This document shows positions 1 through 48,385 of a stretch of DNA of 48,385 nt, one piece after another (within the stretch, counting starts at the first letter, position 1; every line of letters starts with the position of its first letter). The notes beneath the pieces were generated by a model that had not been told where the DNA came from, ran no database searches, and saw only the letters and a list, made by a program, of their open reading frames with translations. The position numbers were made by a program, and so were the translations under genes. The stretch is from Solirubrobacterales bacterium. GTDB taxonomy: Bacteria > Actinomycetota > Thermoleophilia > Solirubrobacterales > 70-9. Location of the stretch: positions 1 through 48,385 of the forward strand of contig VEQW01000001.1 of the NCBI GenBank assembly GCA_018883025.1, given 5' to 3'.

Positions 1-410
1 CTCCCGGTCGGCCCTGTGTAAACCCGCGAGAGGAATTCGCCGAACGAGACTCCCGCCGGTCCGCTCCGGAGGCCCACGTCGTGCCCTTCGCTGGAAGTCG
101 AATCCTTCCAGTTCCAGAGGACCGTGTCGTAGGGACGAATCGAGAGTTCCGCGGGCGAGTAGAAGTTGTCCTCGACCAGGACCGTGACGGTCTTGCCCTT
201 CGCCGCCAGGATGCACTCCCTGCGCTTGGTCGCGTCCTTGATCTTCCTACGCTTCTCGACCTTGGCCGAGGTACTCGATCTGGCCCCGGGTCGGTCGTCC
301 TGGTGGGCGACGGCCGGAAGCGAGGAGAGTCCGAACAGGAAGAGCACCGCCGCCGCGGTGATGGCAATCGGCCTCCTGGCTGACCTATCTGCCTTCCCTG
401 ATCCGATCAT
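1..410 (-). CDS. Secreted cupredoxin-like (plastocyanin/azurin-fold) protein; 3' end runs off the left window edge
   Basis: Absent from the ORF track because there is no stop in the window. My own minus-strand translation from the ATG at 408-410 gives MIGSGKADRSARRPIAITAAAVLFLFGLSSLPAVAHQ (signal-peptide-like). It continues KTVTVLVEDNFYSPAELSIRPYDTVLWNWKDSTSSEGHDV, which resembles the first strands of cupredoxin domains. It lies 29 nt downstream of the stop of the preceding minus-strand gene. Confidence 0.5.
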   Translation of the reverse strand, partial: MIGSGKADRSARRPIAITAAAVLFLFGLSSLPAVAHQDDRPGARSSTSAKVEKRRKIKDATKRRECILAAKGKTVTVLVEDNFYSPAELSIRPYDTVLWNWKDSTSSEGHDVGLRSGPAGVSFGEFLSRVYTGPTG

Positions 411-439
411 TCCCCTGGCCCGCCGCTCCCGCCTGTCCC

Positions 440-2065
440 CTAGGGACAGGTCGGGGGGCTGGTTCGCTTCTCCTTGTAAGTCCTGCCGTTGGTAGGCGCC
501 TTGACCGAGCCGGTCGCCAACGGGATCGTCCACGAACACTCCTGGGAGTCCGGAGGCGACGAGGCCGCGTAGCCGAGCACGGTGCTCGGATCCTTCTCGT
601 TGTCGAGGTTCAGCTGGATGCCGGCGATCGGGCTGAAGCTGCTCGTCTGGGAATTCAGCTTCCCTGGCTGGGGGCAGCCGGGGTAGATCGAGCTCGGGGG
701 AACGCTTCCGTTCCCGACGACCCAGGTCGCGCTGCTGCCGTTGTCCGACCAGCAGTTGCCGCCACCCGAGTAGTCGCTGAGGAAGTCGAATCCGTTTGGA
801 TAGGTCCCGTTCCAGCCCATCTTGTTGCCCTTGAATTCGTTGTTCAGGTTCTTCGCATCGTCGTCCTCGTTGGCAATCACTACGCCTTCGACGACGGGCG
901 CTGAGAATGCGGCCGCACCCCATTTGGCATGACCGAAGATCCGGTTGTTCTTGACCTCGATTCCGTCGGTCCCGAACAGGATCACCCCGACCCCCATCGG
1001 GTAGTTGACCGTCTGGCCGAGCAGCTCACCGAGGCCGCTGGACACGGTGGTGAAGGCGGAGTCGGGTCGGAAGTAGTTGTAGTTGTTCCAGAAGATGTCG
1101 TTGTTGTCGAAGAGTGACCATCCCGAGGGCTCGAACCTCTCGGAGTCGAGCGTGTTCGGGACGATGCCGGCTCCGTTGTTGTAGAAGCGCGACTTGGTGA
1201 TCCGGACGTACTTGGCGTTGGTGCCCGAGTAACCGAGGACGTTCTGGAAGCTGTCGAGGTTGCTCAGCAGGGTCCACTTCGGCTTCCGCTGGCAGCGGGT
1301 CGGTGCCGAACCGAGGTTGTTCCAGCTATCGGAATCGCACGGCGTCTCTCCGACGTAGAAGGCCGAGTCACCGTGGAACCAGCCACGCGAATCGACCATC
1401 GCCCCTCCAAAACAGTTCCGGGCGTACAGGCCATAGGACCGGTTGCTCGAAGCCCAGAGGTTCTCCATCGTGTAGTCGTTGCAGCGCTCCTTGAGGGAGC
1501 GGTTGGTCGAGGCCCAGACGAAAAACCCGTTGACCCCGTAGTTCCGGGCGTAGAGGTTCTCGAGGACCAGGCCGTTGACGCTCCTGCCCTCGATCCCGTT
1601 GCCGGCCGGGACGATCGCCGGGTCGCCGGGCACCCAGTAGGGATCGTTCCCCTTGAGCACCACCTTCGCGCCGTCCCCTTCAAGCGTCACACCCTTGGCC
1701 GATGGGTTTGGGCGGCCGTTCTTCTTGACCCCGATGATTGCCAGGCCGTCGAAGTCGTGGCCCTTGCGCTTCCCGTTGAGCAGGACCCCTTCCTTGTAGG
1801 TGCCGGGCTTGACCTTGACCTGGGCCCCTCTGCCCGACTTTGCCTGGTACTTGCCGGCGGCGTTCGCGCCTTCCTGGATCGTCCGGTACGGGCATCCCCT
1901 CTTGCAGACGACGAAGGCCTTCGGTGCCCCCACGCCCTTCTTGCGGAGCGCATCGCCCTGATCCGATCCACCTGTCGATGCGACGGTTGGTGCCGCGATC
2001 GCCAGGGTGCCGATCGCGACTGTCAGAGCGGTTCCGAGTAGAACTGCGGGACGTCCGGACTTCAA
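440..2065 (-). CDS. Secreted right-handed parallel beta-helix repeat protein (pectin-lyase fold, NosD-like)
   Basis: ORF 440..2221. I place the start at TTG 2065 because AGGAGG lies 6 nt upstream. The product then opens with a signal peptide (M)KSGRPAVLLGTALTVAIGTLAIAAPTVAS. The body is Gly/Asn/Val-rich with repeated G-x-x-x-N/G turns (NGIEGRSVNGLVLENLYARNYGVNGFFVW, YGLYARNCFGGAMVDS, IFGHAKWGAAAF), typical of beta-helix coils. Confidence 0.7.
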   Translation of the reverse strand: MKSGRPAVLLGTALTVAIGTLAIAAPTVASTGGSDQGDALRKKGVGAPKAFVVCKRGCPYRTIQEGANAAGKYQAKSGRGAQVKVKPGTYKEGVLLNGKRKGHDFDGLAIIGVKKNGRPNPSAKGVTLEGDGAKVVLKGNDPYWVPGDPAIVPAGNGIEGRSVNGLVLENLYARNYGVNGFFVWASTNRSLKERCNDYTMENLWASSNRSYGLYARNCFGGAMVDSRGWFHGDSAFYVGETPCDSDSWNNLGSAPTRCQRKPKWTLLSNLDSFQNVLGYSGTNAKYVRITKSRFYNNGAGIVPNTLDSERFEPSGWSLFDNNDIFWNNYNYFRPDSAFTTVSSGLGELLGQTVNYPMGVGVILFGTDGIEVKNNRIFGHAKWGAAAFSAPVVEGVVIANEDDDAKNLNNEFKGNKMGWNGTYPNGFDFLSDYSGGGNCWSDNGSSATWVVGNGSVPPSSIYPGCPQPGKLNSQTSSFSPIAGIQLNLDNEKDPSTVLGYAASSPPDSQECSWTIPLATGSVKAPTNGRTYKEKRTSPPTCP

Positions 2066-2247
2066 GCTGACCCTCCTCTTGGTTCTCCCTTGCCTGGCAG
2101 TGCACCAGGGCACCTCGACGCGGTCGAGGGCTGCTTCAGTAAACCAGAAGGCCCCCCGGGGTTGCGTGGACTGGGCCCGAAACACGGAAACCACCCCTCC
2201 CTCGGCAAGGCCGGTGGGCATACCGGGACCGGATCGATCGGAGCGGC

Positions 2248-4062
2248 GTGGTTTCTCCCGGCGGGACTAAGATCCTCCGGGTGTCCGAAGTTGGCAAAGG
2301 ACGAAGCGGTGATCTATCCCGGGAGGTCGGACCCGAGAGCAGCCTCCCCGGCAACAGCGAGGACTTCGACTTCGACTGGGTGATCGTCGGGTCGGGCTTC
2401 GGCGGGAGCGTCTCGGCCCTCCGACTCGCCGAAAAGGGGTACCGGGTTGCGGTGATCGAGGTAGGGCGCAGGTTCCGAGACCGGGACTTCGCCGAGTCGG
2501 CCTGGAACCTCCGCCGGTATTTCTGGATGCCCCGGATCGGGCTGCGTGGGGTCTTGCGGATGACCCCGTTCAAGGACCTCTTCGTTGTCTCCGGGAGCGG
2601 CGTCGGTGGCGGCAGCCTGGGCTACGCGAACACGCTGTACCGGCCCCGGCCGGCCTTCTACACGGCGCCCCAGTGGGGCGAGATGGCCGATTGGGAGAAG
2701 GAGCTGGGTCCTCACTACCTGACCGCCGAGAGGATGCTCGGGGTCACCCTGTACCGGGATGAAGGGCCGGCCGACCGGCTGCTCCACGAGTACGCTGCCG
2801 AAACTGGCGCAGACGACACCTACTCCAACACCCAGGTCGGGGTCTTCTTCGATCGTCCGGGAGTGACCGTGTCCGACCCGTACTTCGGTGGCGAGGGGCC
2901 CGACCGGACCGGCTGCATGAAGTGTGGCTCCTGCATGATCGGCTGTCGCCACGGGGCGAAGAACACCCTGGTCAAGAACTACCTCTGGTTCGCCGAGAAA
3001 CTCGGGGTCGAGGTCAGGCCCCAGCGGCAGGTGACCGAGATCCGGCCGCTCGGTGCCGAGGACGGAAGCGACGGCTATCGCCTGAAGACGCAGCGCTCGG
3101 GGGCGATCATCCGGCGCGACAGGGAGGAGATCACCGCCCGCGGGGTGATCGTCTCGGCCGGGGCGATCGGGACGAACCAGTTGCTTGCCGACTGCCGCGA
3201 GTCCGGAGCACTGCCGAGGCTCTCGGACCGCCTCGGCCACGTGGTCAGGTCCAACTCCGAGTCGATCCAGGCGGTAACGGTCCCCGGTGGCGAATACGAC
3301 TTCAGCCGCTCGATCGCGATCACCTCGAGCATCTACCCGGACCCCGACACCCATATCGAGGTCGTCACCTATGGCGAGGGCGGGAGCATCATGAGCCGCC
3401 TGTTCACGATGGCCACCGGCAATGGAACCCGTCTCACCCGCCCGGTCAAGTGGCTGGGGGCGATGCTCCGACATCCCCTGAAGACCGCGCGGCTCTTCTT
3501 CTGGCCGAAGGACTGGTCCCGGAACACGGTAATCCTGCTGGTCATGCAGTCGCTCGACTCGGCAATGCGCCTGAAGCCCCGGCGCAAGCTGTTCGGCCGC
3601 GGGGTGAAGCTCCAGACCGAGCAGGATCCCGAGCGACCGAATCCGACCTTCATCCAGGCGGCCGAGGACGTGACCAACTGGTTCGCCGAGCGGACCGGGG
3701 GCATCGCCCAGAGCGGAATCACCGAACCGACCCTGAACATCCCGACCACCGCCCACATCCTCGGCGGCGCGGTGGTCGGCGAGAGCCCCGAGACGGGGGT
3801 CGTCGACGGTGAGAACCGGGCCTGGGGCTACCGCAACCTGCTGGTCTGCGACGGCTCGGCGGTGCCGGCGAACCCCGGGGTCAACCCGAGCCTGACGATC
3901 ACCGCGATGACCGAGCGGGCGATGAGCCGGATCCCCCTGGCCGAGGATGCCGAAGGCCTGCTCCACCTCCCCGACGAGGCCCGGGCCGCCCGGACATCGG
4001 AGTCGGTGGATCCGGTCTCGATCGACGGCCTGGCAGCCGCGGCCGATACCTGGACCGCCTGA
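2248..4062 (+). CDS. FAD-dependent GMC-family oxidoreductase (cholesterol-oxidase-like)
   Basis: N-terminal Rossmann FAD motif DWVIVGSGFGGSVSALRLAEKGYRVAVIEVG. C-terminal GMC signature CDGSAVPANPGVNPSLTITAMTERA. The start (GTG 2248, or in-frame GTG 2281) is uncertain. Confidence 0.85.
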   Translation: MVSPGGTKILRVSEVGKGRSGDLSREVGPESSLPGNSEDFDFDWVIVGSGFGGSVSALRLAEKGYRVAVIEVGRRFRDRDFAESAWNLRRYFWMPRIGLRGVLRMTPFKDLFVVSGSGVGGGSLGYANTLYRPRPAFYTAPQWGEMADWEKELGPHYLTAERMLGVTLYRDEGPADRLLHEYAAETGADDTYSNTQVGVFFDRPGVTVSDPYFGGEGPDRTGCMKCGSCMIGCRHGAKNTLVKNYLWFAEKLGVEVRPQRQVTEIRPLGAEDGSDGYRLKTQRSGAIIRRDREEITARGVIVSAGAIGTNQLLADCRESGALPRLSDRLGHVVRSNSESIQAVTVPGGEYDFSRSIAITSSIYPDPDTHIEVVTYGEGGSIMSRLFTMATGNGTRLTRPVKWLGAMLRHPLKTARLFFWPKDWSRNTVILLVMQSLDSAMRLKPRRKLFGRGVKLQTEQDPERPNPTFIQAAEDVTNWFAERTGGIAQSGITEPTLNIPTTAHILGGAVVGESPETGVVDGENRAWGYRNLLVCDGSAVPANPGVNPSLTITAMTERAMSRIPLAEDAEGLLHLPDEARAARTSESVDPVSIDGLAAAADTWTA

Positions 4063-4074
4063 GCGGCCCGATAC

Positions 4075-5067
4075 TCAGGTCCCTTCGGACCTCTTCAGCC
4101 TCTCGACCGCAGCCGAGAGTTCCTCGACCCCGAAGGCCCCCTCGAGCCTCTGCTGGATCCGACCATCGGAGCCGATCAGGAAGACCCACGGCTCGGTCGG
4201 TAGCCCGAAGGCCTGGACCTGCGGCCTGAAGCCCTTGCCGGGATCGTTGTCCTCGTAGATCTCCATGTGGATGAACTCGACCCCGTCACCGACCTCGTCC
4301 TTGACCTGCTCGGTCGCATCGACGACAGGGCCACAGACCCGGCTCTGGCAGAAAGCCGGGGTTGCGAAGACCAGCACCACCGGCTTCTTCCCAACCACGT
4401 CCTGGAAGTCTGTCCCGTGGAGGGTCGAGGGTGGCTGACGAGTGTCGATCTTCGAGAGGTCACCGCCCACAGAATCGGCGGTCGGGGTACTGATCACCGG
4501 GGCCTTCGAGCCGACTGCAGCTACAAGCGGGAACTTGCCGACCACCGGACTCGGCAGGCGGGTCGCCTGGGGGCCATCGTCGGCGTTGACGATCGCGATC
4601 GCGAGCCAGGGTCCGGAGCGGTCGAACTCGACACCGTCCACCCGGTAATAGGAGCGCGGCTCACCGGGGGCCCCTGCACCCTTCGCCCGGTAGGCCGGTT
4701 TGGTCTCGAGCGATCCGACCGTCGCCGGCAGCGGACCCTGGACCGGGCTGTTGGGACTCTTTGCGAAGTAGAGCGCGACCTCGGCGTCGTCGACGGGAGT
4801 ACCGTCGAGCTCGAAGACCCCGAATGCGTAGCGGTTGGTCCCCCGCTCGAAGGTGAGTCCGGCCGGCGAGACCACGTACTTGCTCTCCGGCTCCGAGGCG
4901 AAGACCTCCTCGATCGTCCTGCCCTCTACCTTGGGAAAGTCCGAAGCCGGGGGGGTCGAAGAGGTCGAGACCCCGTCGTCGGACCCCGCGCAGGCCGCGA
5001 GGAACACCGAACCAAGGACAGCAAGGGCGACGAGCCCGGCCCGGATATTCGCCTTCGGATGCGGCAT
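4075..5067 (-). CDS. Lipoprotein with C-terminal thioredoxin-fold (TlpA/Sco-like) domain
   Basis: Lipobox signal MPHPKANIRAGLVALAVLGSVFLAAC. C-terminal KPVVLVFATPAFCQSRVCGPVVD (C-x4-C in a thioredoxin-like beta-alpha context). Ends with ...PWVFLIGSDGRI, typical of redoxin folds. Confidence 0.65.
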   Translation of the reverse strand: MPHPKANIRAGLVALAVLGSVFLAACAGSDDGVSTSSTPPASDFPKVEGRTIEEVFASEPESKYVVSPAGLTFERGTNRYAFGVFELDGTPVDDAEVALYFAKSPNSPVQGPLPATVGSLETKPAYRAKGAGAPGEPRSYYRVDGVEFDRSGPWLAIAIVNADDGPQATRLPSPVVGKFPLVAAVGSKAPVISTPTADSVGGDLSKIDTRQPPSTLHGTDFQDVVGKKPVVLVFATPAFCQSRVCGPVVDATEQVKDEVGDGVEFIHMEIYEDNDPGKGFRPQVQAFGLPTEPWVFLIGSDGRIQQRLEGAFGVEELSAAVERLKRSEGT

Positions 5068-5132
5068 CGGGCAGTCAGGCTACCGAAGCAGCCATTCGGC
5101 CCTGCCGGGCTGTTTCGGTGTCGCCCCCGGCT

Positions 5133-5741
<609 letters not shown>

Positions 5742-5905
5742 CTCTGGATCACTCCTTCGTTCGTTTGGGAAAGCCTCTGTCCGGAGATCGTCCGGGACCG
5801 TCAGGTTACCGGCCCTGCGGTCCTCGGACCGGCCCGGGCAGGCGCCTCCGAGGGCATCCGGGACTAGGATCGGGTCGTGTCCGCTTTCCGGTGGGAGCCA
5901 GAGAG

Positions 5906-6985
5906 GTGAAGGTCGTCTGCGCGACCGACTCACCGACCTGGCGCCTGCTGCTGGAGCGTTCGGTCGAAGCGCTCGGCCACGAGCCCGTCCTAGCCGAGGA
6001 CGGCGAGCAGGCCTGGGGTCTGATCGAGGCCGATCCCGAGATCGACGTCTGCGTGACCGACCGCCAGATGCCCGGGATGGGTGGCGAGGAGCTGGTCGAG
6101 AAGATCCGGAAGGAGCTCGAGGGGCGCTACGTCTACACCGTCCTCCTGACCGCCCAGGACACCTCCGAGGAGGTGATCGAGGGGATGGAGGCAGGTGCCG
6201 ACGACTACCTGGTCAAGCCGCTCGACCAGGTGGCCCTGGCGACCAGGCTGGTCGCGGCGGAGCGGGTGACCGCGCTCCATCGGACGATCGCCGAGCAGCG
6301 GGTCGAGATCGAGCGGCTCTATGGCAAGCTCGCCGACGCCTTCAAACGGTTCGTGCCCGAGTCCGTCGCCGAGCAGATCATCACCCGGAGCGACGAAGGC
6401 GTGAAGCTGGGCGGAGTCTCCCGGGTCGCAACCGTCATGTTCACCGACCTCCGGGGCTTCACCCAGTTCTCCGAGCATCAGGGTCCCGAGCAGGTGATCG
6501 AGGTCGTCAACCGTTACCTGGGCGAGATGTCCGAGGCGATCCTCAACGAGGAGGGCACGGTCGTCGCTTACATGGGCGACGGGATCATGGCGGTATTCGG
6601 AGCTCCGCTCGAACAGGATGATCACGCCGACCGGGCCCTCCGGGCGGCCAGGGCGATGCTGGACGTCCACCTGCCGAGATTCTCGGACTGGATGGAGGGG
6701 CAGGGGCTCGGTGAAGGCTTCCGCATGGGGATCGGCCTGAACTCCGGGGAGGTCGTCTCGGGGAACGTCGGCTCGGAGCGGCGGCTCGAGTACACCGCCC
6801 TTGGCGACACGACCAACACTGCGGCGAGGCTGGAAGGAATGACCAAGGGAACGCCCCACCAGCTCTACTGCTCGGAGACCACGAAGGAGATGCTGCTGGA
6901 CCCGCCCGATGACCTCGTCTTCGTCGACGAAGTCGACATCCGGGGCAGGGACCAGCCGCTCGGCGTCTGGTCGTTCGCGGAGTAG
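5906..6985 (+). CDS. Response-regulator receiver fused to a class III adenylate/guanylate cyclase catalytic domain
   Basis: REC domain: [10 protein letters not shown]...[18 protein letters not shown]...VLLTAQD...DYLVKP (acidic pocket, phospho-Asp, Thr and Lys all present). Cyclase domain: [64 protein letters not shown] place the start at in-frame GTG 5906. The tracked ORF starts at TTG 5765. Confidence 0.85.
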
Positions 6986-7026
6986 GCCCTGGAGGGCCGG
7001 TGGCCGGCGAGGTACCCGATCACGGA

Positions 7027-7032
7027 TAGAGT
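7027..7032 (+). promoter_or_regulatory. Candidate -10 hexamer (TAGAGT) 8 nt upstream of the MCP ATG; possible leaderless or short-leader transcript
   Basis: Sequence ggaTAGAGTaagtaggcATG. It matches the TAnnnT consensus. No convincing Shine-Dalgarno motif at proper spacing and no clear -35. This is a pattern match only. Confidence 0.2.
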
Positions 7033-7040
7033 AAGTAGGC

Positions 7041-9020
7041 ATGTTCCGCCTGCCGGGAACCGAGCCGGACGAAGTCGATCGGGGGTCGGAGGGAGCCCCT
7101 CCCGCCCCGCGACGGAGCCGCCTGCTTTCCTCGCCGGGAAGGCTGCCGGCCCTGCTGATCGCCCTGGCGGTCATCCCGACCGCGGTGGTCTCGGTCTTCA
7201 CCTTCATCAGGGCGAGCGACCTGATCCAGACGGGTATCGGCGAGGATCTGAGCGCCTCCGCCTCCTTCCTCGCGATCTTTACGGAACAGGACCTGGTCAA
7301 CCTGTCAAACCAGGCCCAGTCGCTTGCGGCCGAGCGAGCGATGCGTGACCTCAATCCCGTGGATGCCACCGGGAACCTGACCCGCGAGCTCATCGCCTTC
7401 GCACCCAACTATCGCCAGGCGATCCTGGTAGACACCACCGGTCGGGTGGTCGCCGCGGCGACGAAGCCTCCCGGCGCGAGGGGACCCATCTCCCCCGCGA
7501 CATTCACCGGTGTCGACGTCAGTTCGGAGACCTGGTTCAAGGACGCCCTGGTCAACAACAGTGGTGGGGACTCCGGAGTGATCCTGGAAGGGGTGGAGAA
7601 CCGACGGGTGATCGGCGAGGTCGAGGGCAGCGATGCCGCCCCACCCGCTCCTGTTGCGGCTGCGACGGTGCGGAAGGATCGGACCATCGTCGGGGTCCTG
7701 GCCCTCTTCCCGAACTGGCCGGTCACCGCCAGATACCTGGCCGCAGGAATCAAGGAGCAGGCAAGGCGAACCGACGCGAAGGAGGTAATCGGCCTGCTCA
7801 CCGATGAACAGGGACGAGTGCTCGTGGGTGCCGACGGAAAAGTCGACCTGAACACGGATTTCAGAGGCGACAAGGTCCTCCAGGAGGCACTGGCCTCGCC
7901 GGGCAACGGCTGGACCGAGGCCTACGACGATCCGGCCGATGGGGGGTATCTCTCGGGCGAGACCATTTACGGGTTCGACCATCTCAAGGACGTTGGCGGA
8001 TCGGACTTCGACTGGATCTGGATCGTGGCCCAGGAGAAGAGCGTTGCGATGGCCGACACCTCGGGACTCAGGCTGAGGCTGATCCTGGGTTCGATCCTGA
8101 TCCTGCTTGCGGCCGCGCTGATCGCCCTGTTCGTGGGCAGGGCACTTACCCGGAGGGCGCGGGAGTTGCGGGCCACCGCGGACGAGGTCGCGGAGGGCGC
8201 CTCGATCATGAAGGCAAGCGCCGAGAAGGGCAGAACCCGCGCCCAGCGGACCGAGGAGCTCGCCTCCCAGCAGGTCGAAGGCATGGAGCGAATGCGCGAA
8301 CAGGTCGAGGAGATGCGGAGGACCGGTGGTCGGATCGGCGAGAGTGCCCGGCTGGTCGCAGAGCAGGCGGGCAAGGCCGCAGAGGCCGGCGAAGGTGGAC
8401 GCAGGGCCGCAGAGGAGGTCGACCGGGCGATGGTCGGAATAGAGCAGAGGGTCCGCGCACTCGAGGGGGAGATCGGTGCGCTTGCCACCCAGACCGACCA
8501 GATCGGGGAGATCGTCTCGACCGTTTCCGGGATCGCCGACCAGTCGAACCTGCTCGCCTTCAACGCGACCATCGAGGCGGCCAAGGCCGGGGAGCAGGGT
8601 GCCGGGTTCGCCGTTGTCGCCGAAGAGGTAAGGACCCTGGCCGAGCGCTCGAAACGTGCGACCGCCCAGATCCAGGCGATCCTGAACGAAATCGAGAAGG
8701 CAACCAGGACTGCCGAGCGCTCGGCGCACGAGGGTCTCGATGCCGTGGTCAGCGGGCGGGAAAGGGCTGCGAGTGCAGCCAGGACGATCGATGAGCTGGC
8801 CGAGGCCAACCGGGAGGCCGAGCGCACGACCCGGGAGATCGCCGACTTCGTTCCCAGCCAGTCGGAGGCGAGCGACGTGGTGCTGGAGGTCGCGGAGGAA
8901 TCGGTCGAGAGGGCAGCCGAGGTCCGTGGCGAAGCCCACCATTCCTCGAACTCGACCGCCGAACTCGACCGTCTGGCGGAGCGGCTGCGGGAGCTGGCCT
9001 CCACCCTGACCACGGACTGA
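7041..9020 (+). CDS. Methyl-accepting chemotaxis protein with a large extracytoplasmic (Cache-like) sensor domain
   Basis: Two hydrophobic segments ([22 protein letters not shown] and [22 protein letters not shown]) bracket a sensor region of roughly 285 aa. The highly conserved MCP hairpin tip is present: [40 protein letters not shown]. Confidence 0.9.
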
Positions 9021-9027
9021 CCCGGGG

Positions 9028-9444
9028 ATGGACGAGAGCCCGGGCCTGATCGAGCTGACCGGTGGCGAGAAGGCCCTGGACCAGGCGAGCCTGATCCGCC
9101 TCGTCGAAAGCCCGGAAGTGGCCCCGATCCCGAACCCCGACGGAGCCTGGGTCGGGGTGGCCAACCTTCGGGGCGAGGTGATCCCGGTGACCGACCTCGG
9201 AATCCTGTCCGGTTCCGGTCCGGTCGAACGGCCGGTGATGATCGCGCTCCGGACTGGAGGGCGATCCTTCGGCCTGCTGGTCGAGGGGGTCGAGCGGACG
9301 GTCGAGGCCTCCGGGGAGGGGGACCTCCCCGACGAGCCCGAGCCGGGCGACCCACCCTGGTTGCTCCCAGCCCCTCCCGGCAGTCCCCGGGTCATCGACC
9401 CCGAACTCCTGCTTGAGGATCCCCGGCTCGGTTCCGGCACATGA
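9028..9444 (+). CDS. cheW: CheW-like coupling protein
   Basis: 138 aa with the CheW-domain pattern ...VAPIPNPDGAWVGVANLRGEVIPVTDLG...VMIALRTGGRSFGLLVEGV. It starts 7 nt after the MCP stop and overlaps the cheA start by 4 nt (ATGA). Confidence 0.85.
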   Translation: MDESPGLIELTGGEKALDQASLIRLVESPEVAPIPNPDGAWVGVANLRGEVIPVTDLGILSGSGPVERPVMIALRTGGRSFGLLVEGVERTVEASGEGDLPDEPEPGDPPWLLPAPPGSPRVIDPELLLEDPRLGSGT

Positions 9445-11576
9445 GCCGCGCCTTCCGTCCCGACGACGAGCTCAGGGGGGAGCTGCTCTCGCTCTTCGCC
9501 GGTGAGGCGCGGGACGAACTCGACACGATCTCCTCCGGGCTGGTCTCTCTCGAGTCGGGCGGAGAGGACGCCATCTCCTCGGGAAGGTTCGACGAGATGA
9601 TGCGGGCTGCCCACAGCCTCAAGGGCGGTGCAAGGGCGGTCGAGCTCGATCCGGTCGACCGGATCGCCCACGCCCTCGAGGGACTGATGAAGGCGGCGGC
9701 AGAAGGAGGCGGATTCGGAGTCGACACCGTCGATCTCGCCTACCGCGCCCTGGATGCGATCGAAGTGATCATCGAGGCCGCAACCGGGGGACCGCCCACC
9801 GAGGTAAACGTGACTGCGATCTGTGACGAGCTGACGGCGGCCGCAGGAGGTGACGGCGGTGGAGGTGCGCGAGAGCAAGGTCCAACTGAGCGACCCGGGG
9901 ACCGTCCCGAACCCGAGAGGACCGCTCCGGGCACCGCGCCTGAAACGAAAGCCGAAGATCCGGGCGGGCCTGTCGATGCCCCGACCACTCCACTGGCCGA
10001 GACGACGGTCCGGGTCAATGTCGCCAAGCTGGATCGCTTGATGGCATCGGTCCGCGAGCTCGAGACCGCCCGGGTCGGGGTCGAATACGCCACCTCCCAG
10101 CTGGAGGAAGTCGCCGAGCGGGAGGACATCGAGACCCGCCAGTACGACCGGCGCTCGGGGGCGATCAGGGATGCCACTGCCGGACCGCTGACCCAACTGG
10201 AGAGGGCCGCGAGAGAGGTCGCCGAGGAAGTTGCCGAGGCCCGGACCGTCCCGCTCTCCCTCGCCTTCGATCCCCTTCCACGAACCGTCCGTGAACTCGG
10301 TCGTGACCTCGGTCGGAAGGCGAGCATCGAGGTCTCGGGAGGCGAGATCGACGTCGACCGCTCGGTGATGGAGGTCCTGAGGCCCGCACTCGTCCATGTG
10401 ATCCGGAACGCGATGGACCACGGGATCGAGCCACCGGCGGTCAGGACCGCGGCCGGGAAGTCCGAGGAGGGCCGGATCACCGTCAGGGCCCGGTCGGGGG
10501 GAGGTCGACTCGAGGTCGAGGTGACCGACGACGGGGCCGGACTAGATGTCGAGGCGATCAAGCGAAAGGCGATCGATGCCGGCCTGATCTCGGCCGCGGA
10601 GGCGGATGCACTCTCCGAGGACGAGGTAGCCGCGCTGCTGACCAGGCCCGGTTTCTCGACCCGTGAGTCTGCCGGGGAGATCTCCGGGCGTGGAGTCGGG
10701 CTGGACGCGGTACAGGAGGGCCTCGCATCGATCCAGGGAAGTCTCGAGATCGTCGGAATCAGGGGGTCGGGAACGATGGTCACGATGAGCGCCCCCCTGG
10801 CGATCGCCGCGACCGAGGTACTGGTGGCGCGCCTCGGCGGGCACCCGGTCGGGTTTCCCCTGATCGAGACCGACCAGGTACTGGAGCTCGAGGACCCCGA
10901 AGCCGCCGAGGTTGAACTGAGCGGCTTGATCGTCCCGCTTTCGAGTCGCGAGACGATCGGCGGGCTGGCACCGGACGTCGCTATCGAGCCCCGCTACGCC
11001 GTAGTCGTCCGCTCCTCTGGCCGACGGATCGCCTTTCCGGTGGAAGAGCTGGTCGGGGTGACCCGGTTGAACACGATGCCCCTGCCGGACCTGCTGCCCC
11101 CGATCGACCTGTTCAAGTCGGTCGCGATCCTCCCTGACGGCAGCGTGCTACGGGTGCTGGAGCCACCCGCTCTGATCGAGGACCTTCCCCCGGCCCCCCG
11201 GCTCCTGGTCGTCGACGACTCGGCCGCGTGGCTGGAAAAGAGCAGGGAGTGGTTCACCCGGGCCGGCTGGGATGTAGGGACGGCAACCAACGGGCGGGAC
11301 GCCCTGTCGATGTTGTCGGAGGACTCCTTCTCCGCCCTGCTCACCGATCTCGAGATGCCCGATGTAGACGGCATCGAGCTGACCAGGACCGTCCGCGCCG
11401 GCGGGGCCGGAAGGGCCGATATCCCGGTGGTCGTCTGGTCTGCCTCGGCCGATGGGGAGGCCGGACCGACGGCGCTGGGGGCGGGGGCCGATGCCTTCCT
11501 GGCCAAGGAGGCCGGGAATGAAGCGGGCGCGCTGGAGGCGATCAACGGGGCGCTGGAGCAGCGACCAGCGACCTGA
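9441..11576 (+). CDS. cheA: Hybrid CheA histidine kinase (Hpt-dimerisation-HATPase-CheW-like-REC)
   Basis: P1 Hpt motif MRAAHSLKGGARAV. P3 segment VRVNVAKLDRLMASVRELE. N-box HVIRNAMDHGIE, G1 DDGAGLD, G2 GRGVGLDAV. P5 segment VLVARLGGHPVGFPL. C-terminal receiver RLLVVDDSAAW...LLTDLEMPDVDGIEL...VVVWSAS. A Pro/Gly/Glu-rich linker sits where P2 would be. Confidence 0.9.
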   Translation: MSRAFRPDDELRGELLSLFAGEARDELDTISSGLVSLESGGEDAISSGRFDEMMRAAHSLKGGARAVELDPVDRIAHALEGLMKAAAEGGGFGVDTVDLAYRALDAIEVIIEAATGGPPTEVNVTAICDELTAAAGGDGGGGAREQGPTERPGDRPEPERTAPGTAPETKAEDPGGPVDAPTTPLAETTVRVNVAKLDRLMASVRELETARVGVEYATSQLEEVAEREDIETRQYDRRSGAIRDATAGPLTQLERAAREVAEEVAEARTVPLSLAFDPLPRTVRELGRDLGRKASIEVSGGEIDVDRSVMEVLRPALVHVIRNAMDHGIEPPAVRTAAGKSEEGRITVRARSGGGRLEVEVTDDGAGLDVEAIKRKAIDAGLISAAEADALSEDEVAALLTRPGFSTRESAGEISGRGVGLDAVQEGLASIQGSLEIVGIRGSGTMVTMSAPLAIAATEVLVARLGGHPVGFPLIETDQVLELEDPEAAEVELSGLIVPLSSRETIGGLAPDVAIEPRYAVVVRSSGRRIAFPVEELVGVTRLNTMPLPDLLPPIDLFKSVAILPDGSVLRVLEPPALIEDLPPAPRLLVVDDSAAWLEKSREWFTRAGWDVGTATNGRDALSMLSEDSFSALLTDLEMPDVDGIELTRTVRAGGAGRADIPVVVWSASADGEAGPTALGAGADAFLAKEAGNEAGALEAINGALEQRPAT

Positions 11577-13428
11577 TTTCCTCGAGGTGGGCCTCGCCTG
11601 CAGCCCGCCCGATCTCCACCGCCCGATCGAACGAGCCGAAGTCGAGCATCTTGAGGCGCGACACCTCCGGTTCGATCAGCAGGTCCGCCCGACCGGAAAC
11701 CCCCTCCCCCGCCGCAGCCGAACCGAGCAGTACCGACCGCAGCAGGGTCTCCCCGAGAAAGGGCAACGCCGGGTGTCCCTCCCGATCCAGGTCGGGCTCG
11801 AACCTCCCACCCACCTCGACTGCGACGACCGGGCCCTCATCCATGTCGGACATCACATCGACCGGCAGGTTCCTGATCAACCCGCCATCGACGAACAGGC
11901 GGCCGGCGTCCTGTCCCGGCGGCAGGAAGGCCGGGATCCGGGCGGTGTTCAGGGCTGCCTCGGCGACGAGCCCGGATCGCTGGACCACCATCTCCGCCTC
12001 GACCATGTCGGCGGCCACCGTGAACAGGTCGATCGGCAGCGTCTCGATCACCCGGTCGCCAAAGATCCGCTCCATCACCTGCTCCGCCCCATCGGTTCTC
12101 GATACGGCGCTCCTGGGGGGCACCTGGTACCGGTGACGGACCCTCCTACTGAAGATCGACTTGACCGCCCGGCGACGGGAGGGTGCGTCGAGTCCAACCG
12201 CAAAGGTCGAGGAGACGATCCCGCCCATGCTGGTACCGCCGATCCGGTCGACGAGTATCCCGTTCTCCTCCAGGACCTCGATCAGGCCGAGGTGGGCAAA
12301 GCCCCTGGCCCCACCGCCCCCGAGGACGAGGCCGAGCGAGGAGCCGGTGAGCCTTCGTGCGGCCCTTGCCAGATCGGCCCCCTGCGCCTCCCCTGCCTCG
12401 ATCCGATGACGGGACCGGGGCCGGAGAACTTCGATCCAGGCGGCTGCAACCTCGGCCGGGTACTCCGGACCGACGAAGATCAGGTCACAGCCCTGGAGCC
12501 TCGGCATCGGCTTCCTGGGCGGGGGCATCCGCGGCGGTGCCACACAGACCAGTCGGTCGGCCTGGCGCACGCAGAACCGCCGCCACTCTCCCTCATCCCG
12601 ATCGGCGACCAGGATCACCCGCTGGTTCTGCCGCTCGGACTCATCGAGAAGGTGACCCCAGGCAACCGGGTCACCAGACTCGGCAACCGACGGATCGAGA
12701 ACGGTGACCCCACCGAGATCGGCAAAGGCCCGCCTGACCCCATCGGCGATCGCGGCCACATCCATTCCGTCGAGAAGAGGGACGACCGCGAAGGTCTTGT
12801 GCTCGGGCAGGTCCTCCGGCAGCCCACCGCTTGCCTGGAGCTGCCGACCGAGGGTCGAGACGAGCGCCCTCGTGAAGGTCGGAACCGAGGTCATGAGCTC
12901 GCGAAACGCCTCGAACGACAGCCTCAGCAGGCTCGAGTCCCGGCTGGCCCTGACCGATGCCGAGCGAGGGTCCCCGGTGACCAGGGCGAGCTCCCCAACC
13001 GTCGCCCCCGGACCGAGTACACGGAGGATCTCGATTTCGTCGTCATCCCGGGATCCGTCCGGGCCTTCCCCGCGAACCACTTCGAGCCGCCCGGTCTCGA
13101 CCAGGTAGAGGGCGTCCCCCGGATCGCCCTTCCTGATCAGCCAGTCGCCTGCCTCGACGGCTACCCGTTCGAGGCGTTCCTCGACCTGGTCCCTCGCCTC
13201 GGCCGGAAGTGCACCGAACAACGGGCTCTCGGCGAGGATCCTCGCGACGCGATCATCTCCAGCCTCCACGGGGAGCGAGTCTACGGCGATATTCCGAAAT
13301 CCCCTGGATGACCCGGACCGGCTGAAACGGGCTCGGCTAGGCTTCACTGCCTTGCGACTCCGAGAGGAAACCCAGTGGACTTCCTGACCCAGGCGGACAC
13401 CGAGAAGCTCGGAGGAGCGATCAACCAC
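11542..13428 (-). CDS. Cyclic-nucleotide-binding domain + patatin-like phospholipase (NTE-family architecture)
   Basis: N-terminal CAP-type cNMP domain: PLFGALPAEARDQV...GDWLIRKGDPGDALYLVETGRLEV...GELALVTGDPRSASVRA (intact phosphate-binding cassette). Patatin motifs: LVLGGGGARGFAHLG (oxyanion hole), GGTSMGG (GxSxG) and FVDGGLIRNLP (catalytic Asp). Start uncertain: the maximal ORF start at 13428 overlaps the divergent gene. In-frame GTGs at 13347 and 13269 are alternatives. Confidence 0.85.
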   Translation of the reverse strand: MVDRSSELLGVRLGQEVHWVSSRSRKAVKPSRARFSRSGSSRGFRNIAVDSLPVEAGDDRVARILAESPLFGALPAEARDQVEERLERVAVEAGDWLIRKGDPGDALYLVETGRLEVVRGEGPDGSRDDDEIEILRVLGPGATVGELALVTGDPRSASVRASRDSSLLRLSFEAFRELMTSVPTFTRALVSTLGRQLQASGGLPEDLPEHKTFAVVPLLDGMDVAAIADGVRRAFADLGGVTVLDPSVAESGDPVAWGHLLDESERQNQRVILVADRDEGEWRRFCVRQADRLVCVAPPRMPPPRKPMPRLQGCDLIFVGPEYPAEVAAAWIEVLRPRSRHRIEAGEAQGADLARAARRLTGSSLGLVLGGGGARGFAHLGLIEVLEENGILVDRIGGTSMGGIVSSTFAVGLDAPSRRRAVKSIFSRRVRHRYQVPPRSAVSRTDGAEQVMERIFGDRVIETLPIDLFTVAADMVEAEMVVQRSGLVAEAALNTARIPAFLPPGQDAGRLFVDGGLIRNLPVDVMSDMDEGPVVAVEVGGRFEPDLDREGHPALPFLGETLLRSVLLGSAAAGEGVSGRADLLIEPEVSRLKMLDFGSFDRAVEIGRAAGEAHLEEIRSLVAAPAPR

Positions 13429-15177
13429 CTCGTGATCGGCCTCTGCCGGCTCGAGGAGAGGGCAGATGGCACCGTCCCCTCTTTCGAGGAGGTGAGGGAG
13501 CTGGTGGAGGAGCGTCTGGGGCGCTCACCGCGGTTCAGGCAGTTCCCGTACGCCCCGCCTGACCATGGCGGCCTTCCCGTCTGGGCCGATGCCCAGGACT
13601 TCGACCTCGACTACCACGTGGTCGAGGCAGAGACGGACGGCCCGGTCGATCGTCACCAGCTAGACGAACTGCTGGCCGAATGGATGACCACGCCGATCGA
13701 CGAGGAGCAGCCGCTCTGGCGGGTCCAGTACGTCCCTACCGAGGACGGCGCCGCACTGATGGTCAAGTCGAGCCACGCCCTTGCAGACGGACTGGGTTCG
13801 ATCGCCCTTTTCGCGATGCTGCTCTTCGACGTGACCGAGGAGCCGGTACGCGAGGACGCGGCCCCCTGGGAACCGGCCCCCTTGCCGGATGCCTCGGAGC
13901 TCAGGACGGCGGCAGGCCAGGCCGACTCGGATGAGGCCGAGGCCGACAAGACCCCCCTCGAAAAGGTGGTCTCCCTCATTTCGAGCCCCGAGGCGATCCG
14001 GCAGACCGCGACCGAAACGGCAGGGGTCAGCTCCTACCTGATCCGGAAGGCCCGGACCGAGGTCGCACCGAGTCCCCTGGCCCAGGGGTCCGGCATGCCG
14101 CTGGAACTGCACACCCTCGAATACCCACTCGATCGGCTCAAGCTGCTCGGTCGTGGCCTCGGGACCGGCGCGACGATGAACGACGTGATCCTCGGCCTGA
14201 CGGCCGGTGGCCTCCGCCGATGGTGCGTCGAGAACGGCTACCCACTGGAGGAGATCGCCGTGCGGGTCCCGGTCGCGACGAAGAAGAGGGAAGGTGAGGG
14301 TGAGGGCAACGCGAGCGTAGCCCCGATGATCGTGCCACTGCCCCTCGAGGAGGCGGACCCGGTCAGGCGGGTTCGCCTGCTCAGGGAGCGGACCGAGTCG
14401 ATCAAGAATGCCGGTCAGCCGGAGCTGAACCTGGCGGTCCGGAACCTGGCCAGGGAGGCCCCCGGTCCGGTCGGCGAGCGGATGTTGAACCTGGTCACCG
14501 GCAAGGGGCAGGCAAACATCGCGATCCACAACCTGCCCGGACCCCCCCTCAAGCTCTACGTTCTGGGGGCACCGACCGCCTCGTTCCACAGCTTCACACT
14601 GCCGCGGGCCGGCCTCGCGATCCACCTCAACGTCGTCTCGGTCGGCGGGGTAGTCTCGATCGGACTCGCGGCCGACCAGGGCGTCGCAGGGAGTCTCGCT
14701 CCGTTCGTTCGCGGCATCGAGGAGACGGAGGAGGCCCTCGCGAGCGGCGTGTCCTGCCTCGACCTCGTACGCCGGGTGCCGATCTTCGCACCGCTCGACG
14801 ATGAGATGCAGGAGGACCTCGCCTCCCGCATGGTCGAGCGAAGGGTCGAGGGTGGGGAGACCCTGGTCGCCCAGGGTGAGCCGGCTGAGGACTTCTTCCT
14901 GATCGTCGAAGGAGCCTTCGACACCCAGGTGGACGGCCAGTCGGTTCGGACGATGGGTCCGGGCGACTCGTTCGGGGAGATCGGCCTGCTCAGGGACACC
15001 GAACGAACGGCGACGGTAGAAGCGAAGGAAGCGGGAGTGGTGATGGTCTTGAGTCGCGAGGACTTCCTCGGTGCCGTCTCCGCCGACCCGGCAAGCATGG
15101 TCGTCGCCGACGCGATCATCAACACGAGGCTCGGCGATCTCGGGCGGTATCAGGTGTTCAGCGAGACAGCGGACTGA
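13375..15177 (+). CDS. WS/DGAT-family acyltransferase (wax ester synthase/diacylglycerol acyltransferase-like) with C-terminal cyclic-nucleotide-binding domain
   Basis: Active-site motif at the expected position (~aa 130): KSSHALADGLGS, a SHxxxDG variant of HHxxxDG. C-terminal-half WS/DGAT pattern: ANIAIHNLPGPPLKLYVLGA. The last ~135 aa form a CAP-type cNMP domain: RRVPIFAPLDDEMQEDL...GETLVAQGEPAEDFFLIVEG...FGEIGLLRDTERTATVEA. GTG start with GAGAGGAAA upstream. Confidence 0.8.
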   Translation: MDFLTQADTEKLGGAINHLVIGLCRLEERADGTVPSFEEVRELVEERLGRSPRFRQFPYAPPDHGGLPVWADAQDFDLDYHVVEAETDGPVDRHQLDELLAEWMTTPIDEEQPLWRVQYVPTEDGAALMVKSSHALADGLGSIALFAMLLFDVTEEPVREDAAPWEPAPLPDASELRTAAGQADSDEAEADKTPLEKVVSLISSPEAIRQTATETAGVSSYLIRKARTEVAPSPLAQGSGMPLELHTLEYPLDRLKLLGRGLGTGATMNDVILGLTAGGLRRWCVENGYPLEEIAVRVPVATKKREGEGEGNASVAPMIVPLPLEEADPVRRVRLLRERTESIKNAGQPELNLAVRNLAREAPGPVGERMLNLVTGKGQANIAIHNLPGPPLKLYVLGAPTASFHSFTLPRAGLAIHLNVVSVGGVVSIGLAADQGVAGSLAPFVRGIEETEEALASGVSCLDLVRRVPIFAPLDDEMQEDLASRMVERRVEGGETLVAQGEPAEDFFLIVEGAFDTQVDGQSVRTMGPGDSFGEIGLLRDTERTATVEAKEAGVVMVLSREDFLGAVSADPASMVVADAIINTRLGDLGRYQVFSETAD

Positions 15178-15189
15178 GGGAAGGGCTCC

Positions 15190-15990
15190 GTGGCAGCGCA
15201 ACCGACCGCCTGGCTCTGCTCCCACCCGAAGAGCGGCCGCACCTGGATGCGGTTCGCCCTCGTCCAGCTGCTCGATTCCCTCCACGGACTCGACGGCGGT
15301 TTCGACATGCTGAACATGTTCGGACTGATCCCCAACTCCGACGGTGAGGGGAAGACCCAGCCGACCAAGACCCCCGACAACTATCGCTACAGCGACCGGT
15401 CCGATGTCCCCTTCATCGTCATGAGCCACCTGCCCTGGGAGAGTTCCTTCTCCGAGCTTCCGGCGGTCTTCCTCGTGAGGAGCCCGGGTGATGTCCTCGT
15501 TTCCTACTACCACCACATGAACCGGCACGACGGAAGGTTCCAGGGGACCCTCGACGAGTTCGCCCGGGATCCGGAGTACGGAATCCCGAACATCGTCTCT
15601 TACCTGGCGTCCTGGGAGCCCCACCTGGACGATCCGAACCTGACCGTGGCCACCTACGAAAGGCTGAAGGCAGAACCGGTCGAGGAATTCGGGAAGCTCG
15701 TCTCCGGGCTCGGAATCGAGGCGGGTACCGCAGAGCTGCAGGCGGCCCTCGACGCGGCATCGGTAGAGCGGATGCGGGAAGTCGAGGCGAGGACAGGAGT
15801 CGGTCAGCCCCAGGCGTACGACTTCGGCGATCCGGACGCGAGGCGGGTCCGCAAGGCGAAGGTCGGAGGCTGGCGAGAGGAGATGGACGACGACACGATC
15901 GCACTGCTCCTGGCCGAGATCGAAGCCTCTCCCGAGGCGAGTCAGCTACTCGAGCGACTCGACCTCATGCCGGGGCCGGCCCCGGTCTGA
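15190..15990 (+). CDS. Sulfotransferase (Sulfotransfer_1-like, PAPS-dependent type)
   Basis: 5'-PSB loop LCSHPKSGRTWMRF. 3'-PB-like motif LVRSPGDVLVSYYHH. GTG start 12 nt after the WS/DGAT stop with GAGGGAAGGG upstream, so it is likely co-transcribed. Confidence 0.8.
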   Translation: MAAQPTAWLCSHPKSGRTWMRFALVQLLDSLHGLDGGFDMLNMFGLIPNSDGEGKTQPTKTPDNYRYSDRSDVPFIVMSHLPWESSFSELPAVFLVRSPGDVLVSYYHHMNRHDGRFQGTLDEFARDPEYGIPNIVSYLASWEPHLDDPNLTVATYERLKAEPVEEFGKLVSGLGIEAGTAELQAALDAASVERMREVEARTGVGQPQAYDFGDPDARRVRKAKVGGWREEMDDDTIALLLAEIEASPEASQLLERLDLMPGPAPV

Positions 15991-16722
15991 GGGCGACTGA
16001 CCGGGCGGGTCGTAGAGGGCCTCGTCGAAGGGCCGATCGAAGAACCAGTCCCGATCGTCCGTTCCCGTCTTCCGAAGGGCGGCCAGGTTCGTCTCACGCT
16101 CGACCTCGGCCGTCCGGCCCTCGATCCGCTCGTAGGCACGGTTGGACACCACGTAGCCCACGGCCTTCTGGATCGCCGGCATCCAGGTGTCGTGGAAGAC
16201 GATGACGCCACCCTCTTCGAGCATCCGATCCATGTAGAAGAAATCGATCAGGGCGTGGTCGAACAGGTGGAGTCCGTCGACGAAGGCGAGGTCCACCCGG
16301 GTTCCGTCAGCTGCCAACGCAGGAAGCGCCAGTTCGGAAGGCTCCTCGATCAGGGTGATGTATTCCCGCACGCCCGCCTTGTCGGCAAGGTCGAGTCCGG
16401 CCGACTTCCATTGGGCGGTCTGGTACGGATCGATGCAGGTATGGATCCCTTCCCCACGTCCGGCGTGCACCGAGGCGACCGCAACCGCTGAGTGGCCTGC
16501 GGCCATCCCGGTCTCGATCGTCCGACGGGCATCGAGCTCACGGGTCAATCGGGCAAGGAGCGCGGCGGTCTCTTCCTCGATCGGCGCATTCGAGGGCTTG
16601 CTGGCTATCACCCGATCCCGAGGTCCGAGCAGCGGCGCCTCGGGCTCATCCGGGGGCGCCTTGCGGTATTCGGCGACCAGTACTTCGGGAAGCTCGGAGG
16701 AACTGTCTGATTCGTTTGCCAT
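15946..16722 (-). CDS. Class I SAM-dependent methyltransferase (Methyltransf_24 / O-methyltransferase family 3-like)
   Basis: ...IHTCIDPYQTAQWKSAGLDLADKAGVREYITLIEEPSELALPALAADGTRVDLAFVDGLHLFDHALIDFFYMDRMLEEGGVIVFHD matches the core beta-strand order and the D-x-D / FIDG-like motif of this family. Recognised by eye only. Confidence 0.6.
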   Translation of the reverse strand: MANESDSSSELPEVLVAEYRKAPPDEPEAPLLGPRDRVIASKPSNAPIEEETAALLARLTRELDARRTIETGMAAGHSAVAVASVHAGRGEGIHTCIDPYQTAQWKSAGLDLADKAGVREYITLIEEPSELALPALAADGTRVDLAFVDGLHLFDHALIDFFYMDRMLEEGGVIVFHDTWMPAIQKAVGYVVSNRAYERIEGRTAEVERETNLAALRKTGTDDRDWFFDRPFDEALYDPPGQSPSDRGRPRHEVESLE

Positions 16723-16764
16723 TGAGGGATTCCGGTCGCAGCGGGAGCCCGGGACCGGCCGGAC

Positions 16765-18183
16765 TCAGGTCCCGGCCAGCGACTCCTTCTCGTCGACCCG
16801 CTCGACGTCGAGGCCCCCGCTTCCGGGACCCGGGTCCTTGAACATCCTCATCGCCCAGGCGGCCGCCAGCGCCAGGAGGATGATCGCGGCACCGATCAGT
16901 GCGGTCTCGGACATGCTGTCGGCGAAGACCTTCAGCCCTTCGGTCAACTCGGCCGCCGGCAGGGTCGAGGAGTCGGCCGGATGCTGGATCTGCTGGTAGA
17001 CCTTCTCCGCCTCGCCTGTGGCGTACTTCGCTCCGAGCGCACCGAGGATCAGGGCGTTGGTGATCGCACCGAGGATCATCGAGCCGACCACGTTCCCGGC
17101 CTGGGAGGCAACGGTCATGGTGCCCGAGATCATCCCCCTCTGCACTGGATCGGCATCGGCGATCGCGTGCACGTTGACCGGGGTGGTCGCGAGGTTCACG
17201 GCAATACCGAGGACGAACATCGGAACCACGATCAGGGCGTAGGACTCGACCGTCAGGGCGACCGCCACCAACCCGAGGCAGGCCGCAACGAGCAGGAAAC
17301 CGACGATCGTCGGGGGACGCCAGCCGATCTTGTCCTTGAGCCTGCCCGCCAGGAGGCCACCGATCGCGATGCCGAGGATTCCCGGGATCATCGCCAGGCC
17401 GGCCGTGAGCGGGGAGAAACCGAGGACGCTCTGGAAGTAGATCCCCGAGTAGATGAAGACCCAGATCAACGGCAGCCGAATCCAGAAGATCAGGAACAGG
17501 CCGGCACGGAGCGAGGGCCGTTTGAGCATCTCCATCGTGACCAGCCGCTTCTTGTTGCGATCGATCCCCTCCCCTGCCGCTCGCAGGAAGACGTGGTTGA
17601 GGATCAGGAGCGGAACGATGATGATCGGGTTGACCAGGAAGATCCACTCCCAGGCGACCAGGTCGACTATCGCCCCGCCCGCGAGGGGGCCAACGGCGAG
17701 CCCGACCGCACTGACCGCCGCGTAGACCCCGAAGGCGGTTCCGGTCTTCCCTTCCGGGGCGACCCGGGTGACCAGGGCCTGGATGCATGGCATGAGGATC
17801 GCGGCACCGACGCCCTGGACTACCCGGCCGCCGATGATCATCGGGGCGTCCGTGGCCAGACCGCACATCAGCGACCCGACACCGAATACCACCAGGCCGA
17901 TGTTCATTCCCCTCAGCTGGCCGATTCGGTCGCCGAGCATCCCGCCGGGGATCAGAAGGACGGTGAAGGCAATCAGGTAGGCGTTGACCACCCACTGGCC
18001 TTCGGAGGGAGTGAGCCCGAGGTCCTCCTCGACCGTTGGCAGGGCTACCGAGATGATCGTCAGGTCGATCGCCGTGACCAGGCTGGCCATCGCCAGTACG
18101 AAGATCGAGACCTTCCAGCCGCTTGCCGAGAGACCTGCGCCCTCTCCCTTGCCCCCTTCCGGGCCGGTTTCAGACGTAGCCAT
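16765..18183 (-). CDS. MFS transporter (DHA2 / EmrB-QacA-like, 14-TMS type)
   Basis: 472 aa and highly hydrophobic throughout. N-terminal MFS pattern FVLAMASLVTAIDLTIISVALPTVEEDLGL...WVVNAYLIAFTVLLIPGGMLGDRIGQ, which is motif A-like. Confidence 0.85.
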   Translation of the reverse strand: MATSETGPEGGKGEGAGLSASGWKVSIFVLAMASLVTAIDLTIISVALPTVEEDLGLTPSEGQWVVNAYLIAFTVLLIPGGMLGDRIGQLRGMNIGLVVFGVGSLMCGLATDAPMIIGGRVVQGVGAAILMPCIQALVTRVAPEGKTGTAFGVYAAVSAVGLAVGPLAGGAIVDLVAWEWIFLVNPIIIVPLLILNHVFLRAAGEGIDRNKKRLVTMEMLKRPSLRAGLFLIFWIRLPLIWVFIYSGIYFQSVLGFSPLTAGLAMIPGILGIAIGGLLAGRLKDKIGWRPPTIVGFLLVAACLGLVAVALTVESYALIVVPMFVLGIAVNLATTPVNVHAIADADPVQRGMISGTMTVASQAGNVVGSMILGAITNALILGALGAKYATGEAEKVYQQIQHPADSSTLPAAELTEGLKVFADSMSETALIGAAIILLALAAAWAMRMFKDPGPGSGGLDVERVDEKESLAGT

Positions 18184-19051
18184 TGGCGGTCAGCCTCTCC
18201 CCGAACACGGCCTCCATCGCTTCGACCTCTTTCCCGGTCATGTGGTCCCGCCAGGAGCCGGGCTTGGCGAACCTGATCTCCCGACCGCTCCCCTTCTCCG
18301 TCTCCGGAACGTTTCGGTGGGCCTCGGCCTCGACCATCGCGGCGACCAGCTTGGGATCCCGGTCGAGGTCCAGGACCGAGAGGATCCCCGGCACTACCGT
18401 CTCGGGATCGGCCAGCAGGTCCTCGTACCGGACCTTGAGCCGGCGGTCGGGATCATGGGCGTCATAGGCGGCCTGGACCGCCTCCGTCCGGTACTTCCAG
18501 ACCGCGGCCTGCCACCGGATGAACCCGATCCGGTCCTCCTGGGTCACCGCGTAGGCACCGTCGGTCGAGGCCCAGGTCCCTTCCCGATAGGCGTCGAGCC
18601 AGGAGTCGACGACGTCGCGACCGTCGCGGAGCAGGAAGACGAGCCTCGACCCGGGGGTTATCGAAATCAGGTCCGAGGCCATGTGGGAGCCGCCCGGCTC
18701 CTTTACGACGACCCGGGTCCGCGGGTTCCGCCAATCCGGTCGGTCCCCGTCGAGCTGGTGGACCAGACGGTCGTGGAAGAGCCGCTCGAGCCCGGACCTC
18801 CAGACCTCCTCGTACTCGCGGTTGAAGAAGTAGTCGCGGCGGTCCTCCTTGATCGCCTTGAAGGTGGTCAGTGGAGGTGGCTCCACCGACTGCCAGGCGA
18901 GGGCGATCGGCCGCCAGACGCCGAGATGGTGGCCCAGGCCGGTCTCGTTGATCCCGACGACGTCGGGATGGTGGCGAAGCATCCGGAGCAGCCAGGTGGA
19001 CCCGCTGCGGGATGAGCCAAAGATCCAGGTCAGGTCGGGGCGCTCCTCCAC
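18170..19051 (-). CDS. Sulfotransferase family protein (Stf0/Sulfotransfer_3-like)
   Basis: P-loop-like PAPS motif IFGSSRSGSTWLLRML. Second motif LVFLLRDGRDVVDSW. GTG start. The stop overlaps the MFS start by 14 nt. Confidence 0.75.
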   Translation of the reverse strand: MEERPDLTWIFGSSRSGSTWLLRMLRHHPDVVGINETGLGHHLGVWRPIALAWQSVEPPPLTTFKAIKEDRRDYFFNREYEEVWRSGLERLFHDRLVHQLDGDRPDWRNPRTRVVVKEPGGSHMASDLISITPGSRLVFLLRDGRDVVDSWLDAYREGTWASTDGAYAVTQEDRIGFIRWQAAVWKYRTEAVQAAYDAHDPDRRLKVRYEDLLADPETVVPGILSVLDLDRDPKLVAAMVEAEAHRNVPETEKGSGREIRFAKPGSWRDHMTGKEVEAMEAVFGERLTANGYV

Positions 19052-19147
19052 GGCGACGAGATCGTAGCGCCAAACAGACGGCCCGTTGCGAAGTCGACGG
19101 ACCCGACCAGGTCGGAGGGACGGACCGACCCGACCGAGCCGGCGCTA

Positions 19148-19221
19148 TCGGGGCGCCCGGATTTGAACCGGGGACCTCACCGACCCGAACGGTGCGCGCT
19201 ACCAGGCTGCGCCACGCCCCG
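19148..19221 (-). tRNA. tRNA-Pro (anticodon CGG)
   Basis: Minus-strand sequence CGGGGCGTGGCGCAGCCTGGTAGCGCGCACCGTTCGGGTCGGTGAGGTCCCCGGTTCAAATCCGGGCGCCCCGA folds as a cloverleaf. Acceptor stem is 7 bp with C1-G72, D stem GCGC/GCGC, anticodon stem CACCG/CGGTG with loop TTCGGGT (CGG, G37), and T arm CCCGG-TTCAAAT-CCGGG. CCA is not encoded. Confidence 0.9.
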
Positions 19222-19259
19222 AGCGGAGTGACCCTACCGGACCGGCGAGGCCCGGCGAC

Positions 19260-19997
19260 CTACCGGACGGCCTCGATCGCGGTGCGGACCCGTTCGAGTC
19301 CTGGCGAGTCCTGGAGCACCTCCGTGCCGGATGGCCCGGCAACCACCATCGCCGGTTCGGCCCGCAGCCCCAGGTCGATCGCGATCTTGTCGTACTCCTC
19401 CAGCCTCCGGGTCGTGGCACTGTCGGGCTCGATCCCCCGCTCGAAGTCCCTCTTCCAGATCGGCAGCTCCATGCGCTCGACCCCCTCGGCCAGGTCCGAA
19501 AGGAGCTCCTCGTCGATCCTTCCTGCTTCCTCGGCCAGGTCGAAGTTCCGGACCATCAGGTAGGCGAAGTTCCACCCTGCATCCTGGGCCGCTGCTGCCT
19601 CGACCCCGTAGAAACTGATCTGGGTCGGGTTCCGGGTCAGCGACCGATTCCTGAAGAGCATCTGGACATCACCATTCCGGACCTCGGTCTCGACCAGGTC
19701 CGGGACCACGGCAAGGAAGTTCTCCCTTCCCGGAATGCTCTGGACATCGGTGAAGTACTGGATCTGGACCGGGGCATCACCGAACCCGAGCCTGTCACCG
19801 AGCTGGCGGACTCCACCGAAGATCCGCTGGGCATCGGTCGTTCCCTCGACCCTCACGTACTCGTTCGATGGCTCCTTGGTCGCCAACCCGATGATCCCGA
19901 CCAGCAGGGCTCCTCCGGCGACGATCAGCGCGAGCAGGATCCAGAACCGGCCCGGCCGGGCTCCGGTCGGCGACTCCGTGCCCTGCTCCCCGTTCAC
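19260..19997 (-). CDS. Membrane-anchored DsbA/thioredoxin-like protein lacking the CxxC active site
   Basis: N-terminal TM anchor FWILLALIVAGGALLVGIIGL. GDAPVQIQYFTDVQSIPGRENF aligns with the DsbA-family G.adAPV.ivEFsDfqCPyCarF block, with SIPG in place of CPxC. The protein has no cysteine at all. Confidence 0.55.
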   Translation of the reverse strand: MNGEQGTESPTGARPGRFWILLALIVAGGALLVGIIGLATKEPSNEYVRVEGTTDAQRIFGGVRQLGDRLGFGDAPVQIQYFTDVQSIPGRENFLAVVPDLVETEVRNGDVQMLFRNRSLTRNPTQISFYGVEAAAAQDAGWNFAYLMVRNFDLAEEAGRIDEELLSDLAEGVERMELPIWKRDFERGIEPDSATTRRLEEYDKIAIDLGLRAEPAMVVAGPSGTEVLQDSPGLERVRTAIEAVR

Positions 19998-20275
19998 CCA
20001 GCGACCGACTTGTAGTACCGGACGGCCAGGCCGGTCAGCAACGTTCGGAAGGCTTCCTCGAGTCCGACCCCGCTCTCTTCCGAATAGCGCCTCAAGCCGG
20101 TCTCCTCGATCTCCAGGCTGAGCTCGATCAGCTCCTCGACCAGCTCGGGATTGGTGTCGGAGAACCAGGCCCCGATCGAGTAGAGGTCGGTATCCATCAG
20201 CGACTCGATGAAGACATCGCCGTCTCCCGCTGGTGCGGCTGCGCCGGTTCTCTCGGTCTCGGCCACTGGGAACAT
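19994..20275 (-). CDS. Small acidic hypothetical protein
   Basis: 93-aa ORF whose stop overlaps the downstream DsbA-like start by 4 nt. It has coding-like composition (ELVEELIELSLEIEETGLRRYSEESG) but no recognisable family. Confidence 0.4.
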   Translation of the reverse strand: MFPVAETERTGAAAPAGDGDVFIESLMDTDLYSIGAWFSDTNPELVEELIELSLEIEETGLRRYSEESGVGLEEAFRTLLTGLAVRYYKSVAG

Positions 20276-20328
20276 CCTAGGGGCCCGACGACCGTGCCCG
20301 GCAGCCGGTCTGGCGGTATGGTCGCCCG

Positions 20329-21093
20329 ATGGCGGAGCGCGATCGGATCATCTCCTTCTGCGACCAGCTTCTCGAGGTGGGGGAATCCGACGATTGGTGC
20401 CCCAACGGCCTGCAGGTCCCTGGGTCCCGGGAGGTGACCGGGGTCGCAACGGCAGTGTCGGCCCATCTGGAGTCGATCGAGGCTGCCATCCAGTCCGGGG
20501 CGGAGCTCCTGATCTGCCACCACGGCCTTTTCTGGGACTTCCACCCGAGCGCCCTGACCGAGCCGATGGCGGCGAGGCTGAAGGCAGCCCTGGAAGCCGA
20601 TCTCTCGATAGCCGCCTACCACCTGCCGCTCGACGCCAGCCCGGTGACCGGGAACAACGCCCTGCTCTGTCGGGAGCTCGGGGCCGAGCCCGAACCGGCC
20701 AGACTGGGAGAGGCCAAGGGGAGCTTCGTCGGGATGGTCGGCCGCTTTCCCGAGCCCCTGGCCCTGGCCGAGCTGATCGACCGGGTAAGCGCTGCGACCG
20801 GGGGCAGGGAACCCTTGACCTTCGATGCCGGGCCGGATCCGGTCGGCACGCTCGGAGTGGTCAGCGGTGCAGCTGCCTCTGCCGTCCACGAGGCAATCGC
20901 GCTCGGTCTGGATGCCTTCATCACCGGGGAGCCGGCCGAGCACGTGATGGCCGATGCAAGGGAAGGCGGGATAAACTTTCTCGCGGCCGGTCATTACGCG
21001 ACCGAGGTGCCCGGGATAAGGAATCTCGGGCTGCTGGTGGCCCAGGAGTTCGGGGTCGAGGAGGAGTTCATCGACATACCGAACCCGGTCTAG
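20329..21093 (+). CDS. Nif3-like dinuclear metal centre protein (YbgI / GTP cyclohydrolase I type 2 family)
   Basis: ...ESDDWCPNGLQVPGSREVTGVATAVSAHLESIEAAIQSGAELLICHHGLFW... and the C-terminal block FITGEPAEHVMADAREGGINFLAAGHYATE are typical NIF3 blocks. Confidence 0.85.
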   Translation: MAERDRIISFCDQLLEVGESDDWCPNGLQVPGSREVTGVATAVSAHLESIEAAIQSGAELLICHHGLFWDFHPSALTEPMAARLKAALEADLSIAAYHLPLDASPVTGNNALLCRELGAEPEPARLGEAKGSFVGMVGRFPEPLALAELIDRVSAATGGREPLTFDAGPDPVGTLGVVSGAAASAVHEAIALGLDAFITGEPAEHVMADAREGGINFLAAGHYATEVPGIRNLGLLVAQEFGVEEEFIDIPNPV

Positions 21094-21126
21094 AGGGGTC
21101 ACCGCCGCCCAGGGGGACTGGAAAAC

Positions 21127-22932
21127 GTGACGAAGGGAGACCCGTTGACCACCACCGCGACAGCCACCACGAAGTCGAACACCCTGGCCGACCTGCTCAC
21201 GGTCGCAGCAGCAGAGCGTCCGGGCGCCGACGTCTTCATGTTCAAGACGGACGCCGGCACCTGGCAGACGACCACCTTCTCCGAGGCCCTGACACGGGTC
21301 GAGAACCTGGCCCTCGGCCTGATGGACTGGGGTGTCCAGCGTGGCGACCGGGTGGCGATCCTCGGCAACACCCGACCCGAGTGGACGATCGCCGACCTCG
21401 GTGCGATGTCCGCCGGGGCGACGGTGGTCCCGATCTACCAGACCAACTCCCCCGCCGAGTGCCAATACGTGCTCGAACACTCCGGATCACGGGTGGTGAT
21501 CGTCGAGGACGAGTCCCAGTTGGCCAAGGTCCGGGAAATCCGGGACTCCCTCCCGGAACTCGAGCTGATCGTGATGATGACCGGCTCGGCCGAGGACGCG
21601 ACGACGATGGGGGAGCTCGAGAAGAAGGGTGCCGACGGAGACCGGGCGGCCCTGGAGCAGAGGATCTCCGAGGTCACCCCGGATGACTTCTGCAAGATCG
21701 TCTACACCTCCGGCACCACCGGGCCGCCCAAGGGATGCCTGATCTCCCACGGGAACTACCGGGCGATGCTCGACATGGCCGACGAGGTCGACATCCTCGG
21801 GCCGGGTGAGAAGACCTACATCTACCTTCCGCTCGCCCACGTCTTCGCCCTCTTGCTCCAGTACGGCGTGATCGACGTCGGCGGCTGCCTCGCCTACTGG
21901 GAGCGCGATTCGGCCAAGATCATCCCCAACCTGGCCGAGGTGAGGCCCGAGAACTTCCCCTCGGTACCCCGGATATTCGAGAAGGTCCACGACATCGCAA
22001 AGGCGAGCGGGGCCGAAGGGGGACTGAAGGGAGCGATCTTCAACTGGGCGATCGGGGTCGGTACCGAGTACAACGAAGCGGTCGAGGCCGGCCGGGAGCC
22101 GGGAGCCTTGACCAAGATCAAGCACGGGATCGCCGACAAGCTCGTCCTGAGCAAGGTCCGGGACATCTTCGGAGGCAACGTCGAACTGGCCCTGACAGGC
22201 GCGGCGCCGATCGATCCCGAGATCATCACCTTCTTCCATGCAGCCGGGGTTCCGGTCTACGAGGCCTGGGGGATGACCGAGACCTCGACCGGGGGCACGA
22301 CCAACCTTCCTGGCAACTCGAAGGTCGGGACCGTCGGCAGGGCCCTCCCCGGGGTCGAGCTGAAGCTCTCCGACGAGGGTGAGCTGCTGGTCAAGGGCCC
22401 GAACGTCTTCAAGGGCTACTACAAGAACGAGGAGGCGACTCGCGAGACGATCCGGGACGGCTGGCTCCACACCGGCGACATCGCGACGATCGACAGTGAC
22501 GGATTCGTTTCGATCACCGGTCGCATAAAGGAGATCATCATCACCGCCGGTGGCAAGAACATCACCCCGGTGAACATCGAGGCGCAGGTCAAGCGCCACC
22601 CGCTGGTCGCCCAGTGCGTGGTCATCGGCGACAAGCGGCCCTACCTGGTCGCCCTGGTGACGATCGACCCCGAGGCCGCCGTCACCTACGCGCAGGAGAA
22701 GGGCAAGGACCCGGCCGAGCTCTACCGGGATCCGGAGGTCGTCGCCTCGATCGAGGCCCACGTCGACGAGGTGAACAGGGACCTCGCCCCGGTCCAGCAG
22801 GTCAAGAAGATCAAGCTCCTGCCCGAGGACCTGACCCAGGAGGCCGGCGAGCTCACCCCGACGCTCAAGCTGAAGCGACCGGTGATCGCCGAGATCCATT
22901 CGGCCGAGATCGAGGAGCTCTACGCGAAATAG
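21127..22932 (+). CDS. fadD: Long-chain fatty acid-CoA ligase (AMP-dependent synthetase/ligase)
   Basis: AMP-binding motif IVYTSGTTGPPKGCLISH. Further motifs YEAWGMTETS, GWLHTGDIATIDSDGFVSITGRIKEIIITAGGKNITP and a terminal KLKR. GTG start at 21127. Confidence 0.9.
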   Translation: MTKGDPLTTTATATTKSNTLADLLTVAAAERPGADVFMFKTDAGTWQTTTFSEALTRVENLALGLMDWGVQRGDRVAILGNTRPEWTIADLGAMSAGATVVPIYQTNSPAECQYVLEHSGSRVVIVEDESQLAKVREIRDSLPELELIVMMTGSAEDATTMGELEKKGADGDRAALEQRISEVTPDDFCKIVYTSGTTGPPKGCLISHGNYRAMLDMADEVDILGPGEKTYIYLPLAHVFALLLQYGVIDVGGCLAYWERDSAKIIPNLAEVRPENFPSVPRIFEKVHDIAKASGAEGGLKGAIFNWAIGVGTEYNEAVEAGREPGALTKIKHGIADKLVLSKVRDIFGGNVELALTGAAPIDPEIITFFHAAGVPVYEAWGMTETSTGGTTNLPGNSKVGTVGRALPGVELKLSDEGELLVKGPNVFKGYYKNEEATRETIRDGWLHTGDIATIDSDGFVSITGRIKEIIITAGGKNITPVNIEAQVKRHPLVAQCVVIGDKRPYLVALVTIDPEAAVTYAQEKGKDPAELYRDPEVVASIEAHVDEVNRDLAPVQQVKKIKLLPEDLTQEAGELTPTLKLKRPVIAEIHSAEIEELYAK

Positions 22933-22956
22933 GCCCGGCGGCCGGGTGCGCCCGGC

Positions 22957-24228
22957 TCAGCCGGTGGTGCGATCTGCGCCGGTCTGGCGCAGCAGAGAAC
23001 CGGTCGTCTGGTCGAAGATCCGACGCCAGACCGATGCCTCGCTCGACTCCTGTTCCTTGACCGTACGGATCACCTTCCTCAGCCGCGTCGCCGATATCTC
23101 GAGTCCGTGGCGCTCGGTGATCTGCTTGAACTCGTCGTAGTTGTCGGCCAAGCGGGCCGTCACCGACTCGAAGCCGTGGGCCGCGACGGCGAGACGGCTC
23201 GAGTAGTCCATGATCGAGGTACCGAACATCAGCTCGTCGTCCATCTCGGGTTCGATCAGCAGGATGTCGACTCCCGGGTACTTCTCGTTCCAGAACTGGA
23301 CCGCCATCTTCAGTCGCTGGTGGACGAGGAGCCTGAACGTCTGGTTGGCGATCGCCGGAAGGCCCATGTCGGCGATCCGCCTGACCTCCCTCCCCCCAGG
23401 GGTGGGGATTCCCTCCTCACGATCGTTCACGAGCGGGACGAGCGGGTTGACCACGACGATGAACTGGGCCCCGCGATCGACGGCCACGTCGACGTTGGTG
23501 GTCGAGTAGATGCCACCGTCTACCAGGACCCTTCCGTTCACCTCGACAGGCTCGTAGACCAGCGGCAGGGCGGTCGAGCACTGGACCGCCTTGGAGATCG
23601 GTACACCGCTCCACGATCCCTCGGACTCCCCGAGCACCACCCGCTCGCCGGAATCGATGTCGGTTGCCGTTATGTAGAGGTCCCGCTGGAGCGAATCGAA
23701 GGAGTCGTTGATCCCCTGGGTTGCGAGGGCCTCACGGACGTAGCCCTCGATCCCCTCGTTCGAATACAGGCCGGTCGGCAGGTGCTCGGCCAGGCCCCAG
23801 CCGACGTCCATCACCGAGATGTCCCTCGCCCTGGGGATCATGTTGCGGGCCATGCCTGCCAGGTGGGCCGGCAGCGAGACCGCCCGCCTCGCGTACTCGC
23901 CGAAGGTCGGTCGGAGCATCGTGTTCTGGGTCATCCGCTCGATCGGTGCGCCCTCCTCCTCGGTGAGGACGCGCAACATCTCGTCCGGGGTCACCCCGGC
24001 TGCGAGCATCGTGCTGACGAACGACCCGGCGCTGGTTCCGACGTACATGTCGAAGTCGTTGACCCCGGCGTTGACCGCGAGCAGGTCGAGGGCCCGGAGC
24101 GCCCCGATCTCGTAGGTCCCGCCGGTCAGTCCACCACCCCCGAGGACCAGTGCGGTCTTCGAGGGACGCTTACGCCTTTTCGACCCGCGCCGCTTCGGAC
24201 GCCGGTCGATGTCGACGACCTTGCCCAT
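22957..24228 (-). CDS. Patatin-like phospholipase (no cNMP domain)
   Basis: I set the start at ATG 24228 (MGKVVDIDRRPKRRGSKRRKRPSKTALVLGGGGLTGGTYEIGALRAL). GxSxG motif is VGTSAGSF and the catalytic Asp lies in VLVDGGIYSTTN. The 186 upstream codons of the tracked ORF (to 24786) are Arg/Pro/Ser-rich and overlap dacB on the other strand. Confidence 0.85.
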   Translation of the reverse strand: MGKVVDIDRRPKRRGSKRRKRPSKTALVLGGGGLTGGTYEIGALRALDLLAVNAGVNDFDMYVGTSAGSFVSTMLAAGVTPDEMLRVLTEEEGAPIERMTQNTMLRPTFGEYARRAVSLPAHLAGMARNMIPRARDISVMDVGWGLAEHLPTGLYSNEGIEGYVREALATQGINDSFDSLQRDLYITATDIDSGERVVLGESEGSWSGVPISKAVQCSTALPLVYEPVEVNGRVLVDGGIYSTTNVDVAVDRGAQFIVVVNPLVPLVNDREEGIPTPGGREVRRIADMGLPAIANQTFRLLVHQRLKMAVQFWNEKYPGVDILLIEPEMDDELMFGTSIMDYSSRLAVAAHGFESVTARLADNYDEFKQITERHGLEISATRLRKVIRTVKEQESSEASVWRRIFDQTTGSLLRQTGADRTTG

Positions 24229-24391
24229 CCCGCTCAGTATGCCAATCCGACGGGACGGGCGGAGGGAGGGGTAGCTCGTCTTCGAGGGGGGATGGGCGGC
24301 TCCGATCCAGCGAGGCGGTGGACGAAATCGATGCTTCGGGATTCGGCATCCAGAGCGGAACCCTGGCCTCCCGGCTAGATTCCGCGGGGCC

Positions 24392-25750
24392 ATGAAGGCA
24401 ATGACGCGGGACCTCGGCAGGCTTCTCGCGGCGGGATTGCTCCCGGCTGCGCTGGTGGTGCCTGCCCTACTGCCGGGGGTCTCGGCCGCCAGCCCCGACC
24501 GCCCCCTGCCCAATCCGGATCGACCCGCAGTAACTCCGGTCGCACCGCTCGCCTCGCCTGCTGACCACCGCTCGGTGGCCAGCTCCTGTACGGCGATGCG
24601 CCGGCAGGCAGGCAAGGGTAACTCGGCACCATCGCTGGTCGTGCTGGAACTGGGATCCGGTGAGACCGCCTGTGCGCTCAACCCCGGTCGTGCCCGATCG
24701 CTCGCCTCGAATACCAAGATCCTGACCACGGCGGCGGTGCTCGGCCGGCTCGGACCTTCCTTCCGCGTCCAGACCAGGCTGTTCACCGACGGTACGATCG
24801 ATCCCGAAGGAACGCTCCAGGGCAGCCTCTACCTGAAGGGCGGGGGCGATCCGGCACTCGGAACCGGGCCCTTTCTCGAGAACTACCTCGGTGGGGCGGG
24901 TACCGATATCGATTCGCTCGCCCTCCAGGCGAGGGAGGCCGGGGTGAAACGGGTCACCGGTCGGGTCTACGGCGATGAATCGGTCTTCGACTCGCTGCGG
25001 GGAGTGGCCGACTCCGGTTACGCCACCAGCCCCTGGATCGGTCCGCTCTCGGGTCTCTCGATAAACGCCGGGTTCACCGGGGCCGGGCTCTCCGAGTTCA
25101 GCTCGAACCCGGCCCGCCTGGCCGCGAGGACCCTCGCCAAGCGGCTGAGGAAGCGCGGTGTCTCGGTCACCGACCAGGTAGCGCTCGCCCGGACCCCGAA
25201 CCTCGCGCTCCGGTCGCGGCCGCTCGCGATCGAGGAATCCGAGGACATGGCCTGGTTGGCAGATGTGACCAACCTCTACTCGAACAACTTCTTCGCCGAG
25301 ATGCTCGTCAAGTTGCTGGGCGCCACCAAGGGCAGGGGTGGGAGCACGAAGGCCGGTACACGGGTCGTCAGGGAGTTTGCGGCTTCCCTCGGGGCGGCCG
25401 TGGACCCGGTCGATGGCTCTGGCCTTACGGTGACCAACCGGGCCAGTGCCGAAGCGATCGCCCGACTCCTGGTCAATGCGAGGGAGAAGGACTGGTGGGG
25501 TCCCTTCTACCGCTCGCTGCCGATCGCCGGTCGTGAGGGAACGGTCGCCTACCGGATGCGGGGGACCGCAGCCGAGGGACGCTGCCGGACCAAGACCGGA
25601 ACCCTGACCGGGGTGAGCGCCCTCTCCGGCTACTGCTTCAACCGATCAGGCAGGCGTTTCGCCTTCTCGATCCTGATGAACGGGGTGAGCGATACCTATG
25701 ACGCCCGGGCCGCCCAGGACAAGATCGCGGCCCTGGTCGCCGGGCTCTAA
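24392..25750 (+). CDS. dacB: D-alanyl-D-alanine carboxypeptidase/endopeptidase (PBP4, peptidase S13)
   Basis: Signal peptide MKAMTRDLGRLLAAGLLPAALVVPALLPGVSAA. SxxK motif in LASNTKILTTAAVL, SxN-type motif in VDGSGLT, and KTG motif in CRTKTGTLTGVSALSGY. Confidence 0.85.
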   Translation: MKAMTRDLGRLLAAGLLPAALVVPALLPGVSAASPDRPLPNPDRPAVTPVAPLASPADHRSVASSCTAMRRQAGKGNSAPSLVVLELGSGETACALNPGRARSLASNTKILTTAAVLGRLGPSFRVQTRLFTDGTIDPEGTLQGSLYLKGGGDPALGTGPFLENYLGGAGTDIDSLALQAREAGVKRVTGRVYGDESVFDSLRGVADSGYATSPWIGPLSGLSINAGFTGAGLSEFSSNPARLAARTLAKRLRKRGVSVTDQVALARTPNLALRSRPLAIEESEDMAWLADVTNLYSNNFFAEMLVKLLGATKGRGGSTKAGTRVVREFAASLGAAVDPVDGSGLTVTNRASAEAIARLLVNAREKDWWGPFYRSLPIAGREGTVAYRMRGTAAEGRCRTKTGTLTGVSALSGYCFNRSGRRFAFSILMNGVSDTYDARAAQDKIAALVAGL

Positions 25751-27813
25751 TCCCCCGGGGCCCGATCACCGGCCAGCAACCGATCCAGCCCCTCCCGATC
25801 TAGAACCGGAACGCCGAGCGACTCCGCCTTGGAGAGCTTCGAGCCGGTGTTGTCCCCGGCCACGAGGAAATCAGTCTTTTTCGAGACCGAACCGGTCACC
25901 TTTCCGCCGGCCGCCTTGACCAGGGCCGCTGCCTCGTCCCGGGAGAGGTCCGGCAGGGTGCCCGTCAGGACGACCGTAACCCCTTCGAGCGGGCCGCCTT
26001 CGGCCCGACGCTCCCCCTCCTCGAGGCGCAGCTTCAGGCCGTAGCCCTTCAGCCTCTCGATTATCTCCCAGGTCTTCCCGTCGGCCAGCGACTCATTGAT
26101 CTGCTGTGCCATCACCGGACCGACCCCCTCGGTCCTCTCGACCTCCTCCGGGTCGGCCTCCCTGATCGCATCGATGTCACCGAACTCCTCGGCAAGGGCT
26201 TCCGCGGTGACCGCCCCCACCCCTGGCAGACCGAGGGCAAAGAGGACCCTCGGGAATGGAACCTCCTTCGAGCGTTCGATCTCGGCAACCAGGTTCGAGG
26301 CGGACAGTTCGCCCATTCCGCTCAGTTCGGCGAGTCGGTCCTTCTCGAGGGTGTAGATGTCGGCGACGTCGGCGATCATCCCCTCGTCGAGCAGCCGTTT
26401 GACCTGCTTCTCGCCGAGCCCCTCGATGTCCATCGCCCCCCGGTGGACGAAATGCTTGAGGTGCTGGAAGGCCTGTCCCGGGCAGCCCCTGTGGTTGGGA
26501 CAGATCGTGAATACGGAGTCCTCCGGCTTGACCGTCTCGGTGCCGCAGGCCGGGCAGTTCGCCGGGGGTTTCGGTCTGCGGCGCCCCTTCGGCCGGTCAC
26601 TGGTCACTGCCGAGACGACCTGGGGGATCACGTCACCGGCCCTCAGGACGATCACCTCATCGCCCGCCCGGACGTCCTTTCGGGCCAGATCCTCTTCGTT
26701 GTGGAGGGTCGCAGTCGAGACCGTCACCCCACCGACCCGGACCGGTTCGAGCAGTGCCCAGGGGACGAGGTGGCCGGTCCGACCGACGTTCCAATCGACT
26801 TCCCTCAGCAGAGTGGTCGCAGTCGACGGAGGGAACTTCCAGGCGATCGCCCAGCGCGGTTCCCAGCCGGCCGCGCCGAGGGCCTCCCAGAGCGCCAGCG
26901 AGTCGACCTTGACCACCACCCCGTCGATCTCGAAGTCGAGGTCGTCACGACGGTCCCGCCACCACTCGCACCGCTCGAGAACCTCCTCGATCGTCCCGTT
27001 CCCGGCGATATCCGGGTTGACCGGGAAGCCGGCCGCACGCAGCCACTCGATCTCGTCCGAGTGGCTGTCGAAGGAGATCCCATCGGTCGCTCCGATCCCG
27101 TAGGCCCAGACGGCAAGGGGCCTTTCGGCAGCGATCTTCGGATCGAGCTGCCTGATCGATCCGGCAGCCGCATTCCTCGGGTTGGCGAAGGCGGCTTCCC
27201 CCTCGGTAACCCTTCGCTCGTTCAGCTCGGCAAAGGCCTCGAGGGGTAGGTAGACCTCCCCGCGAACTTCCAGCAGCGGAGGGGCATCGGCGATCTCCTT
27301 CGGCAGCCCGGCGATCGTCTCGATGTTCCTGGTCACGTCCTCGCCGACACGTCCGTCACCGCGAGTCGCCGCCCGGACCAGCCTTCCGTCCTCGTAGGTG
27401 AGCGAGATCGCCAGGCCATCGATCTTCGGTTCGGTGACGTAGCTGATCGGACCGGGGTCGACTCCCTCACGCTCGAGGTGGGTCCGGATCCGTTTCTCCC
27501 AGGCGAGCATCTCCTCGGCCGTCCGGGCATTGGCCAGCGAGAGCATCGGCAGGGCGTGCTCGACCGGCTCGAACCCCTCGCTCGGTGGTGCCCCGACCCT
27601 CTGGGTCGGGGAGTCGCCGGAGATCAGCTCAGGGTTCTCACCTTCGAGTCCGACCAGCTCGACGTAGAGCTCGTCGTACTCCTCGTCGGAGATCTCGGGG
27701 CTGTCCTTCGTGTAGTAGAGGTAGATGTGGTGGTTGAGCTCCTCGCGGAGCGCCGCTATCCGCCGCTCTACCGGTTCGTCACCGTCGGTACCCGCACCCT
27801 CCCCTCTAGCCAA
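25747..27813 (-). CDS. ligA: NAD-dependent DNA ligase
   Basis: Adenylation motif YVTEPKIDGLAISL. Also LEVRGEVY, a Zn-finger CPACGT...CPNHRGCPGQ, HhH repeats and a C-terminal BRCT (VVLTGTLPDLSRDEAAALVKAAGGKVTGSVSKKTDFLVAG). Confidence 0.95.
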   Translation of the reverse strand: MARGEGAGTDGDEPVERRIAALREELNHHIYLYYTKDSPEISDEEYDELYVELVGLEGENPELISGDSPTQRVGAPPSEGFEPVEHALPMLSLANARTAEEMLAWEKRIRTHLEREGVDPGPISYVTEPKIDGLAISLTYEDGRLVRAATRGDGRVGEDVTRNIETIAGLPKEIADAPPLLEVRGEVYLPLEAFAELNERRVTEGEAAFANPRNAAAGSIRQLDPKIAAERPLAVWAYGIGATDGISFDSHSDEIEWLRAAGFPVNPDIAGNGTIEEVLERCEWWRDRRDDLDFEIDGVVVKVDSLALWEALGAAGWEPRWAIAWKFPPSTATTLLREVDWNVGRTGHLVPWALLEPVRVGGVTVSTATLHNEEDLARKDVRAGDEVIVLRAGDVIPQVVSAVTSDRPKGRRRPKPPANCPACGTETVKPEDSVFTICPNHRGCPGQAFQHLKHFVHRGAMDIEGLGEKQVKRLLDEGMIADVADIYTLEKDRLAELSGMGELSASNLVAEIERSKEVPFPRVLFALGLPGVGAVTAEALAEEFGDIDAIREADPEEVERTEGVGPVMAQQINESLADGKTWEIIERLKGYGLKLRLEEGERRAEGGPLEGVTVVLTGTLPDLSRDEAAALVKAAGGKVTGSVSKKTDFLVAGDNTGSKLSKAESLGVPVLDREGLDRLLAGDRAPGD

Positions 27814-28618
27814 GCGAGCCCTCCAGGACCCTTTCGAAATCGCGCTGCCTGAGGCCCTCGATGCTGCCGTGGTGGGTCAGGTCGAGGTGGAGTGGGGTGA
27901 CCGTGAGCCGGGAACGGGCGATCGCCCCGACGTCGGTCCCTGGTTCGTCGTCGAGTCCGGGCTCGTAGCCGTAGATCCGATAGGTCCGCCTGCCGGAACC
28001 GGGATCCGACCCGTCGACGAGTTCGAGTTCGTCGCGGTAGAGGCGTTTTCCCAGCCTGGTCACCTCCACCCCATCCGGCTGGCCCCCGGGCACGTTTATG
28101 TTGAGCAGGGTGCCCTCGGGAAGGGGGTGCTCAGCGAGTTCCTTCACCACTGCGGCCGTGAACCTCGCACCGAGATCGAAGTCGTAGTCCCGGCGCGGGC
28201 CGTAATCCATCTCCATCTCCCTCGACTGCTGCGAGACCGCGATCGCCGGTATGCCGAGTACGACCCCCTCGAAGGCAGCCGCGACCGTTCCCGAGTAGGT
28301 CACGTCGTCCCCAAGGTTGAGGCCGTGGTTTATCCCGGAGACGATCAGGTCGGGACGCTCTCCCAGCAGGCCAACCTCTGCGAACCTGACACAGTCGACC
28401 GGCGTGCCGTCGGTCGCGTGGCCAAGGTCGCCGTCATCGAACTCGACCTCTTCGACGGTCAGCGGTGAGCGGGTGGTGATGCTCCGGGCCGAAGCGCTCC
28501 GGTTGGAGTCGGGGGCGATCAGGTCGACGGTCACGCCGTCCAGCTGCCTCAGCTCACGGCGGAGCGCCTGGATCCCACTGGCGCCGATCCCGTCGTCGTT
28601 GGTTACGAGGATCTTCAC
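27806..28618 (-). CDS. surE: 5'/3'-nucleotidase SurE
   Basis: MKILVTNDDGIGASGIQALRREL... and SGINHGLNLGDDVTYSGTVAAA are SurE signatures. Confidence 0.95.
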   Translation of the reverse strand: MKILVTNDDGIGASGIQALRRELRQLDGVTVDLIAPDSNRSASARSITTRSPLTVEEVEFDDGDLGHATDGTPVDCVRFAEVGLLGERPDLIVSGINHGLNLGDDVTYSGTVAAAFEGVVLGIPAIAVSQQSREMEMDYGPRRDYDFDLGARFTAAVVKELAEHPLPEGTLLNINVPGGQPDGVEVTRLGKRLYRDELELVDGSDPGSGRRTYRIYGYEPGLDDEPGTDVGAIARSRLTVTPLHLDLTHHGSIEGLRQRDFERVLEGSLG

Positions 28619-28649
28619 CGGTCAAGGATATGGCAGCGGACGGCCCGGA

Positions 28650-29414
28650 TCAGTAGCTGACTTCGACCAGGTAGAGGCCCGCAGCCGGGGCCGTCTGGCC
28701 CGCCTCGGCCCGCGGTGCCCCGTCCAGGAGGCGGAGGAAATCCTCCTCTCTGGTCGCACCCGAGGCGACTTCGACCATCGTGCCGACCAGGACCCGGACC
28801 ATGCTCCGCATGAAGGTGTCTCCGGTGATCCAGAACTGGAGCATCCCGGCGTCGGCGTCCCCGCCGCCGGGCCGGCTGAAGGTCGCCTCGTCGATCCAGG
28901 CGGCCGACTCGATCACCCGCTCGAACCTCTGGTGGTAGGTATCGGTCGGCGTGAAGGCGGTGAAGTCGTGTTCACCGACCAGGGCGGCAGCACAGCGGTC
29001 GAGTGCTCCCCGGTCGAGCGGCCCGGATACCCACCAGGCCCGCCCCTCGACGAATGGACTCGGTTCCGGTCGAGCCAGTACCCGGTAGCAGTAGGTCCGG
29101 GAGCGGGCATCGTGCCGGGCGTCGAAGCCGTCCCCGGCCCGCTCGATCGAACGGACCGAGATCGCACGGGAAGTGAGTCCATTCAGGCTCCGAACGGCAT
29201 CCTCGGGGACCTCGCCTTCGAACTCGAAGCTCGCGACCTGGCCCAGCGCATGGACGCCGGCATCGGTCCTCCCGGCGACCGTCAGCGAGACCGGCTCGCC
29301 GAGCAGGGTCTCGAGCGCGGCCTCGAGATCTCCCTGTACCGTCGGCTGCCCCTCCTGGGATGCCCATCCGCGGAACGGGAGGCCGTCGTAGCCAAGGTCG
29401 ATCCGCCAGGTCAC
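28650..29414 (-). CDS. truA: tRNA pseudouridine(38-40) synthase
   Basis: (V)TWRIDLGYDGLPFRGWASQ ... the catalytic Asp lies in VAGRTDAGVHALGQVASF. I place the start at GTG 29414 because the longer tracked ORF (to 29513) would overlap rplQ. Confidence 0.9.
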   Translation of the reverse strand: MTWRIDLGYDGLPFRGWASQEGQPTVQGDLEAALETLLGEPVSLTVAGRTDAGVHALGQVASFEFEGEVPEDAVRSLNGLTSRAISVRSIERAGDGFDARHDARSRTYCYRVLARPEPSPFVEGRAWWVSGPLDRGALDRCAAALVGEHDFTAFTPTDTYHQRFERVIESAAWIDEATFSRPGGGDADAGMLQFWITGDTFMRSMVRVLVGTMVEVASGATREEDFLRLLDGAPRAEAGQTAPAAGLYLVEVSY

Positions 29415-29436
29415 CGCCCGGCCTCCAGACAGCCCC

Positions 29437-29790
29437 TCAGACGAACTCGAGGAAGACCATCTCGGTCGAGTCCGACCGTCGTGGCCCGAGCTTGACGATG
29501 CGGGTGTAGCCACCCTCCCGGTCCGCGTAACGGGGACCGATCTCCTCGAACAGCTTGTGGACCAGGAACTTGTCCTGGCGAAGGGTCGCCAGCGCCTGGC
29601 GGCGGGCGTGGAGGTCGCCCCGCTTTGCGAGCGTAACCAGCTTCTCGACCTCGGGCTTGGCCGCCTTGGCCTTGGCCTGGCTGGTCTTGATCCGCTCGTG
29701 CTGGATCAGCTCCCGCGACAGGTTCATCAGGAGCGATTTGCGGTGGGCCGAGTCGCGACCCAGCTTGTTCCTCTTCTTCGCGTGGCGCAT
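29437..29790 (-). CDS. rplQ: 50S ribosomal protein L17
   Basis: MRHAKKRNKLGRDSAHRKSLLMNLSRELIQHERIKTS. Confidence 0.95.
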   Translation of the reverse strand: MRHAKKRNKLGRDSAHRKSLLMNLSRELIQHERIKTSQAKAKAAKPEVEKLVTLAKRGDLHARRQALATLRQDKFLVHKLFEEIGPRYADREGGYTRIVKLGPRRSDSTEMVFLEFV

Positions 29791-29812
29791 CCGGTCGATC
29801 CCTGCTTCCAGA

Positions 29813-30772
29813 TCAGGCGCCCCGGAGCTGGTAGCCGCGATCCTTCAGGGTGTCGATAACTTCCTCGATCGACTTCTGCCCGAAGTTCGGGATCGCCTGG
29901 AGCTCGGACTCCGACTTGGTGACCAGCTGGCCGATCGTCTCGACCCCGGCCCGCTTGAGGCAGTTGTAGGAGCGGACACTCAGCTCCAGCTCGTCGATCA
30001 GGATGTCGCCATCGGGGCCGGCGTCGATCGCTACGTCGGCCTCGACCGCCTCGATCACCGGCTCCTTCGCGGTCAGCTCCTCGACCCGATCCGGGTCGGT
30101 GAAGATCGCCAGGGTCTTGATCAGGATTTCGGAGGCTTCCCTCAGGGCAGTGTTCGGCTCGATCGAGCCGTCGGTCTCGAGATCGAGGGTCAGCTTGTCG
30201 AAGTCGGTCCGCTGACCGACCCGGGCTGCCTCGACCGTGTACGAGACCCGCCGGATCGGGGAGAAGATCGAGTCGACCGGGATGACGCCGATCGGCTGGT
30301 CCTCGTCCTTGTTCTCCTCGGCCGGCCGGTAGCCGCGACCCCTCCCGATCGTCAGGTACATCTCGAGCTTGACCTTCTTCTCGAGGGTCGCGATCGGGGC
30401 CTTCGGGTTGAGGATCTCGACCCCCGCAGGAAGGTCGATGTCGCCGGCGGTCACGTCGCCGGGTCCGGTCACCACCAGCGGTGCCTCGACCGAGTCGGCG
30501 TCGGTATGCATCCGGATCACCAGGTCCTTGAGGTTCAGGACGATGTCGGTGACGTCCTCCTTGACCCCGGGGATGTTCGAGAACTCGTGGGAGATCCCCT
30601 CGATCCGTACCGAGGTGACCGCGGCGCCGGCAAGGGAGGAGAGCAGGACGCGACGAAGGCTCGAGCCGTAGGTGTAGCCGAAGCCCTTGTCGAGGGGCTC
30701 GATCGCGAACGAACCCTTCGTATCGTCGATCGTCTCTGCAGTGATCTTGGGAACCTGGAAGTCGGTGCTCAT
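29813..30772 (-). CDS. rpoA: DNA-directed RNA polymerase alpha subunit
   Basis: ...IEPLDKGFGYTYGSSLRRVLLSSLAGAAVTSVRIEGISHEFSNIPGVKEDV... and the C-terminal domain LELSVRSYNCLKRAGVETIGQL. Confidence 0.95.
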   Translation of the reverse strand: MSTDFQVPKITAETIDDTKGSFAIEPLDKGFGYTYGSSLRRVLLSSLAGAAVTSVRIEGISHEFSNIPGVKEDVTDIVLNLKDLVIRMHTDADSVEAPLVVTGPGDVTAGDIDLPAGVEILNPKAPIATLEKKVKLEMYLTIGRGRGYRPAEENKDEDQPIGVIPVDSIFSPIRRVSYTVEAARVGQRTDFDKLTLDLETDGSIEPNTALREASEILIKTLAIFTDPDRVEELTAKEPVIEAVEADVAIDAGPDGDILIDELELSVRSYNCLKRAGVETIGQLVTKSESELQAIPNFGQKSIEEVIDTLKDRGYQLRGA

Positions 30773-30850
30773 CTCTGGGTCTTGATCCTTCGTCTTTCTT
30801 TGTCAGGGTGGGCCTGTCGGCCCCTCTCGGTTAAGTCTTGGTTACTGGCC

Positions 30851-31249
30851 CTAGACGCGACGCCGCTTGCGCGGCCGACAGCCGTTGTGGGCCTGTGGGG
30901 TTACGTCCCGAACGCCGGTCACCTCGAGCCCGGCCGCCTGAAGCGACTTGACTGCGGTGTCCCTGCCCGAGCCGGCGCCCTTGGCGAAAACCTCGACCTT
31001 CTGGAGGCCGTGCTCCATGCCCTTGCGGGCCGCCGCATCGGCCGTGACCTGGGCGGCGAACGGGGTGGACTTCCTCGATCCCTTGAAGCCGGCGCTCCCG
31101 GCAGACTCCCAGGCGATCACATTGCCCTCCAGATCGGTCAGGGTGACGATCGTGTTGTTGAAGGAGCTCTTGATGTGTGCCTGGCCGATCGCGACGTTCT
31201 TCTTCGCACGGCGCCTGCCCTTGGGCTTCTGTGGTTTCTCGTCTGCCAT
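30851..31249 (-). CDS. rpsK: 30S ribosomal protein S11
   Basis: ...[46 protein letters not shown]... Confidence 0.95.
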
Positions 31250-31281
31250 TCGCTCGATTCCTCCGGCTGCTCACGACCGCC

Positions 31282-31665
31282 CTACTTGGGGGCCGGCGCC
31301 TTCTTCCTGCCGGTGACGGTGGTCTTCTTCGGACCCTTCCGTGCCCGGGCGTTGGTCTTGGTCCGCTGACCACGAACAGGCAGGCCCCGACGGTGCCTGA
31401 GCCCGCGGTAGGAACCGATCTCCATCAGCCTCTTGACGTTCTGGGAACGATCGCGTCGGAGGTCCCCTTCGACCTCGAGTGCCTCGATCGCGTCCCTCAG
31501 CTTGATCTCCTCCTGCTCGGTCAGGTCCTTGATCTGCGTTTCGCGCGAGATTCCCGCGTCGTCGAGCAGCTTTCCGGCAGTCGTTCGGCCGATCCCGTAG
31601 ATGTAGGTCAGGCCTACCTCGGCCCGCTTGTTCGGGGGGAGGTTCACCCCTGCGATTCGTGCCAT
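31282..31665 (-). CDS. rpsM: 30S ribosomal protein S13
   Basis: [34 protein letters not shown]...[26 protein letters not shown]. Confidence 0.95.
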
Positions 31666-31669
31666 CCGA

Positions 31670-31783
31670 CTAGCCCTGCCTCTGCTTGTGGCGCGGGTTT
31701 TCGCAGATCACCATCACCCGTCCGCGACGACGGATGATCTTGCACTTCTCGCAAATCGGTTTTACCGAGGCCCGGACCTTCAA
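31670..31783 (-). CDS. rpmJ: 50S ribosomal protein L36 (Zn-binding form), TTG start
   Basis: The last 37 codons of tracked ORF 31670..32257 read (L->fM)[39 protein letters not shown] lies at 31781-31783 with AAAGGA ~10 nt upstream. The rest of that ORF overlaps map out of frame. Confidence 0.9.
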
Positions 31784-31895
31784 CGATCCACAATCCTTTT
31801 GGAGAGATCTCCCGAGAGTCCCATTAGTCGGACTTCGGGCGCGAAGAACTGCCCCTGAGGGCGACCGGAAACAATAGCACGCAGGCCGAAAACGC

Positions 31896-32651
31896 TCACT
31901 CTTCGTCCCAGGGCGTGAGGATCCTCGGTCCCTCTTCGGTGGCGGCAACCGTGTACTCGAAGTGGGCAGCCATCGAGCCGTCCTCCGAGAAGACCGACCA
32001 ACCATCGTCGGCGATGTAGACGCCGGGGCCGCCTTCGTTGACCATCGGCTCGATCGCAAAGACCATCCCGGGTTCGATCTCCGGGCCCTTCCCGGCCGGC
32101 CCGTAGTTAGGGATCTGTGGTTCCTCGTGCATCGAGCGACCGATCCCGTGACCGACCAACGACTTGATGATCGAGAAGCCGGCCGACTCGACCGTGGTCT
32201 GTACCTGGTTCGAAATGTCACCGACGTGGTTCCCGGGCTCGACCCTTCCGACCGCATCGCGGAGCGCCTGATGGGTCACCTCGAGCAGACGCGCCGTCTC
32301 CGGCTCGACCTCCCCCACCGGGGCCGTGAAGGCACCGTCGGCGATCCACCCGTCAAGCGTCACCCCGACGTCGATCGAGATCACGTCGCCCTCCTTGAGT
32401 TCGTAGGGACCGGGGATACCGTGGACGACCAGGGAGTTTGGCGAGGTGCAGATCGAGGCGGGGAAGCCCCGGTACCCCTTGAAGGTCGGCACTCCCCCTC
32501 CCGAGACGATGAACCGCTCGGCCGCTTCGTCCAGCTCGGCCGTGGTCACTCCCGGGGCGATCTTCGACCGAAGCATCGCGATGCAGCGCGCGTGGAGGTC
32601 GCCGGCCGCGGCCATCTCCTCGATCTGCTCCTCCGTCTTGCGGATGATCAT
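31896..32651 (-). CDS. map: Type I methionine aminopeptidase
   Basis: ...[33 protein letters not shown]...[18 protein letters not shown]...[10 protein letters not shown]... Confidence 0.95.
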
Positions 32652-32679
32652 CGACTGGTGCCGGCCCGGCCGGTCGGCC

Positions 32680-33354
32680 CTAGTTGTCCTCTTCGAGGCT
32701 CAAGGTCGCCACGAGGGCCCGAATCGACTCGGCGACCTCGTCGGGTGCGCGAGCGCCGTCGACCCGATCGAGCAATGCCTGCTTCTCGTAGAAGTCGACC
32801 AGGGGGGCGGTCTTCTCGTGGTACTGGACGAGCCGATTTCGGATCGTTTCGGGCGCGTCGTCATCCCGGGTCACCAGTTCGGAGCCATCGATGTCACAGA
32901 TGCCTTCCTTCTCGGGCGGGTTGAAGTCGACGTGGTAGACGTGGTCGGCCTCGGTACAGACCCGTCGCCCCCCGAGCCTGCGAACGATCTCCTCGTCGGG
33001 CACGTCGATCAGGATCACTGCGCCGATCTGGAGGGAGATCTCATCGAGCTTCTCTTCCAGGGCCTCCGCCTGGGGCAGGGTCCTCGGGAAGCCGTCGAGG
33101 ATGAACCCGTGAGCGGCCTCCGGCGAGGCGATCCGCTCGGCGATCACACCGATGATCACCTCATCCGGAACGAGGTCGCCCCGATCCATGTACTCCTTTG
33201 CCTCGAGTCCGATCGCGGTCCCCTCCCGAACGGCGGCCCGGAGGATGTCGCCGGTCGCGTAGTAGGGGAGTTCGAGGTCTTCCTGCAGACGCTCGCCCTG
33301 GGTCCCCTTGCCGGAACCCGGGGGGCCGAGCAGGATGAGGTTCAGGTGGGCCAA
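32680..33354 (-). CDS. adk: Adenylate kinase
   Basis: P-loop LILLGPPGSGKGTQGERL. Lid segment GRRVCTEADHVYHVDFNPPEKEGICDIDGSELVTRDDD. Confidence 0.95.
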   Translation of the reverse strand: MAHLNLILLGPPGSGKGTQGERLQEDLELPYYATGDILRAAVREGTAIGLEAKEYMDRGDLVPDEVIIGVIAERIASPEAAHGFILDGFPRTLPQAEALEEKLDEISLQIGAVILIDVPDEEIVRRLGGRRVCTEADHVYHVDFNPPEKEGICDIDGSELVTRDDDAPETIRNRLVQYHEKTAPLVDFYEKQALLDRVDGARAPDEVAESIRALVATLSLEEDN

Positions 33355-33355
33355 G

Positions 33356-34627
33356 CTATTTGAGGAAGCCCTCGTAGTTCCGCATCATCAGCTGGGCCTC
33401 GAGCTGTTTCACGAAATCGAGGGCGACCCCGACCACGATCAGGATCGAGGTACCGGCGAAGAAGAAGCCGCCGCCTACGTTGTTGAAGAGGATGGTCGGG
33501 AATGCCGCCACCGCACCGAGGTAGAGGGCGCCCGGGAAGGTCAGGCGGGAGAGCACCCGGTCCAGGTATTCGGCGGTCGGTCGGCCCGGACGGACCCCGG
33601 GTATGAACCCGCCGTATTTCTTCAGGTTGTCGGCCTGGTCGACCGGGTTGAAGGTGACGGCCGTATAGAAGTAGGTGAAGATGATGATGAAGAAGACCTC
33701 GCCGAGGACGTAGGCCCAGCCTCCCGGACTGAGGAAGGCGGCGAAGTCGAGAGCGGCCGGGGTGTTGATCAGCTGGCCGATCGTCGGCGGCAGGGCCATG
33801 ATCGATGCGGCGAAGATCACCGGGATCACGCCGGCCATGTTGACCCTGAGGGGCAGGTAGGTCGAGCCGCCCGAGGTCATGCGACGCCCCACGACACGCT
33901 TTGCGTACTGGACGGGGATCCTGCGTTGGCCCTCCTGGACGTAGACGATCGCAACGATCACACCGAGGATCACGAAAGGCAGCAGCACCACGAAGACCTG
34001 GTCCGGATTCGTCCACCACTGCTGGATTCCGGGCAGGACCCCGGAGACGATCGAGGCGAAGATCAGGAGGGAAATGCCGTTTCCGACCCCCCGCTGGGTG
34101 ATCAGCTCTCCCATCCACATCAGGAGCACGGTTCCTGCGGTCAGGCAGGTCACGATCAGGAAGACGTTCGCCGGGGTGAGGCTGGAGACCACGCTCTCCC
34201 CCCCGGCCGGGGCCAGCGAGTTGAACAGGAAGACGTAGGCGAACGACTGCATCGCCGCCAGCCCGACGGTCAGGTAGCGGGTGTACTGGGTGATCTTCTG
34301 CTGGCCGACCTCGCCCTCCTTCTGGAGCTTCTCGAGCGAGGGGAGCACGACCGTCAGCAACTGGAGGATGATCGAGGCCGTGATGTAGGGCATGATCCCG
34401 AGCGCGAAGAGCGAGAGCCGGGAGAGGCTTCCGCCCGAGAAGAGGTTGAGGAACCCGAGGATGTTCGAGCCGGTCAGCTGGCTCTCGAGCTGGTCGATCG
34501 CGTCGACGTTGACCCCGGGAACGGGGATGTAGGCACCGAGTCGGTACAGCGCCAGGATCGCCGCTACGAAGAGCAGCTTTCGGCGGATGTCGGGGACCGA
34601 GAAGGCCTTCGCGACGGTCGCGATCAT
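33356..34627 (-). CDS. secY: Preprotein translocase subunit SecY
   Basis: ...LFALGIMPYITASIILQLLTVVLPSLEKLQKEGEVGQQKITQYTRYLTV... plus 10 hydrophobic segments. Confidence 0.95.
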   Translation of the reverse strand: MIATVAKAFSVPDIRRKLLFVAAILALYRLGAYIPVPGVNVDAIDQLESQLTGSNILGFLNLFSGGSLSRLSLFALGIMPYITASIILQLLTVVLPSLEKLQKEGEVGQQKITQYTRYLTVGLAAMQSFAYVFLFNSLAPAGGESVVSSLTPANVFLIVTCLTAGTVLLMWMGELITQRGVGNGISLLIFASIVSGVLPGIQQWWTNPDQVFVVLLPFVILGVIVAIVYVQEGQRRIPVQYAKRVVGRRMTSGGSTYLPLRVNMAGVIPVIFAASIMALPPTIGQLINTPAALDFAAFLSPGGWAYVLGEVFFIIIFTYFYTAVTFNPVDQADNLKKYGGFIPGVRPGRPTAEYLDRVLSRLTFPGALYLGAVAAFPTILFNNVGGGFFFAGTSILIVVGVALDFVKQLEAQLMMRNYEGFLK

Positions 34628-35142
34628 CGGCCCTCGATCACCTCGCAGCTTCCCCCGGCCGCCTCGATCTTCTCGCGGGCGGTGCCGCTGAAGCCGTGGG
34701 CCCGGACCGTCAGGGCTTTCGAGATATCACCGCGAGCGAGGATCTTGACCGGGTCACTCCGGGTGGCGAGGCCGACGGCGCGAAGGGACTCGGGCGTTAC
34801 CTCGGCGCCGGCGTCGAAGCGCTCCTCGAGATCGGAAACGTTGACCGGCTGGGTCCGCGTCCGGAAGTTCTCGAACGGCATCGACTTCTTCATGTGGGGG
34901 CCGCGAAGCTTCCGCATCCGCATCTGGATCGGGTTCTGTCCGCCCTCGAGGTTGACCTTGCGCTTGTTGCCCGAGCGCTGCCCCTGGCCCTTGTGGCCAC
35001 GACCCGAGGTCTTGCCCTTGCCAGAGCCCTGACCGCGACCGATCCGCTTCCGCCGCTTGCGCGAGCCGGGCTTCGGTCGGAGGTTGTGCAGGCCGATCTC
35101 GGCCGCGCGGCCGGTCGGCTCTTCCTTTTCCTCTTCGGCCAT
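34624..35142 (-). CDS. rplO: 50S ribosomal protein L15
   Basis: ...LRPKPGSRKRRKRIGRGQGSGKGKTSGRGHKGQ... The start overlaps the rpmD stop (TGATG). Confidence 0.9.
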   Translation of the reverse strand: MAEEEKEEPTGRAAEIGLHNLRPKPGSRKRRKRIGRGQGSGKGKTSGRGHKGQGQRSGNKRKVNLEGGQNPIQMRMRKLRGPHMKKSMPFENFRTRTQPVNVSDLEERFDAGAEVTPESLRAVGLATRSDPVKILARGDISKALTVRAHGFSGTAREKIEAAGGSCEVIEGR

Positions 35143-35321
35143 CAGCCCTCCTCTACTTCCACCAGGTGGGAGACGACACGGATCTGCCCCCTCAACTGGG
35201 GCGAGTCTTCCCGCTCGACCCGGCTCCCGGGCCTGCTCAAGCCGAGTGCCTGCAACGTCCCTCGCTGATGAGGATTGGTCCGGATCGAGGAACGGACCTG
35301 TCGGATCACGACCTTAGCCAT
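35142..35321 (-). CDS. rpmD: 50S ribosomal protein L30
   Basis: Not in the ORF track (59 aa). My translation from ATG 35321 is [59 protein letters not shown], which matches the L30 pattern (I.q.+S.ig....r.tl.aLGL......v.......rGmi..v.hlv.v.e). Confidence 0.85.
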
Positions 35322-36174
35322 TGCCGTGCTCCAGGTTCTTGTCGTCCTTCTCCTCGAGTTCGGCCTCCACCGCCTTGGCCTCCTCGACCGCCCCCTCGCC
35401 GAGCTCGGCCTCGGCCTTCAGTTCGGCCTCGACCTCGGACGGGGCAATCGTGTCGGAATCGGGGGAGACGACGGTCTGGTTCTCGTGAAGTTCCTCGTCG
35501 GCCTTGGCCTCGAGTCGGGCGATGTCAGCGGGGGTCGCCGACGTCGCCTCAGCGGCGTCGGCTGCCTGCTCGACGGCCTCGGCGCTCCCGGTGTCCTCCT
35601 CGCCCCCTGAGTCCCCGTTCGTGGCGGCATCACGGTCGATCCCCAGTACCTCGGAGATCGAGATGCCACGCATCCGGGCCACGTCCTCGGGGCGCCTCAG
35701 CCTCATGATCCCGTCCATCGTCGCCTTGACCAGGTTGATCGGGTTCTGGGTCCCGACGCTCTTGGTCAGCACGTCGCGGACGCCACCCAGCTCGAGTACG
35801 GCTCGGACCCCGCCACCTGCGATCACCCCGGTTCCGGGGCTGGCCGGCCTGAGGACGACGTGCCCGGCACCGTAGCGACCGATGATCTTGTGGGTGATCG
35901 TGTCGCCGTACTTCGGGATCCGGATCAGGTTCTTGCGGGCGTTCTCGACCGCCTTCTGGATCGCCAGAGGGACTTCCTGGGCCTTGCCGTAGCCGATCCC
36001 GACCACCGAGTCCTCGTCGCCAAGCGCGACCAGCGCGGTGAACTGGAACCTCCGGCCGCCCTTGACCACCTTGGCGACGCGGTTGATCTCGATCACCCGC
36101 TCCTGGAGCTCGCCCTTGACGTCCTTCGGGCTCACCGTCTCGACCATGTATGTATCCATGCCCTTCATCAGCAA
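35314..36174 (-). CDS. rpsE: 30S ribosomal protein S5 with ~108-aa acidic C-terminal extension
   Basis: Core: [31 protein letters not shown]...[39 protein letters not shown]. Start ambiguous (TTG 36174, or ATG at 36168, 36159 or 36147). Confidence 0.9.
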
Positions 36175-36196
36175 TCAGTCACCGTAGCGGAGTCGC

Positions 36197-36550
36197 CTAG
36201 AACTCCAGACCACCTTCCCGTGCGCCCTCTGCCAGGGCCTTCACCCGTCCGTGGTAGCGGTAGCCGCTCCGGTCGAACACACAGCGCTCGATCCCGGCCG
36301 ACTTGGCCCGCTCGGCCAGCACCTTGCCGGCCCGGTTCGCCTGCTCCATCCGATCGAGGTCGCGAAGTTCCGGCTCGGTCCAGCTGGCCGAGGCCAGGGT
36401 CCGACCCTCCCGGTCGTCGATCAGCTGGGCAAAGATTCCCCGGTTCGACCGGTACACCGAGAGCCTCGGGCAGTCGGCGGTCCCCGAAACGCGGGCCCGG
36501 ACCCGGTACCTGCGGCGCTGGCGCCGCTCCCTGCCGGTCATCACCGTCAT
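36197..36550 (-). CDS. rplR: 50S ribosomal protein L18
   Basis: ...[28 protein letters not shown]...[27 protein letters not shown]. Confidence 0.95.
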
Positions 36551-37080
36551 ACGCGCTTGCCGACCTTCCTCGCGACGCGCTCGTCCCGGTAGCGGATTCC
36601 CTTGCCCTTGTACGGCTCCGGGGGCCGCTTGTCGCGGATGTCCGCCGCGATCTGGCCGACCTGCTGCTTGTCGATCCCCCGAACGACGATCGCGGTCGGC
36701 TCGGGTACGTCGAACTCGATTCCCTCGGGTGCCTCGACCACGACGGGGTGGGAGAAGCCGAGCGCCAGCTCGATCCCCTTGCCCTTCGACTGGGCCCGAT
36801 AGCCGACCCCCTGGATCTCCAGGTGCTTCTCGTAACCGTCGGTGACCCCGATGACCATGTTCTGGACGAGGCTTCGGGTCAGGCCGTGCAGGGCGCGATG
36901 GGGTCCCCGGTCGGTCGGGCGCTCGACCGTGAGCACGCCGTCGTCGACCTTGACGGTCATGTCGCGGGAGAGCTCCTGGGTGAGCTCACCCTTGGGTCCC
37001 TTGACCGTGACCCGACCGGGTTCGACCTGGACCTCGACCCCTTCCGGGATCTCGACTGGCTTGTTTCCAATCCTGCTCAT
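36547..37080 (-). CDS. rplF: 50S ribosomal protein L6
   Basis: [33 protein letters not shown]...GVGYRA...[11 protein letters not shown]. Confidence 0.95.
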
Positions 37081-37107
37081 GGCTTTGAGTTCCGGTGGAC
37101 CGGGCGG

Positions 37108-37503
37108 TCACCAGATGTAGGCGAGCACCTCCCCGCCGATTCCTTCCTTGCGGGCCTGGTGGCCGGTCATGACGCCGTGGGAGGTGGTGACGATCGCGGT
37201 GCCGGTGCCCCCCTGGACCCGGGGCACGGCCGTACGGTCCACGTAGCGCCGCCGACCCGGCCGTGATACCCGCTCGAGGCCCGAGATGACCGGCCTCCGG
37301 TCGTCGGTGTACTTGAGGCGGACGGTGATCTTCTCCCCGACCTCGGCAGGCTCCTTCTCGTAGCCCGAGATGTAGCCCTGTTCGGTGAGGATCCGGGACA
37401 TCTCGAGCTTGAGCTTGGAGCAGGGGATATCGACCGTGGTCAGCCCGGCGTTCAACCCGTTGCGAATGCGGGTCAGGTAATCGGAAATCGGATCGGTCAG
37501 CAT
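37108..37503 (-). CDS. rpsH: 30S ribosomal protein S8
   Basis: MLTDPISDYLTRIRNGLNAG...GTGTAIVTTSHGVMTGHQARKEGIGGEVLAYIW. Confidence 0.95.
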   Translation of the reverse strand: MLTDPISDYLTRIRNGLNAGLTTVDIPCSKLKLEMSRILTEQGYISGYEKEPAEVGEKITVRLKYTDDRRPVISGLERVSRPGRRRYVDRTAVPRVQGGTGTAIVTTSHGVMTGHQARKEGIGGEVLAYIW

Positions 37504-37510
37504 CTCTCGC

Positions 37511-37696
37511 CTACCAGCTCGACTTGGTCATCCCGGGTACGTAACCCTCGTGGGCTGCCTCCCTGAGGCAGATCCTGCAGAGGCCGAACTTCCGGTAGTA
37601 GGCGCGGGGGCGCCCGCACCGCTTGCACCGGTTGTAGGCCCTCGTCTTGAACTTGGGCTTCCGTCGCTGTCGAACCTTCTGGGAAGTCTTTGCCAT
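37511..37696 (-). CDS. rpsZ: 30S ribosomal protein S14 type Z (zinc-binding, 61 aa)
   Basis: [61 protein letters not shown] (CxxC...CxxC). ATG at 37696. The tracked ORF extends spuriously to 37780, into rplE. Confidence 0.95.
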
Positions 37697-37703
37697 CTCT
37701 TCG

Positions 37704-38537
37704 CTAGCCCTCCTGGTCGTCGTTTCCTGCTTCGGCCTCGCCGGGGGCCTCGCCCCCATCTCCTGCACCTTCGGCTCCAACCCCTCCGTCTTCGCCCTCT
37801 TCGCCTTCGCCCTCCTCGCCTTCCGGGGTCGTCTCGGGCTCGGGTGCGAGCTCCGCAGCCTGGGCCTTGAGCGCCTCCTCCTGGGCTGCCCGCTCCTCCG
37901 CCTCGGCCTGCGCGGCCGCCTCGGCAGCCTCGCGTTCCGCCCTTCCCTCGGCAGTCGGCCTGCCCTCCTGGGCGAACGGCATACCGAGCGCCAGCAGGAG
38001 CTCGAAAGCCTCCTCGTCCGATTTCGCGGTGGTCGTCACGGTGACGTCGAGTCCCCGGGTCGTGTCGACCGAGTCGTAATCGATCTCGGGGAAGATCAGC
38101 TGTTCCCGGACCCCCATCGAATAGTTCCCCCGGCCGTCGAACGAAGTCGCCTTGAGGCCACGAAAGTCACGGATTCGGGGGATCGCGATCGAGCAGAGCC
38201 GATCGAGGAATTCCCACATCCGGGCCCCGCGAAGGGTCACGGAAACGCCGACCGGCATCCCTTCACGCACCTTGAACGAGGCGATCGACTTGCGCGCCTG
38301 GCGGAAGTTGGGCTGCTGGCCGGCGATCTGGGCAAGTTCCTCGGCCGCCTTCTCCCGGCCCTTGGCGTCGGTGTCGGCACCGAGTCCCATGTTCAGGGTG
38401 ATCTTGACCAGCCTCGGAACCTCCATCGGATTCCCGTAGTCGAACTTCTCCATCAGCATCGGGTGGATCTCGCGACGGTAGGTGTCACGGAGCCGGGGCG
38501 GCGGAGCTGCCTGCTGGGTCGGTGTTGCCGCTTCCAC
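37704..38537 (-). CDS. rplE: 50S ribosomal protein L5 with ~87-aa acidic C-terminal extension
   Basis: Core: [40 protein letters not shown]...[33 protein letters not shown] start 2 nt after the rplX stop. Confidence 0.9.
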
Positions 38538-38539
38538 GG

Positions 38540-38881
38540 TCAGATCACCTCCCCGGTCCTCTTCGAGTACCGCTGACGGGTCCCATCCTCATTGACCTTG
38601 GTGCCGACCCGGGTCGGCCGGTTGTCGGTCGGGTCGAGCAGCATCACGTTGGAGATGTGGATCGGACCCTCCATCTCGAGGATCCCGCCTTCCTTGCCCG
38701 GACCCTGGCCGCTCGGTGACGGCTGGGCGCGCTGGTGACGCTTGATCATGTTCAGGCCTTCGACGTAGACCATCTGGCGACGGGGCTCGGTGCGCGAAAC
38801 GGTCCCCTGCTTCCCCGCGTCCTTGCCGGCGATCACCTCGACCTGGTCCCCGGTACGGATCTTCATCGTCTTCGACGGCAT
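38540..38881 (-). CDS. rplX: 50S ribosomal protein L24
   Basis: [26 protein letters not shown] (KOW motif). Confidence 0.95.
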
Positions 38882-38882
38882 C

Positions 38883-39251
38883 TCAGAGCACCTCCGGAGC
38901 CAGGGAGATGATCTTCATGAAGTTCCGATCGCGAAGCTCCCGGGCGACCGGACCGAAGATCCGGGTTCCCCGGGGGTTGTTCTGCTCGTCGATCAGCACC
39001 GCGGCGTTCTCGTCGAAGGAGATGTAGGTGCCGTCGGATCGACCCAGCTCCTTGCGGGTCCGGACGATCACGGCCTCGACGACCTCGCCCTTCTGGACGC
39101 CCCCCTGGGGGCTGGCCGACTTGACGGTCGCGGTGATCACGTCACCGATCGAGCCGTAGCGACGATGGGAGCCGCCCTTGACCCGGATGCAGAGGAGCTC
39201 GCGGGCTCCGGAGTTGTCGGCGACGGTGAGTCGCGATTCCTGCTGGATCAC
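38883..39251 (-). CDS. rplN: 50S ribosomal protein L14
   Basis: [39 protein letters not shown]... Confidence 0.95.
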
Positions 39252-39257
39252 GGATCG

Positions 39258-39968
39258 CTACCTCGCCTTCTCGACGATCTCGACCAGGCGCCAATGCTTG
39301 GTCTTGGAAAGCTTGCGGGTCTCGACCACCCGGACCACGTCCCCCTCGCCGGCCTCGTTCCGCTCGTCGTGAGCGTGAATCCGGTGGGTCTTGCGAACGA
39401 TCTTCTCGTACACCGGGTGCCGCCTCGCGGTGTCGATCTGGACGGTGATCGTCTTGTCGGCCCGGTTCGAGACGACCTTCCCCTGGCGCTCCTTGGGCTT
39501 CCCGGTCCGGATCCTCTCGGCAGCCACGCTGCCGGTGCCTGCCTCGTGCTTCTGGCGGTCCTTCTCCCGTCGCGAACGACGTTGGCGGGCAAGCCTGCCC
39601 CTTGCTTCGTCGCGCTCCGCCTGACGCTCCTCCGGACTCCTCTGGGGCTTGGCCTCCGAAGGCTGACGGGATTTCTCGAGCCTGCGCTCGACCTTCCAGC
39701 CGGCGCCCTCGTCCTCCGCGGAACCTCCGTCGCCGGCGGCTGCAGGCGGAGCGGCGGAATCCCCACCCTCATCGCCGCCATCGTCGGCAGACGCCTCTTC
39801 GGCATCGGGAGCCTCCTCTGCCGGAGACTCGCCTCCATCGCCGGCCGCGTCCTCTTCCGGGGTCTCCTCGGGGGTCGCTTCCGCTTCAGGCGTCTCCTCG
39901 GCTGCCTCCTGGGCGGCCTCTTCGGGAGCCTCTTCAGCTGTCTCTTCCTTTTCCTCTTCTTCCGACAT
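39258..39968 (-). CDS. rpsQ: 30S ribosomal protein S17 with ~158-aa bipartite (acidic then basic) N-terminal extension
   Basis: The C-terminal 78 aa are canonical S17: KERQGKVVSNRADKTITVQIDTARRHPVYEKIVRKTHRIHAHDERNEAGEGDVVRVVETRKLSKTKHWRLVEIVEKAR. The frame is open back to ATG 39968, 19 nt after the rpmC stop. An internal in-frame GTG at 39527 is an alternative start. Confidence 0.8.
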   Translation of the reverse strand: MSEEEEKEETAEEAPEEAAQEAAEETPEAEATPEETPEEDAAGDGGESPAEEAPDAEEASADDGGDEGGDSAAPPAAAGDGGSAEDEGAGWKVERRLEKSRQPSEAKPQRSPEERQAERDEARGRLARQRRSRREKDRQKHEAGTGSVAAERIRTGKPKERQGKVVSNRADKTITVQIDTARRHPVYEKIVRKTHRIHAHDERNEAGEGDVVRVVETRKLSKTKHWRLVEIVEKAR

Positions 39969-39987
39969 CCTCGTTCCCGTCTTTCCG

Positions 39988-40203
39988 CTAGCCCTCGGCG
40001 GTTTCCCGCTCGAAGTCGATCTTCCGCTGCCTGGCGATCGTGATCAGCCTGGCGACGTCCCGCCGGGAGCGATTGAGCGCAGCCGTGTCCTCGAGCTCAC
40101 CGGTCGCATGCCGGAGCCTCAGCCCGAAGTCCTCCTCGCGGGCCTCCTTGAGCTTCTCGACCAGCTCGACGTCGCTCATCCCGTGTACCTCACCGGCCTT
40201 CAC
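39988..40203 (-). CDS. rpmC: 50S ribosomal protein L29
   Basis: ...[47 protein letters not shown]. Confidence 0.9.
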
Positions 40204-40619
40204 TCGCCCACTCCCTCTCGAGCCACGAACTTCGTCTTGATCGGAAGCTTGTGCCCGGCAACGCGCATCGCCTCACGGGCGAGCTCCTCGTCGACCCCGG
40301 CCAGCTCGAACATCACCCGGCCGGGCTTGACTACGGCGACCCAGCCCTCGGGGTTGCCCTTTCCGGAGCCCATCCGGGTCTCGGCCGGCTTCTTGGTCAC
40401 CGGCTTGTCGGGGAAGACGTTGATCCAGACCTTCCCGCCTCGCTTGATCTTCCTGGTCATGGCGACTCGGGCGGCTTCGATCTGGCGGTTGGTGATCCAG
40501 CCGCGCTCGAGCGCCTTCAGGCCGTACTCGCCGAAGGCAACCGAGGTTCCGCCCTTCGAGTTGCCCCGGCGGCGCCCCCGCATCACCTTGCGGTGCTTGA
40601 CCCTCTTCGGCATCAACAT
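40200..40619 (-). CDS. rplP: 50S ribosomal protein L16
   Basis: [38 protein letters not shown]... Confidence 0.95.
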
Positions 40620-41314
40620 CAGCGACCACCCCCCGTCGGACCGCCACCGAGCGGTTCCTCCTGGCCGTCAGTGCGGTCGGAGTCGAAGCCCTCGGGCATT
40701 ACCTCGCCCTTGTTGATCCAGCACTTGACGCCGATCCGGCCGGTGCCGGTCTTCGCCTCGACGAAGCCGTAGTCGATGTCGGCCCTCAACGTATGGAGCG
40801 GCACCCGACCGTCCGAGTAACCCTCGGTCCGGGCCATCTCGGCGCCGCCGAGCCGGCCCGAAACCTGGACCTTCACGCCCTTGGCGCCCGAACGCATCGC
40901 CGAGGTGAGCGCACGTTTCATCGCCCGTCGGAACGCAACCCGGTTCTGGAGCTGCTCGGCGATCGACTGGGCGACCAGCTTCGCATCCAGTTCGGGCCTC
41001 TTGACCTCACGAATGTTCACCTTGACCGGGGTCCCGGTGATCTCGTGGAGTTCCTTTCGCAGGGCGTCGACCTCGCTGCCCGACTTGCCGATGACGATGC
41101 CCGGGCGGGCGGTATGGATGTCGACCTCGACCTCGCCACGACGCTGGATCGTGATGTCGGAAAGCCCGGCGTGGGCGAGCTTCTGCTCGATGTGGTCACG
41201 GATCGCCATGTCCTCGAGCAGGAGCTCGGAGTAGTCGCGACCGGCGAACCAGTTCGACTTCCAGTCATGGATGTAGCCGACGCGAAAGCCTTCTGGATGG
41301 ATCTTCTGGCCCAT
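40619..41314 (-). CDS. rpsC: 30S ribosomal protein S3
   Basis: [24 protein letters not shown]...; ATG at 41314. The tracked ORF start at 41344 would overlap rplV. Confidence 0.95.
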
Positions 41315-41321
41315 TTCCCCG

Positions 41322-41708
41322 CTACTCCTCTTCCTCTGGCGCAAGCGCCACGCTGATGTGACAGGTCCGCTTGTTGATCGGGGTGGCCCGGCCCATCGCC
41401 CGCGGTCGGAACCGCTTGATCGTCGGTCCCTCGTCGACCCTGATCTCGCGGACGATCATCTCGTCGCCGATCAGGTCGTGGTTCGCTTCGGCGTTGGCTG
41501 CCGCGGACTCGATCACCTTGGAAACCTCGCCCGCCGCAGATCGGGGCGAGAACGAGAGCAGCGCCCGGGCATCGTCGATGTGCTTGCCGCGCACCTGGTC
41601 GGCGACCAGCCGGACCTTGCGCGGTGAGACCCGGACGAACCGGGCGGTCGCCCTGACCAGGACCTCATCGGTGCCATCTCCTGTCTTGCCGGCGGTCGCC
41701 ACGCTCAC
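41322..41708 (-). CDS. rplV: 50S ribosomal protein L22
   Basis: ...[55 protein letters not shown]... Confidence 0.95.
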
Positions 41709-41980
41709 TCTTCTCCCCCGCCACCGGTGCCGTGGGCCTTGAAGGTTCGGGTCGGGGCGAACTCGCCGAGCTTGTGACCGACCATCGATTCGGTGATGAA
41801 GACGGGCACGTGCTTGCGACCGTCATGGACGGCGATCGTGTGGCCGACCATCTCGGGGAAGATCGTCGAACGCCTCGACCAGGTCCGGACGAGCTGCTTG
41901 TCACCGGACTCGTTCATTGCGGCGATCCGCCCCATCAGGCGTTCCTCCACGTACGGCCCCTTCTTCGTCGATCGGCCCAT
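41705..41980 (-). CDS. rpsS: 30S ribosomal protein S19
   Basis: [15 protein letters not shown]...[39 protein letters not shown]. Confidence 0.95.
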
Positions 41981-41986
41981 TCCGGT

Positions 41987-42829
41987 CTACCTCTTCTTCT
42001 TCCCGCGTCGGCGACCGCGGACGATGTAGCGGTCGGAGTCCTTGCCCTTCTTCCGGGTCCGGTAACCGAGGGTCGGCTTGCCCCACGGGGTAACGGGATG
42101 GCCTCCGGGGGTGTGGTGGGCCTCGCCGCCGCCGTGGGGGTGGTCGACCGGGTTCATCGCCACACCCCTCGTCTGGGGACGGCGGCCCTTGTGCCGGTTC
42201 CGGCCGGCCTTGCCGATCTTGACGTTCTGGTGGTCAGCGTTGGAGAGGGTGCCGACCGTGGCCCTGCACTCTGCCCGGACCATCCTCATCTCCGAGGAGG
42301 GGAGGCGGAGGGTCACCATCTCGCCCTCCTTGGCGACCAGCTGGATCGAGGTCCCGGCCGAGCGCCCGAGCTTGCCGCCCTGCCCGGGGCGCATCTCGAC
42401 GTTGTGGACCGTGGTGCCGACCGGCATCTCCCCGAGCGCGAGGCAGTTGCCGGGGCGGATGTCGGCCCCGGGACCAGAGCTGACTACGTCGCCGACCGAG
42501 ATCTCGCTCGGGGCGAGGATGTAGGCCTTCTCCCCATCGGCGTAGTTCAGCAGGGCGATGTAGGCACTCCGGTTCGGGTCGTACTCGATCGTCGCCACCC
42601 GGGCCGGAACCCCGTCCTTCAAACGCTTGAAGTCGATCTTCCGGTACCGGCGCTTGGCGCCTCCGCCGCGATGGCGTGAAGTCACCCGGCCCTTCGAGTT
42701 GCGGCCCCCGGACTTCGAGATGCCCTCGGTCAGGCTCTTCTCGGGCTCCGATGCGGTCAACTGCTCGCGCAGCTGGTAAGTCGCAAACCTGCGGCCCGGG
42801 CTGGTCGGCTTGGTCTTCCTGATCGCCAT
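41987..42829 (-). CDS. rplB: 50S ribosomal protein L2
   Basis: [19 protein letters not shown]...; ATG at 42829. ...[18 protein letters not shown]... The tracked ORF start at 42937 lies inside rplW. Confidence 0.95.
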
Positions 42830-42833
42830 CGTC

Positions 42834-43133
42834 CTAGCCCTCCACCGCCGCGCCTTCGAACAGCTCGATCGTCTGTCCGGGGGCGAGTTCGACCACGGCC
42901 TTCTTCCAGGAACGGCTGCGTCCCTGGATCTGTCCACGCCGCTTCGGCTTCGAACGGACCCTCGAGGTACGGACCTTGATCACGTCGACGTCGAAGGCCT
43001 TCTCGACCGCGTCCCTGATCTCGAACTTATGGGCACGGTCATCGACCCTGAAGGTGTATTTGCCCGCCGCGATCAGGGCGTAGGTCTTCTCCGAGATGAC
43101 CGGCTTGATGATCACGCTTCGCGGATCCATCAC
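42834..43133 (-). CDS. rplW: 50S ribosomal protein L23
   Basis: [56 protein letters not shown]. Confidence 0.95.
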
Positions 43134-43789
43134 TCGCCCTCCCCGCCCTCGGGCGACTCGGCCCGGACTTCACCGCCGGCGCTCCGCTCGAGCACCTCGA
43201 GCGCGCCGGGCGAGAGGACCAGCGAGGCGGCGCCGATCACGTCGACCACCCCGACCGCTCCGACCTCCACCACCTCGACCCGCGGGATGTTGCGGAAGCT
43301 CTTCAGCACCGATGTCTCCTCGGCGAGCACCACCACGAGGGTCGGCTTCGAAGCACCCCACTTGTCGAGCTGGGCGGCAGCGGTGGCTGTCGAAGGCGTC
43401 TCGAAGTCCGAAGGCTCGAGGAGGGCGATGCTGCCCCGGTCGGCATGGACCGAGAGGGCCGAGCGCATCGCCCGGCGGCGGGCCTTTCGGTTGACCTTGA
43501 CCACGTACCGGCGTGGCCTCGGCCCGAATGCAACACCACCGCCGTAGCGGTTGGGAACGCTCAGCGCACCGACCCGGGCACGTCCGGTTCCCTTCTGGCG
43601 CCAGGCCTTGGCGGTGGTCATCGAAACCTCTCCCCTGGTCAGGGTCGAGGCCGTGCCCCGCCGACGTGCGTTGGCGTCGGCCCGGGCGGCCTCGTGGACC
43701 AGCGAGTGGTGGAACTCCTCGCCGAAGATCTCCCCGGGAAGGTCCGCCTTGGTCGTCTTGCCGAGAACCGGCGCCTTCTGACTAGCCAT
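43130..43789 (-). CDS. rplD: 50S ribosomal protein L4
   Basis: ...FHHSLVHEAARADANARRRGTASTLTRGEVSMTTAKAWRQKGTGRARVGALSVPNRYGGGVAFGP... Confidence 0.95.
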   Translation of the reverse strand: MASQKAPVLGKTTKADLPGEIFGEEFHHSLVHEAARADANARRRGTASTLTRGEVSMTTAKAWRQKGTGRARVGALSVPNRYGGGVAFGPRPRRYVVKVNRKARRRAMRSALSVHADRGSIALLEPSDFETPSTATAAAQLDKWGASKPTLVVVLAEETSVLKSFRNIPRVEVVEVGAVGVVDVIGAASLVLSPGALEVLERSAGGEVRAESPEGGEGE

Positions 43790-44525
43790 CGGAGCGGACC
43801 TCGACGATCGAGTTCTTCGGGCCCGGGACCGAGCCCTTGACCATGAGGAGGTTGCGATCGGGATCTATCTCGGCGATCTCGAGCCCGGACTGGGTCGCCC
43901 TCCGGCCCCCCATCCGGCCCGGCAGCCTCATGCCCTTGAAGACCCTCGCCGGCCAGGCGCTGGCGCCGATCGAGCCGGGGGCGCGAACGTTGTGGGATCC
44001 GTGGGTCACCGGTCCCCGGCCGAAGTTGTGACGCTTGACCGTCCCCTGGAAGCCCTTGCCGATCGTGATCCCCGAGACCTTGACCTTCTCGCCCTTCTCG
44101 AAGGTCGCGACCGTAACCTCATGACCGAGTTTCAGACCACCGTCGGCCCCGGTCTCGGCTGCGTCGGTCGCCTCCCCGGTCCCCTCGGTCTCCCCGGCCT
44201 CTTCGCCCCCGTCCTCGGCCTGCTCGTCCTCACCCTCGTTGCCTTCGGTGACCAGCGGGATCTCTGCGTCGCGGAACTCGACCACGACCCTCATCGGCTG
44301 TGCGTCGGCCTTTGCCAGGTGGCCCAACTCGCCCTTGGAAAGCTTCGACTCGGGCACCTCGTCGAAGGCGAGCTGGACGGCGGAGTAGCCGTCCCGCTCG
44401 GGCTTCCGGATCGCGGTAACGGGACAGGGCCCGGCCTCGATCACGGTGACCGGCACGACCTCGCCGTCCTCGCGGAAGAGCTGGGTCATGCCGAGTTTCT
44501 TGCCGAGGATTGCCGACATCGTCAT
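43782..44525 (-). CDS. rplC: 50S ribosomal protein L3 (with an acidic internal insertion)
   Basis: ...ILGKKLGMTQLFREDGEVVPVTVIEAGPC...GKGFQGTVKRHNFGRGPVTHGSHNVRAPGSIGA... Confidence 0.95.
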   Translation of the reverse strand: MTMSAILGKKLGMTQLFREDGEVVPVTVIEAGPCPVTAIRKPERDGYSAVQLAFDEVPESKLSKGELGHLAKADAQPMRVVVEFRDAEIPLVTEGNEGEDEQAEDGGEEAGETEGTGEATDAAETGADGGLKLGHEVTVATFEKGEKVKVSGITIGKGFQGTVKRHNFGRGPVTHGSHNVRAPGSIGASAWPARVFKGMRLPGRMGGRRATQSGLEIAEIDPDRNLLMVKGSVPGPKNSIVEVRSDG

Positions 44526-44527
44526 CC

Positions 44528-44848
44528 CTAGAGCCTGATCTCGATGTCGACGCCGGCCGGAAGCGAATCGAGCCGCTGGAGGGAGTCGACCGTCTTCGGG
44601 GTCGGCTGGTTGATGTCGATCAGGCGCTTGTGGGTCCTGATCTCGAAGTGCTCACGCGAATCCTTGTCCGTGAACGGGGAACGGATCACGCAGTAGACGT
44701 TCCGCTCGGTCGGCAGCGGTACCGGCCCGGAGACGGTTGCCCCGGTTCGCTCTGCCGTATCCACGATCTCGCTGGCGGCGCGATCTATCGCGTCGTGGTC
44801 GTAGGCCTTGAGCCTGATTCGAATTTTCTGTGCCGCGATCGCAGCCAC
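44528..44848 (-). CDS. rpsJ: 30S ribosomal protein S10
   Basis: (GTG)[47 protein letters not shown]...[12 protein letters not shown]. Confidence 0.95.
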
Positions 44849-45038
44849 TGGAATCGGTCTTTTCCGTCCTTCTTCGGGTCAATCTGAGGGCGCCGACGGG
44901 CAACTTGCCTGACGCGCCGTTGTCAAGGTCCCCTGCCGCCTTCGCCTTTCCCGTAAACCGGGCCGGGCGTGGTTCAGCCGTCCTGGGGCAAAACTGGTCG
45001 TATCGGATACTTCTTGCTTCTTCCCCGCCCGAGGGCGG

Positions 45039-45068
45039 AAAAAAGGGCGGCCCTTCGAGGAGCCGCCC
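45039..45068 (-). terminator. Rho-independent terminator downstream of tuf
   Basis: Minus-strand sequence GGGCGGC-tcctcgaagg-GCCGCCC followed by TTTTTT. That is a 7-bp perfect GC stem, a 10-nt loop and a U-tract, beginning 16 nt after the tuf stop. Confidence 0.75.
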
Positions 45069-45083
45069 TTCGAACCGGGGTCG

Positions 45084-46268
<1,185 letters not shown>

Positions 46269-46365
46269 CGCTTGACTTCAACCTTTCTCTCGTTACGTCT
46301 CTTCTTCTCTGGCTAATGGGCAACCCGGGAAATATAGCCATTCCCGGCCTTCGCGGGGCTCAGGG

Positions 46366-48385
<2,020 letters not shown>

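Follow-up and report, generated by a model that had tools for sequence, protein, structure and literature searches.

A conserved locus joining a Che-type operon with a receiver-fused nucleotidyl cyclase to two lipid enzymes carrying cyclic-nucleotide-binding domains in Solirubrobacterales

The stretch of DNA analysed here (the window, 48,385 nucleotides) comes from a Solirubrobacterales bacterium and carries four closely spaced Che-type genes on its plus strand. The first gene of this operon (5906–6985, GTG start) encodes a REC-cyclase, in which a receiver (REC) domain is joined by a long helical linker to a class III nucleotidyl cyclase. It is followed after 55 nt by the gene for an MCP (7041–9020), after a further 7 nt by cheW (9028–9444) and, with a gap of -4 nt, by the gene for CheA-REC (9441–11576). 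On the minus strand, the gene for a cNMP-binding patatin lipase (11542–13269) converges on cheA and overlaps its 3′ end by 35 nt. This ORF is open to 13428, and a start at about 13269 (575 aa) is likely from the orthologues and from database gene calls, leaving a divergent gap of 105 nt to the plus-strand gene for a WS/DGAT-cNMP acyltransferase (13375–15177). The ORF coordinates reproduce exactly the gene order, gaps and orientations given in a preliminary description of this DNA, Pfam matches agree with all six gene assignments, and the gene content of 5906–15177 is confirmed. Promoter and terminator signals were of no help in delimiting the transcription units.

Scans of the window with Pfam (46 ORFs) and with local phmmer (every ORF of 50 aa or more) found two REC domains, two cNMP-binding domains and one cyclase, in keeping with the proposal of one cNMP writer and two readers. 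No CheY, CheB, CheR or CheZ gene and no flagellar or pilus gene was found in the 48 kb by either scan, as had also been proposed, and no further REC, CheY, CheB or CheR is encoded there or, in the related loci, at a distance of up to 10 kb; such genes may lie elsewhere in the genome. Other genes of the window encode SOD, oxidoreductases, a FadD11-like ligase, a second patatin, LigA, SurE, TruA, the ribosomal-protein operons, EF-Tu and EF-G; integrase or other mobile-element genes are absent from the 46 scanned ORFs.

Each of the six further lineages that were examined (L010, L004/5, L006/7, L090/91/92 and L093 among the loci) has the complete block of six genes, so that the adjacency is conserved. 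Identities are highest for the cyclase (80–94%), followed by the WS/DGAT (67–94%) and patatin (63–80%) proteins, and range more widely for CheA (51–74%), MCP (46–86%) and CheW (39–86%). The genes flanking the block upstream differ in three lineages (L006, L090/92, L093). Synteny that persists although the Che proteins have diverged so deeply, and in three cases despite changed flanks, is more than would be expected by chance. Residues for phosphotransfer, ATP binding, cyclase catalysis, lipase and acyltransferase activity and cNMP phosphate binding are all invariant in the clade. An identical cyclase with adjoining Che genes occurs on independent NCBI, ENA and Logan assemblies, and the full gene order is found on contigs of up to 355 kb from different samples. 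The four Che-type genes and the two cNMP-domain lipid enzymes are thus supported as a conserved, co-inherited unit.

This unit does not end with the acyltransferase gene, where the preliminary description had placed the limit of the locus: the six genes do lie in 5906–15177, but a sulfotransferase-MFS-sulfotransferase module is co-conserved with them and extends the unit to 19051. The first PAPS-type sulfotransferase (15190–15990, plus strand; Sulfotransfer_1, 79 bits) has a PKSGRTW motif, the Teg14/Teg12 glycopeptide sulfotransferases and cytosolic SULTs as its nearest structures, and orthologues of 54–90% identity in L004, L010, L090, L092 and L093. Three minus-strand genes follow. An O-methyltransferase-like protein (15946–16722; Methyltransf_24) has an orthologue in L001 and L010 and is absent from more distant loci. 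The MFS transporter (16765–18183) is of the DHA2/EmrB efflux type (MFS_1, 192 bits; NCBIfam efflux_EmrB subfamily, 165 bits, below the cut-off), with orthologues of 68–69% identity in L090, L092 and L093 and an MFS gene at the equivalent position in L004. The second PAPS-type sulfotransferase (18170–19051; Sulfotransfer_3, 79 bits; Sulfotransfer_1, 52 bits) is 62–71% identical to its orthologues in L090, L092 and L093. CysNC/CysD and a P450 are also co-conserved in some relatives.

The MCP is a transmembrane chemoreceptor (MCPsignal, 108 bits) with two hydrophobic segments, at about 35–60 and 343–368, and an extracytoplasmic Cache-like domain of about 280 aa. The dCache_1 match to this domain is weak (29.5 bits against a cut-off of 45 bits); it is clear in the L004 orthologue. 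The signalling hairpin has its tip at E518 and arms of 149 and 141 aa; a HAMP domain and a consensus methylation motif were looked for in the MCP and not found. CheW (Pfam CheW, 51 bits) has orthologues in all related loci. In CheA the order is P1 (Hpt), a linker without P2, P3, P4 (ATPase), P5 (CheW-like) and a C-terminal receiver, matched by Hpt, H-kinase_dim, HATPase_c, CheW and Response_reg. Across 60 clade members His58, the N, G1 and G2 boxes and the receiver residues D593, D636 and K689 are invariant, and the DD1 position of this receiver (592) is always acidic (Asp in 57, Glu in 3). Identities within the closed CheA clade are 51–98%; the next matches are WspE-like and at most 33% identical. 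Two of these outgroup proteins lie in ACF/Wsp-type contexts, one with CheW, CheA-REC, CheB and CheR-TPR and another with REC-GGDEF, two CheW, MCP and CheA-REC. The Wsp analogy drawn in the preliminary description is therefore apt, since WspE-like hybrids are the nearest CheA relatives outside the clade.

Both lipid enzymes carry the intact cNMP phosphate-binding cassettes that had been reported for them: GELALVTGDPRSAS and GEIGLLRDTERTAT are present and invariant in the orthologues. The patatin protein has a CAP-type cNMP domain N-terminal to a patatin-like (NTE-like) lipase (cNMP_binding, 75 bits; Patatin, 93 bits; NTE_Ploop, weak), and the motifs GELAL...RSAS, GGGxRG, GxSMG and DGG occur in all orthologues. 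The acyltransferase combines WS_DGAT_cat (98 bits) and WS_DGAT_C (62 bits), with the motif (S/G)-H-x3-D-G, and a C-terminal cNMP_binding domain (67 bits) in which 47 clade members share G534, E535, R544, T545 and A546 without exception. Fused WS/DGAT-cNMP homologues of at least 67% identity were all within the block wherever their context was read; other lineages have such fusions too, in loci where a cyclase is absent within 10 kb.

The REC-cyclase (Response_reg, 68 bits; Guanylate_cyc, 86 bits) is the best-conserved gene of the block. In its cyclase domain all 20 clade members have the metal-binding Asp181 and Asp225 and the residues Asn304 and Arg308, a full catalytic set for an enzyme that may be active. 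The base-specifying positions are Ala221 and Thr297, matching neither the adenylate nor the guanylate pattern (canonically Lys-Asp/Thr or Glu-Cys/Gly), and "cAMP/cGMP" is therefore not assignable to the product. Nor does an intact phosphate-binding cassette in a cNMP domain say anything about the base. In the idea of a cAMP/cGMP analogue of Wsp, the likeness to Wsp thus holds, but the choice of nucleotide does not.

The same 20 receivers share D8, D52, T82 and K104, but their DD1 position is Ser or Thr, as against Asp in 101 of 102 relatives. The REC-cyclase family is large (>7000 matches at E ≤1e-10), and among the REC-cyclases surveyed outside the clade none adjoins CheA, CheW or MCP. In all four contexts that were read for relatives of about 50% identity, the cyclase gene shows translational coupling to the gene of an Hpt-bearing partner, either a hybrid kinase ending in REC-Hpt (L008, L097, L105) or a stand-alone Hpt (L098). 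As the P1 domain of CheA is itself an Hpt domain, transfer from P1 to the REC-cyclase is plausible. Signalling from CheA to the REC-cyclase, as first proposed, is accordingly favoured by these relatives and by the invariant D52, T82 and K104, and weakened by the Ser/Thr at DD1.

The locus probably, if by no means certainly, encodes a Wsp-like "alternative cellular function" pathway whose dedicated output would be the receiver-fused class III nucleotidyl cyclase. Its core would be reduced to MCP, CheW and CheA-REC, with no CheR/CheB adaptation genes nearby. An extracytoplasmic ligand would bind the observed Cache-like domain of the MCP and modulate autophosphorylation of CheA on His58 of P1, and the phosphoryl group might then pass to Asp52 of the REC-cyclase, a step backed by the four Hpt-adjoining relatives; as in kinases of the WspE type, the C-terminal receiver of CheA probably serves as a sink or a relay. 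Phosphorylation would act through the long alpha5/linker helix to alter 3′,5′-cyclic nucleotide synthesis by a cyclase homodimer. The nucleotide would bind the CAP-type domains of the patatin-like lipase and the WS/DGAT, whose binding residues are observed, and alter their activity. That this control is "reciprocal", as suggested earlier, is pure conjecture.

Control of ester lipids also had to be widened. The two cNMP-domain lipid enzymes are conserved in the block, but the sulfotransferases and MFS transporter give it a context broader than TAG or wax. Because two PAPS-dependent sulfotransferases and an efflux-type MFS transporter are co-inherited with it, the synteny makes an acylated and/or sulfated lipid-like compound, which might be made, remodelled or exported under this control, a more likely product than plain storage triacylglycerol. 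The locus is real, conserved and uncharacterised, and it suggests a route from an outside signal through a local second messenger to the control of lipid-ester metabolism in a soil actinobacterium of the Solirubrobacterales.

The messenger need not be private to these readers. In an alternative that we consider unlikely, though the least so of those weighed here, the Che-cyclase raises cNMP but the patatin and WS/DGAT proteins read a global pool, and their adjacency reflects a common lipid/envelope regulon. Among the 35 class III cyclase loci surveyed from Solirubrobacterales and related Thermoleophilia or actinobacterial MAGs, about 16 have a cNMP-binding gene within 10 kb, so that both writers and readers are plentiful in these genomes. 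Solirubrobacterales also have numerous class III cyclases and cNMP-binding proteins besides those of the block, and WS/DGAT-cNMP fusions elsewhere lack a local cyclase (L103) or lie beside an MFS-cNMP fusion (L099). Against a shared pool, all clade members examined keep these genes together without exception, even where CheW identity falls to 39% and the flanks have changed, and the 3′ ends of cheA and patatin overlap in all loci (by 14–44 nt in the relatives). The Wsp-like pathway with its local readers is also favoured by an independent case of writer-reader adjacency, a non-REC cyclase that adjoins a cNMP-patatin in L021 and L028. cNMP-binding proteins lie near several Hpt-fed REC-cyclases (L008, L012).

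The Ser/Thr at DD1 raises a second and somewhat more doubtful alternative, that the cyclase carries an unphosphorylated pseudo-receiver and is run by protein-protein contact or dimerisation, or is constitutive, while the Che core signals through the receiver of CheA or a distant CheY. DD1 helps to hold Mg2+ through a water molecule, and a receiver that is missing this acidic residue is a pseudo-receiver by strict definition (PMC12632262). The substitution runs across the Che-linked clade while the relatives keep Asp, so phosphorylation is not assured. Yet all 20 members retain DD2, D, T and K, unlike typical pseudo-receivers, where the D, T and K positions fall to about 65% (PMC12632262); moreover, the cyclase gene opens the operon and is the best conserved in it, and its relatives are paired with an Hpt donor in every context read. 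These points argue against a pseudo-receiver.

Anti-phage abortive infection of the Pycsar/CBASS kind, in which the cyclase signal would activate a membrane-destroying cNMP-domain phospholipase, is very improbable. PADLOC gives domain-level matches of PycC to the cyclase (92 bits), of PycTIR/TIR-effector models to both cNMP domains and of CBASS phospholipase models to the patatin, and the non-canonical base-specifying residues would allow a pyrimidine product. These matches span shared folds only. Pycsar does resemble the locus in placing a class III-fold cyclase beside a CAP-type cNMP domain that gates an effector, but the known systems are two-gene defence operons of cyclase and TM or TIR effector, with neither receiver nor Che input. 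Here a receiver and a complete MCP-CheW-CheA sensory core would control the cyclase, the readers are enzymes of which one is a biosynthetic acyltransferase, and the block is vertically inherited, deeply diverged and set among housekeeping genes with no mobile-element gene in the 46 ORFs. Chance juxtaposition in one MAG, or mis-assembly, is favoured by nothing except that these genomes are generally rich in signalling genes and, contradicted as it already is by the synteny, the independent assemblies and the long contigs, is hardly credible.

Parts of the proposed pathway resemble known proteins. M. tuberculosis Rv2565, which figures among mycobacterial esterases in the context of cAMP reviews, and the eukaryotic neuropathy target esterase are comparable to the patatin protein by domains only: an N-terminal CAP-type cNMP domain, a patatin Ser-Asp lipase and a weak NTE_Ploop, with no described genomic link to a Che pathway or dedicated cyclase. 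The closest solved structure for the cyclase domain is Synechocystis Cya2 (PDB 2w01, E 1e-34; chimera 6fht), which we take to be a guanylate cyclase, although its PDB entry is labelled adenylate cyclase. It shares the metal motifs DLRGFT and MGDGI(L/M), but lacks a receiver and has Glu and Gly at the base-specifying positions. The Hpt-fed REC-cyclases, an uncharacterised family of Thermoleophilia and soil metagenomes, are alike in domain architecture and catalytic residues and have likewise unusual base-specifying residues (A/S/G and T/A). They differ in their phosphodonor, which is either a stand-alone Hpt or a hybrid histidine kinase of the classical type with a terminal Hpt, in the canonical DD pair of the receiver and in a linker shorter by net 10 residues than that of the Che-linked cyclase.

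The preliminary description knew of no characterised Che pathway with a directly fused cyclase output wired to lipid enzymes. Precedents exist: a REC-"CHD mononucleotidyl cyclase" in a cheR-TPR cluster of the delta proteobacterium NaphS2 was tabulated once, in 2012 (Munoz-Martinez et al. 2012, PMC3447774), and the Pil-Chp pathway controls cAMP via CyaB. By its table entry, the NaphS2 cluster is an ACF-type che cluster with a receiver-fused adenylate/guanylate-type cyclase as response regulator; it belongs to another phylum and includes CheR-TPR, and the entry reports no cNMP-receptor enzymes. In Pil-Chp of P. aeruginosa, PilJ (MCP) and ChpA (CheA-REC) raise cAMP from a class III cyclase, but the link is indirect: single-domain PilG activates CyaB, a membrane cyclase in its own right, cAMP is read by the transcription factor Vfr, and the system is linked with type IV pili. 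In the present locus receiver and cyclase are fused in a single protein, enzymes are the proposed readers and the surroundings lack pilus genes.

The Wsp system of Pseudomonas consists of WspA (MCP), WspB/D (CheW-like), WspE (CheA-REC), WspR (REC-GGDEF), WspC (CheR) and WspF (CheB). The Wsp complex is described as phosphorylating WspR (PMC3663191). Wsp and the locus have in common a membrane MCP, CheW, a hybrid CheA with C-terminal receiver and an output protein in which a receiver is joined to a nucleotide cyclase as the source of a second messenger. Outside the clade, the proteins closest to this CheA carry the annotation WspE, and one of them is encoded beside a REC-GGDEF gene. By contrast, the present locus has no CheR/CheB and one CheW rather than two, its CheA is only about 30% identical to WspE-like proteins, its output is a class III mononucleotidyl cyclase instead of GGDEF, and the proposed messenger receptors are products of the neighbouring genes.

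ORF calls in the window, which has a G+C content of ~67%, place four plus-strand genes in close succession: the receiver (REC)-cyclase gene at 5906-6985, an MCP gene at 7041-9020, cheW at 9028-9444 and the CheA-REC gene at 9441-11576, with spacings of 55, 7 and -4 nt. These are followed by a minus-strand cNMP-patatin gene (from 11542) that converges on cheA with a 35-nt overlap at the 3' end, and by a plus-strand WS/DGAT-cNMP gene (13375-15177) that is divergent from it. Based on orthologues and database gene calls, the patatin gene starts near 13269 (575 aa), which leaves a divergent region of 105 nt. Pfam searches identified Response_reg and Guanylate_cyc in the cyclase gene, a weak dCache_1 together with MCPsignal in the MCP gene, CheW alone in cheW, Hpt, H-kinase_dim, HATPase_c, CheW and Response_reg in cheA, cNMP_binding and Patatin in the lipase gene, and WS_DGAT_cat, WS_DGAT_C and cNMP_binding in the acyltransferase gene. 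The coordinates and spacings in a preliminary description of the locus agree exactly with these calls, and the profile-HMM check recovered every domain that it had proposed. Two scans of the window, one of 46 ORFs against Pfam and one of all ORFs of at least 50 aa against the locus's own domains, each counted no more than two receivers and two cNMP domains, with a single cyclase. CheY, CheB, CheR, CheZ, flagellar and pilus genes, described earlier as absent, were not found among the 46 ORFs by Pfam, and with the own-domain scan this absence holds across the window.

An identical cyclase protein is encoded on a contig of the Solirubrobacterales MAG GCA_029977275.1 and in independent ENA and Logan assemblies. 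Housekeeping genes (LigA, SurE, TruA, rpoA, map, adk, secY, ribosomal proteins, EF-Tu and EF-G) make up the right half of the window. A promoter scan of 5000-16000 returned no promoter-like site, and the single terminator-like site in that region is below shuffle expectation; inspection by eye of the 105-nt region between the patatin and WS/DGAT genes revealed nothing obvious resembling a CRP-like palindrome. Elsewhere in the window, 440-2221 (minus strand) encodes a 593-aa protein with a signal/TM-like N-terminus and no Pfam match, which has a 50%-identical orthologue in the related locus L004, there beside cupredoxin and multicopper oxidase genes. A FadD11-like fatty-acid-CoA ligase is encoded at 21127-22932 (plus strand), ~6 kb downstream of the six-gene block, and a second patatin-like lipase, lacking a cNMP domain, at 22957-24786 (minus strand); the annotated N-terminal 200 residues of the latter are of low complexity and may not be translated.

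Homologues of the cyclase with 77-96% identity form a closed group, the next level of identity being ~50%. Gene contexts were read for seven loci of this group, comprising the window's own lineage and six further ones (L001, L010, L004/5, L006/7, L090/91/92 and L093), and the order and orientation of the six genes are unchanged in all seven. The gene-neighbourhood check thus upholds the idea that the adjacency is conserved in relatives. Relative to the window proteins, the six further lineages show identities of 80-94% for the REC-cyclase, 67-94% for WS/DGAT-cNMP, 63-80% for cNMP-patatin, 51-74% for CheA-REC, 46-86% for the MCP and 39-86% for CheW. With identities as low as 39%, the arrangement has survived substantial divergence. 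The upstream flank varies by lineage: the window group has SOD, thioredoxin-like and GMC oxidoreductase genes there, and L006, L090 and L093 have P450, amidase and lactamase-fold genes. As far as sampled, the block is confined to one clade of uncultured soil Solirubrobacterales. A 3' overlap of cheA and the patatin gene is common to all loci read and measures 35 nt in the window and in L004, 14 nt in L006, 44 nt in L090 and 26 nt in L093; through such a convergent overlap the two units might interfere with each other's transcription or exert antisense effects.

A second module accompanies the block downstream, encoding a sulfotransferase, an MFS transporter and another sulfotransferase (15190-19051 in the window, 11818-17859 in L090 and 11228-17266 in L093). 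Its orthologues share 54-90%, 68-69% and 62-71% identity, respectively. Since this module is co-inherited with the block, the functional unit seems to be larger than 5906-15177. The PAPS-loop motif occurs in both sulfotransferases, the first of which is similar to natural-product and alcohol/steroid sulfotransferases. The transporter belongs to the DHA2/EmrB efflux type. From L090 to L093, genes for CysNC and CysD (PAPS synthesis) are inserted before the module and a P450 gene is found nearby. Judged by this synteny, the product would be lipid-like and acylated and/or sulfated, as opposed to a plain storage lipid. Directly past the last sulfotransferase gene lies a tRNA-Pro (CGG) gene at 19147-19222 (minus strand). 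A genomic island bounded by this tRNA was considered and rejected, given that the related loci have no tRNA gene and no integrase was seen nearby.

The chemosensory core appears to be complete for signalling but not for methylation-based adaptation. The signalling hairpin of the MCP scores 108 bits against PF00015 (cut-off 34.6), and its tip motif [29 protein letters not shown] is present. Two hydrophobic segments flank an outside domain of ~280 aa, and the hairpin arms of 149 and 141 aa suggest a length of about 40 heptads. Inspection of the MCP sequence found neither a HAMP domain nor a consensus methylation motif, which fits the absence of CheR and CheB; no domains of these two enzymes were found in the window, or within 10 kb in L004, L006, L090 and L093. 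CheA has the P1 (Hpt), P3, P4 and P5 domains by Pfam, alongside the separate CheW coupling protein, and lacks a P2 domain. Its phosphorylatable histidine, His58, lies in the motif AAHSLKGGA, the N, G1 and G2 boxes are present, and His58 and the residues of these boxes are invariant in 60 homologues. The C-terminal receiver (residues 589-693) has the DD, D, S and K positions; DD1 is Asp in 57 of the 60 homologues and Glu in the other 3, and the remaining active-site positions are invariant. The CheA proteins form a closed clade of 51-98% identity, beyond which the closest relatives, at no more than 33% identity, are WspE-like CheA-REC hybrids (many of them annotated WspE) in ACF/Wsp-type clusters. 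These relatives and the heptad length of the MCP hint at the ACF class in the Wuichet and Zhulin classification. Two such outgroup contexts, both typical non-motility clusters, contain CheW, CheA-REC, CheB and CheR-TPR in one case, and REC, REC-GGDEF, two CheW, HAMP-MCP and CheA-REC in the other.

All 20 clade members and 102 more distant relatives share the metal-binding residues D181 and D225 of the cyclase and its transition-state residues N304 and R308, which align to their counterparts in Cya2 and CyaC. By this alignment the class III catalytic residue set is complete. The base-specifying positions are occupied by Ala221 (A/S/G family-wide) and Thr297 (T/A family-wide). They match neither the adenylate-type pair (Lys with Asp/Thr, for ATP) nor the guanylate-type pair (Glu with Cys/Ser/Gly, for GTP), and the closest solved structure, Synechocystis Cya2 (2w01), has Glu and Gly there. 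The sequence therefore does not allow the product to be named as cAMP or cGMP, and the preliminary description's choice of these two nucleotides is not supported. Work on pyrimidine cyclases has established that CTP and UTP are read by quite different residues in class III folds, and that the Gly-Glu...Arg of cNMP-binding domains contacts only the ribose and the cyclic phosphate; an intact cassette in a reader thus does not name the nucleotide either.

Within the cyclase receiver, DD2 (D8), D52, T82 and K104 are invariant in the clade. DD1 is Ser in 17 and Thr in 3 of the 20 clade members, as against Asp in 101 of 102 relatives. A receiver missing any of the five active-site residues (DD1, DD2, D, T/S, K) has been defined as a pseudo-receiver (PMC12632262), and by this strict definition the aligned residues make the cyclase receiver one. 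The same review notes that DD1 holds the metal via a water molecule, and that conservation of the DD2, D, T and K positions drops to ~65% in pseudo-receivers. Because these four are strictly conserved here, the domain is probably, if not certainly, still phosphorylatable. A GGDEF_2 match to the receiver region (19 bits) is below cut-off and is the only GGDEF-related match in the gene. An AlphaFold2 model built on a 12-sequence alignment is confident for the receiver and a long helix (108-146) but too poor for the cyclase domain (mean pLDDT 66) to serve for pocket analysis or a fold search. Relative to the Hpt-coupled cyclases, the Che-linked ones carry a 13-residue insertion and a 3-residue deletion in the linker helix (residues 121-146), a net change of 10 residues that is not a whole number of heptads.

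The REC-cyclases belong to a family with more than 7000 matches at E <=1e-10. In all four contexts read for ~50%-identical members, the cyclase gene adjoins an Hpt donor gene and starts within 8 nt of its end, with an overlap of 4-8 nt in three of them and a 1-nt gap in L105. The donors in L008 (5207-11086), L097 (2350-8089) and L105 (3037-8125) are hybrid kinases ending in REC-Hpt (Hpt confirmed), and that in L098 (6648-11944) is a stand-alone 118-aa Hpt protein beside a dCache-HAMP-GAF hybrid kinase. Since Hpt donors adjoin all four relatives, the family is best read as the terminal regulator of His-Asp-His-Asp phosphorelays, and this large, putatively phosphorelay-driven family seems uncharacterised. 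The P1 domain of CheA is itself an Hpt domain. In the simplest history, a CheA/MCP/CheW core would have taken over the role of phosphodonor from the hybrid kinase. This swap would have been accompanied by a longer linker helix (by a net 10 residues) and by retuning of the receiver, in which DD1 became S/T and the T position changed from S to T. The L008 operon is preceded by genes for a small cNMP-binding protein and an MFS-cNMP fusion, and by fabD-fabG-acpP-fabF.

The two lipid enzymes have cNMP domains that score 75 bits (patatin) and 67 bits (WS/DGAT) against PF00027 (cut-off 27.5). The intact phosphate-binding cassettes described earlier are borne out in both: GELAL...RSAS of the patatin is identical in 6 orthologues, and G534, E535, R544, T545 and A546 of the WS/DGAT protein are invariant in 47 homologues. 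In such cassettes, Gly-Glu binds the ribose 2'-OH and Arg-(Ser/Thr)-Ala the cyclic phosphate. The catalytic domain of the patatin (PF01734, 93 bits) has GGGGARG, G(T/A)SMG and VDGGL in 6 of 6 orthologues, corresponding to the GGGxR/K oxyanion hole, the GxSxG nucleophile and the DG(A/G) dyad Asp. Both Pfam domains of the WS/DGAT protein are over cut-off, and it matches the WSD structure 7nxg in the PDB (E 3e-20); against NCBIfam TIGR02946 it scores 223 bits, which is under the 310-bit cut-off. Its active-site motif reads (S/G)-H-A-L-A-D-G against the canonical HHxxxDG, so that the first His is replaced and the second His, Asp and Gly are invariant. Patatin esterases with cNMP-binding domains are a known architecture (e.g., Rv2565 and NTE). 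In Rhodococcus, cAMP-CRP sites have been linked to WS/DGAT expression, a transcriptional and not an allosteric connection.

To what extent the cyclase and these enzymes form an exclusive pair can be judged from their occurrence elsewhere. A scan of GTDB species representatives for REC-cyclases was evaluated for the best 80 of at least 600 stretches, and is a sample, not a census. Approximately 15 of these 80 loci encode REC-cyclases, among which only L010, a close orthologue, lies beside Che genes. Also among the best 80 are 35 cyclase loci from Solirubrobacterales and related bacteria, some of them from Gaiellaceae or unclassified actinobacterial MAGs, and in ~16 of these a gene for a cNMP-binding protein is present within 10 kb. 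In two of the ~16, from other Solirubrobacterales, a ~630-aa non-REC class III cyclase is found with a ~1130-aa cNMP-patatin (1131 aa or 1128 aa): in L021 (8834-14049) the genes are convergent and overlapping, and in L028 (1317-10780) they are ~4 kb apart. These are independent adjacencies of a cyclase and a cNMP-lipase, and such recurrent co-location of writer and reader in Solirubrobacterales supports a functional link.

The readers also occur without a private cyclase, which makes cross-talk with the global cNMP pool a serious alternative, the more so as Solirubrobacterales have many other class III cyclases. A word-indexed search had indicated that the WS/DGAT-cNMP fusion is unique to the clade, but this was overturned by an exhaustive HMMER search, which found at least 8 further full-length fusions (27-32% identity) with HHxxxDG and cassette motifs intact. 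One of them, in L103 (7306-11776, on a 5.3-Mb contig), is translationally coupled to a HAD hydrolase gene, with a sulfatase gene adjacent; the surrounding 10 kb contain neither a cyclase nor a Che gene or patatin. Another, in L099 (398-4314), directly follows an MFS-cNMP fusion on a short contig, with no cyclase within reach. A metagenome scan with P0331 as sole query yielded one 4.3-kb contig. Anti-phage defence of the Pycsar/CBASS type was rejected, as the PADLOC similarity is at the domain level only and the cyclase lies inside a Che operon that is vertically conserved and has housekeeping flanks.

Taken as a whole, the locus is best explained, in our view and with moderate confidence, by a Che core that acts through the REC-cyclase on cNMP-gated lipid enzymes. 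From the domains, conserved residues, synteny and the Hpt partnership of the relatives, we infer that a ligand would bind the Cache-like MCP and modulate CheA, whose phosphorylated P1 domain would donate its phosphoryl group to the REC-cyclase at Asp52, while the receiver of CheA itself would serve as a sink or relay. The change would be passed through the alpha5/linker helix (108-146) and then the RFVPE segment to the cyclase dimer. The resulting cyclic nucleotide, whichever it may be, would bind the two CAP-type domains and alter lipase and acyltransferase activity, in either direction (the reciprocal control put forward in the preliminary description being one conceivable outcome), while the co-inherited sulfotransferases and exporter may act on the same pathway. 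A private circuit is a narrower and rather doubtful version of this scheme: CheA would phosphorylate the cyclase directly, the nucleotide would possibly be other than cAMP or cGMP, given the Ala/Thr base pocket that is conserved in the family of more than 7000 members, and its only dedicated targets would be the two lipid-ester enzymes. Allosteric control of these enzymes would determine how an acylated or sulfated lipid is produced, turned over or exported. The locus itself is real and conserved and its host organisms are uncultured; the predicted functional steps are tractable in vitro.

Non-motility Che-like pathways are common in genomes, few have a known output, and the paradigm is Wsp with c-di-GMP. 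Here, a readable chain from input to output (receptor, kinase, receiver-cyclase and two enzyme-borne cNMP sensors) is contained in one conserved block. If the proposed scheme is correct, chemosensory arrays can drive mononucleotide second messengers via a fused regulator, and cyclic nucleotides in Actinomycetota can control lipid-ester enzymes directly, not only via CRP-type transcription. It would also follow that His-Asp-His-Asp phosphorelays have as their terminal output a very large receiver-cyclase family whose base pocket is unusual. The private circuit, if real, would be the first chemosensory pathway with post-translational control of lipid metabolism as its output, and the first characterised Che pathway with a fused mononucleotide cyclase. 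The predicted cNMP-gated lipase and acyltransferase are natural modules that might serve as tools.

A literature search returned no characterised cNMP-gated WS/DGAT enzyme, and no characterised Che pathway with a fused class III cyclase. In this respect the novelty suggested in the preliminary description stands for characterised pathways and not for the gene arrangement as such: a regulator that joins a receiver to a "mononucleotidyl cyclase" was tabulated for a che cluster of delta proteobacterium NaphS2, as a single unanalysed entry, in a 2012 CheR-TPR survey (PMC3447774), the only such case that the search found. In P. aeruginosa a Che pathway controls cAMP indirectly, through PilG and a separate cyclase, CyaB, and the reader is a transcription factor, Vfr. 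The Wsp output regulator WspR is described in PMC3663191 as phosphorylated by the Wsp complex. The present locus is not a member of the Wsp group, because it lacks CheR and CheB and has an output other than GGDEF. It is like Wsp in having an MCP, CheW, a hybrid CheA with a C-terminal receiver (WspE-like) and a receiver-fused cyclase; whereas the REC-GGDEF output of Wsp makes c-di-GMP, the output domain here is a class III cyclase (PF00211, Guanylate_cyc).

Follow-up and report, generated by a model that had tools for sequence, protein, structure and literature searches.

The window, by which we mean the whole 48,385-nucleotide stretch of DNA that was analysed, carries at positions 5906..6985 of the forward strand a gene for a 359-aa protein (GTG start, stop codon included) that joins a receiver (REC) domain to a nucleotide cyclase domain of class III. 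The GTG at 5906 is backed by close homologs, which are 359-361 aa long and span 99-100% of the query; the open reading frame and every motif quoted in an earlier note on this DNA were recovered when the codons were checked. The receiver domain (residues 3-114, 5912..6247, +; Pfam PF00072 Response_reg, 6e-19) has an acidic pocket, a phospho-acceptor Asp and the conserved Lys. D8, the phospho-acceptor D52 (6059-6061, +), K104 (6215-6217, +; codon checked) and P105 are invariant among 45 aligned homologs, and Thr7 occupies the first acidic position, where the family consensus is Asp. A helical linker with a cyclase transducer element (CTE) follows at 6248..6427 (+). In the AlphaFold2 model of the protein (mean pLDDT 83.2) it forms a helix continuous with the receiver (108-146) and a second helix (152-161), with pLDDT below 50 at residues 141-168. 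This segment contains the sequence FKRF (residues 146-149, 6341-6352), of which F146, R148 and F149 are invariant in the same 45 homologs. In the HMMER alignment it is paired with TFGRYLTDQVVATL from 6fht, a chimera that has Cya2 as its cyclase part, so that FKRF is aligned opposite the Cya2-derived FGRY, the CTE motif (PMC5995499). The catalytic domain (residues 175-351, 6428..6958, +) matches Pfam PF00211 Guanylate_cyc at 2e-24, with 86.7 bits against a cut-off of 21.9, and its best sequence matches in the PDB are 2w01 (1e-34), 1wc0 (3e-25) and 3r5g (5e-22). NCBIfam has no family that specifically matches the cyclase; its matches were to the receiver domain and fell below cut-off.

The REC-cyclase gene is the first of an MCP-CheW-CheA cluster. 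It is followed on the same strand by a dCache-type methyl-accepting chemoreceptor (MCP; 7041..9020), the only MCP found in the assembly, by CheW (9028..9444) and by a CheA with HPt, dimerisation, HATPase, CheW-like and C-terminal REC domains (9441..11576). Two genes for cNMP-binding (CNB) lipid enzymes come next: a patatin-like phospholipase with a cNMP-binding domain on the reverse strand (11542..13428, phosphate-binding cassette GELALVTGDPRSASV) and a WS/DGAT acyltransferase with a C-terminal cNMP-binding domain on the forward strand (13375..15177, cassette GEIGLLRDTERTATV). Neither CheR nor CheB (PF01739 and PF01339) was found in this assembly, which is 87% complete, and the same holds for flagellin. 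MCP, CheW, CheA and a receiver-bearing cyclase thus make up a Che-like pathway with a non-motor output, in which CheA, by its adjacency, is the presumed phosphodonor of the REC-cyclase. The arrangement recalls WspR (REC-GGDEF), reportedly also the receiver-bearing output of a Che-type cluster that makes a nucleotide messenger and steers no motor, and the WspR-type structure 3bre is a weak whole-chain Foldseek match of the query model; WspR differs in its GGDEF output, which is a class III cyclase here, and in that no CheR or CheB was found in the present system. Among 79 loci from other species, a non-random sample picked by motif patterns, a single REC-cyclase (L098, of the Lys/Asp type) has both an MCP and a CheA within 8 kb, and the Che linkage is therefore lineage-specific.

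Within the genus, the REC-cyclase and both CNB-lipid enzymes occur only in the same three of the 18 other genomes. The full-length WS/DGAT-CNB fusion is found in the genus only where the REC-cyclase is, the CNB-patatin co-occurs with the latter, and genomes G014 and G015 preserve the same gene order, with MCP, CheW, CheA-REC and both CNB-lipid enzymes. A second cyclase with the canonical Lys/Asp pair is a core gene, present in 17 of the 18 other same-genus genomes and in 27 of 30 relatives.

Catalytic residues and specificity positions

As had been claimed before, the metal-binding and transition-state residues of a class III cyclase are in place: Asp181 (FTDLRGFT; 6446..6448, +), Asp225 (MGDG; 6578..6580, +) and the pair Asn304 and Arg308 (NTAAR; 6815..6829, +, with N304 at 6815-6817 and R308 at 6827-6829), all kept in 121/121 full-length homologs. 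Both metal Asp and the Asn/Arg pair lie on one chain, as in the homodimer type, and with all four catalytic residues intact the enzyme should be active.

HMMER alignment to solved cyclases placed Ala221 (TVVAYMGDG; 6566..6568, +) at the position of the purine-specifying residue, which is Lys in adenylate and Glu in guanylate cyclases, and Thr297 (6794..6796, +) at the second specificity position, which is Asp in class IIIa and Thr or Ser in class IIIb. The by-eye alignment of the earlier note, which read Ala and Thr there, was thus right. The residue aligned with Ala221 is Lys in CyaC (TVDKFVGDA) and Pseudomonas aeruginosa CyaB (TIDKFVGDC), Glu in Cya2 (TIDEFMGDG) and an engineered Lys in 6fht, and that aligned with Thr297 is Thr in CyaC (DFTAIG) and in CyaB (DYTIIG) but Gly in Cya2 (KYGVVG); BLASTP with Sinorhizobium meliloti CyaK sets K against A221 and S against T297. 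From the first position it is 4 residues to the second metal Asp, and from the second position 7 to the catalytic Asn. Both positions are fixed by this gap-free spacing to invariant catalytic residues in the CyaC, CyaB, Cya2 and CyaK alignments, together with superposition of the model. The latter gave a TM-score on the target of 0.85-0.87 and an rmsd of 2.0-2.3 Å with Cya2 (2w01), and 0.87-0.89 and 1.9-2.0 Å with CyaC (1wc1), while Foldseek matches to Cya2, CyaC and CyaB had E-values of 1e-15 to 1e-19 and TM-scores of 0.85-0.89. The alignment and AlphaFold comparison with solved class III cyclases that had been proposed as a check therefore confirm both specificity positions and find no Lys at either.

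The reading of an Asp to Thr exchange as a mark of class IIIb is borne out by PMC2613629, according to which the second substrate residue of this class is Thr or Ser, not Asp. The query carries this mark, with T297 against Thr in CyaC and CyaB and Ser in CyaK. The class IIIb enzymes CyaC (Spirulina, 1wc0/1wc1), CyaB (3r5g) and CyaK share with it, besides the Thr or Ser at the second position, the same fold (TM 0.86-0.89) and the same catalytic residues, but they keep the Lys 4 residues before the second metal Asp, whereas the query and its clade lack it.

The closest solved relative, with 39% identity, is Synechocystis Cya2 (2w01; E488K variant 6fht), a CHASE2-regulated class III guanylate cyclase that shares its transducer element with the query, as well as the motifs MGDG and FGAP. 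It is driven by a CHASE2 membrane sensor, whereas the query is driven by a receiver domain. Cya2 carries Glu488 at the Lys position, in an E/G pair (PMC4215837, PMC5995499), and a Tyr before the catalytic Arg that raises guanylate cyclase activity and GTP turnover (PMC4215837). The corresponding residues of the query are Ala/Thr and Ala307 (NTAAR against NLTYR in Cya2). PucC has E118/K195 (bioRxiv 10.64898/2026.08.12.744502), so that Glu at position 221 is the residue of the guanylate cyclases checked. The signs of a guanylate cyclase, Glu at 221 and a Cya2-type Tyr, are both absent here, and both absences lean towards ATP; CyaC, CyaB and CyaK have Ala or Ser at the Tyr site. Altogether, the residues match no known type, whether adenylate cyclase (Lys), guanylate cyclase (Glu) or Pycsar cyclase (Arg, placed for EaPycC only), and the earlier view that they leave the product open holds, as Ala221 is neither the Lys of the one nor the Glu of the other.

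Distribution of the missing lysine

At position 221 the 121 full-length homologs have Ala in 102 cases, Gly in 11, Ser in 6, Asp and Thr in one each and Lys in none, and at position 297 Thr in 84 and Ala in 37; the pairs are A/T (69), A/A (33), G/T (11), S/A (4), S/T (2), D/T (1) and T/T (1). A wider set, of 4,690 representatives of 50%-identity clusters at E<=1e-30, from a search that gave 97,724 hits, was read for its best 150 members. Among these, Lys stands at the Lys position in 6/150 and small residues in most of the remainder (A 47, S 56, G 7, T 13, C 3), and two rows show the E/G pair of Cya2. Under the same alignment method, 54 of 67 cyclase open reading frames from other genomes, a broad control, retain the Lys. 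The earlier note, which called absence of the Lys atypical, is therefore upheld for class III cyclases overall and fails for this clade (0/121 homologs and 6/150 nearest representatives).

Judged from these sequences, the absence of the Lys from the clade is more than chance. Small side chains at both base-contacting positions are an inherited trait of a large Cya2-related clade that consists mostly of CHASE2 receptor cyclases, and 40 of the 50 scanned nearest relatives of the query cyclase domain are CHASE2 cyclases. In a tree of the 150 representatives the 6 Lys/Thr rows fall outside the Lys-less ones, with weak support at the key node (0.465); 31/151 rows were dropped at the coverage filter, including both Cya2-like E/G rows, and we do not claim monophyly. 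CyaK, one of the CHASE2 cyclases of S. meliloti that have been characterised genetically and 38% identical to the query, was considered as a member of the Lys-less clade and ruled out by its K/S pair. A drift among small residues at the Lys position is what one would expect of a side chain with no part in base reading.

With the canonical base-reading Lys gone, the domain might be thought to give no nucleotide signal at all, having lost catalysis or serving only as a dimerising or regulatory module, and Lys loss does lower activity in engineered cyclases. We regard this as most improbable, since the metal Asp, Asn and Arg are kept not only throughout the 121 homologs but also in nearly all of the best 150 of the 4,690 representatives, and since two genes for CNB-domain proteins show strict linkage to it.

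Product and readers of the signal

The product is probably 3',5'-cAMP, possibly made with loose purine selectivity. On this reading of the sequence, the base would be held by a hydrophobic pocket and main-chain contacts and not by a Lys side chain. This presupposes that contacts from the main chain to the N6 of adenine are enough to favour ATP, as reported for the CyaC and sAC structures. Reportedly, the mycobacterial cyclases Rv0386 (Gln/Asn) and Rv1900c (Asn/Asp) also lack the Lys/Asp pair and still make mainly cAMP, a precedent for the use of ATP without this pair; they are said to differ from the query in belonging to subclass IIIc, in their polar residues, in having no receiver and in being single proteins as against a large clade. 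In addition, the engineered Lys to Ala forms Rv1625c K296A and Slr1991 K177A could still be assayed as adenylate cyclases, according to PMC2613629. A full-text literature search, with partial coverage of specialist papers, found no assay of any class III cyclase in which Ala, Ser or Gly takes the place of the Lys. As regards the Lys-less clade, cAMP is accordingly the default and not a finding, and Cya2, closest among the solved structures, is a guanylate cyclase.

It is possible, though we hold it doubtful, that the enzyme makes cGMP, alone or alongside cAMP, and serves a messenger channel apart from the core cAMP circuit, formed by the Lys/Asp cyclase and a CRP-type regulator. By sequence and by fold the best match is Cya2 (1e-34; TM 0.85-0.87), the two Cya2-like E/G rows lie among the best 150 of the 4,690 representatives, loss of the Lys takes away an adenine-specific contact, and a bacterial guanylate cyclase with a small residue at the second position, XC_0250 with Ala150, is known (PMC3770947). 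However, position 221 has no Glu, though the guanylate cyclases checked use it, and the GTP-favouring Tyr of Cya2 is replaced by Ala307. The genus distribution bears on the same question: the REC-cyclase, the CNB-patatin and the WS/DGAT-CNB are present or missing as a unit, whereas the Lys/Asp cyclase is core, and where a module is gained or lost as one next to a core cAMP circuit, use of another nucleotide would insulate it better. Yet the four genomes with the module are closely related, and a single gain may account for the co-occurrence; moreover, several adenylate cyclases and cAMP receptors side by side are common in bacteria, and Mycobacterium tuberculosis has 16 cyclases (PMC4174876).

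The readers do not decide between cAMP and cGMP. Both neighbouring CNB cassettes are of the Arg-Ser/Thr-Ala type (RSA and RTA), as in the PKG domains compared, which is compatible with cGMP, but such cassettes also occur in cAMP receptors (CRP-family proteins). An assignment of the product from these CNB domains was therefore set aside, the cassettes and the best PDB matches (PKA, PKG and CRP-family) being non-discriminating. Elsewhere in the clade, the Lys-less CHASE2 cyclase P0165 is itself fused to a cNMP-binding domain, and in two relatives CRP-family regulators are encoded 4-5 kb from Lys-less CHASE2 cyclases.

A cyclic pyrimidine (cCMP or cUMP), as made by Pycsar cyclases, had also been suggested as the product; nothing that we found points there, and we consider it very unlikely. 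The top PADLOC match of the cyclase is indeed the PycC model PDLC00734 (1.1e-26), but its 91.8 bits, obtained without a curated cut-off, are only slightly above the 86.7 bits of the generic Pfam cyclase model, and such PycC matches may reflect no more than generic class III similarity. The CNB domains of the neighbours match PycTIR-type CNB models and the patatin lipase could pass for an effector; PycC and the Pucsar cyclase PucC are, moreover, class III-like homodimers, and it is CNB domains that read what they make. Pycsar is a two-gene unit of a cyclase and a CNB-TIR or CNB-TM killer. In contrast to its TIR or TM effector, the query has an MCP, CheW, CheA, a CNB-patatin and a WS/DGAT-CNB as neighbours, and its receiver domain, its place at the head of a chemosensory cluster and its position between sodA and metabolic genes indicate a signalling context rather than defence. 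The base readers described for PycC are F100/R142/Q144 in EaPycC, Y50/D94/R97 in BcPycC and F60/K104/F109 in AnPycC (PMC11224242), those of the latter two being polar, charged or aromatic. EaPycC, the only one placed, and by numbering rather than by residue-level alignment, has Arg142 at the Lys position, 4 residues before the metal Asp146, where the query has Ala and its clade Ala, Ser or Gly, and Gln144 where the query has Met; PucC has Glu at the Lys position.

Returning to cAMP as the favoured product, we propose with moderate confidence the following mechanism for the system as a whole. The adjacent CheA would most likely phosphorylate the receiver at Asp52, and the receiver would signal by way of its alpha-5 helix and the cyclase transducer element to a catalytic domain of class IIIb type. 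The latter, predicted to be a head-to-tail homodimer with two active sites, would then make cAMP with relaxed purine selectivity, and the patatin-like lipase and the WS/DGAT acyltransferase encoded nearby may sense this product through their cNMP-binding domains. The domain make-up, residues, conservation, fold and gene linkage on which this proposal builds are observed.

Class III cyclases are called adenylate or guanylate by annotators from two specificity residues, and here a large clade bears neither signature. Lys-less sequences make up most of the best 150 of the 4,690 representative clusters (E<=1e-30), and the members scanned are mostly CHASE2 cyclases; the product name of a common bacterial sensory cyclase family thus rests on no assayed member that we could find. 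The query offers a convenient test case, being soluble, 359 aa long, provided with an on-switch at Asp52 and adjoined by two candidate receptors, and the canonical cyclase of the same genome is a possible internal control. The identity of the product decides which signal gates the neighbouring lipase and acyltransferase. It is tempting, if rather unlikely to prove correct, to extend this to the whole Lys-less clade of CHASE2 receptor and receiver cyclases, which may make something other than cAMP alone, either cGMP or a purine mix, and so provide an insulated second channel. If this were true, a chemoreceptor would drive such a channel in small freshwater Solirubrobacterales, read only by the two co-occurring CNB-lipid enzymes, cAMP would be left to the core pair of Lys/Asp cyclase and CRP-type regulator, and thousands of genes annotated as adenylate cyclase would carry the wrong product name.

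The REC-cyclase gene and its specificity positions

The REC-cyclase gene (5906-6985, +; GTG start, 359 aa) encodes a receiver domain (residues 3-114, Pfam 6e-19) and a class III cyclase domain (residues 175-351, Pfam 2e-24). The GTG start is backed by homologs 359-361 aa long, whose alignments span 99-100% of the query at 77-96% identity; the ORF listed from 5765 is the same frame extended upstream and is not required. As listed, an Fe/Mn superoxide dismutase ORF (5133-5933, -) overlaps the cyclase gene start. Its true start is probably near 5738, because its Pfam match starts only at residue 66, and this would put about 170 bp between sodA and the cyclase gene as space for divergent promoters.

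An earlier note had read Ala (Ala221) and Thr (Thr297) at the two substrate-specifying positions, and this reading is confirmed, as every motif quoted there was found in the query. Both positions lie at a fixed spacing to an invariant catalytic residue, the first four residues ahead of the second metal-binding Asp and the second seven residues ahead of the catalytic Asn, and HMMER alignments of the query to solved cyclase structures are gap-free through both stretches. In these alignments Ala221 faces Lys in Spirulina CyaC and P. aeruginosa CyaB, Glu in Synechocystis Cya2 and the engineered Lys in the Cya2-derived chimera 6fht, and Thr297 faces Thr in CyaC and CyaB and Gly in Cya2. With S. meliloti CyaK (BLASTP), Lys stands opposite Ala221 and Ser opposite Thr297. 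The structural comparison that the earlier note had proposed was also made: an AlphaFold2 model of the query (45 homologs as input; mean pLDDT 83.2) superposed in Foldseek on Cya2 (TM on target 0.85-0.87, rmsd 2.0-2.3 Å), CyaC (TM 0.87-0.89, rmsd 1.9-2.0 Å) and CyaB (TM 0.86). Since the Foldseek output came without residue pairs, it is the sequence alignments that place both positions; the modelled fold match indicates only that the query and the solved cyclases were aligned like with like.

A Lys-less branch of class III cyclases

All of the best 120 full-length homologs (46-96% identity) are REC + cyclase proteins, like the query. Together with it they carried the first/second pairs A/T (69), A/A (33), G/T (11), S/A (4), S/T (2), D/T (1) and T/T (1). 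Thus, Lys occupied the first position in none of the 121, and D181, D225, N304 and R308 were retained in all of them. This drift among small residues around fixed catalytic residues suggests that the first-position side chain is not used for base reading and that space is the conserved feature.

The catalytic part alone, searched against 1.84 billion cluster representatives, gave 97,724 matches at E<=1e-3 and 4,690 at E<=1e-30. Among the best 150 representatives the first position was mostly Ser (56) or Ala (47), followed by Thr (13), Asp (11), Gly (7), Lys (6), Cys (3), Asn (3), Glu (2), Gln (1) and a gap (1). The Asp-bearing proteins (D/T 10, D/A 1), often with the motif GTVVDYMGDG, are a subset of the CHASE2-type clade; a negative charge differs from both Lys and small residues, and they may mark yet another specificity. 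Fifty of the best 150 (the top 62 less 12 rows that looked truncated or multi-stretch) were scanned with Pfam, and comprised CHASE2 + cyclase (40), cyclase alone (7) and single cases of REC + cyclase, DUF7134 + cyclase (P0134) and cyclase + MFS transporter (P0139), the latter two being fusions of Lys-less cyclases. A FastTree phylogeny, midpoint-rooted and limited to rows covering at least 85% of the domain (120 of 151; 31 dropped), put the six K/T rows outside the 114 Lys-less rows, with a support of only 0.465 at the key node. Within the order, the closest CHASE2 relatives carry A/T, G/T, T/T or S/T, and more distant ones H/T, K/T or K/S.

As a control, the alignment method was also applied to 67 cyclase ORFs, drawn non-randomly, by motif pattern, from 79 loci in other species; it gave Lys in 54, Gln in 4, Arg in 3, Ala in 3 and Ser in 1, the position being cut off in 2. 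Among REC-cyclases of other phyla, Gln (Q/T) was seen in L024:7923-9008 and L025:1910-2998, and Arg in L033:7479-9371 (R/G), L037:1428-3089 (R/G) and L040:7905-9122 (R/A), the residue that, by numbering, the CTP-specific EaPycC has there (PMC11224242). The missing Lys is a trait of the clade, and the query belongs, as a form driven by a receiver, to a large branch of class III cyclases that are related to Cya2 and lack this Lys. No assayed member of this branch was found in the literature searched, whose reach excluded the reviews likeliest to tabulate such variants.

Residue signatures and the nucleotide product

Several signatures are available for comparison. Asp to Thr is the class IIIb mark (PMC2613629). 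Cya2 carries the pair Glu/Gly, and with the single exchange E488K it becomes an adenylate cyclase (PMC4215837, PMC5995499). PucC, which forms cGMP, has Glu118/Lys195 (bioRxiv 10.64898/2026.08.12.744502), and the bacterial guanylate cyclase XC_0250 has Ala at the second position (PMC3770947). For the pyrimidine cyclases, PMC11224242 gives base readers F100/R142/Q144 and metal ligands D102/D146 in EaPycC, Y50/D94/R97 in BcPycC and F60/K104/F109 in AnPycC. The Ala/Thr pair of the query fits none of these. Furthermore, the Tyr ahead of the catalytic Arg, which increases the guanylate cyclase activity of Cya2 (PMC4215837), is replaced by Ala307 in the query, in keeping with Ala or Ser at this position of the adenylate cyclases CyaC, CyaB and CyaK.

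Because variants of Rv1625c and Slr1991 with Lys changed to Ala could still be assayed as adenylate cyclases (PMC2613629), we regard cAMP as the somewhat favored product, perhaps formed with loose purine selectivity, though as a default and not as a result. The suggestion of the earlier note that the product might differ from cAMP holds in part: the residues do not fix the product, but there is no positive pointer away from cAMP. Its analogy with Pycsar systems fails. A pyrimidine product could be argued from the match to the PADLOC PycC model (1.1e-26), which is about equal to the generic Pfam model score; the one pocket residue that could be placed, Arg142 of EaPycC, which by numbering falls on the Lys position, is Ala in the query, and both operon type and neighborhood differ from Pycsar. 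We consider such an activity very improbable.

Che-like neighborhood, phylogenetic profile and proposed signaling

Downstream of the REC-cyclase and on the same strand lie a dCache chemoreceptor (7041-9020, +), CheW (9028-9444, +) and CheA with a C-terminal receiver (9441-11576, +). They are followed by CNB-patatin, a cNMP-binding lipase of the patatin-like type that is encoded in the opposite direction (11542-13428, -), and by a WS/DGAT acyltransferase whose cNMP-binding domain (CNB) is C-terminal (13375-15177, +). A second patatin-like phospholipase gene (22957-24786, -; 609 aa), without a CNB, lies 9.5 kb from CNB-patatin. The order from REC-cyclase through MCP, CheW, CheA-REC, CNB-patatin and WS/DGAT-CNB to a sulfotransferase is kept in two relatives (REC-cyclases 94% and 85% identical). 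In the query's own assembly (1.49 Mb, 149 contigs, 87% complete) a single MCP was found but neither CheR nor CheB nor flagellin, and the cluster resembles a Che-like pathway whose output is not a motor.

The sole other cyclase gene of this assembly (contig C148, L003:793-1977, +; 394 aa) combines an N-terminal helix-turn-helix (weak excisionase/FtsR-type matches) with a catalytic domain in which the Lys/Asp pair is canonical. This is a core gene: of the 18 other genomes in the genus, 17 have it at >=62% identity, as do 27 of 30 relatives at >=37%. The REC-cyclase occurs in only three of the 18 (G005, G014, G015) and at orthologue level (>=85% identity) in none of 12 other genomes of the order, where the best full-length match reaches 39% (G020). 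CNB-patatin and the full-length WS/DGAT-CNB fusion are carried by the same three; weaker homologs of the former occur in three order genomes, and elsewhere matches to the latter stop ahead of the CNB part. Thus, the module is present or absent as a whole, alongside a cyclase that is core, which is the main reason to keep cGMP, or dual specificity, as a possible although rather unlikely product. Nevertheless, co-occurrence does not prove a separate messenger, and as the four carriers are close kin it may reflect a single event.

CNBs were found in all 31 genomes, with a CRP-size gene in most relatives. The query's assembly has only two, both in the lipid enzymes of the window; since its nearest kin (G005, G014, G015) carry a third (in ORFs of 246-328 aa), its absence is probably an assembly gap within the missing 13%. 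Two genomes of the order that belong to other families have a Lys-less CHASE2 cyclase with a CRP-family regulator (CNB + HTH_Crp_2; similar to M. tuberculosis CRP, 4e-26) at a distance of 4-5 kb (L100:2000-2737 with the G/T cyclase L100:6884-8680; L101:7939-8682 with the T/T cyclase L101:2327-4090), and in G028 such a regulator is the genome's only CNB match. This leans slightly towards cAMP.

We infer the following chain of events. CheA would phosphorylate Asp52 of the receiver, whose last helix extends in the model as a long helix to residue 146, with a low-confidence stretch at 141-168. The helical linker and the cyclase transducer element, to whose motif the FKRF of the query is similar, being aligned with the Cya2-derived FGRY of 6fht, would then bring the catalytic dimer into active register, and the cNMP formed would bind to the lipase and the acyltransferase through their CNB domains. 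Among the CHASE2 cyclases scanned with Pfam, P0165 (721 aa) unites CHASE2, a Lys-less cyclase (S/T) and a C-terminal CNB in one chain, so that product feedback would be possible.

Follow-up and report, generated by a model that had tools for sequence, protein, structure and literature searches.

Here we describe a genuine, conserved gene of uncultured Solirubrobacterales in which a WS/DGAT-family acyltransferase continues in frame into a C-terminal cyclic-nucleotide-binding (CNB, or cNMP) domain. The gene lies in the window (the whole stretch of DNA that was analysed, 48,385 nucleotides) within a conserved block of chemosensory, lipase, sulfotransferase, and exporter genes (Table 1). The reading that we favour, and consider moderately likely, is a Wsp-like chemosensory route whose cyclic mononucleotide output would gate a lipase and the acyltransferase, with an exported complex lipid as the product. 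The interpretation put forward in the first-pass annotation, direct second-messenger gating of lipid synthesis, is partly supported.

Table 1. Features of the window, with coordinates and the basis for each assignment
Feature	Position	Strand	Basis or remark
Response-regulator receiver and class III nucleotide cyclase (REC-cyclase)	5765..6985	+	Likely true start near 5906
Methyl-accepting chemoreceptor (MCP), dCache_1 sensor	7041..9020	+	Pfam MCPsignal 4.5e-31; dCache_1 match weak (6.7e-07, 29.5 bits, under the 45-bit gathering score)
CheW coupling protein	9028..9444	+	Pfam CheW 1.2e-13; syntenic
Hybrid CheA kinase: Hpt, dimerisation, HATPase, CheW-like, C-terminal receiver	9441..11576	+	Pfam; syntenic
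cNMP_binding / NTE P-loop-like / patatin lipase, divergent from fusion	11542..13428	-	Pfam cNMP_binding 5.1e-21, Patatin 3.4e-26; NTE_Ploop 2.8e-4 (21.2 bits, under the 27-bit gathering score)
Intergenic region, ~105 bp, between divergent lipase and acyltransferase genes	13270..13374	.	Contains GAGAGGAA
WS/DGAT-family acyltransferase with C-terminal CNB domain (fusion)	13375..15177	+	Single stop-free ORF, 600 aa
Active-site block KSSHALADG (SHxxxDG variant of HHxxxDG)	13765..13791	+	aa 131-139
NLPGPPLKLYVLGA block, WS/DGAT C-terminal domain	14530..14571	+	N386, P388, G389, G398 at least 90% conserved across WS/DGATs
Long linker helix, acyltransferase to sensor domain	14698..14775	+	aa 442-467, model secondary structure
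CNB domain including cassette, conserved C-helix, and tail IINTRLGDLGRYQVF	14776..15156	+	Pfam PF00027, model
Phosphate-binding cassette FGEIGLLRDTERTAT	14971..15015	+	Inside CNB domain
PAPS-type sulfotransferase	15190..15990	+	Pfam Sulfotransfer_1 5.7e-22; same strand as fusion
Class I SAM methyltransferase (Methyltransf_24)	15946..16722	-	Pfam
DHA2-type MFS efflux transporter	16765..18183	-	Pfam MFS_1 2.4e-56; TIGR00711 165 bits, short of the 230-bit cut-off
Second sulfotransferase	18170..19051	-	Pfam Sulfotransfer_3 8.9e-22; syntenic

A conserved in-frame fusion gene

The fusion begins at a GTG codon (13375) with GAGAGGAA 6 nt ahead, and its translation gives three Pfam matches, each well over the gathering score: WS_DGAT_cat (aa 21-272, E 8.8e-28), WS_DGAT_C (aa 315-450, E 1.1e-16), and cNMP_binding (PF00027; aa 489-568, E 1.8e-18, 66.7 bits). 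The frame continuity described in the first-pass annotation thus holds, the active-site, NLPGPPLKLYVLGA, and FGEIGLLRDTERTAT motifs lie where it had placed them, and its cNMP span of 14758-15150 (aa 462-592) agrees with the modelled domain past the linker helix. GC3 is uniform along the gene, at 0.86 in the body, 0.85 at the junction, and 0.84 in the cNMP part; the other two forward frames offer no separate gene at this locus.

The same three-domain protein, 596-627 aa long, recurs in ~46 clusters at 90% identity (67-100% identical), drawn from independent ENA, NCBI, JGI, and Logan assemblies of uncultured Solirubrobacterales, and at 14 loci among the GTDB species representatives. This recurrence excludes a sequencing artefact. 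We found no support for the reading that a frameshift or a chimeric assembly has run two neighbouring genes together, and we give it practically no credence; the unbroken frame, the even codon-position GC over the junction, and the repetition of the architecture across four independent data sources and in eight distant clusters exclude it.

The clade is phylogenetically narrow: it forms a single 50%-identity cluster, wholly from uncultured Solirubrobacterales. Part of its synteny may be plain inherited gene order. The eight further full-length fusions lie outside the clade in separate 50%-identity clusters, are ~23-31% identical, and mostly carry the normal HH motif. The architecture is rare, not unique. 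A full-text search of the literature on WS/DGAT or patatin proteins with a cyclic-nucleotide-binding domain found no description of a WS/DGAT-cNMP fusion; the earlier view of an unusual and uncharacterised architecture stands in regard to rarity and to the literature.

Catalytic body and sensor domain

The catalytic body resembles characterised WS/DGATs in fold and motifs. Across 48 WS/DGAT sequences H134, D138, G139, and W115 are invariant, and conservation reaches at least 90% at N269/D270 and in the NxPGP block (N386, P388, G389). The fusion shares both Pfam domains with AtfA/AbWSD1 (Acinetobacter baylyi, 7nxg), Ma-WS/DGAT (Marinobacter, 6chj), and the mycobacterial Tgs enzymes, along with the two-lobed condensation-domain fold, the catalytic His-x3-Asp-Gly, the PLW and NxPGP blocks, and the ND motif. 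Its AlphaFold2 model (pLDDT 85, pTM 0.80) has 6chj and 7nxg as best Foldseek matches, with probability 1.0 and a TM-score of 0.74-0.77 on the target; the identity in these alignments is, however, only 18-19%, and the fusion has ~145 additional C-terminal residues, which form the CNB domain. Within the explanation that we favour overall, the body is a predicted active acyl-CoA-dependent O-acyltransferase of the WS/DGAT family.

Every clade member has Ser or Gly at the position of the first His of HHxxxDG, and the catalytic His, Asp, and Gly never vary; the replacement recorded in the first-pass annotation, Ser in its case, is a fixed clade trait. Two unfused WS/DGATs also have SHxxxDG, so the variant is not tied to the fusion. 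Since the first motif His is absent and the protein falls below the NCBIfam WS/DGAT cut-off (TIGR02946; 223 vs 310 bits), classical WS/DGAT substrates should not be assumed. The NCBIfam PapA5 match is weak (E 9e-4), and the NCBIfam Pat model matches the CNB part (E 1.7e-10).

The nearest solved relatives of the CNB domain are PKG and PKA domains, and the FGE...RTA cassette, whose Gly-Glu and Arg-Thr-Ala residues had been picked out earlier, is invariant in the clade, as are the canonical nucleotide contacts. Residue conservation predicts that this domain would bind a nucleotide: G494, F507, G513, F533, G534, and R544 are invariant, even across fusions 23-31% identical, and conservation over the same range is at least 90% at E535 and A546. 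Neither the linker, with its LDLVRRVP stretch, nor the C-terminal tail varies within the clade, which argues for a functional coupling element, and we consider that the CNB domain probably acts as an allosteric switch on the acyltransferase; the AlphaFold2 model gave nothing usable on communication between the two domains. An alternative is that the CNB-like domain is no longer a nucleotide sensor and works instead in dimerisation, membrane targeting, or scaffolding, attached to a constitutive acyltransferase—many CNB-fold domains, CRP/FNR members included, take other ligands or none, and no cyclase lies near the distant fusions. We judge this improbable; the ribose-phosphate contacts F-G-E and Arg-Thr/Ser-Ala are kept across even the distant fusions, and invariance of G534 and R544, with near-invariance of E535 and A546, would be difficult to account for in a domain that binds no ligand. 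In every clade locus that reaches so far, moreover, a cyclase whose catalytic residues are intact lies ~6.4 kb off.

Gene block, cyclase, and messenger

At every locus with sufficient flank the fusion sits within the same block: REC-cyclase, MCP, CheW, CheA-REC, cNMP-patatin, fusion, sulfotransferase, MFS, and second sulfotransferase. The order is kept in L001-L005, L008-L013, and L017 (L009 is without the cyclase alone, at its contig end), and the partial contigs L006, L014, L016, and L018 are consistent with it within their reach. It is preserved despite differing outer flanks and an MCP identity down to 46% (46-86% over all loci with flank, at each of which the chemoreceptor is syntenic). 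The block is present in every clade genome sampled, at a fixed site in the core chromosome, beside SOD and ~10 kb from the ribosomal-protein operon; it has neither CheR nor CheB genes.

The cNMP-patatin lipase, with cassette GELALVTGDPRSASV and a likely true start at GTG 13269 (575 aa; homologues are called at 571-575 aa), is adjacent and divergent to the fusion in 16 of 17 related loci with enough upstream sequence. The first sulfotransferase starts 12 nt past the fusion stop and is a probable operon partner; it is syntenic in nearly all loci, in some of which a further copy lies upstream of the fusion. Even the second paralogue loci L015 and L019, devoid of the window's other genes, keep the MFS gene linked to the fusion, and the SAM methyltransferase is limited to the closer loci L006-L009. 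CysNC and CysD, for PAPS synthesis, are inserted at seven sister loci.

The REC-cyclase (Response_reg aa 50-161, Guanylate_cyc aa 222-398; Pfam) is the most conserved block gene, 81-94% identical across loci, and the best solved relatives of its cyclase are Cya2 (2w01) and CyaC (1wc0). It retains the phospho-acceptor Asp of the receiver, both metal Asp residues, and the transition-state Asn/Arg pair. At all clade loci, however, Ala replaces the purine-specifying Lys (purine-specific cyclases have Lys or Glu), so cAMP should not be taken for granted as the messenger; the activity of the cyclase may also be unusual or weak. The missing Lys also fits a Pycsar-like anti-phage system, in which a pyrimidine cyclase would signal to a membrane-damaging patatin lipase: among the PADLOC models, PycC (PDLC00734) matches the cyclase at 91 bits, both CNB domains are hit by PycTIR and effector models, and the patatin is hit by phospholipase-effector models. 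These matches are domain-level homology, no stronger than those of generic Pfam models, at 86 and 67 bits. We find such a system very improbable, given also that the cyclase bears a receiver domain and belongs to an MCP-CheW-CheA operon, that the site is fixed in the core chromosome of all sampled clade genomes, unlike defence islands, and that an acyltransferase is no known abortive-infection effector.

Known systems, product, and proposed pathway

Several known systems each resemble a part of the block. MtPat/MsPat (Rv0998/MSMEG_5458), a mycobacterial protein lysine acyltransferase, is likewise an actinobacterial, acyl-CoA-using enzyme fused to a PKA-like CNB domain; cAMP acting through the fused domain switches the acyltransferase on, in MtPat by relieving autoinhibition (PMC8556138). 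The homology is, however, confined to the CNB domain: the sensor is N-terminal in MtPat/MsPat and C-terminal in the fusion, the catalytic domains are GNAT and WS/DGAT, respectively, and the substrate is a protein lysine in the one and a predicted lipid hydroxyl in the other. The bacterial cNMP-patatin (NTE-like) proteins provide the architecture of the fusion's neighbour, and P0081, P0083, and P0086 are MFS-cNMP and MFS-cNMP-patatin combinations with CNB domains 35-46% identical to that of the fusion; these are lipases or transporters, whereas the fusion is an acyltransferase, and we found no description of cNMP-patatin proteins or cNMP-fused exporters together with WS/DGAT. As in Wsp-type pathways, a receptor, a coupling protein, a hybrid CheA with a receiver, and a nucleotide-messenger response regulator are clustered. 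The block differs in having no CheR or CheB, in a class III mononucleotide cyclase as output rather than the GGDEF of WspR, and in presumed messenger receptors that are encoded alongside and are lipid enzymes. Regulators joining a receiver to a mononucleotidyl cyclase have been catalogued in chemosensory clusters with alternative cellular functions (PMC3447774).

The genomic setting also separates the fusion from other WS/DGATs: it sits in a signalling/sulfotransferase/exporter cluster, and the WS/DGAT genes of Rhodococcus jostii RHA1 are scattered outside operons with other TAG-metabolism genes, a pattern described as common among TAG-accumulating actinomycetes (PMC2667194). The distant fusions adjoin glycosyltransferases and cNMP-fused MFS or ABC exporters; no cyclase or Che genes were found in their neighbourhoods, so the Che link is specific to this clade.

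The mycobacterial sulfolipid-1 pathway combines a sulfotransferase, HHxxxDG-type PapA acyltransferases, and a lipid exporter. The block is similar in having PAPS-dependent sulfotransferases, a condensation-superfamily acyltransferase, and a dedicated exporter; the likeness is by neighbourhood only, with no polyketide synthase, MmpL, or Stf0-type enzyme in the block and sulfotransferases of the PF00685/PF13469 types. Taken with the sister-locus PAPS genes, the co-directional sulfotransferases and the always-linked efflux pump suggest an exported complex lipid, and the exporter and glycosyltransferase neighbours of the distant fusions point the same way rather than to storage triacylglycerol or wax. 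On these grounds we regard an exported complex lipid as the probable product, possibly sulfated to judge from the gene neighbourhood; of the storage- or complex-lipid synthesis first proposed, the neighbours favour the second.

A storage-lipid (triacylglycerol or wax ester) synthase under cAMP, opposed by a cAMP-gated patatin in a storage/mobilisation switch, would draw on the family membership and fold of the fusion, on a lipase and a synthase that each carry a CNB domain and diverge from a common 105-bp region, and on a FadD11-like acyl-CoA ligase and a second patatin 6-9 kb downstream, syntenic in three loci; fatty-acid metabolism is, in addition, under cAMP control in mycobacteria (PMC8556138). 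We nevertheless hold this switch to be rather unlikely—the partners most tightly conserved with the fusion are sulfotransferases and an MFS pump of the efflux type, while storage lipids are intracellular and unsulfated. The company kept by the distant fusions, the score under the curated WS/DGAT cut-off with an altered motif, and a nucleotide that is perhaps not cAMP also count against it.

In the chemosensory route that we favour, a dCache chemoreceptor would signal through CheW and the hybrid CheA kinase to the receiver-cyclase, with phosphotransfer from CheA to the cyclase as a predicted step. The 3',5'-cyclic mononucleotide from the cyclase would bind the CNB domains of the lipase and the fusion and shift both activities jointly, and the acylated product would be an exported, possibly sulfated, complex lipid and not storage triacylglycerol. 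The nearby cyclase and the second cNMP-domain lipid enzyme fit direct second-messenger gating, as predicted from sequence. If this is true, a single cluster encodes the whole route, from a chemoreceptor via a nucleotide cyclase to two lipid enzymes.

Reality and spread of the fusion

The WS/DGAT-cNMP protein (hereafter the fusion) is encoded by the longest ORF of its region, which specifies 600 aa from a GTG start with GAGAGGAA ahead of it. Three Pfam domains lie in this frame, all well past their gathering scores: WS_DGAT_cat (PF03007, aa 21-272, E 8.8e-28, 98.2 bits vs 23.6), WS_DGAT_C (PF06974, aa 315-450, E 1.1e-16, 61.6 bits vs 20.7), and cNMP_binding (PF00027, aa 489-568, E 1.8e-18, 66.7 bits vs 27.5). 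A cyclic-nucleotide-binding (CNB) sensor is thus joined covalently, in a single ORF, to a domain of the acyl-CoA-dependent-transferase type. The first-pass annotation had described a WS/DGAT body continuing in frame into a CNB domain, with a frameshift as one possible refutation. The in-frame reading holds, and all the strings quoted for it lie where they had been placed. A frameshift or a chimeric assembly is excluded as the source of the fusion: the ORF is continuous, codon-position GC is unchanged upstream of, at, and downstream of the domain junction (the G+C content of the window is 64-69%), and the same fusion occurs in independent assemblies.

The first protein search covered 5.8 billion proteins. 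About 46 full-length clusters (the clade) are 67-100% identical to the fusion, span 596-627 aa, and all carry PF03007, PF06974, and PF00027; they are drawn from ENA, NCBI, JGI, and Logan assemblies, and the named ones are Solirubrobacterales MAGs. Among the GTDB species representatives, 14 loci of the fusion gene were found in about 11 MAGs, two genomes having two copies, and all but three of the records (L015, L016, L017) are labelled Solirubrobacterales or Solirubrobacteraceae. The sources of the clade are uncultured Solirubrobacterales, many of the records bearing lake-derived sample names. The record of L016 reads 'Actinomycetota bacterium', while L015 and L017 are two contigs of one MAG titled 'Bifidobacterium breve' (CAMDLG01), each with a copy of the fusion gene. 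Evidently this bin either has the wrong label or is contaminated.

HMMER was also run exhaustively against 1.84 billion representatives at 50% identity. The whole clade falls there into a single cluster (P0043), and the top 150 hits include eight more fusions, full-length at 590-622 aa, which are 23-31% identical to the query, align end to end, and have their domains confirmed by Pfam. The clusters of these distant fusions are small, with one to five members, and one is without any close relative. A protein search with an alignment of the distant fusions gave the same matches as the first and did not recover the fusions in its own query; a search with one of them, P0105, gave solely P0105 itself and two unfused WS/DGATs. 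Eight distant fusions in such small clusters indicate that the architecture is rare and recurrent. Of the earlier description as unusual, the rarity stands, and the recurrence qualifies it. The best match of the fusion's acyltransferase body outside the clade is an unfused protein (32%), followed by a fusion (30%). A rough neighbour-joining tree of the bodies sets the clade apart from the other fusions (monophyly in 0 of 100 bootstraps) and nests the unfused P0104 among fusions, the deep nodes of this tree being unsupported. The earlier remark that no characterized WS/DGAT with such a fusion is known agrees with our full-text literature searches (WS/DGAT with CNB; cNMP with patatin in mycobacteria), in which no description was found.

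Acyltransferase body and nucleotide-binding domain

Across 48 aligned WS/DGATs the catalytic second histidine and the residues that close its motif (H134, D138, and G139) are invariant. In the alignment that includes 33 unfused WS/DGATs the only invariant residues are these three together with W115 and G278, and the PLW, ND, and NxPGP family blocks are at least 90% conserved. Given these residues, the acyltransferase domain looks catalytically competent, as far as sequence can predict. The first position of HHxxxDG is never histidine in the clade, where the motif is KS[S/G]HAxxDG: the serine noted in the first-pass annotation is Ser133, and Ser or Gly occupies this position in 15/15 clade members aligned. 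Of the 33 unfused relatives 31 have histidine there, as do most distant fusions, whose motif is mostly HHxxxD[G/A]. Since SHxxxDG is also present in two unfused relatives (P0060 and P0064), the substitution is no consequence of the fusion. The NCBIfam WS/DGAT model TIGR02946 scores the fusion at 223 bits, under its curated cut-off of 309.95, so that NCBI calls the relatives just 'domain-containing protein'; judged by sequence, the fusion is a divergent subfamily of WS/DGAT.

An AlphaFold2 model built on the 48-sequence alignment (mean pLDDT 85, pTM 0.80) predicts an acyltransferase in two lobes, followed by a long helix (aa 442-467), the CNB domain as a beta-barrel, and a second long helix at the C-terminus (aa 572-594). 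Among PDB entries, Foldseek matches the model best to 6chj and 7nxg, the pair of bacterial WS/DGATs with solved structures (TM-score on target 0.74-0.77, E 1e-23 to 2e-21), with NRPS condensation domains ranking after them.

By sequence, the best PDB matches of the CNB part are PKG and PKA domains. Its cassette, FGEIGLLRDTERTAT, has the Gly-Glu (ribose 2'-OH) and Arg-(Thr/Ser)-Ala (phosphate) residues of the PF00027 type. Within the clade F533-G534-E535 and E543-R544-T545-A546-T547-V548 are invariant, as are the linker LDLVRRVP and the C-terminal tail IINTRLGDLGRY, the latter save for a single Asn-to-Ser change. Across fusions that are 23-100% identical, neither G534 nor R544 varies, and conservation of E535 and A546 is at least 90%; G494, F507, G513, and F533 also remain invariant in the distant fusions. 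A CNB domain that has fallen silent is unlikely, as its ligand-contact residues would not be expected to stay invariant at 23-31% identity. The receptor cassettes read R-T-A in the fusion and R-S-A in the neighbouring lipase, and R-T-A is present in cGMP-binding as well as cAMP-binding domains; neither cassette gives a nucleotide call. In CNB domains, base specificity depends on a lid residue (PMC11224242).

A conserved gene block around the fusion

The fusion gene sits in a block that runs from a receiver-cyclase gene to a second sulfotransferase gene. The features of the window are listed in the table below.

Features of the window, motifs of the fusion included
Feature	Position (nt)	Strand	Remark
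ORF of 593 aa	440-2221	-	no Pfam match; faint beta-helix hint
REC-cyclase (Response_reg + Guanylate_cyc)	5765-6985	+	longest ORF
MCP with dCache_1	7041-9020	+	
CheW	9028-9444	+	
Hybrid CheA with receiver	9441-11576	+	
cNMP_binding - NTE_Ploop - Patatin lipase	11542-13428	-	longest ORF
Fusion	13375-15177	+	
KSSHALADG motif, fusion	13765-13791	+	
NLPGPPLKLYVLGA string, fusion	14530-14571	+	
CNB cassette, fusion	14971-15015	+	
Sulfotransferase	15190-15990	+	12 nt past the fusion's stop
SAM methyltransferase (Methyltransf_24 type)	15946-16722	-	
DHA2-type MFS efflux pump	16765-18183	-	
Second sulfotransferase	18170-19051	-	
ORF of 245 aa	19260-19997	-	weak thioredoxin-like lipoprotein match; syntenic with the block in several loci
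NIF3 protein, FadD11-like fatty-acyl-CoA ligase, second patatin lipase	20329-24786		ligase 409 bits, under cut-off; lipase 609 aa, without a cNMP domain
Ribosomal-protein/translation-factor operon	29437-48330	-	EF-G, EF-Tu, L4, L2, L5; also SecY, adenylate kinase, methionine aminopeptidase, RpoA

Longest-ORF calls overlap at the divergent starts (13269-13428 and 5765-5933); GTG 13269 is the probable start of the patatin gene, giving 575 aa as in L005, and that of the cyclase probably lies near 5906, giving about 360 aa as in L001.

We used tblastn with the block proteins of the window on 19 related loci. On every contig of sufficient length the genes keep the order cyclase-MCP-CheW-CheA-(lipase)-(fusion)-sulfotransferase-MFS-sulfotransferase, and this order persists at fusion identities as low as 67% and MCP identities as low as 46%; the cyclase is the best-conserved protein of the block (81-94% across loci). 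The MCP, CheW, and CheA genes lie together (7041-11576), and the trio is conserved in the related loci. CheR and CheB were not found in the block or its sister loci, the Methyltransf_24-type protein being the sole methyltransferase seen in the block, and no flagellar or pilus genes were seen among the scanned genes of the window. The outer flanks differ between loci. Insertions consist of an extra sulfotransferase or of the PAPS-synthesis genes CysNC (GTPase and APS kinase) and CysD, which in seven sister loci (L001, at 9818-12648, L002-L004, L013, L016, and L017) lie between the fusion and the sulfotransferase. Downstream, synteny of the NIF3, FadD11-like, and second-patatin genes is seen in L007, L010, and L011; these three may carry the lipid theme of the locus further.

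These neighbours bear on the product. A switch for storage lipid alone is possible, but it fits the neighbouring genes more poorly than an exported lipid does: judged by the sulfotransferase of the operon, by PAPS genes in sister loci, and by an efflux pump inseparable from the fusion gene, the product is more likely to be an acyl-lipid that is exported, and possibly sulfated, than storage fat.

The fusion also occurs in other settings. A second paralogue type (L015 and L019; 596 aa, motif KSGHA) shares solely the MFS pump with the genes of the window; in L015 it stands in an unrelated setting, between a ZIP transporter gene and EF-P, and one MAG holds both paralogue types. Distant fusions adjoin cNMP-bearing exporters or a second fusion paralogue, often with glycosyltransferases close by. 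Their neighbours are an MFS-cNMP fusion gene with GT2 and GT4 glycosyltransferases in L022 (880-2478) and L023 (6130-7818), a cNMP-C39-ABC exporter in L025 (3960-7172), and a second WS/DGAT-cNMP paralogue with GT8 and an epimerase in L024 (10533-12299); in L020 they are a HAD hydrolase and a sulfatase. The repeated pairing of a cNMP-tagged lipid enzyme with a cNMP-tagged transporter was absent from the literature found by searches aimed elsewhere.

A putative chemosensory circuit and its significance

The receiver of the REC-cyclase retains its phospho-acceptor Asp, and the catalytic domain retains both metal Asp residues and the Asn/Arg pair. At the purine-specifying position, where adenylyl cyclases have Lys (CyaC GTVDKFVGDA) and the guanylyl cyclase Cya2 has Glu, the residue is Ala, and at the second specificity position it is Thr. 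Both residues are invariant in every clade locus, and with them the cyclic nucleotide is not predictable from sequence.

From this anatomy and neighbourhood we propose a pathway like Wsp, the chemosensory pathway with a nucleotide-making response regulator, in which a cyclic mononucleotide would take the place of c-di-GMP. An extracellular ligand would be sensed by the dCache chemoreceptor and signalled through CheW and CheA to the REC-cyclase, which, having lost the purine-specifying Lys, would make a cyclic mononucleotide, possibly a non-canonical one. This nucleotide would bind the CNB domains of the patatin lipase and the acyltransferase and gate both directly and simultaneously; in the acyltransferase, binding would be relayed to the catalytic lobes by the linker helix, which is invariant, together with the helix and tail at the C-terminus. 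The two enzymes would then remodel and build a sulfated lipid for export by the linked MFS pump. We advance this as a complete, self-contained, and previously undescribed circuit only tentatively, and consider it possible rather than probable as a whole. The observation of the fusion itself is confirmed, while the earlier interpretation, direct second-messenger gating of storage- or complex-lipid synthesis, is partly supported.

Known systems offer partial likenesses. The block resembles Wsp in having MCP, CheW, and CheA with a response regulator of enzymatic output (REC-Guanylate_cyc); however, the adaptation enzymes, the CheR methyltransferase and the CheB methylesterase, were found neither in it nor in its sister loci. 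Che clusters with regulators of the receiver-cyclase kind appear in a published catalogue (PMC3447774); our searches for Che-to-cyclase pathways turned up that mention only, and no characterized one. In MtPat, the mycobacterial acyltransferase, cAMP relieves autoinhibition, a precedent for CNB gating (PMC8556138). The fusion likewise has its sensor joined covalently to an acyl-CoA-dependent transferase, but MtPat is a GNAT with an N-terminal sensor, whereas the fusion is a WS/DGAT with a C-terminal one; the resemblance is analogous in principle and does not amount to membership. A nucleotide-signalled defence system of the Pycsar kind was also considered, given PADLOC matches at the domain level. 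Pycsar systems sit in variable defence islands, where a stand-alone pyrimidine cyclase is paired with an effector of the CNB-TIR or CNB-transmembrane type, a combination not seen here: the cyclase bears a receiver domain and sits in a Che operon, and the synteny is fixed, with the ribosomal-protein operon about 10 kb away placing this lipid-signalling block in the core chromosome. We therefore reject a Pycsar or CBASS reading, for which the homology is at the domain level only and the context is wrong.

The fusion is, then, an uncharacterized variant of two known kinds of protein, the WS/DGAT enzyme and the CNB-gated enzyme, and its setting is a conserved chemosensory-cyclase-lipid cluster in which the gating hypothesis is directly testable. 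Known control of WS/DGAT enzymes is at the level of expression, and we know of no allosterically regulated member. If the reading is true, the nucleotide sensor built into this WS/DGAT would give the family its first case of direct second-messenger control, and cAMP-gated acyltransferases, of which MtPat is the one well-studied bacterial case, would extend to lipid synthesis. Because sensor, kinase, cyclase, and both presumed receptors lie side by side, the block would offer a compact, testable model of chemosensory signalling with a mononucleotide output; for biotechnology, a wax-ester or triacylglycerol synthase scaffold switched by a ligand would also be a useful tool. For the organisms themselves, the proposed circuit, if real, would mean that chemoreceptor arrays control the chemistry of envelope or secreted lipids in freshwater Actinomycetota that are abundant and uncultured.

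Follow-up and report, generated by a model that had tools for sequence, protein, structure and literature searches.

Gene content and extent of the block

The window, i.e., the whole stretch of 48,385 nt that was analysed, contains five adjacent genes which an earlier note had singled out as a candidate module for a sulfated lipid or metabolite. They encode a WS/DGAT-family acyltransferase with a fused cNMP-binding domain, two predicted sulfotransferases of different types (ST1 and ST2), an MFS transporter and a methyltransferase (Table 1). All five open reading frames have the GC3 bias of real genes (the genome has 67% G+C). The genes, domains and spacings described in the note were borne out by the ORFs and Pfam, and each motif quoted there (PKSGRTW, RSPGDVLVSYYHH, SRSGSTWLL) occurs in the sequence. 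The WS/DGAT-cNMP gene has an AGAGGA ribosome-binding site 7 nt upstream of its GTG start, and a gap of 12 nt separates it from ST1, with which it is probably co-transcribed. On the opposite strand, ST2 is the first gene of a second operon. The start of the MFS gene overlaps the end of ST2 by 14 nt (11-14 nt in all three clades described below), and the methyltransferase gene closes the operon after a gap of 42 nt. The methyltransferase gene and ST1 converge, with a 45-nt overlap of their 3' ends. Weak transcript evidence is available: a small number of metatranscriptome contigs match the WS/DGAT, ST1, ST2 and chemoreceptor (MCP) genes, and two overlapping contigs of one RNA-labelled run jointly cover the WS/DGAT-ST1 junction.

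Table 1 Features of the conserved block and of its right edge
Feature	Position in window	Strand	Length (aa)	Basis and remarks
Response-regulator receiver + class III nucleotidyl cyclase	5903..6985	+		Response_reg 8.1e-19, Guanylate_cyc 2.7e-24
Methyl-accepting chemoreceptor (MCP)	7041..9020	+		MCPsignal 4.5e-31; weak dCache_1 sensor 6.7e-07
CheW coupling protein	9028..9444	+		Pfam CheW; syntenic in all clades
Hybrid CheA kinase	9441..11576	+		Pfam: Hpt, dimerisation, HATPase_c, CheW-like, receiver
NTE-type lipase, N-terminal cNMP-binding + patatin domains	11542..13347	-		Patatin 3.4e-26, cNMP_binding 5.1e-21, weak NTE_Ploop
WS/DGAT-family O-acyltransferase, C-terminal cNMP-binding domain	13375..15177	+	600	Pfam
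ST1, cytosolic-SULT-type PAPS-dependent sulfotransferase (predicted)	15190..15990	+	266	Sulfotransfer_1 5.7e-22
Class I SAM-dependent methyltransferase	15946..16722	-	258	Methyltransf_24 5.4e-19, weakly CCoAOMT-like
DHA2-type MFS transporter, presumed exporter	16765..18183	-	472	MFS_1 2.4e-56
ST2, Sulfotransfer_3-type PAPS-dependent sulfotransferase (predicted)	18170..19051	-	293	Sulfotransfer_3 8.9e-22
tRNA-Pro(CGG)	19147..19222	-		Rfam + ARAGORN; right block edge in clades A, B

The conserved unit is larger than the five genes initially proposed. They make up the right half of a block of ~13 kb on the chromosome of uncultured freshwater Solirubrobacterales. This block comprises about ten genes, from the receiver-cyclase through ST2 (about 5903-19051 in the window), in the order receiver-class III cyclase, MCP, CheW, CheA and cNMP-patatin lipase, then WS/DGAT-cNMP to ST2. 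The lipase gene and the cyclase-MCP-CheW-CheA operon hence belong to the unit. The block was found in every Solirubrobacterales locus with an ST1 of at least 54% identity, and WS/DGAT-cNMP, ST1, MFS and ST2 occur together in all relatives found at that level. It lies at one fixed chromosomal place across the whole clade and has an ordinary G+C content. Both flanks vary among the clades. The genes on the right (h245, NIF3, FadD and a second patatin) are not conserved among the loci compared, and on the left, SOD in the window stands against Amidase_2/Lactamase_B in clade C. The tRNA-Pro(CGG) gene is found at the equivalent place in L011, L014, L021 and L022 and is absent from the clade C loci.

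Differences among the clades are confined to genes for tailoring or supply. The methyltransferase is restricted to loci with an ST1 of at least 84% identity, i.e., the window's clade (clade A), and is absent from clades B and C. It is thus a lineage-specific accessory tailoring gene, with PDB matches that reach only 5e-6. Of the expected five-gene synteny, four genes are conserved and the methyltransferase is not. The product had been predicted to be O-methylated; since the methyltransferase is limited to the window's clade, this term applies to that lineage at most and not to the block in general. Clade B has a third sulfotransferase gene (ST3) instead. ST3, WS/DGAT and ST1 follow one another in this order on a single strand, 27-28 nt apart, and sulfotransferase and acyltransferase genes are thus interleaved. 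In clade C, the WS/DGAT gene and ST1 flank cysD and cysN/cysC (with an APS-kinase domain). Some blocks of this clade also have a P450 gene, which follows ST2 after 45 nt on the same strand, and its product is closest to AurH and CYP125. The clade C cys genes are oppositely oriented, which precludes co-transcription of WS/DGAT and ST1 there, and cysD and ST1 have a divergent intergenic region in common.

The presence of PAPS-synthesis genes within the clade C block argues for real sulfation chemistry. In the window itself, as had been observed before, there are none: tblastn with a relative's cysD and cysN/cysC returned EF-Tu-level similarity only. The PAPS supply that the note had proposed to look for elsewhere in the genome is encoded inside the block in one sister clade and is missing from the window. 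No scaffold, fatty-alcohol, sugar or polyketide gene is found among the genes of the block. Tailoring and supply genes that vary by lineage around a fixed core are the behaviour typical of a biosynthetic gene cluster.

Acyltransferase, sulfotransferases and presumed exporter

Pfam recognises both WS/DGAT domains in the acyltransferase (WS_DGAT_cat, PF03007, 8.8e-28; WS_DGAT_C, PF06974, 1.1e-16) as well as the cNMP_binding domain (1.8e-18). Its TIGR02946 score of 223 bits is below the curated NCBIfam cut-off of 309.95. The nearest solved enzyme is the Acinetobacter WSD (7nxg). The HHxxxDG motif expected for the family, and formerly ascribed to this protein, reads S-H-A-L-A-D-G in the window and S[SG]HAxADG across 13 orthologues. 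The first His is Ser or Gly in all of them, the catalytic second His is retained along with the Asp and Gly, and HH is present in unfused WS/DGAT relatives. The cNMP cassette FGEI..RTAT (FGEIGLLRDTERTAT) is conserved in the 13 orthologues and retains the Glu and Arg typical of phosphate-binding cassettes. Together with the cyclase gene of the block, this cassette supports the suggestion that the acyltransferase would be under cNMP control.

Both sulfotransferases keep their predicted PAPS-binding and catalytic motifs. In ST1, PKSGRTW (residues 13-19) corresponds to the 5'-phosphosulfate-binding loop PKxGxTW with the catalytic Lys, and its Pro, Lys, Gly, Arg, Thr and Trp are each at least 90% conserved in 23 homologues. 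In the same set, Ser79-His80 ('MSHLP', with the catalytic His) and the 3'-phosphate-binding Arg97/Ser105 are nearly invariant, and the C-terminal motif RKAKVGGW is conserved. The AlphaFold model (pLDDT 89.4) has SULT1E1, SOT16 and SULT2B1 as best PDB matches in Foldseek (E ~1e-10, TM 0.65-0.73). ST1 thus models as a cytosolic small-molecule sulfotransferase, and its solved matches are steroid, phenol and alcohol SULTs.

Among 33 homologues of ST2, the motifs SRSGSTW, KEPGGS and LLRDGRDVVDSW vary little or not at all. A PDB profile search retrieved TPST1/2 and the CurM sulfotransferase domain at ~1e-9, and TPST1/2 are also the best fold matches of the model (pLDDT 88, TM ~0.6). Tyrosylprotein and CurM-type sulfotransferases are the nearest to ST2. 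The substrates of these solved enzymes are peptides for TPST and acyl-ACP for CurM; free lipids are not among them. Membership of ST2 in the TPST/RaxST family was considered and rejected, as the profile E-value is only ~1e-9 and the identity 17-20%. Relatives that are 50-55% identical to ST2 are encoded by solitary genes with housekeeping neighbours.

Such resemblances raise the possibility that the sulfotransferases act on a glycan, a glycolipid head group or a peptide, as in sulfated exopolysaccharide or RaxST/RaxX-type systems, with the MFS protein as exporter. Apart from the match of ST2 to tyrosylprotein sulfotransferases, this would agree with the ST1 relatives of 31-40% identity in Proteobacteria, which sit in polysaccharide clusters; in sphingomonads and others, they are found among GT4 glycosyltransferases, epimerases, Wzx flippases and Bac_transf genes. 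The block, however, has no glycosyltransferase, sugar-nucleotide, polymerase or flippase gene, and no gene for a precursor peptide, a Rax-type ABC exporter or a peptidase-exporter is among its called or annotated genes in any clade. The similarity of ST2 to TPST is remote, and DHA2 MFS pumps are not known as polysaccharide exporters. A glycan or peptide substrate is thus improbable.

The transporter is placed in the DHA2/EmrB group by NCBIfam (TIGR00711, 2.3e-48). Fusions of cNMP and MFS domains also occur among the matches (P0134 and P0136).

Chemosensory genes and the proposed cyclic nucleotide signal

In all three clades (A, B and C), the block begins with the receiver-cyclase gene. Its ORF could begin at 5765; the start at 5903 was taken, with homologues of 360 aa. 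The receiver keeps the phospho-acceptor Asp as well as the Thr and Lys. The nearest solved structures are Cya2 and CyaC (130 bits), to which the metal-binding Asp pair and the transition-state Asn/Arg (TNTAARLE) align. The purine-specifying pair, examined in nine loci, is Ala/Thr in eight and Ser/Thr in one, and neither canonical pair (Lys/Asp-Thr for ATP; Glu/Cys-Gly for GTP) was encountered. The Ala position aligns to Glu in Cya2 (2w01), to Lys in its engineered adenylyl-cyclase version (6fht) and to Lys in CyaC. The cyclase, with its non-canonical specificity residues, is likely the source of the cNMP signal.

The MCP gene is conserved upstream in the block in all clades, and so is cheA, which overlaps cheW by 4 nt. 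Neither CheB nor CheR is encoded in the block. The patatin lipase gene is divergent from the WS/DGAT gene. Its longest ORF extends to 13,428; the boundary at 13,347 is the one used by gene calls on other contigs (601 aa in L002 and L004). The lipase is 60-80% identical and syntenic in all clades, and its cNMP cassette VGELALVTGDPRSAS keeps the conserved Glu and Arg (FGE...R[ST]A).

A cyclase next to a cNMP-patatin phospholipase also recalls Pycsar/CBASS-like anti-phage systems, in which a cyclic nucleotide made upon infection would activate a killing lipase. PADLOC found similarity of the cyclase to PycC models (92 bits), of the patatin to CBASS phospholipase effectors and of the cNMP domains to the corresponding part of PycTIR effectors; the lack of canonical purine-specifying residues would also fit. 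These matches, however, amount to generic homology of domains. Cya2/CyaC are closer to the cyclase, and the NCBIfam defence models all score far below their cut-offs. Defence systems are typically variable in presence, whereas the block keeps its chromosomal place and gene order throughout the clade and has an ordinary G+C content. Moreover, the input is a chemoreceptor-CheA array, and one of the cNMP-binding enzymes is an acyltransferase. A defence function of the left part is very improbable.

Proposed product and comparison with known systems

The main alternative is that two separate modules were inherited side by side. In the first, the cyclase, the Che genes, patatin-cNMP and WS/DGAT-cNMP would switch between synthesis and mobilisation of a storage lipid. 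In the second, ST1, ST2 and MFS, with or without cysDNC, P450 and methyltransferase, would sulfate and expel an unrelated soluble molecule, e.g., a phenolic, steroid-like or xenobiotic substrate. The soluble small-molecule SULT fold predicted for ST1 would suit this arrangement, and the clade C cys genes divide WS/DGAT from ST1, with the divergent intergenic region belonging to cysD and ST1. Outside the block, L107-L109 show an ST1-like gene beside an MFS gene and nothing else of the set. WS/DGAT-cNMP fusions occur in other, very divergent lineages as well. In L034, a more distant member of the Solirubrobacterales, ST2-like and ST1-like genes lie beside two ABC exporter genes, and WS/DGAT, patatin and MFS genes were not found within ~10 kb on either side of the pair. 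For this reason, two modules stay conceivable, and a substrate shared by the acyltransferase and the sulfotransferases is presumed.

Several observations nonetheless speak against two modules. The adjacency outlasts three different rearrangements although both outer flanks change, and the clade B operon is interleaved. The close WS/DGAT-cNMP orthologues (at least 67% identical to the window) that are placeable on contigs with context are all within the block; beyond them, identity falls to about 32% or less, and to any unfused family member it is at most about 33%. In addition, the distant contig L103 repeats the triad with a different, unfused acyltransferase: its WS/DGAT (31% identity) adjoins an ST1 homologue (46%) and an MFS gene (43%), which provides independent support for the link between acyltransferase and sulfotransferase. 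Pairs of an ST1 homologue and an MFS gene occur on other high-G+C contigs, too. The L103 triad rests on one contig of 3.7 kb, and its WS/DGAT is the fifth among the unfused full-length WS/DGAT representatives listed in an exhaustive search of a 1.84-billion-protein library. Two modules are considered a serious but rather doubtful alternative.

We infer that one molecule is the substrate of both the acyltransferase and the sulfotransferases, and the block probably makes and exports a sulfated lipid-like molecule in response to an outside signal. The sulfated acyl-ester module of the earlier note is partly supported: the L103 triad, the synteny and the clade C PAPS genes favour it, and the L034 sulfotransferase pair without WS/DGAT does not. 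Acylation as the first step of the pathway is not supported.

In the preferred reading, which is held tentatively and at somewhat less than an even chance, a chemosensory cyclase would control cNMP-gated acylation, double sulfation and MFS export of a lipid-like molecule. To judge from domain content and operon structure, the chemoreceptor/CheW/CheA array would phosphorylate the receiver-cyclase, which would then make a cyclic nucleotide. This nucleotide would bind the cNMP domains of two opposing lipid enzymes, the ester-forming WS/DGAT and the hydrolysing patatin/NTE lipase, and thereby set the acylation state of a hydroxylated lipid-like molecule. ST1 and ST2, with their intact motifs, would sulfate this molecule with PAPS, and the DHA2-type MFS protein, translationally coupled to ST2, would export the anionic product. 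To this core, the lineages add a methyltransferase (the window's clade), a third sulfotransferase (the second clade) or cysD-cysN/cysC with or without P450 (the third). It is rather unlikely, though conceivable, that a chemoreceptor-driven and, in view of the Ala/Thr residues, perhaps non-canonical cyclic nucleotide directly and post-translationally gates synthesis and export of a new, multiply sulfated, surfactant-like acyl lipid. If true, abundant uncultured freshwater actinobacteria would have a chemosensory output in secreted lipid chemistry instead of motility or transcription.

The sulfolipid-1 locus of M. tuberculosis, to which the module had been likened, comprises Stf0, PapA1/PapA2, Pks2, FadD23, MmpL8 and Sap. 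The Stf0 family differs from Pfam Sulfotransfer_1 and Sulfotransfer_3. The logic is alike, as both combine PAPS-dependent sulfation, O-acylation by a His-motif acyltransferase and a dedicated exporter in an actinobacterial host. A cysD-cysN/cysC operon supplies PAPS in M. tuberculosis, and here in clade C. The parts differ: the sulfotransferases of the block match only Sulfotransfer_1 and Sulfotransfer_3 in Pfam, its acyltransferase is a WS/DGAT and not a PapA (the PapA5 model reaches only 9e-4), its exporter is MFS and not RND/MmpL, and a polyketide synthase is absent. The block also adds cNMP domains and the chemosensory-cyclase operon. Identity with the mycobacterial pathway was rejected, with no Stf0-, PapA-, Pks2- or MmpL8-type protein among the ten genes, each of which is assigned otherwise. 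In common with the WS/DGATs of Acinetobacter (AtfA/WSD, 7nxg) and Marinobacter (6chj), the block enzyme matches both Pfam domains over their full length and keeps the catalytic second His and the Asp-Gly. It differs from them by the missing first His, the score below the NCBIfam cut-off and the fused C-terminal cNMP domain.

In the cyp128-stf3 operon for sulfomenaquinone in M. tuberculosis, a P450 hydroxylates the lipid and the adjacent sulfotransferase sulfates it (PMC7404182, citing Sogi et al. 2016 and Holsclaw et al. 2008). The clade C P450, next to ST2 on the same strand, resembles this pair as it is outlined there. The window, by contrast, has no P450, that of clade C is nearest to AurH and CYP125, and the mycobacterial operon is not known to have exporter, acyltransferase or cNMP parts.

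The M. tuberculosis protein Rv2565 is a cNMP-binding NTE/patatin protein, and Rv3239c and Rv3728 are MFS-cNMP-esterase fusions. Two of them, Rv2565 and Rv3728, are listed in PMC10865251. They share the cNMP + patatin/NTE architecture with the block, and the association of cNMP sensing, lipid esterase and MFS recurs in Actinobacteria. In the block, however, the lipase, acyltransferase and transporter are separate genes accompanied by sulfotransferases and a dedicated cyclase with chemosensory input, whereas none of these mycobacterial proteins is known to be linked to sulfation.

The Wsp chemosensory pathway leads to the diguanylate cyclase WspR. There, as in the block, MCP-CheW-CheA act on a receiver fused to a nucleotide cyclase instead of a flagellar motor protein. 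Pathways of this chemosensory type that serve alternative cellular functions are a described class (PMC3447774). Unlike in Wsp, the output domain of the block is a class III mononucleotide cyclase instead of GGDEF, and the targets presumed for it are metabolic enzymes that carry fused cNMP domains and are encoded by neighbouring genes.

Gene content and limits of the block

The block is a candidate sulfated-metabolite gene cluster with unusual built-in second-messenger control. The earlier note had described part of it, at 13375-19051, as a five-gene module for a sulfated lipid or metabolite. The genes, spacings and overlaps are exactly as it described, and its interpretation is supported in part only. 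All domains of the five genes were confirmed with Pfam and NCBIfam, and all five ORFs are strongly G+C-biased at third positions, as real genes are in this genome (67% G+C). The acyltransferase motif is SHALADG, not HHxxxDG. The convergent genes for the first sulfotransferase (ST1) and the methyltransferase overlap by 45 nt at their 3' ends (15946-15990). A terminator-like structure is absent between the two, and the transcripts from the two sides would have ends antisense to each other. This arrangement is exclusive to clade A, the block architecture to which the window belongs.

Features of the block and its right flank in the window
Feature	Position	Strand	Remarks
Receiver-domain class III cyclase	5903-6985	+	First gene of the block
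WS/DGAT with C-terminal cNMP-binding domain	13375-15177	+	600 aa
ST1, Sulfotransfer_1	15190-15990	+	266 aa; 12 nt past WS/DGAT gene
Methyltransferase, Methyltransf_24	15946-16722	-	258 aa; 42 nt past MFS gene
MFS transporter, DHA2-type	16765-18183	-	472 aa; 14-nt overlap with ST2
ST2 (second sulfotransferase), Sulfotransfer_3	18170-19051	-	293 aa
tRNA-Pro(CGG)	19147-19222	-	In 209-nt gap directly upstream of ST2-MFS-methyltransferase operon
Two genes	19260-20275	-	245 aa and 93 aa; just past the tRNA
FadD11-like fatty-acid-CoA ligase; second patatin-like lipase	21127-24786	+; -	Lipase without cNMP domain

According to longer contig look-ups and Pfam, the cyclase is followed by an MCP, CheW and a hybrid CheA, and the CheA gene by a divergent pair encoding patatin-cNMP and WS/DGAT-cNMP. 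Left of the cyclase, a superoxide dismutase gene is present in the window, whereas Amidase_2 and Lactamase_B genes are present in clade C. Right of ST2, the tRNA, the 245-aa protein, NIF3 and FadD are found in clades A and B, and quite different genes in clade C. Since the flanks differ between clades on both sides, the conserved unit is the stretch from the cyclase to ST2 (window ~5903-19051). The tRNA has the same position in L011, L014, L021 and L022 (clades A and B), is missing from those clade C loci that were checked (L028, L029, L096 and L098), and lies where synteny between clades stops. The position of a P450 gene was also considered as evidence for the edge and was rejected, as the L096 copy, left of the cyclase, and the L098 copy, right of ST2, share only 28% identity and represent different genes.

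Synteny of the two genes just past the tRNA is limited to clades A and B. Neither protein has a Pfam match, and the 245-aa protein has a weak likeness to the Rcas_1661-family thioredoxin-like lipoprotein (NCBIfam 1.9e-06). The FadD11-like ligase and the second patatin, 2-4 kb right of the block, are likewise syntenic in clades A and B, not C. Both may be unrelated to the block, or may provide acyl-CoA or work on the same lipid.

The window is core chromosome. Right of the block lie NIF3, the FadD11-like ligase, ligA, surE, truA, rpoA, ribosomal-protein operons, EF-Tu and EF-G. Recent horizontal transfer was rejected because of the core position beside the ribosomal-protein operons and the flat G+C of the window (0.64-0.69). 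Identical or near-identical copies occur in MAGs under the name Solirubrobacterales and on numerous metagenome contigs, and the runs holding the sequence come from freshwater, aquaculture and related metagenomes. Lake Zurich-type MAGs deposited as 'Bifidobacterium breve' (L025, L027 and L097; GCA_945889475.1 and a related assembly) also contain the block, and this label is almost certainly wrong. As for regulatory elements, Rfam matched tRNA-Pro only, promoter and terminator consensus scans of the high-G+C window DNA gave nothing informative, and the coverage of metatranscriptome contigs was too sparse for operon definition.

Three architectures and the reach of each association

Synteny was surveyed with a collection of ST1 homologues, contig look-ups and a scan of 185,579 species genomes, and a tblastn panel of 18 proteins was run against all loci. 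The linkage proposed in the earlier note was borne out for four of its genes. Patatin-cNMP, WS/DGAT-cNMP, ST1, MFS and ST2 have the same order in every Solirubrobacterales locus with an ST1 at least 54% identical, with MCP, cheW and cheA left of patatin-cNMP. In all clades ST2 and MFS overlap by 11-14 nt. The methyltransferase, counted as a fifth member, is found in clade A (ST1 at least 84% identical) and not in clade B (ST1 66-73%). Clade B has instead a third sulfotransferase, ST3, an ST1 paralogue (56% identical) located between the patatin and WS/DGAT genes; ST3, WS/DGAT and ST1 follow one another on the same strand, 27-28 nt apart. In clade C (ST1 54-57%), cysD and a cysN/cysC fusion (GTP_EFTU plus APS_kinase) lie between the WS/DGAT gene and ST1, and a P450 gene is often found 45 nt past ST2. 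No cysD or cysN/cysC homologues occur in the window itself, where tblastn gave EF-Tu-level similarity only, in line with the earlier note. In actinobacteria which assimilate sulfate via APS reductase, as in M. tuberculosis, APS kinase serves sulfation reactions only. The cysC domain embedded in the clade C block therefore argues for genuine PAPS-dependent chemistry.

Beyond the block, the associations differ in their reach. In a word-indexed search, WS/DGAT-cNMP orthologues were found down to 67% identity only, followed by unfused WS/DGATs at 30% or less. A few more fusions of ~600 aa, 27-32% identical to the window protein, came from an exhaustive search of 1.84 billion representatives. Eight of them (P0264, P0271, P0273, P0276, P0278, P0286, P0306 and P0381; ~590-620 aa) are 21-46% identical to each other; by inspection six have the HH motif, and two share one 5.3-Mb contig. 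In two further proteins, P0134 and P0136, a cNMP-binding domain is fused to an MFS transporter, and this domain has 44-46% identity to its counterpart in the window WS/DGAT.

The ST2 family is large (2,579 matches); at 50-55% identity its members stand alone among housekeeping genes. In other actinobacterial-type genomes, ST2-family singletons (L100-L102; 51-53%) directly follow a class I aminoacyl-tRNA synthetase gene, and the position of this orphan is conserved; a cysS-like gene is directly next in L101 and L102 and ~5 kb further on in L100. ST1 relatives at 31-40% lie within polysaccharide clusters in sphingomonads, rhizobia and others, and those at 38-46% on the high-G+C contigs L107-L109 are paired with MFS.

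Two loci bear on whether the acyltransferase belongs with the sulfotransferases. The main rival explanation holds that the block consists of two adjacent modules, one turning over neutral lipids under cNMP control and one sulfating and exporting a soluble compound. In L034, a more distant Solirubrobacterales MAG, ST2-like (46%) and ST1-like (41%) genes lie beside two ABC exporter genes, with no WS/DGAT, patatin or MFS within ~10 kb either side, which speaks against the acyltransferase link. Within this region (4050-10819) the exporter genes come first and the sulfotransferase genes after, separated by an oppositely oriented Prim-Pol and ankyrin-repeat fusion gene. On the other hand, a single 3.7-kb high-G+C contig, L103 (1-3743; Logan SRR21358888), provides independent support for the link, as it holds a WS/DGAT-ST1-MFS triad outside the window's clade. 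Its unfused WS/DGAT (31% identity, canonical HHxxxDG), fifth among the unfused full-length representatives listed in the 1.84-billion-protein search, is divergent from an ST1 homologue (46%), itself convergent with an MFS gene (43%). We consider the two-module explanation a realistic possibility, if a rather doubtful one. Given the spread of these associations, that of sulfotransferase(s) with an exporter is the oldest, and the part with the acyltransferase, lipase and signalling genes either joined the same pathway later or is a neighbour.

Predicted chemistry and its control

ST1 has the full set of SULT catalytic features. Its confident model (pLDDT 89) aligns at TM ~0.7 with SULTs for oestrogens, hydroxysteroids and alcohols and with plant SOT sulfotransferases. 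In sequence it is closest to cytosolic SULTs and the glycopeptide sulfotransferases Teg12 and Teg14, with StaL a much weaker match. These model matches and relatives favour a small hydrophobic hydroxyl as the acceptor. ST2 retains the PAPS motifs, and its nearest relatives, all remote, are tyrosylprotein sulfotransferases and the sulfotransferase domains of CurM and olefin synthase. That the product is a sulfated glycan or peptide seems improbable. The acyltransferase part of WS/DGAT-cNMP is nearest Acinetobacter WSD, the methyltransferase weakly resembles cation-dependent O-methyltransferases, and the clade C P450 is nearest AurH and CYP125-type lipid side-chain hydroxylases.

The strongest hint of regulation is a cyclase beside two enzymes with fused cNMP sensors. 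The cyclase's receiver domain retains the phospho-acceptor Asp, Thr and Lys, and both cNMP domains (WS/DGAT and patatin) retain the Glu and Arg of the phosphate-binding cassette. The purine-specifying positions of the cyclase are Ala/Thr (Ser/Thr in L096), conserved in nine loci, unlike those of adenylyl (ATP: Lys/Asp or Thr) and guanylyl cyclases (GTP: Glu/Cys or Gly), and its product may be other than cAMP or cGMP. A Pycsar-like defence system was set aside as very improbable, the PADLOC matches being generic domain homology.

Our tentative preference, which we rate as somewhat short of probable, is one signal-gated pathway joining signalling, acylation, sulfation and export of one product. 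Gene content, motifs, the linkage kept across loci, the clade C PAPS genes and the L103 triad are observed; from these we infer the biochemical steps, their order and a common substrate as follows. The chemoreceptor-CheA array would drive the receiver-cyclase, whose cNMP would act on the WS/DGAT and patatin enzymes and so determine how far a hydroxylated lipid-like acceptor is acylated. Sulfation of this acceptor with PAPS would fall to ST1 and ST2, and the MFS transporter would export the product. Tailoring would be clade-specific, by a methyl group, a third sulfate or P450 hydroxylation.

Significance and comparison with known systems

If true, the single-pathway explanation would mean a new class of sulfated products from Thermoleophilia, a class that has received very little study and is common in lakes and aquaculture water. 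It would also provide the first WS/DGAT acyltransferase under direct cyclic-nucleotide control, and chemosensory signalling through a mononucleotide cyclase to metabolic enzymes of neighbouring genes. The three architectures found in nature (methyltransferase; extra sulfotransferase; P450 and PAPS genes) are a ready comparative series for heterologous expression. If the block is two modules, it still points to a cNMP-controlled lipid storage switch and a conserved sulfotransferase-exporter pair.

Bacterial sulfated lipids and metabolites are known from a small number of systems, chiefly mycobacteria, rhizobia and some natural-product clusters, and are regulated mostly at the level of transcription. 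In Actinobacteria, cNMP, lipase and MFS domains are found together recurrently; mycobacteria, for instance, have cNMP-NTE esterases as well as fusions of MFS, cNMP and esterase domains. PMC10865251 lists Rv2565 and Rv3728. Some chemosensory pathways have outputs other than motility (PMC3447774), and no description was found in the literature of one feeding a class III cyclase with adjacent cNMP-binding metabolic enzymes. Full-text searches likewise returned nothing on a sulfotransferase with a wax ester synthase in actinobacteria, and no description of this block in the literature on cNMP-patatin-triacylglycerol or sulfotransferase/PAPS/MFS clusters.

The earlier note had likened the module to mycobacterial sulfolipid-1 assembly. 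This likeness holds in logic only, as the defining protein families of that system were not detected among the block's genes with Pfam and NCBIfam. For the clade C pair of P450 and ST2, the cyp128-stf3 sulfomenaquinone operon (PMC7404182) offers a closer model.
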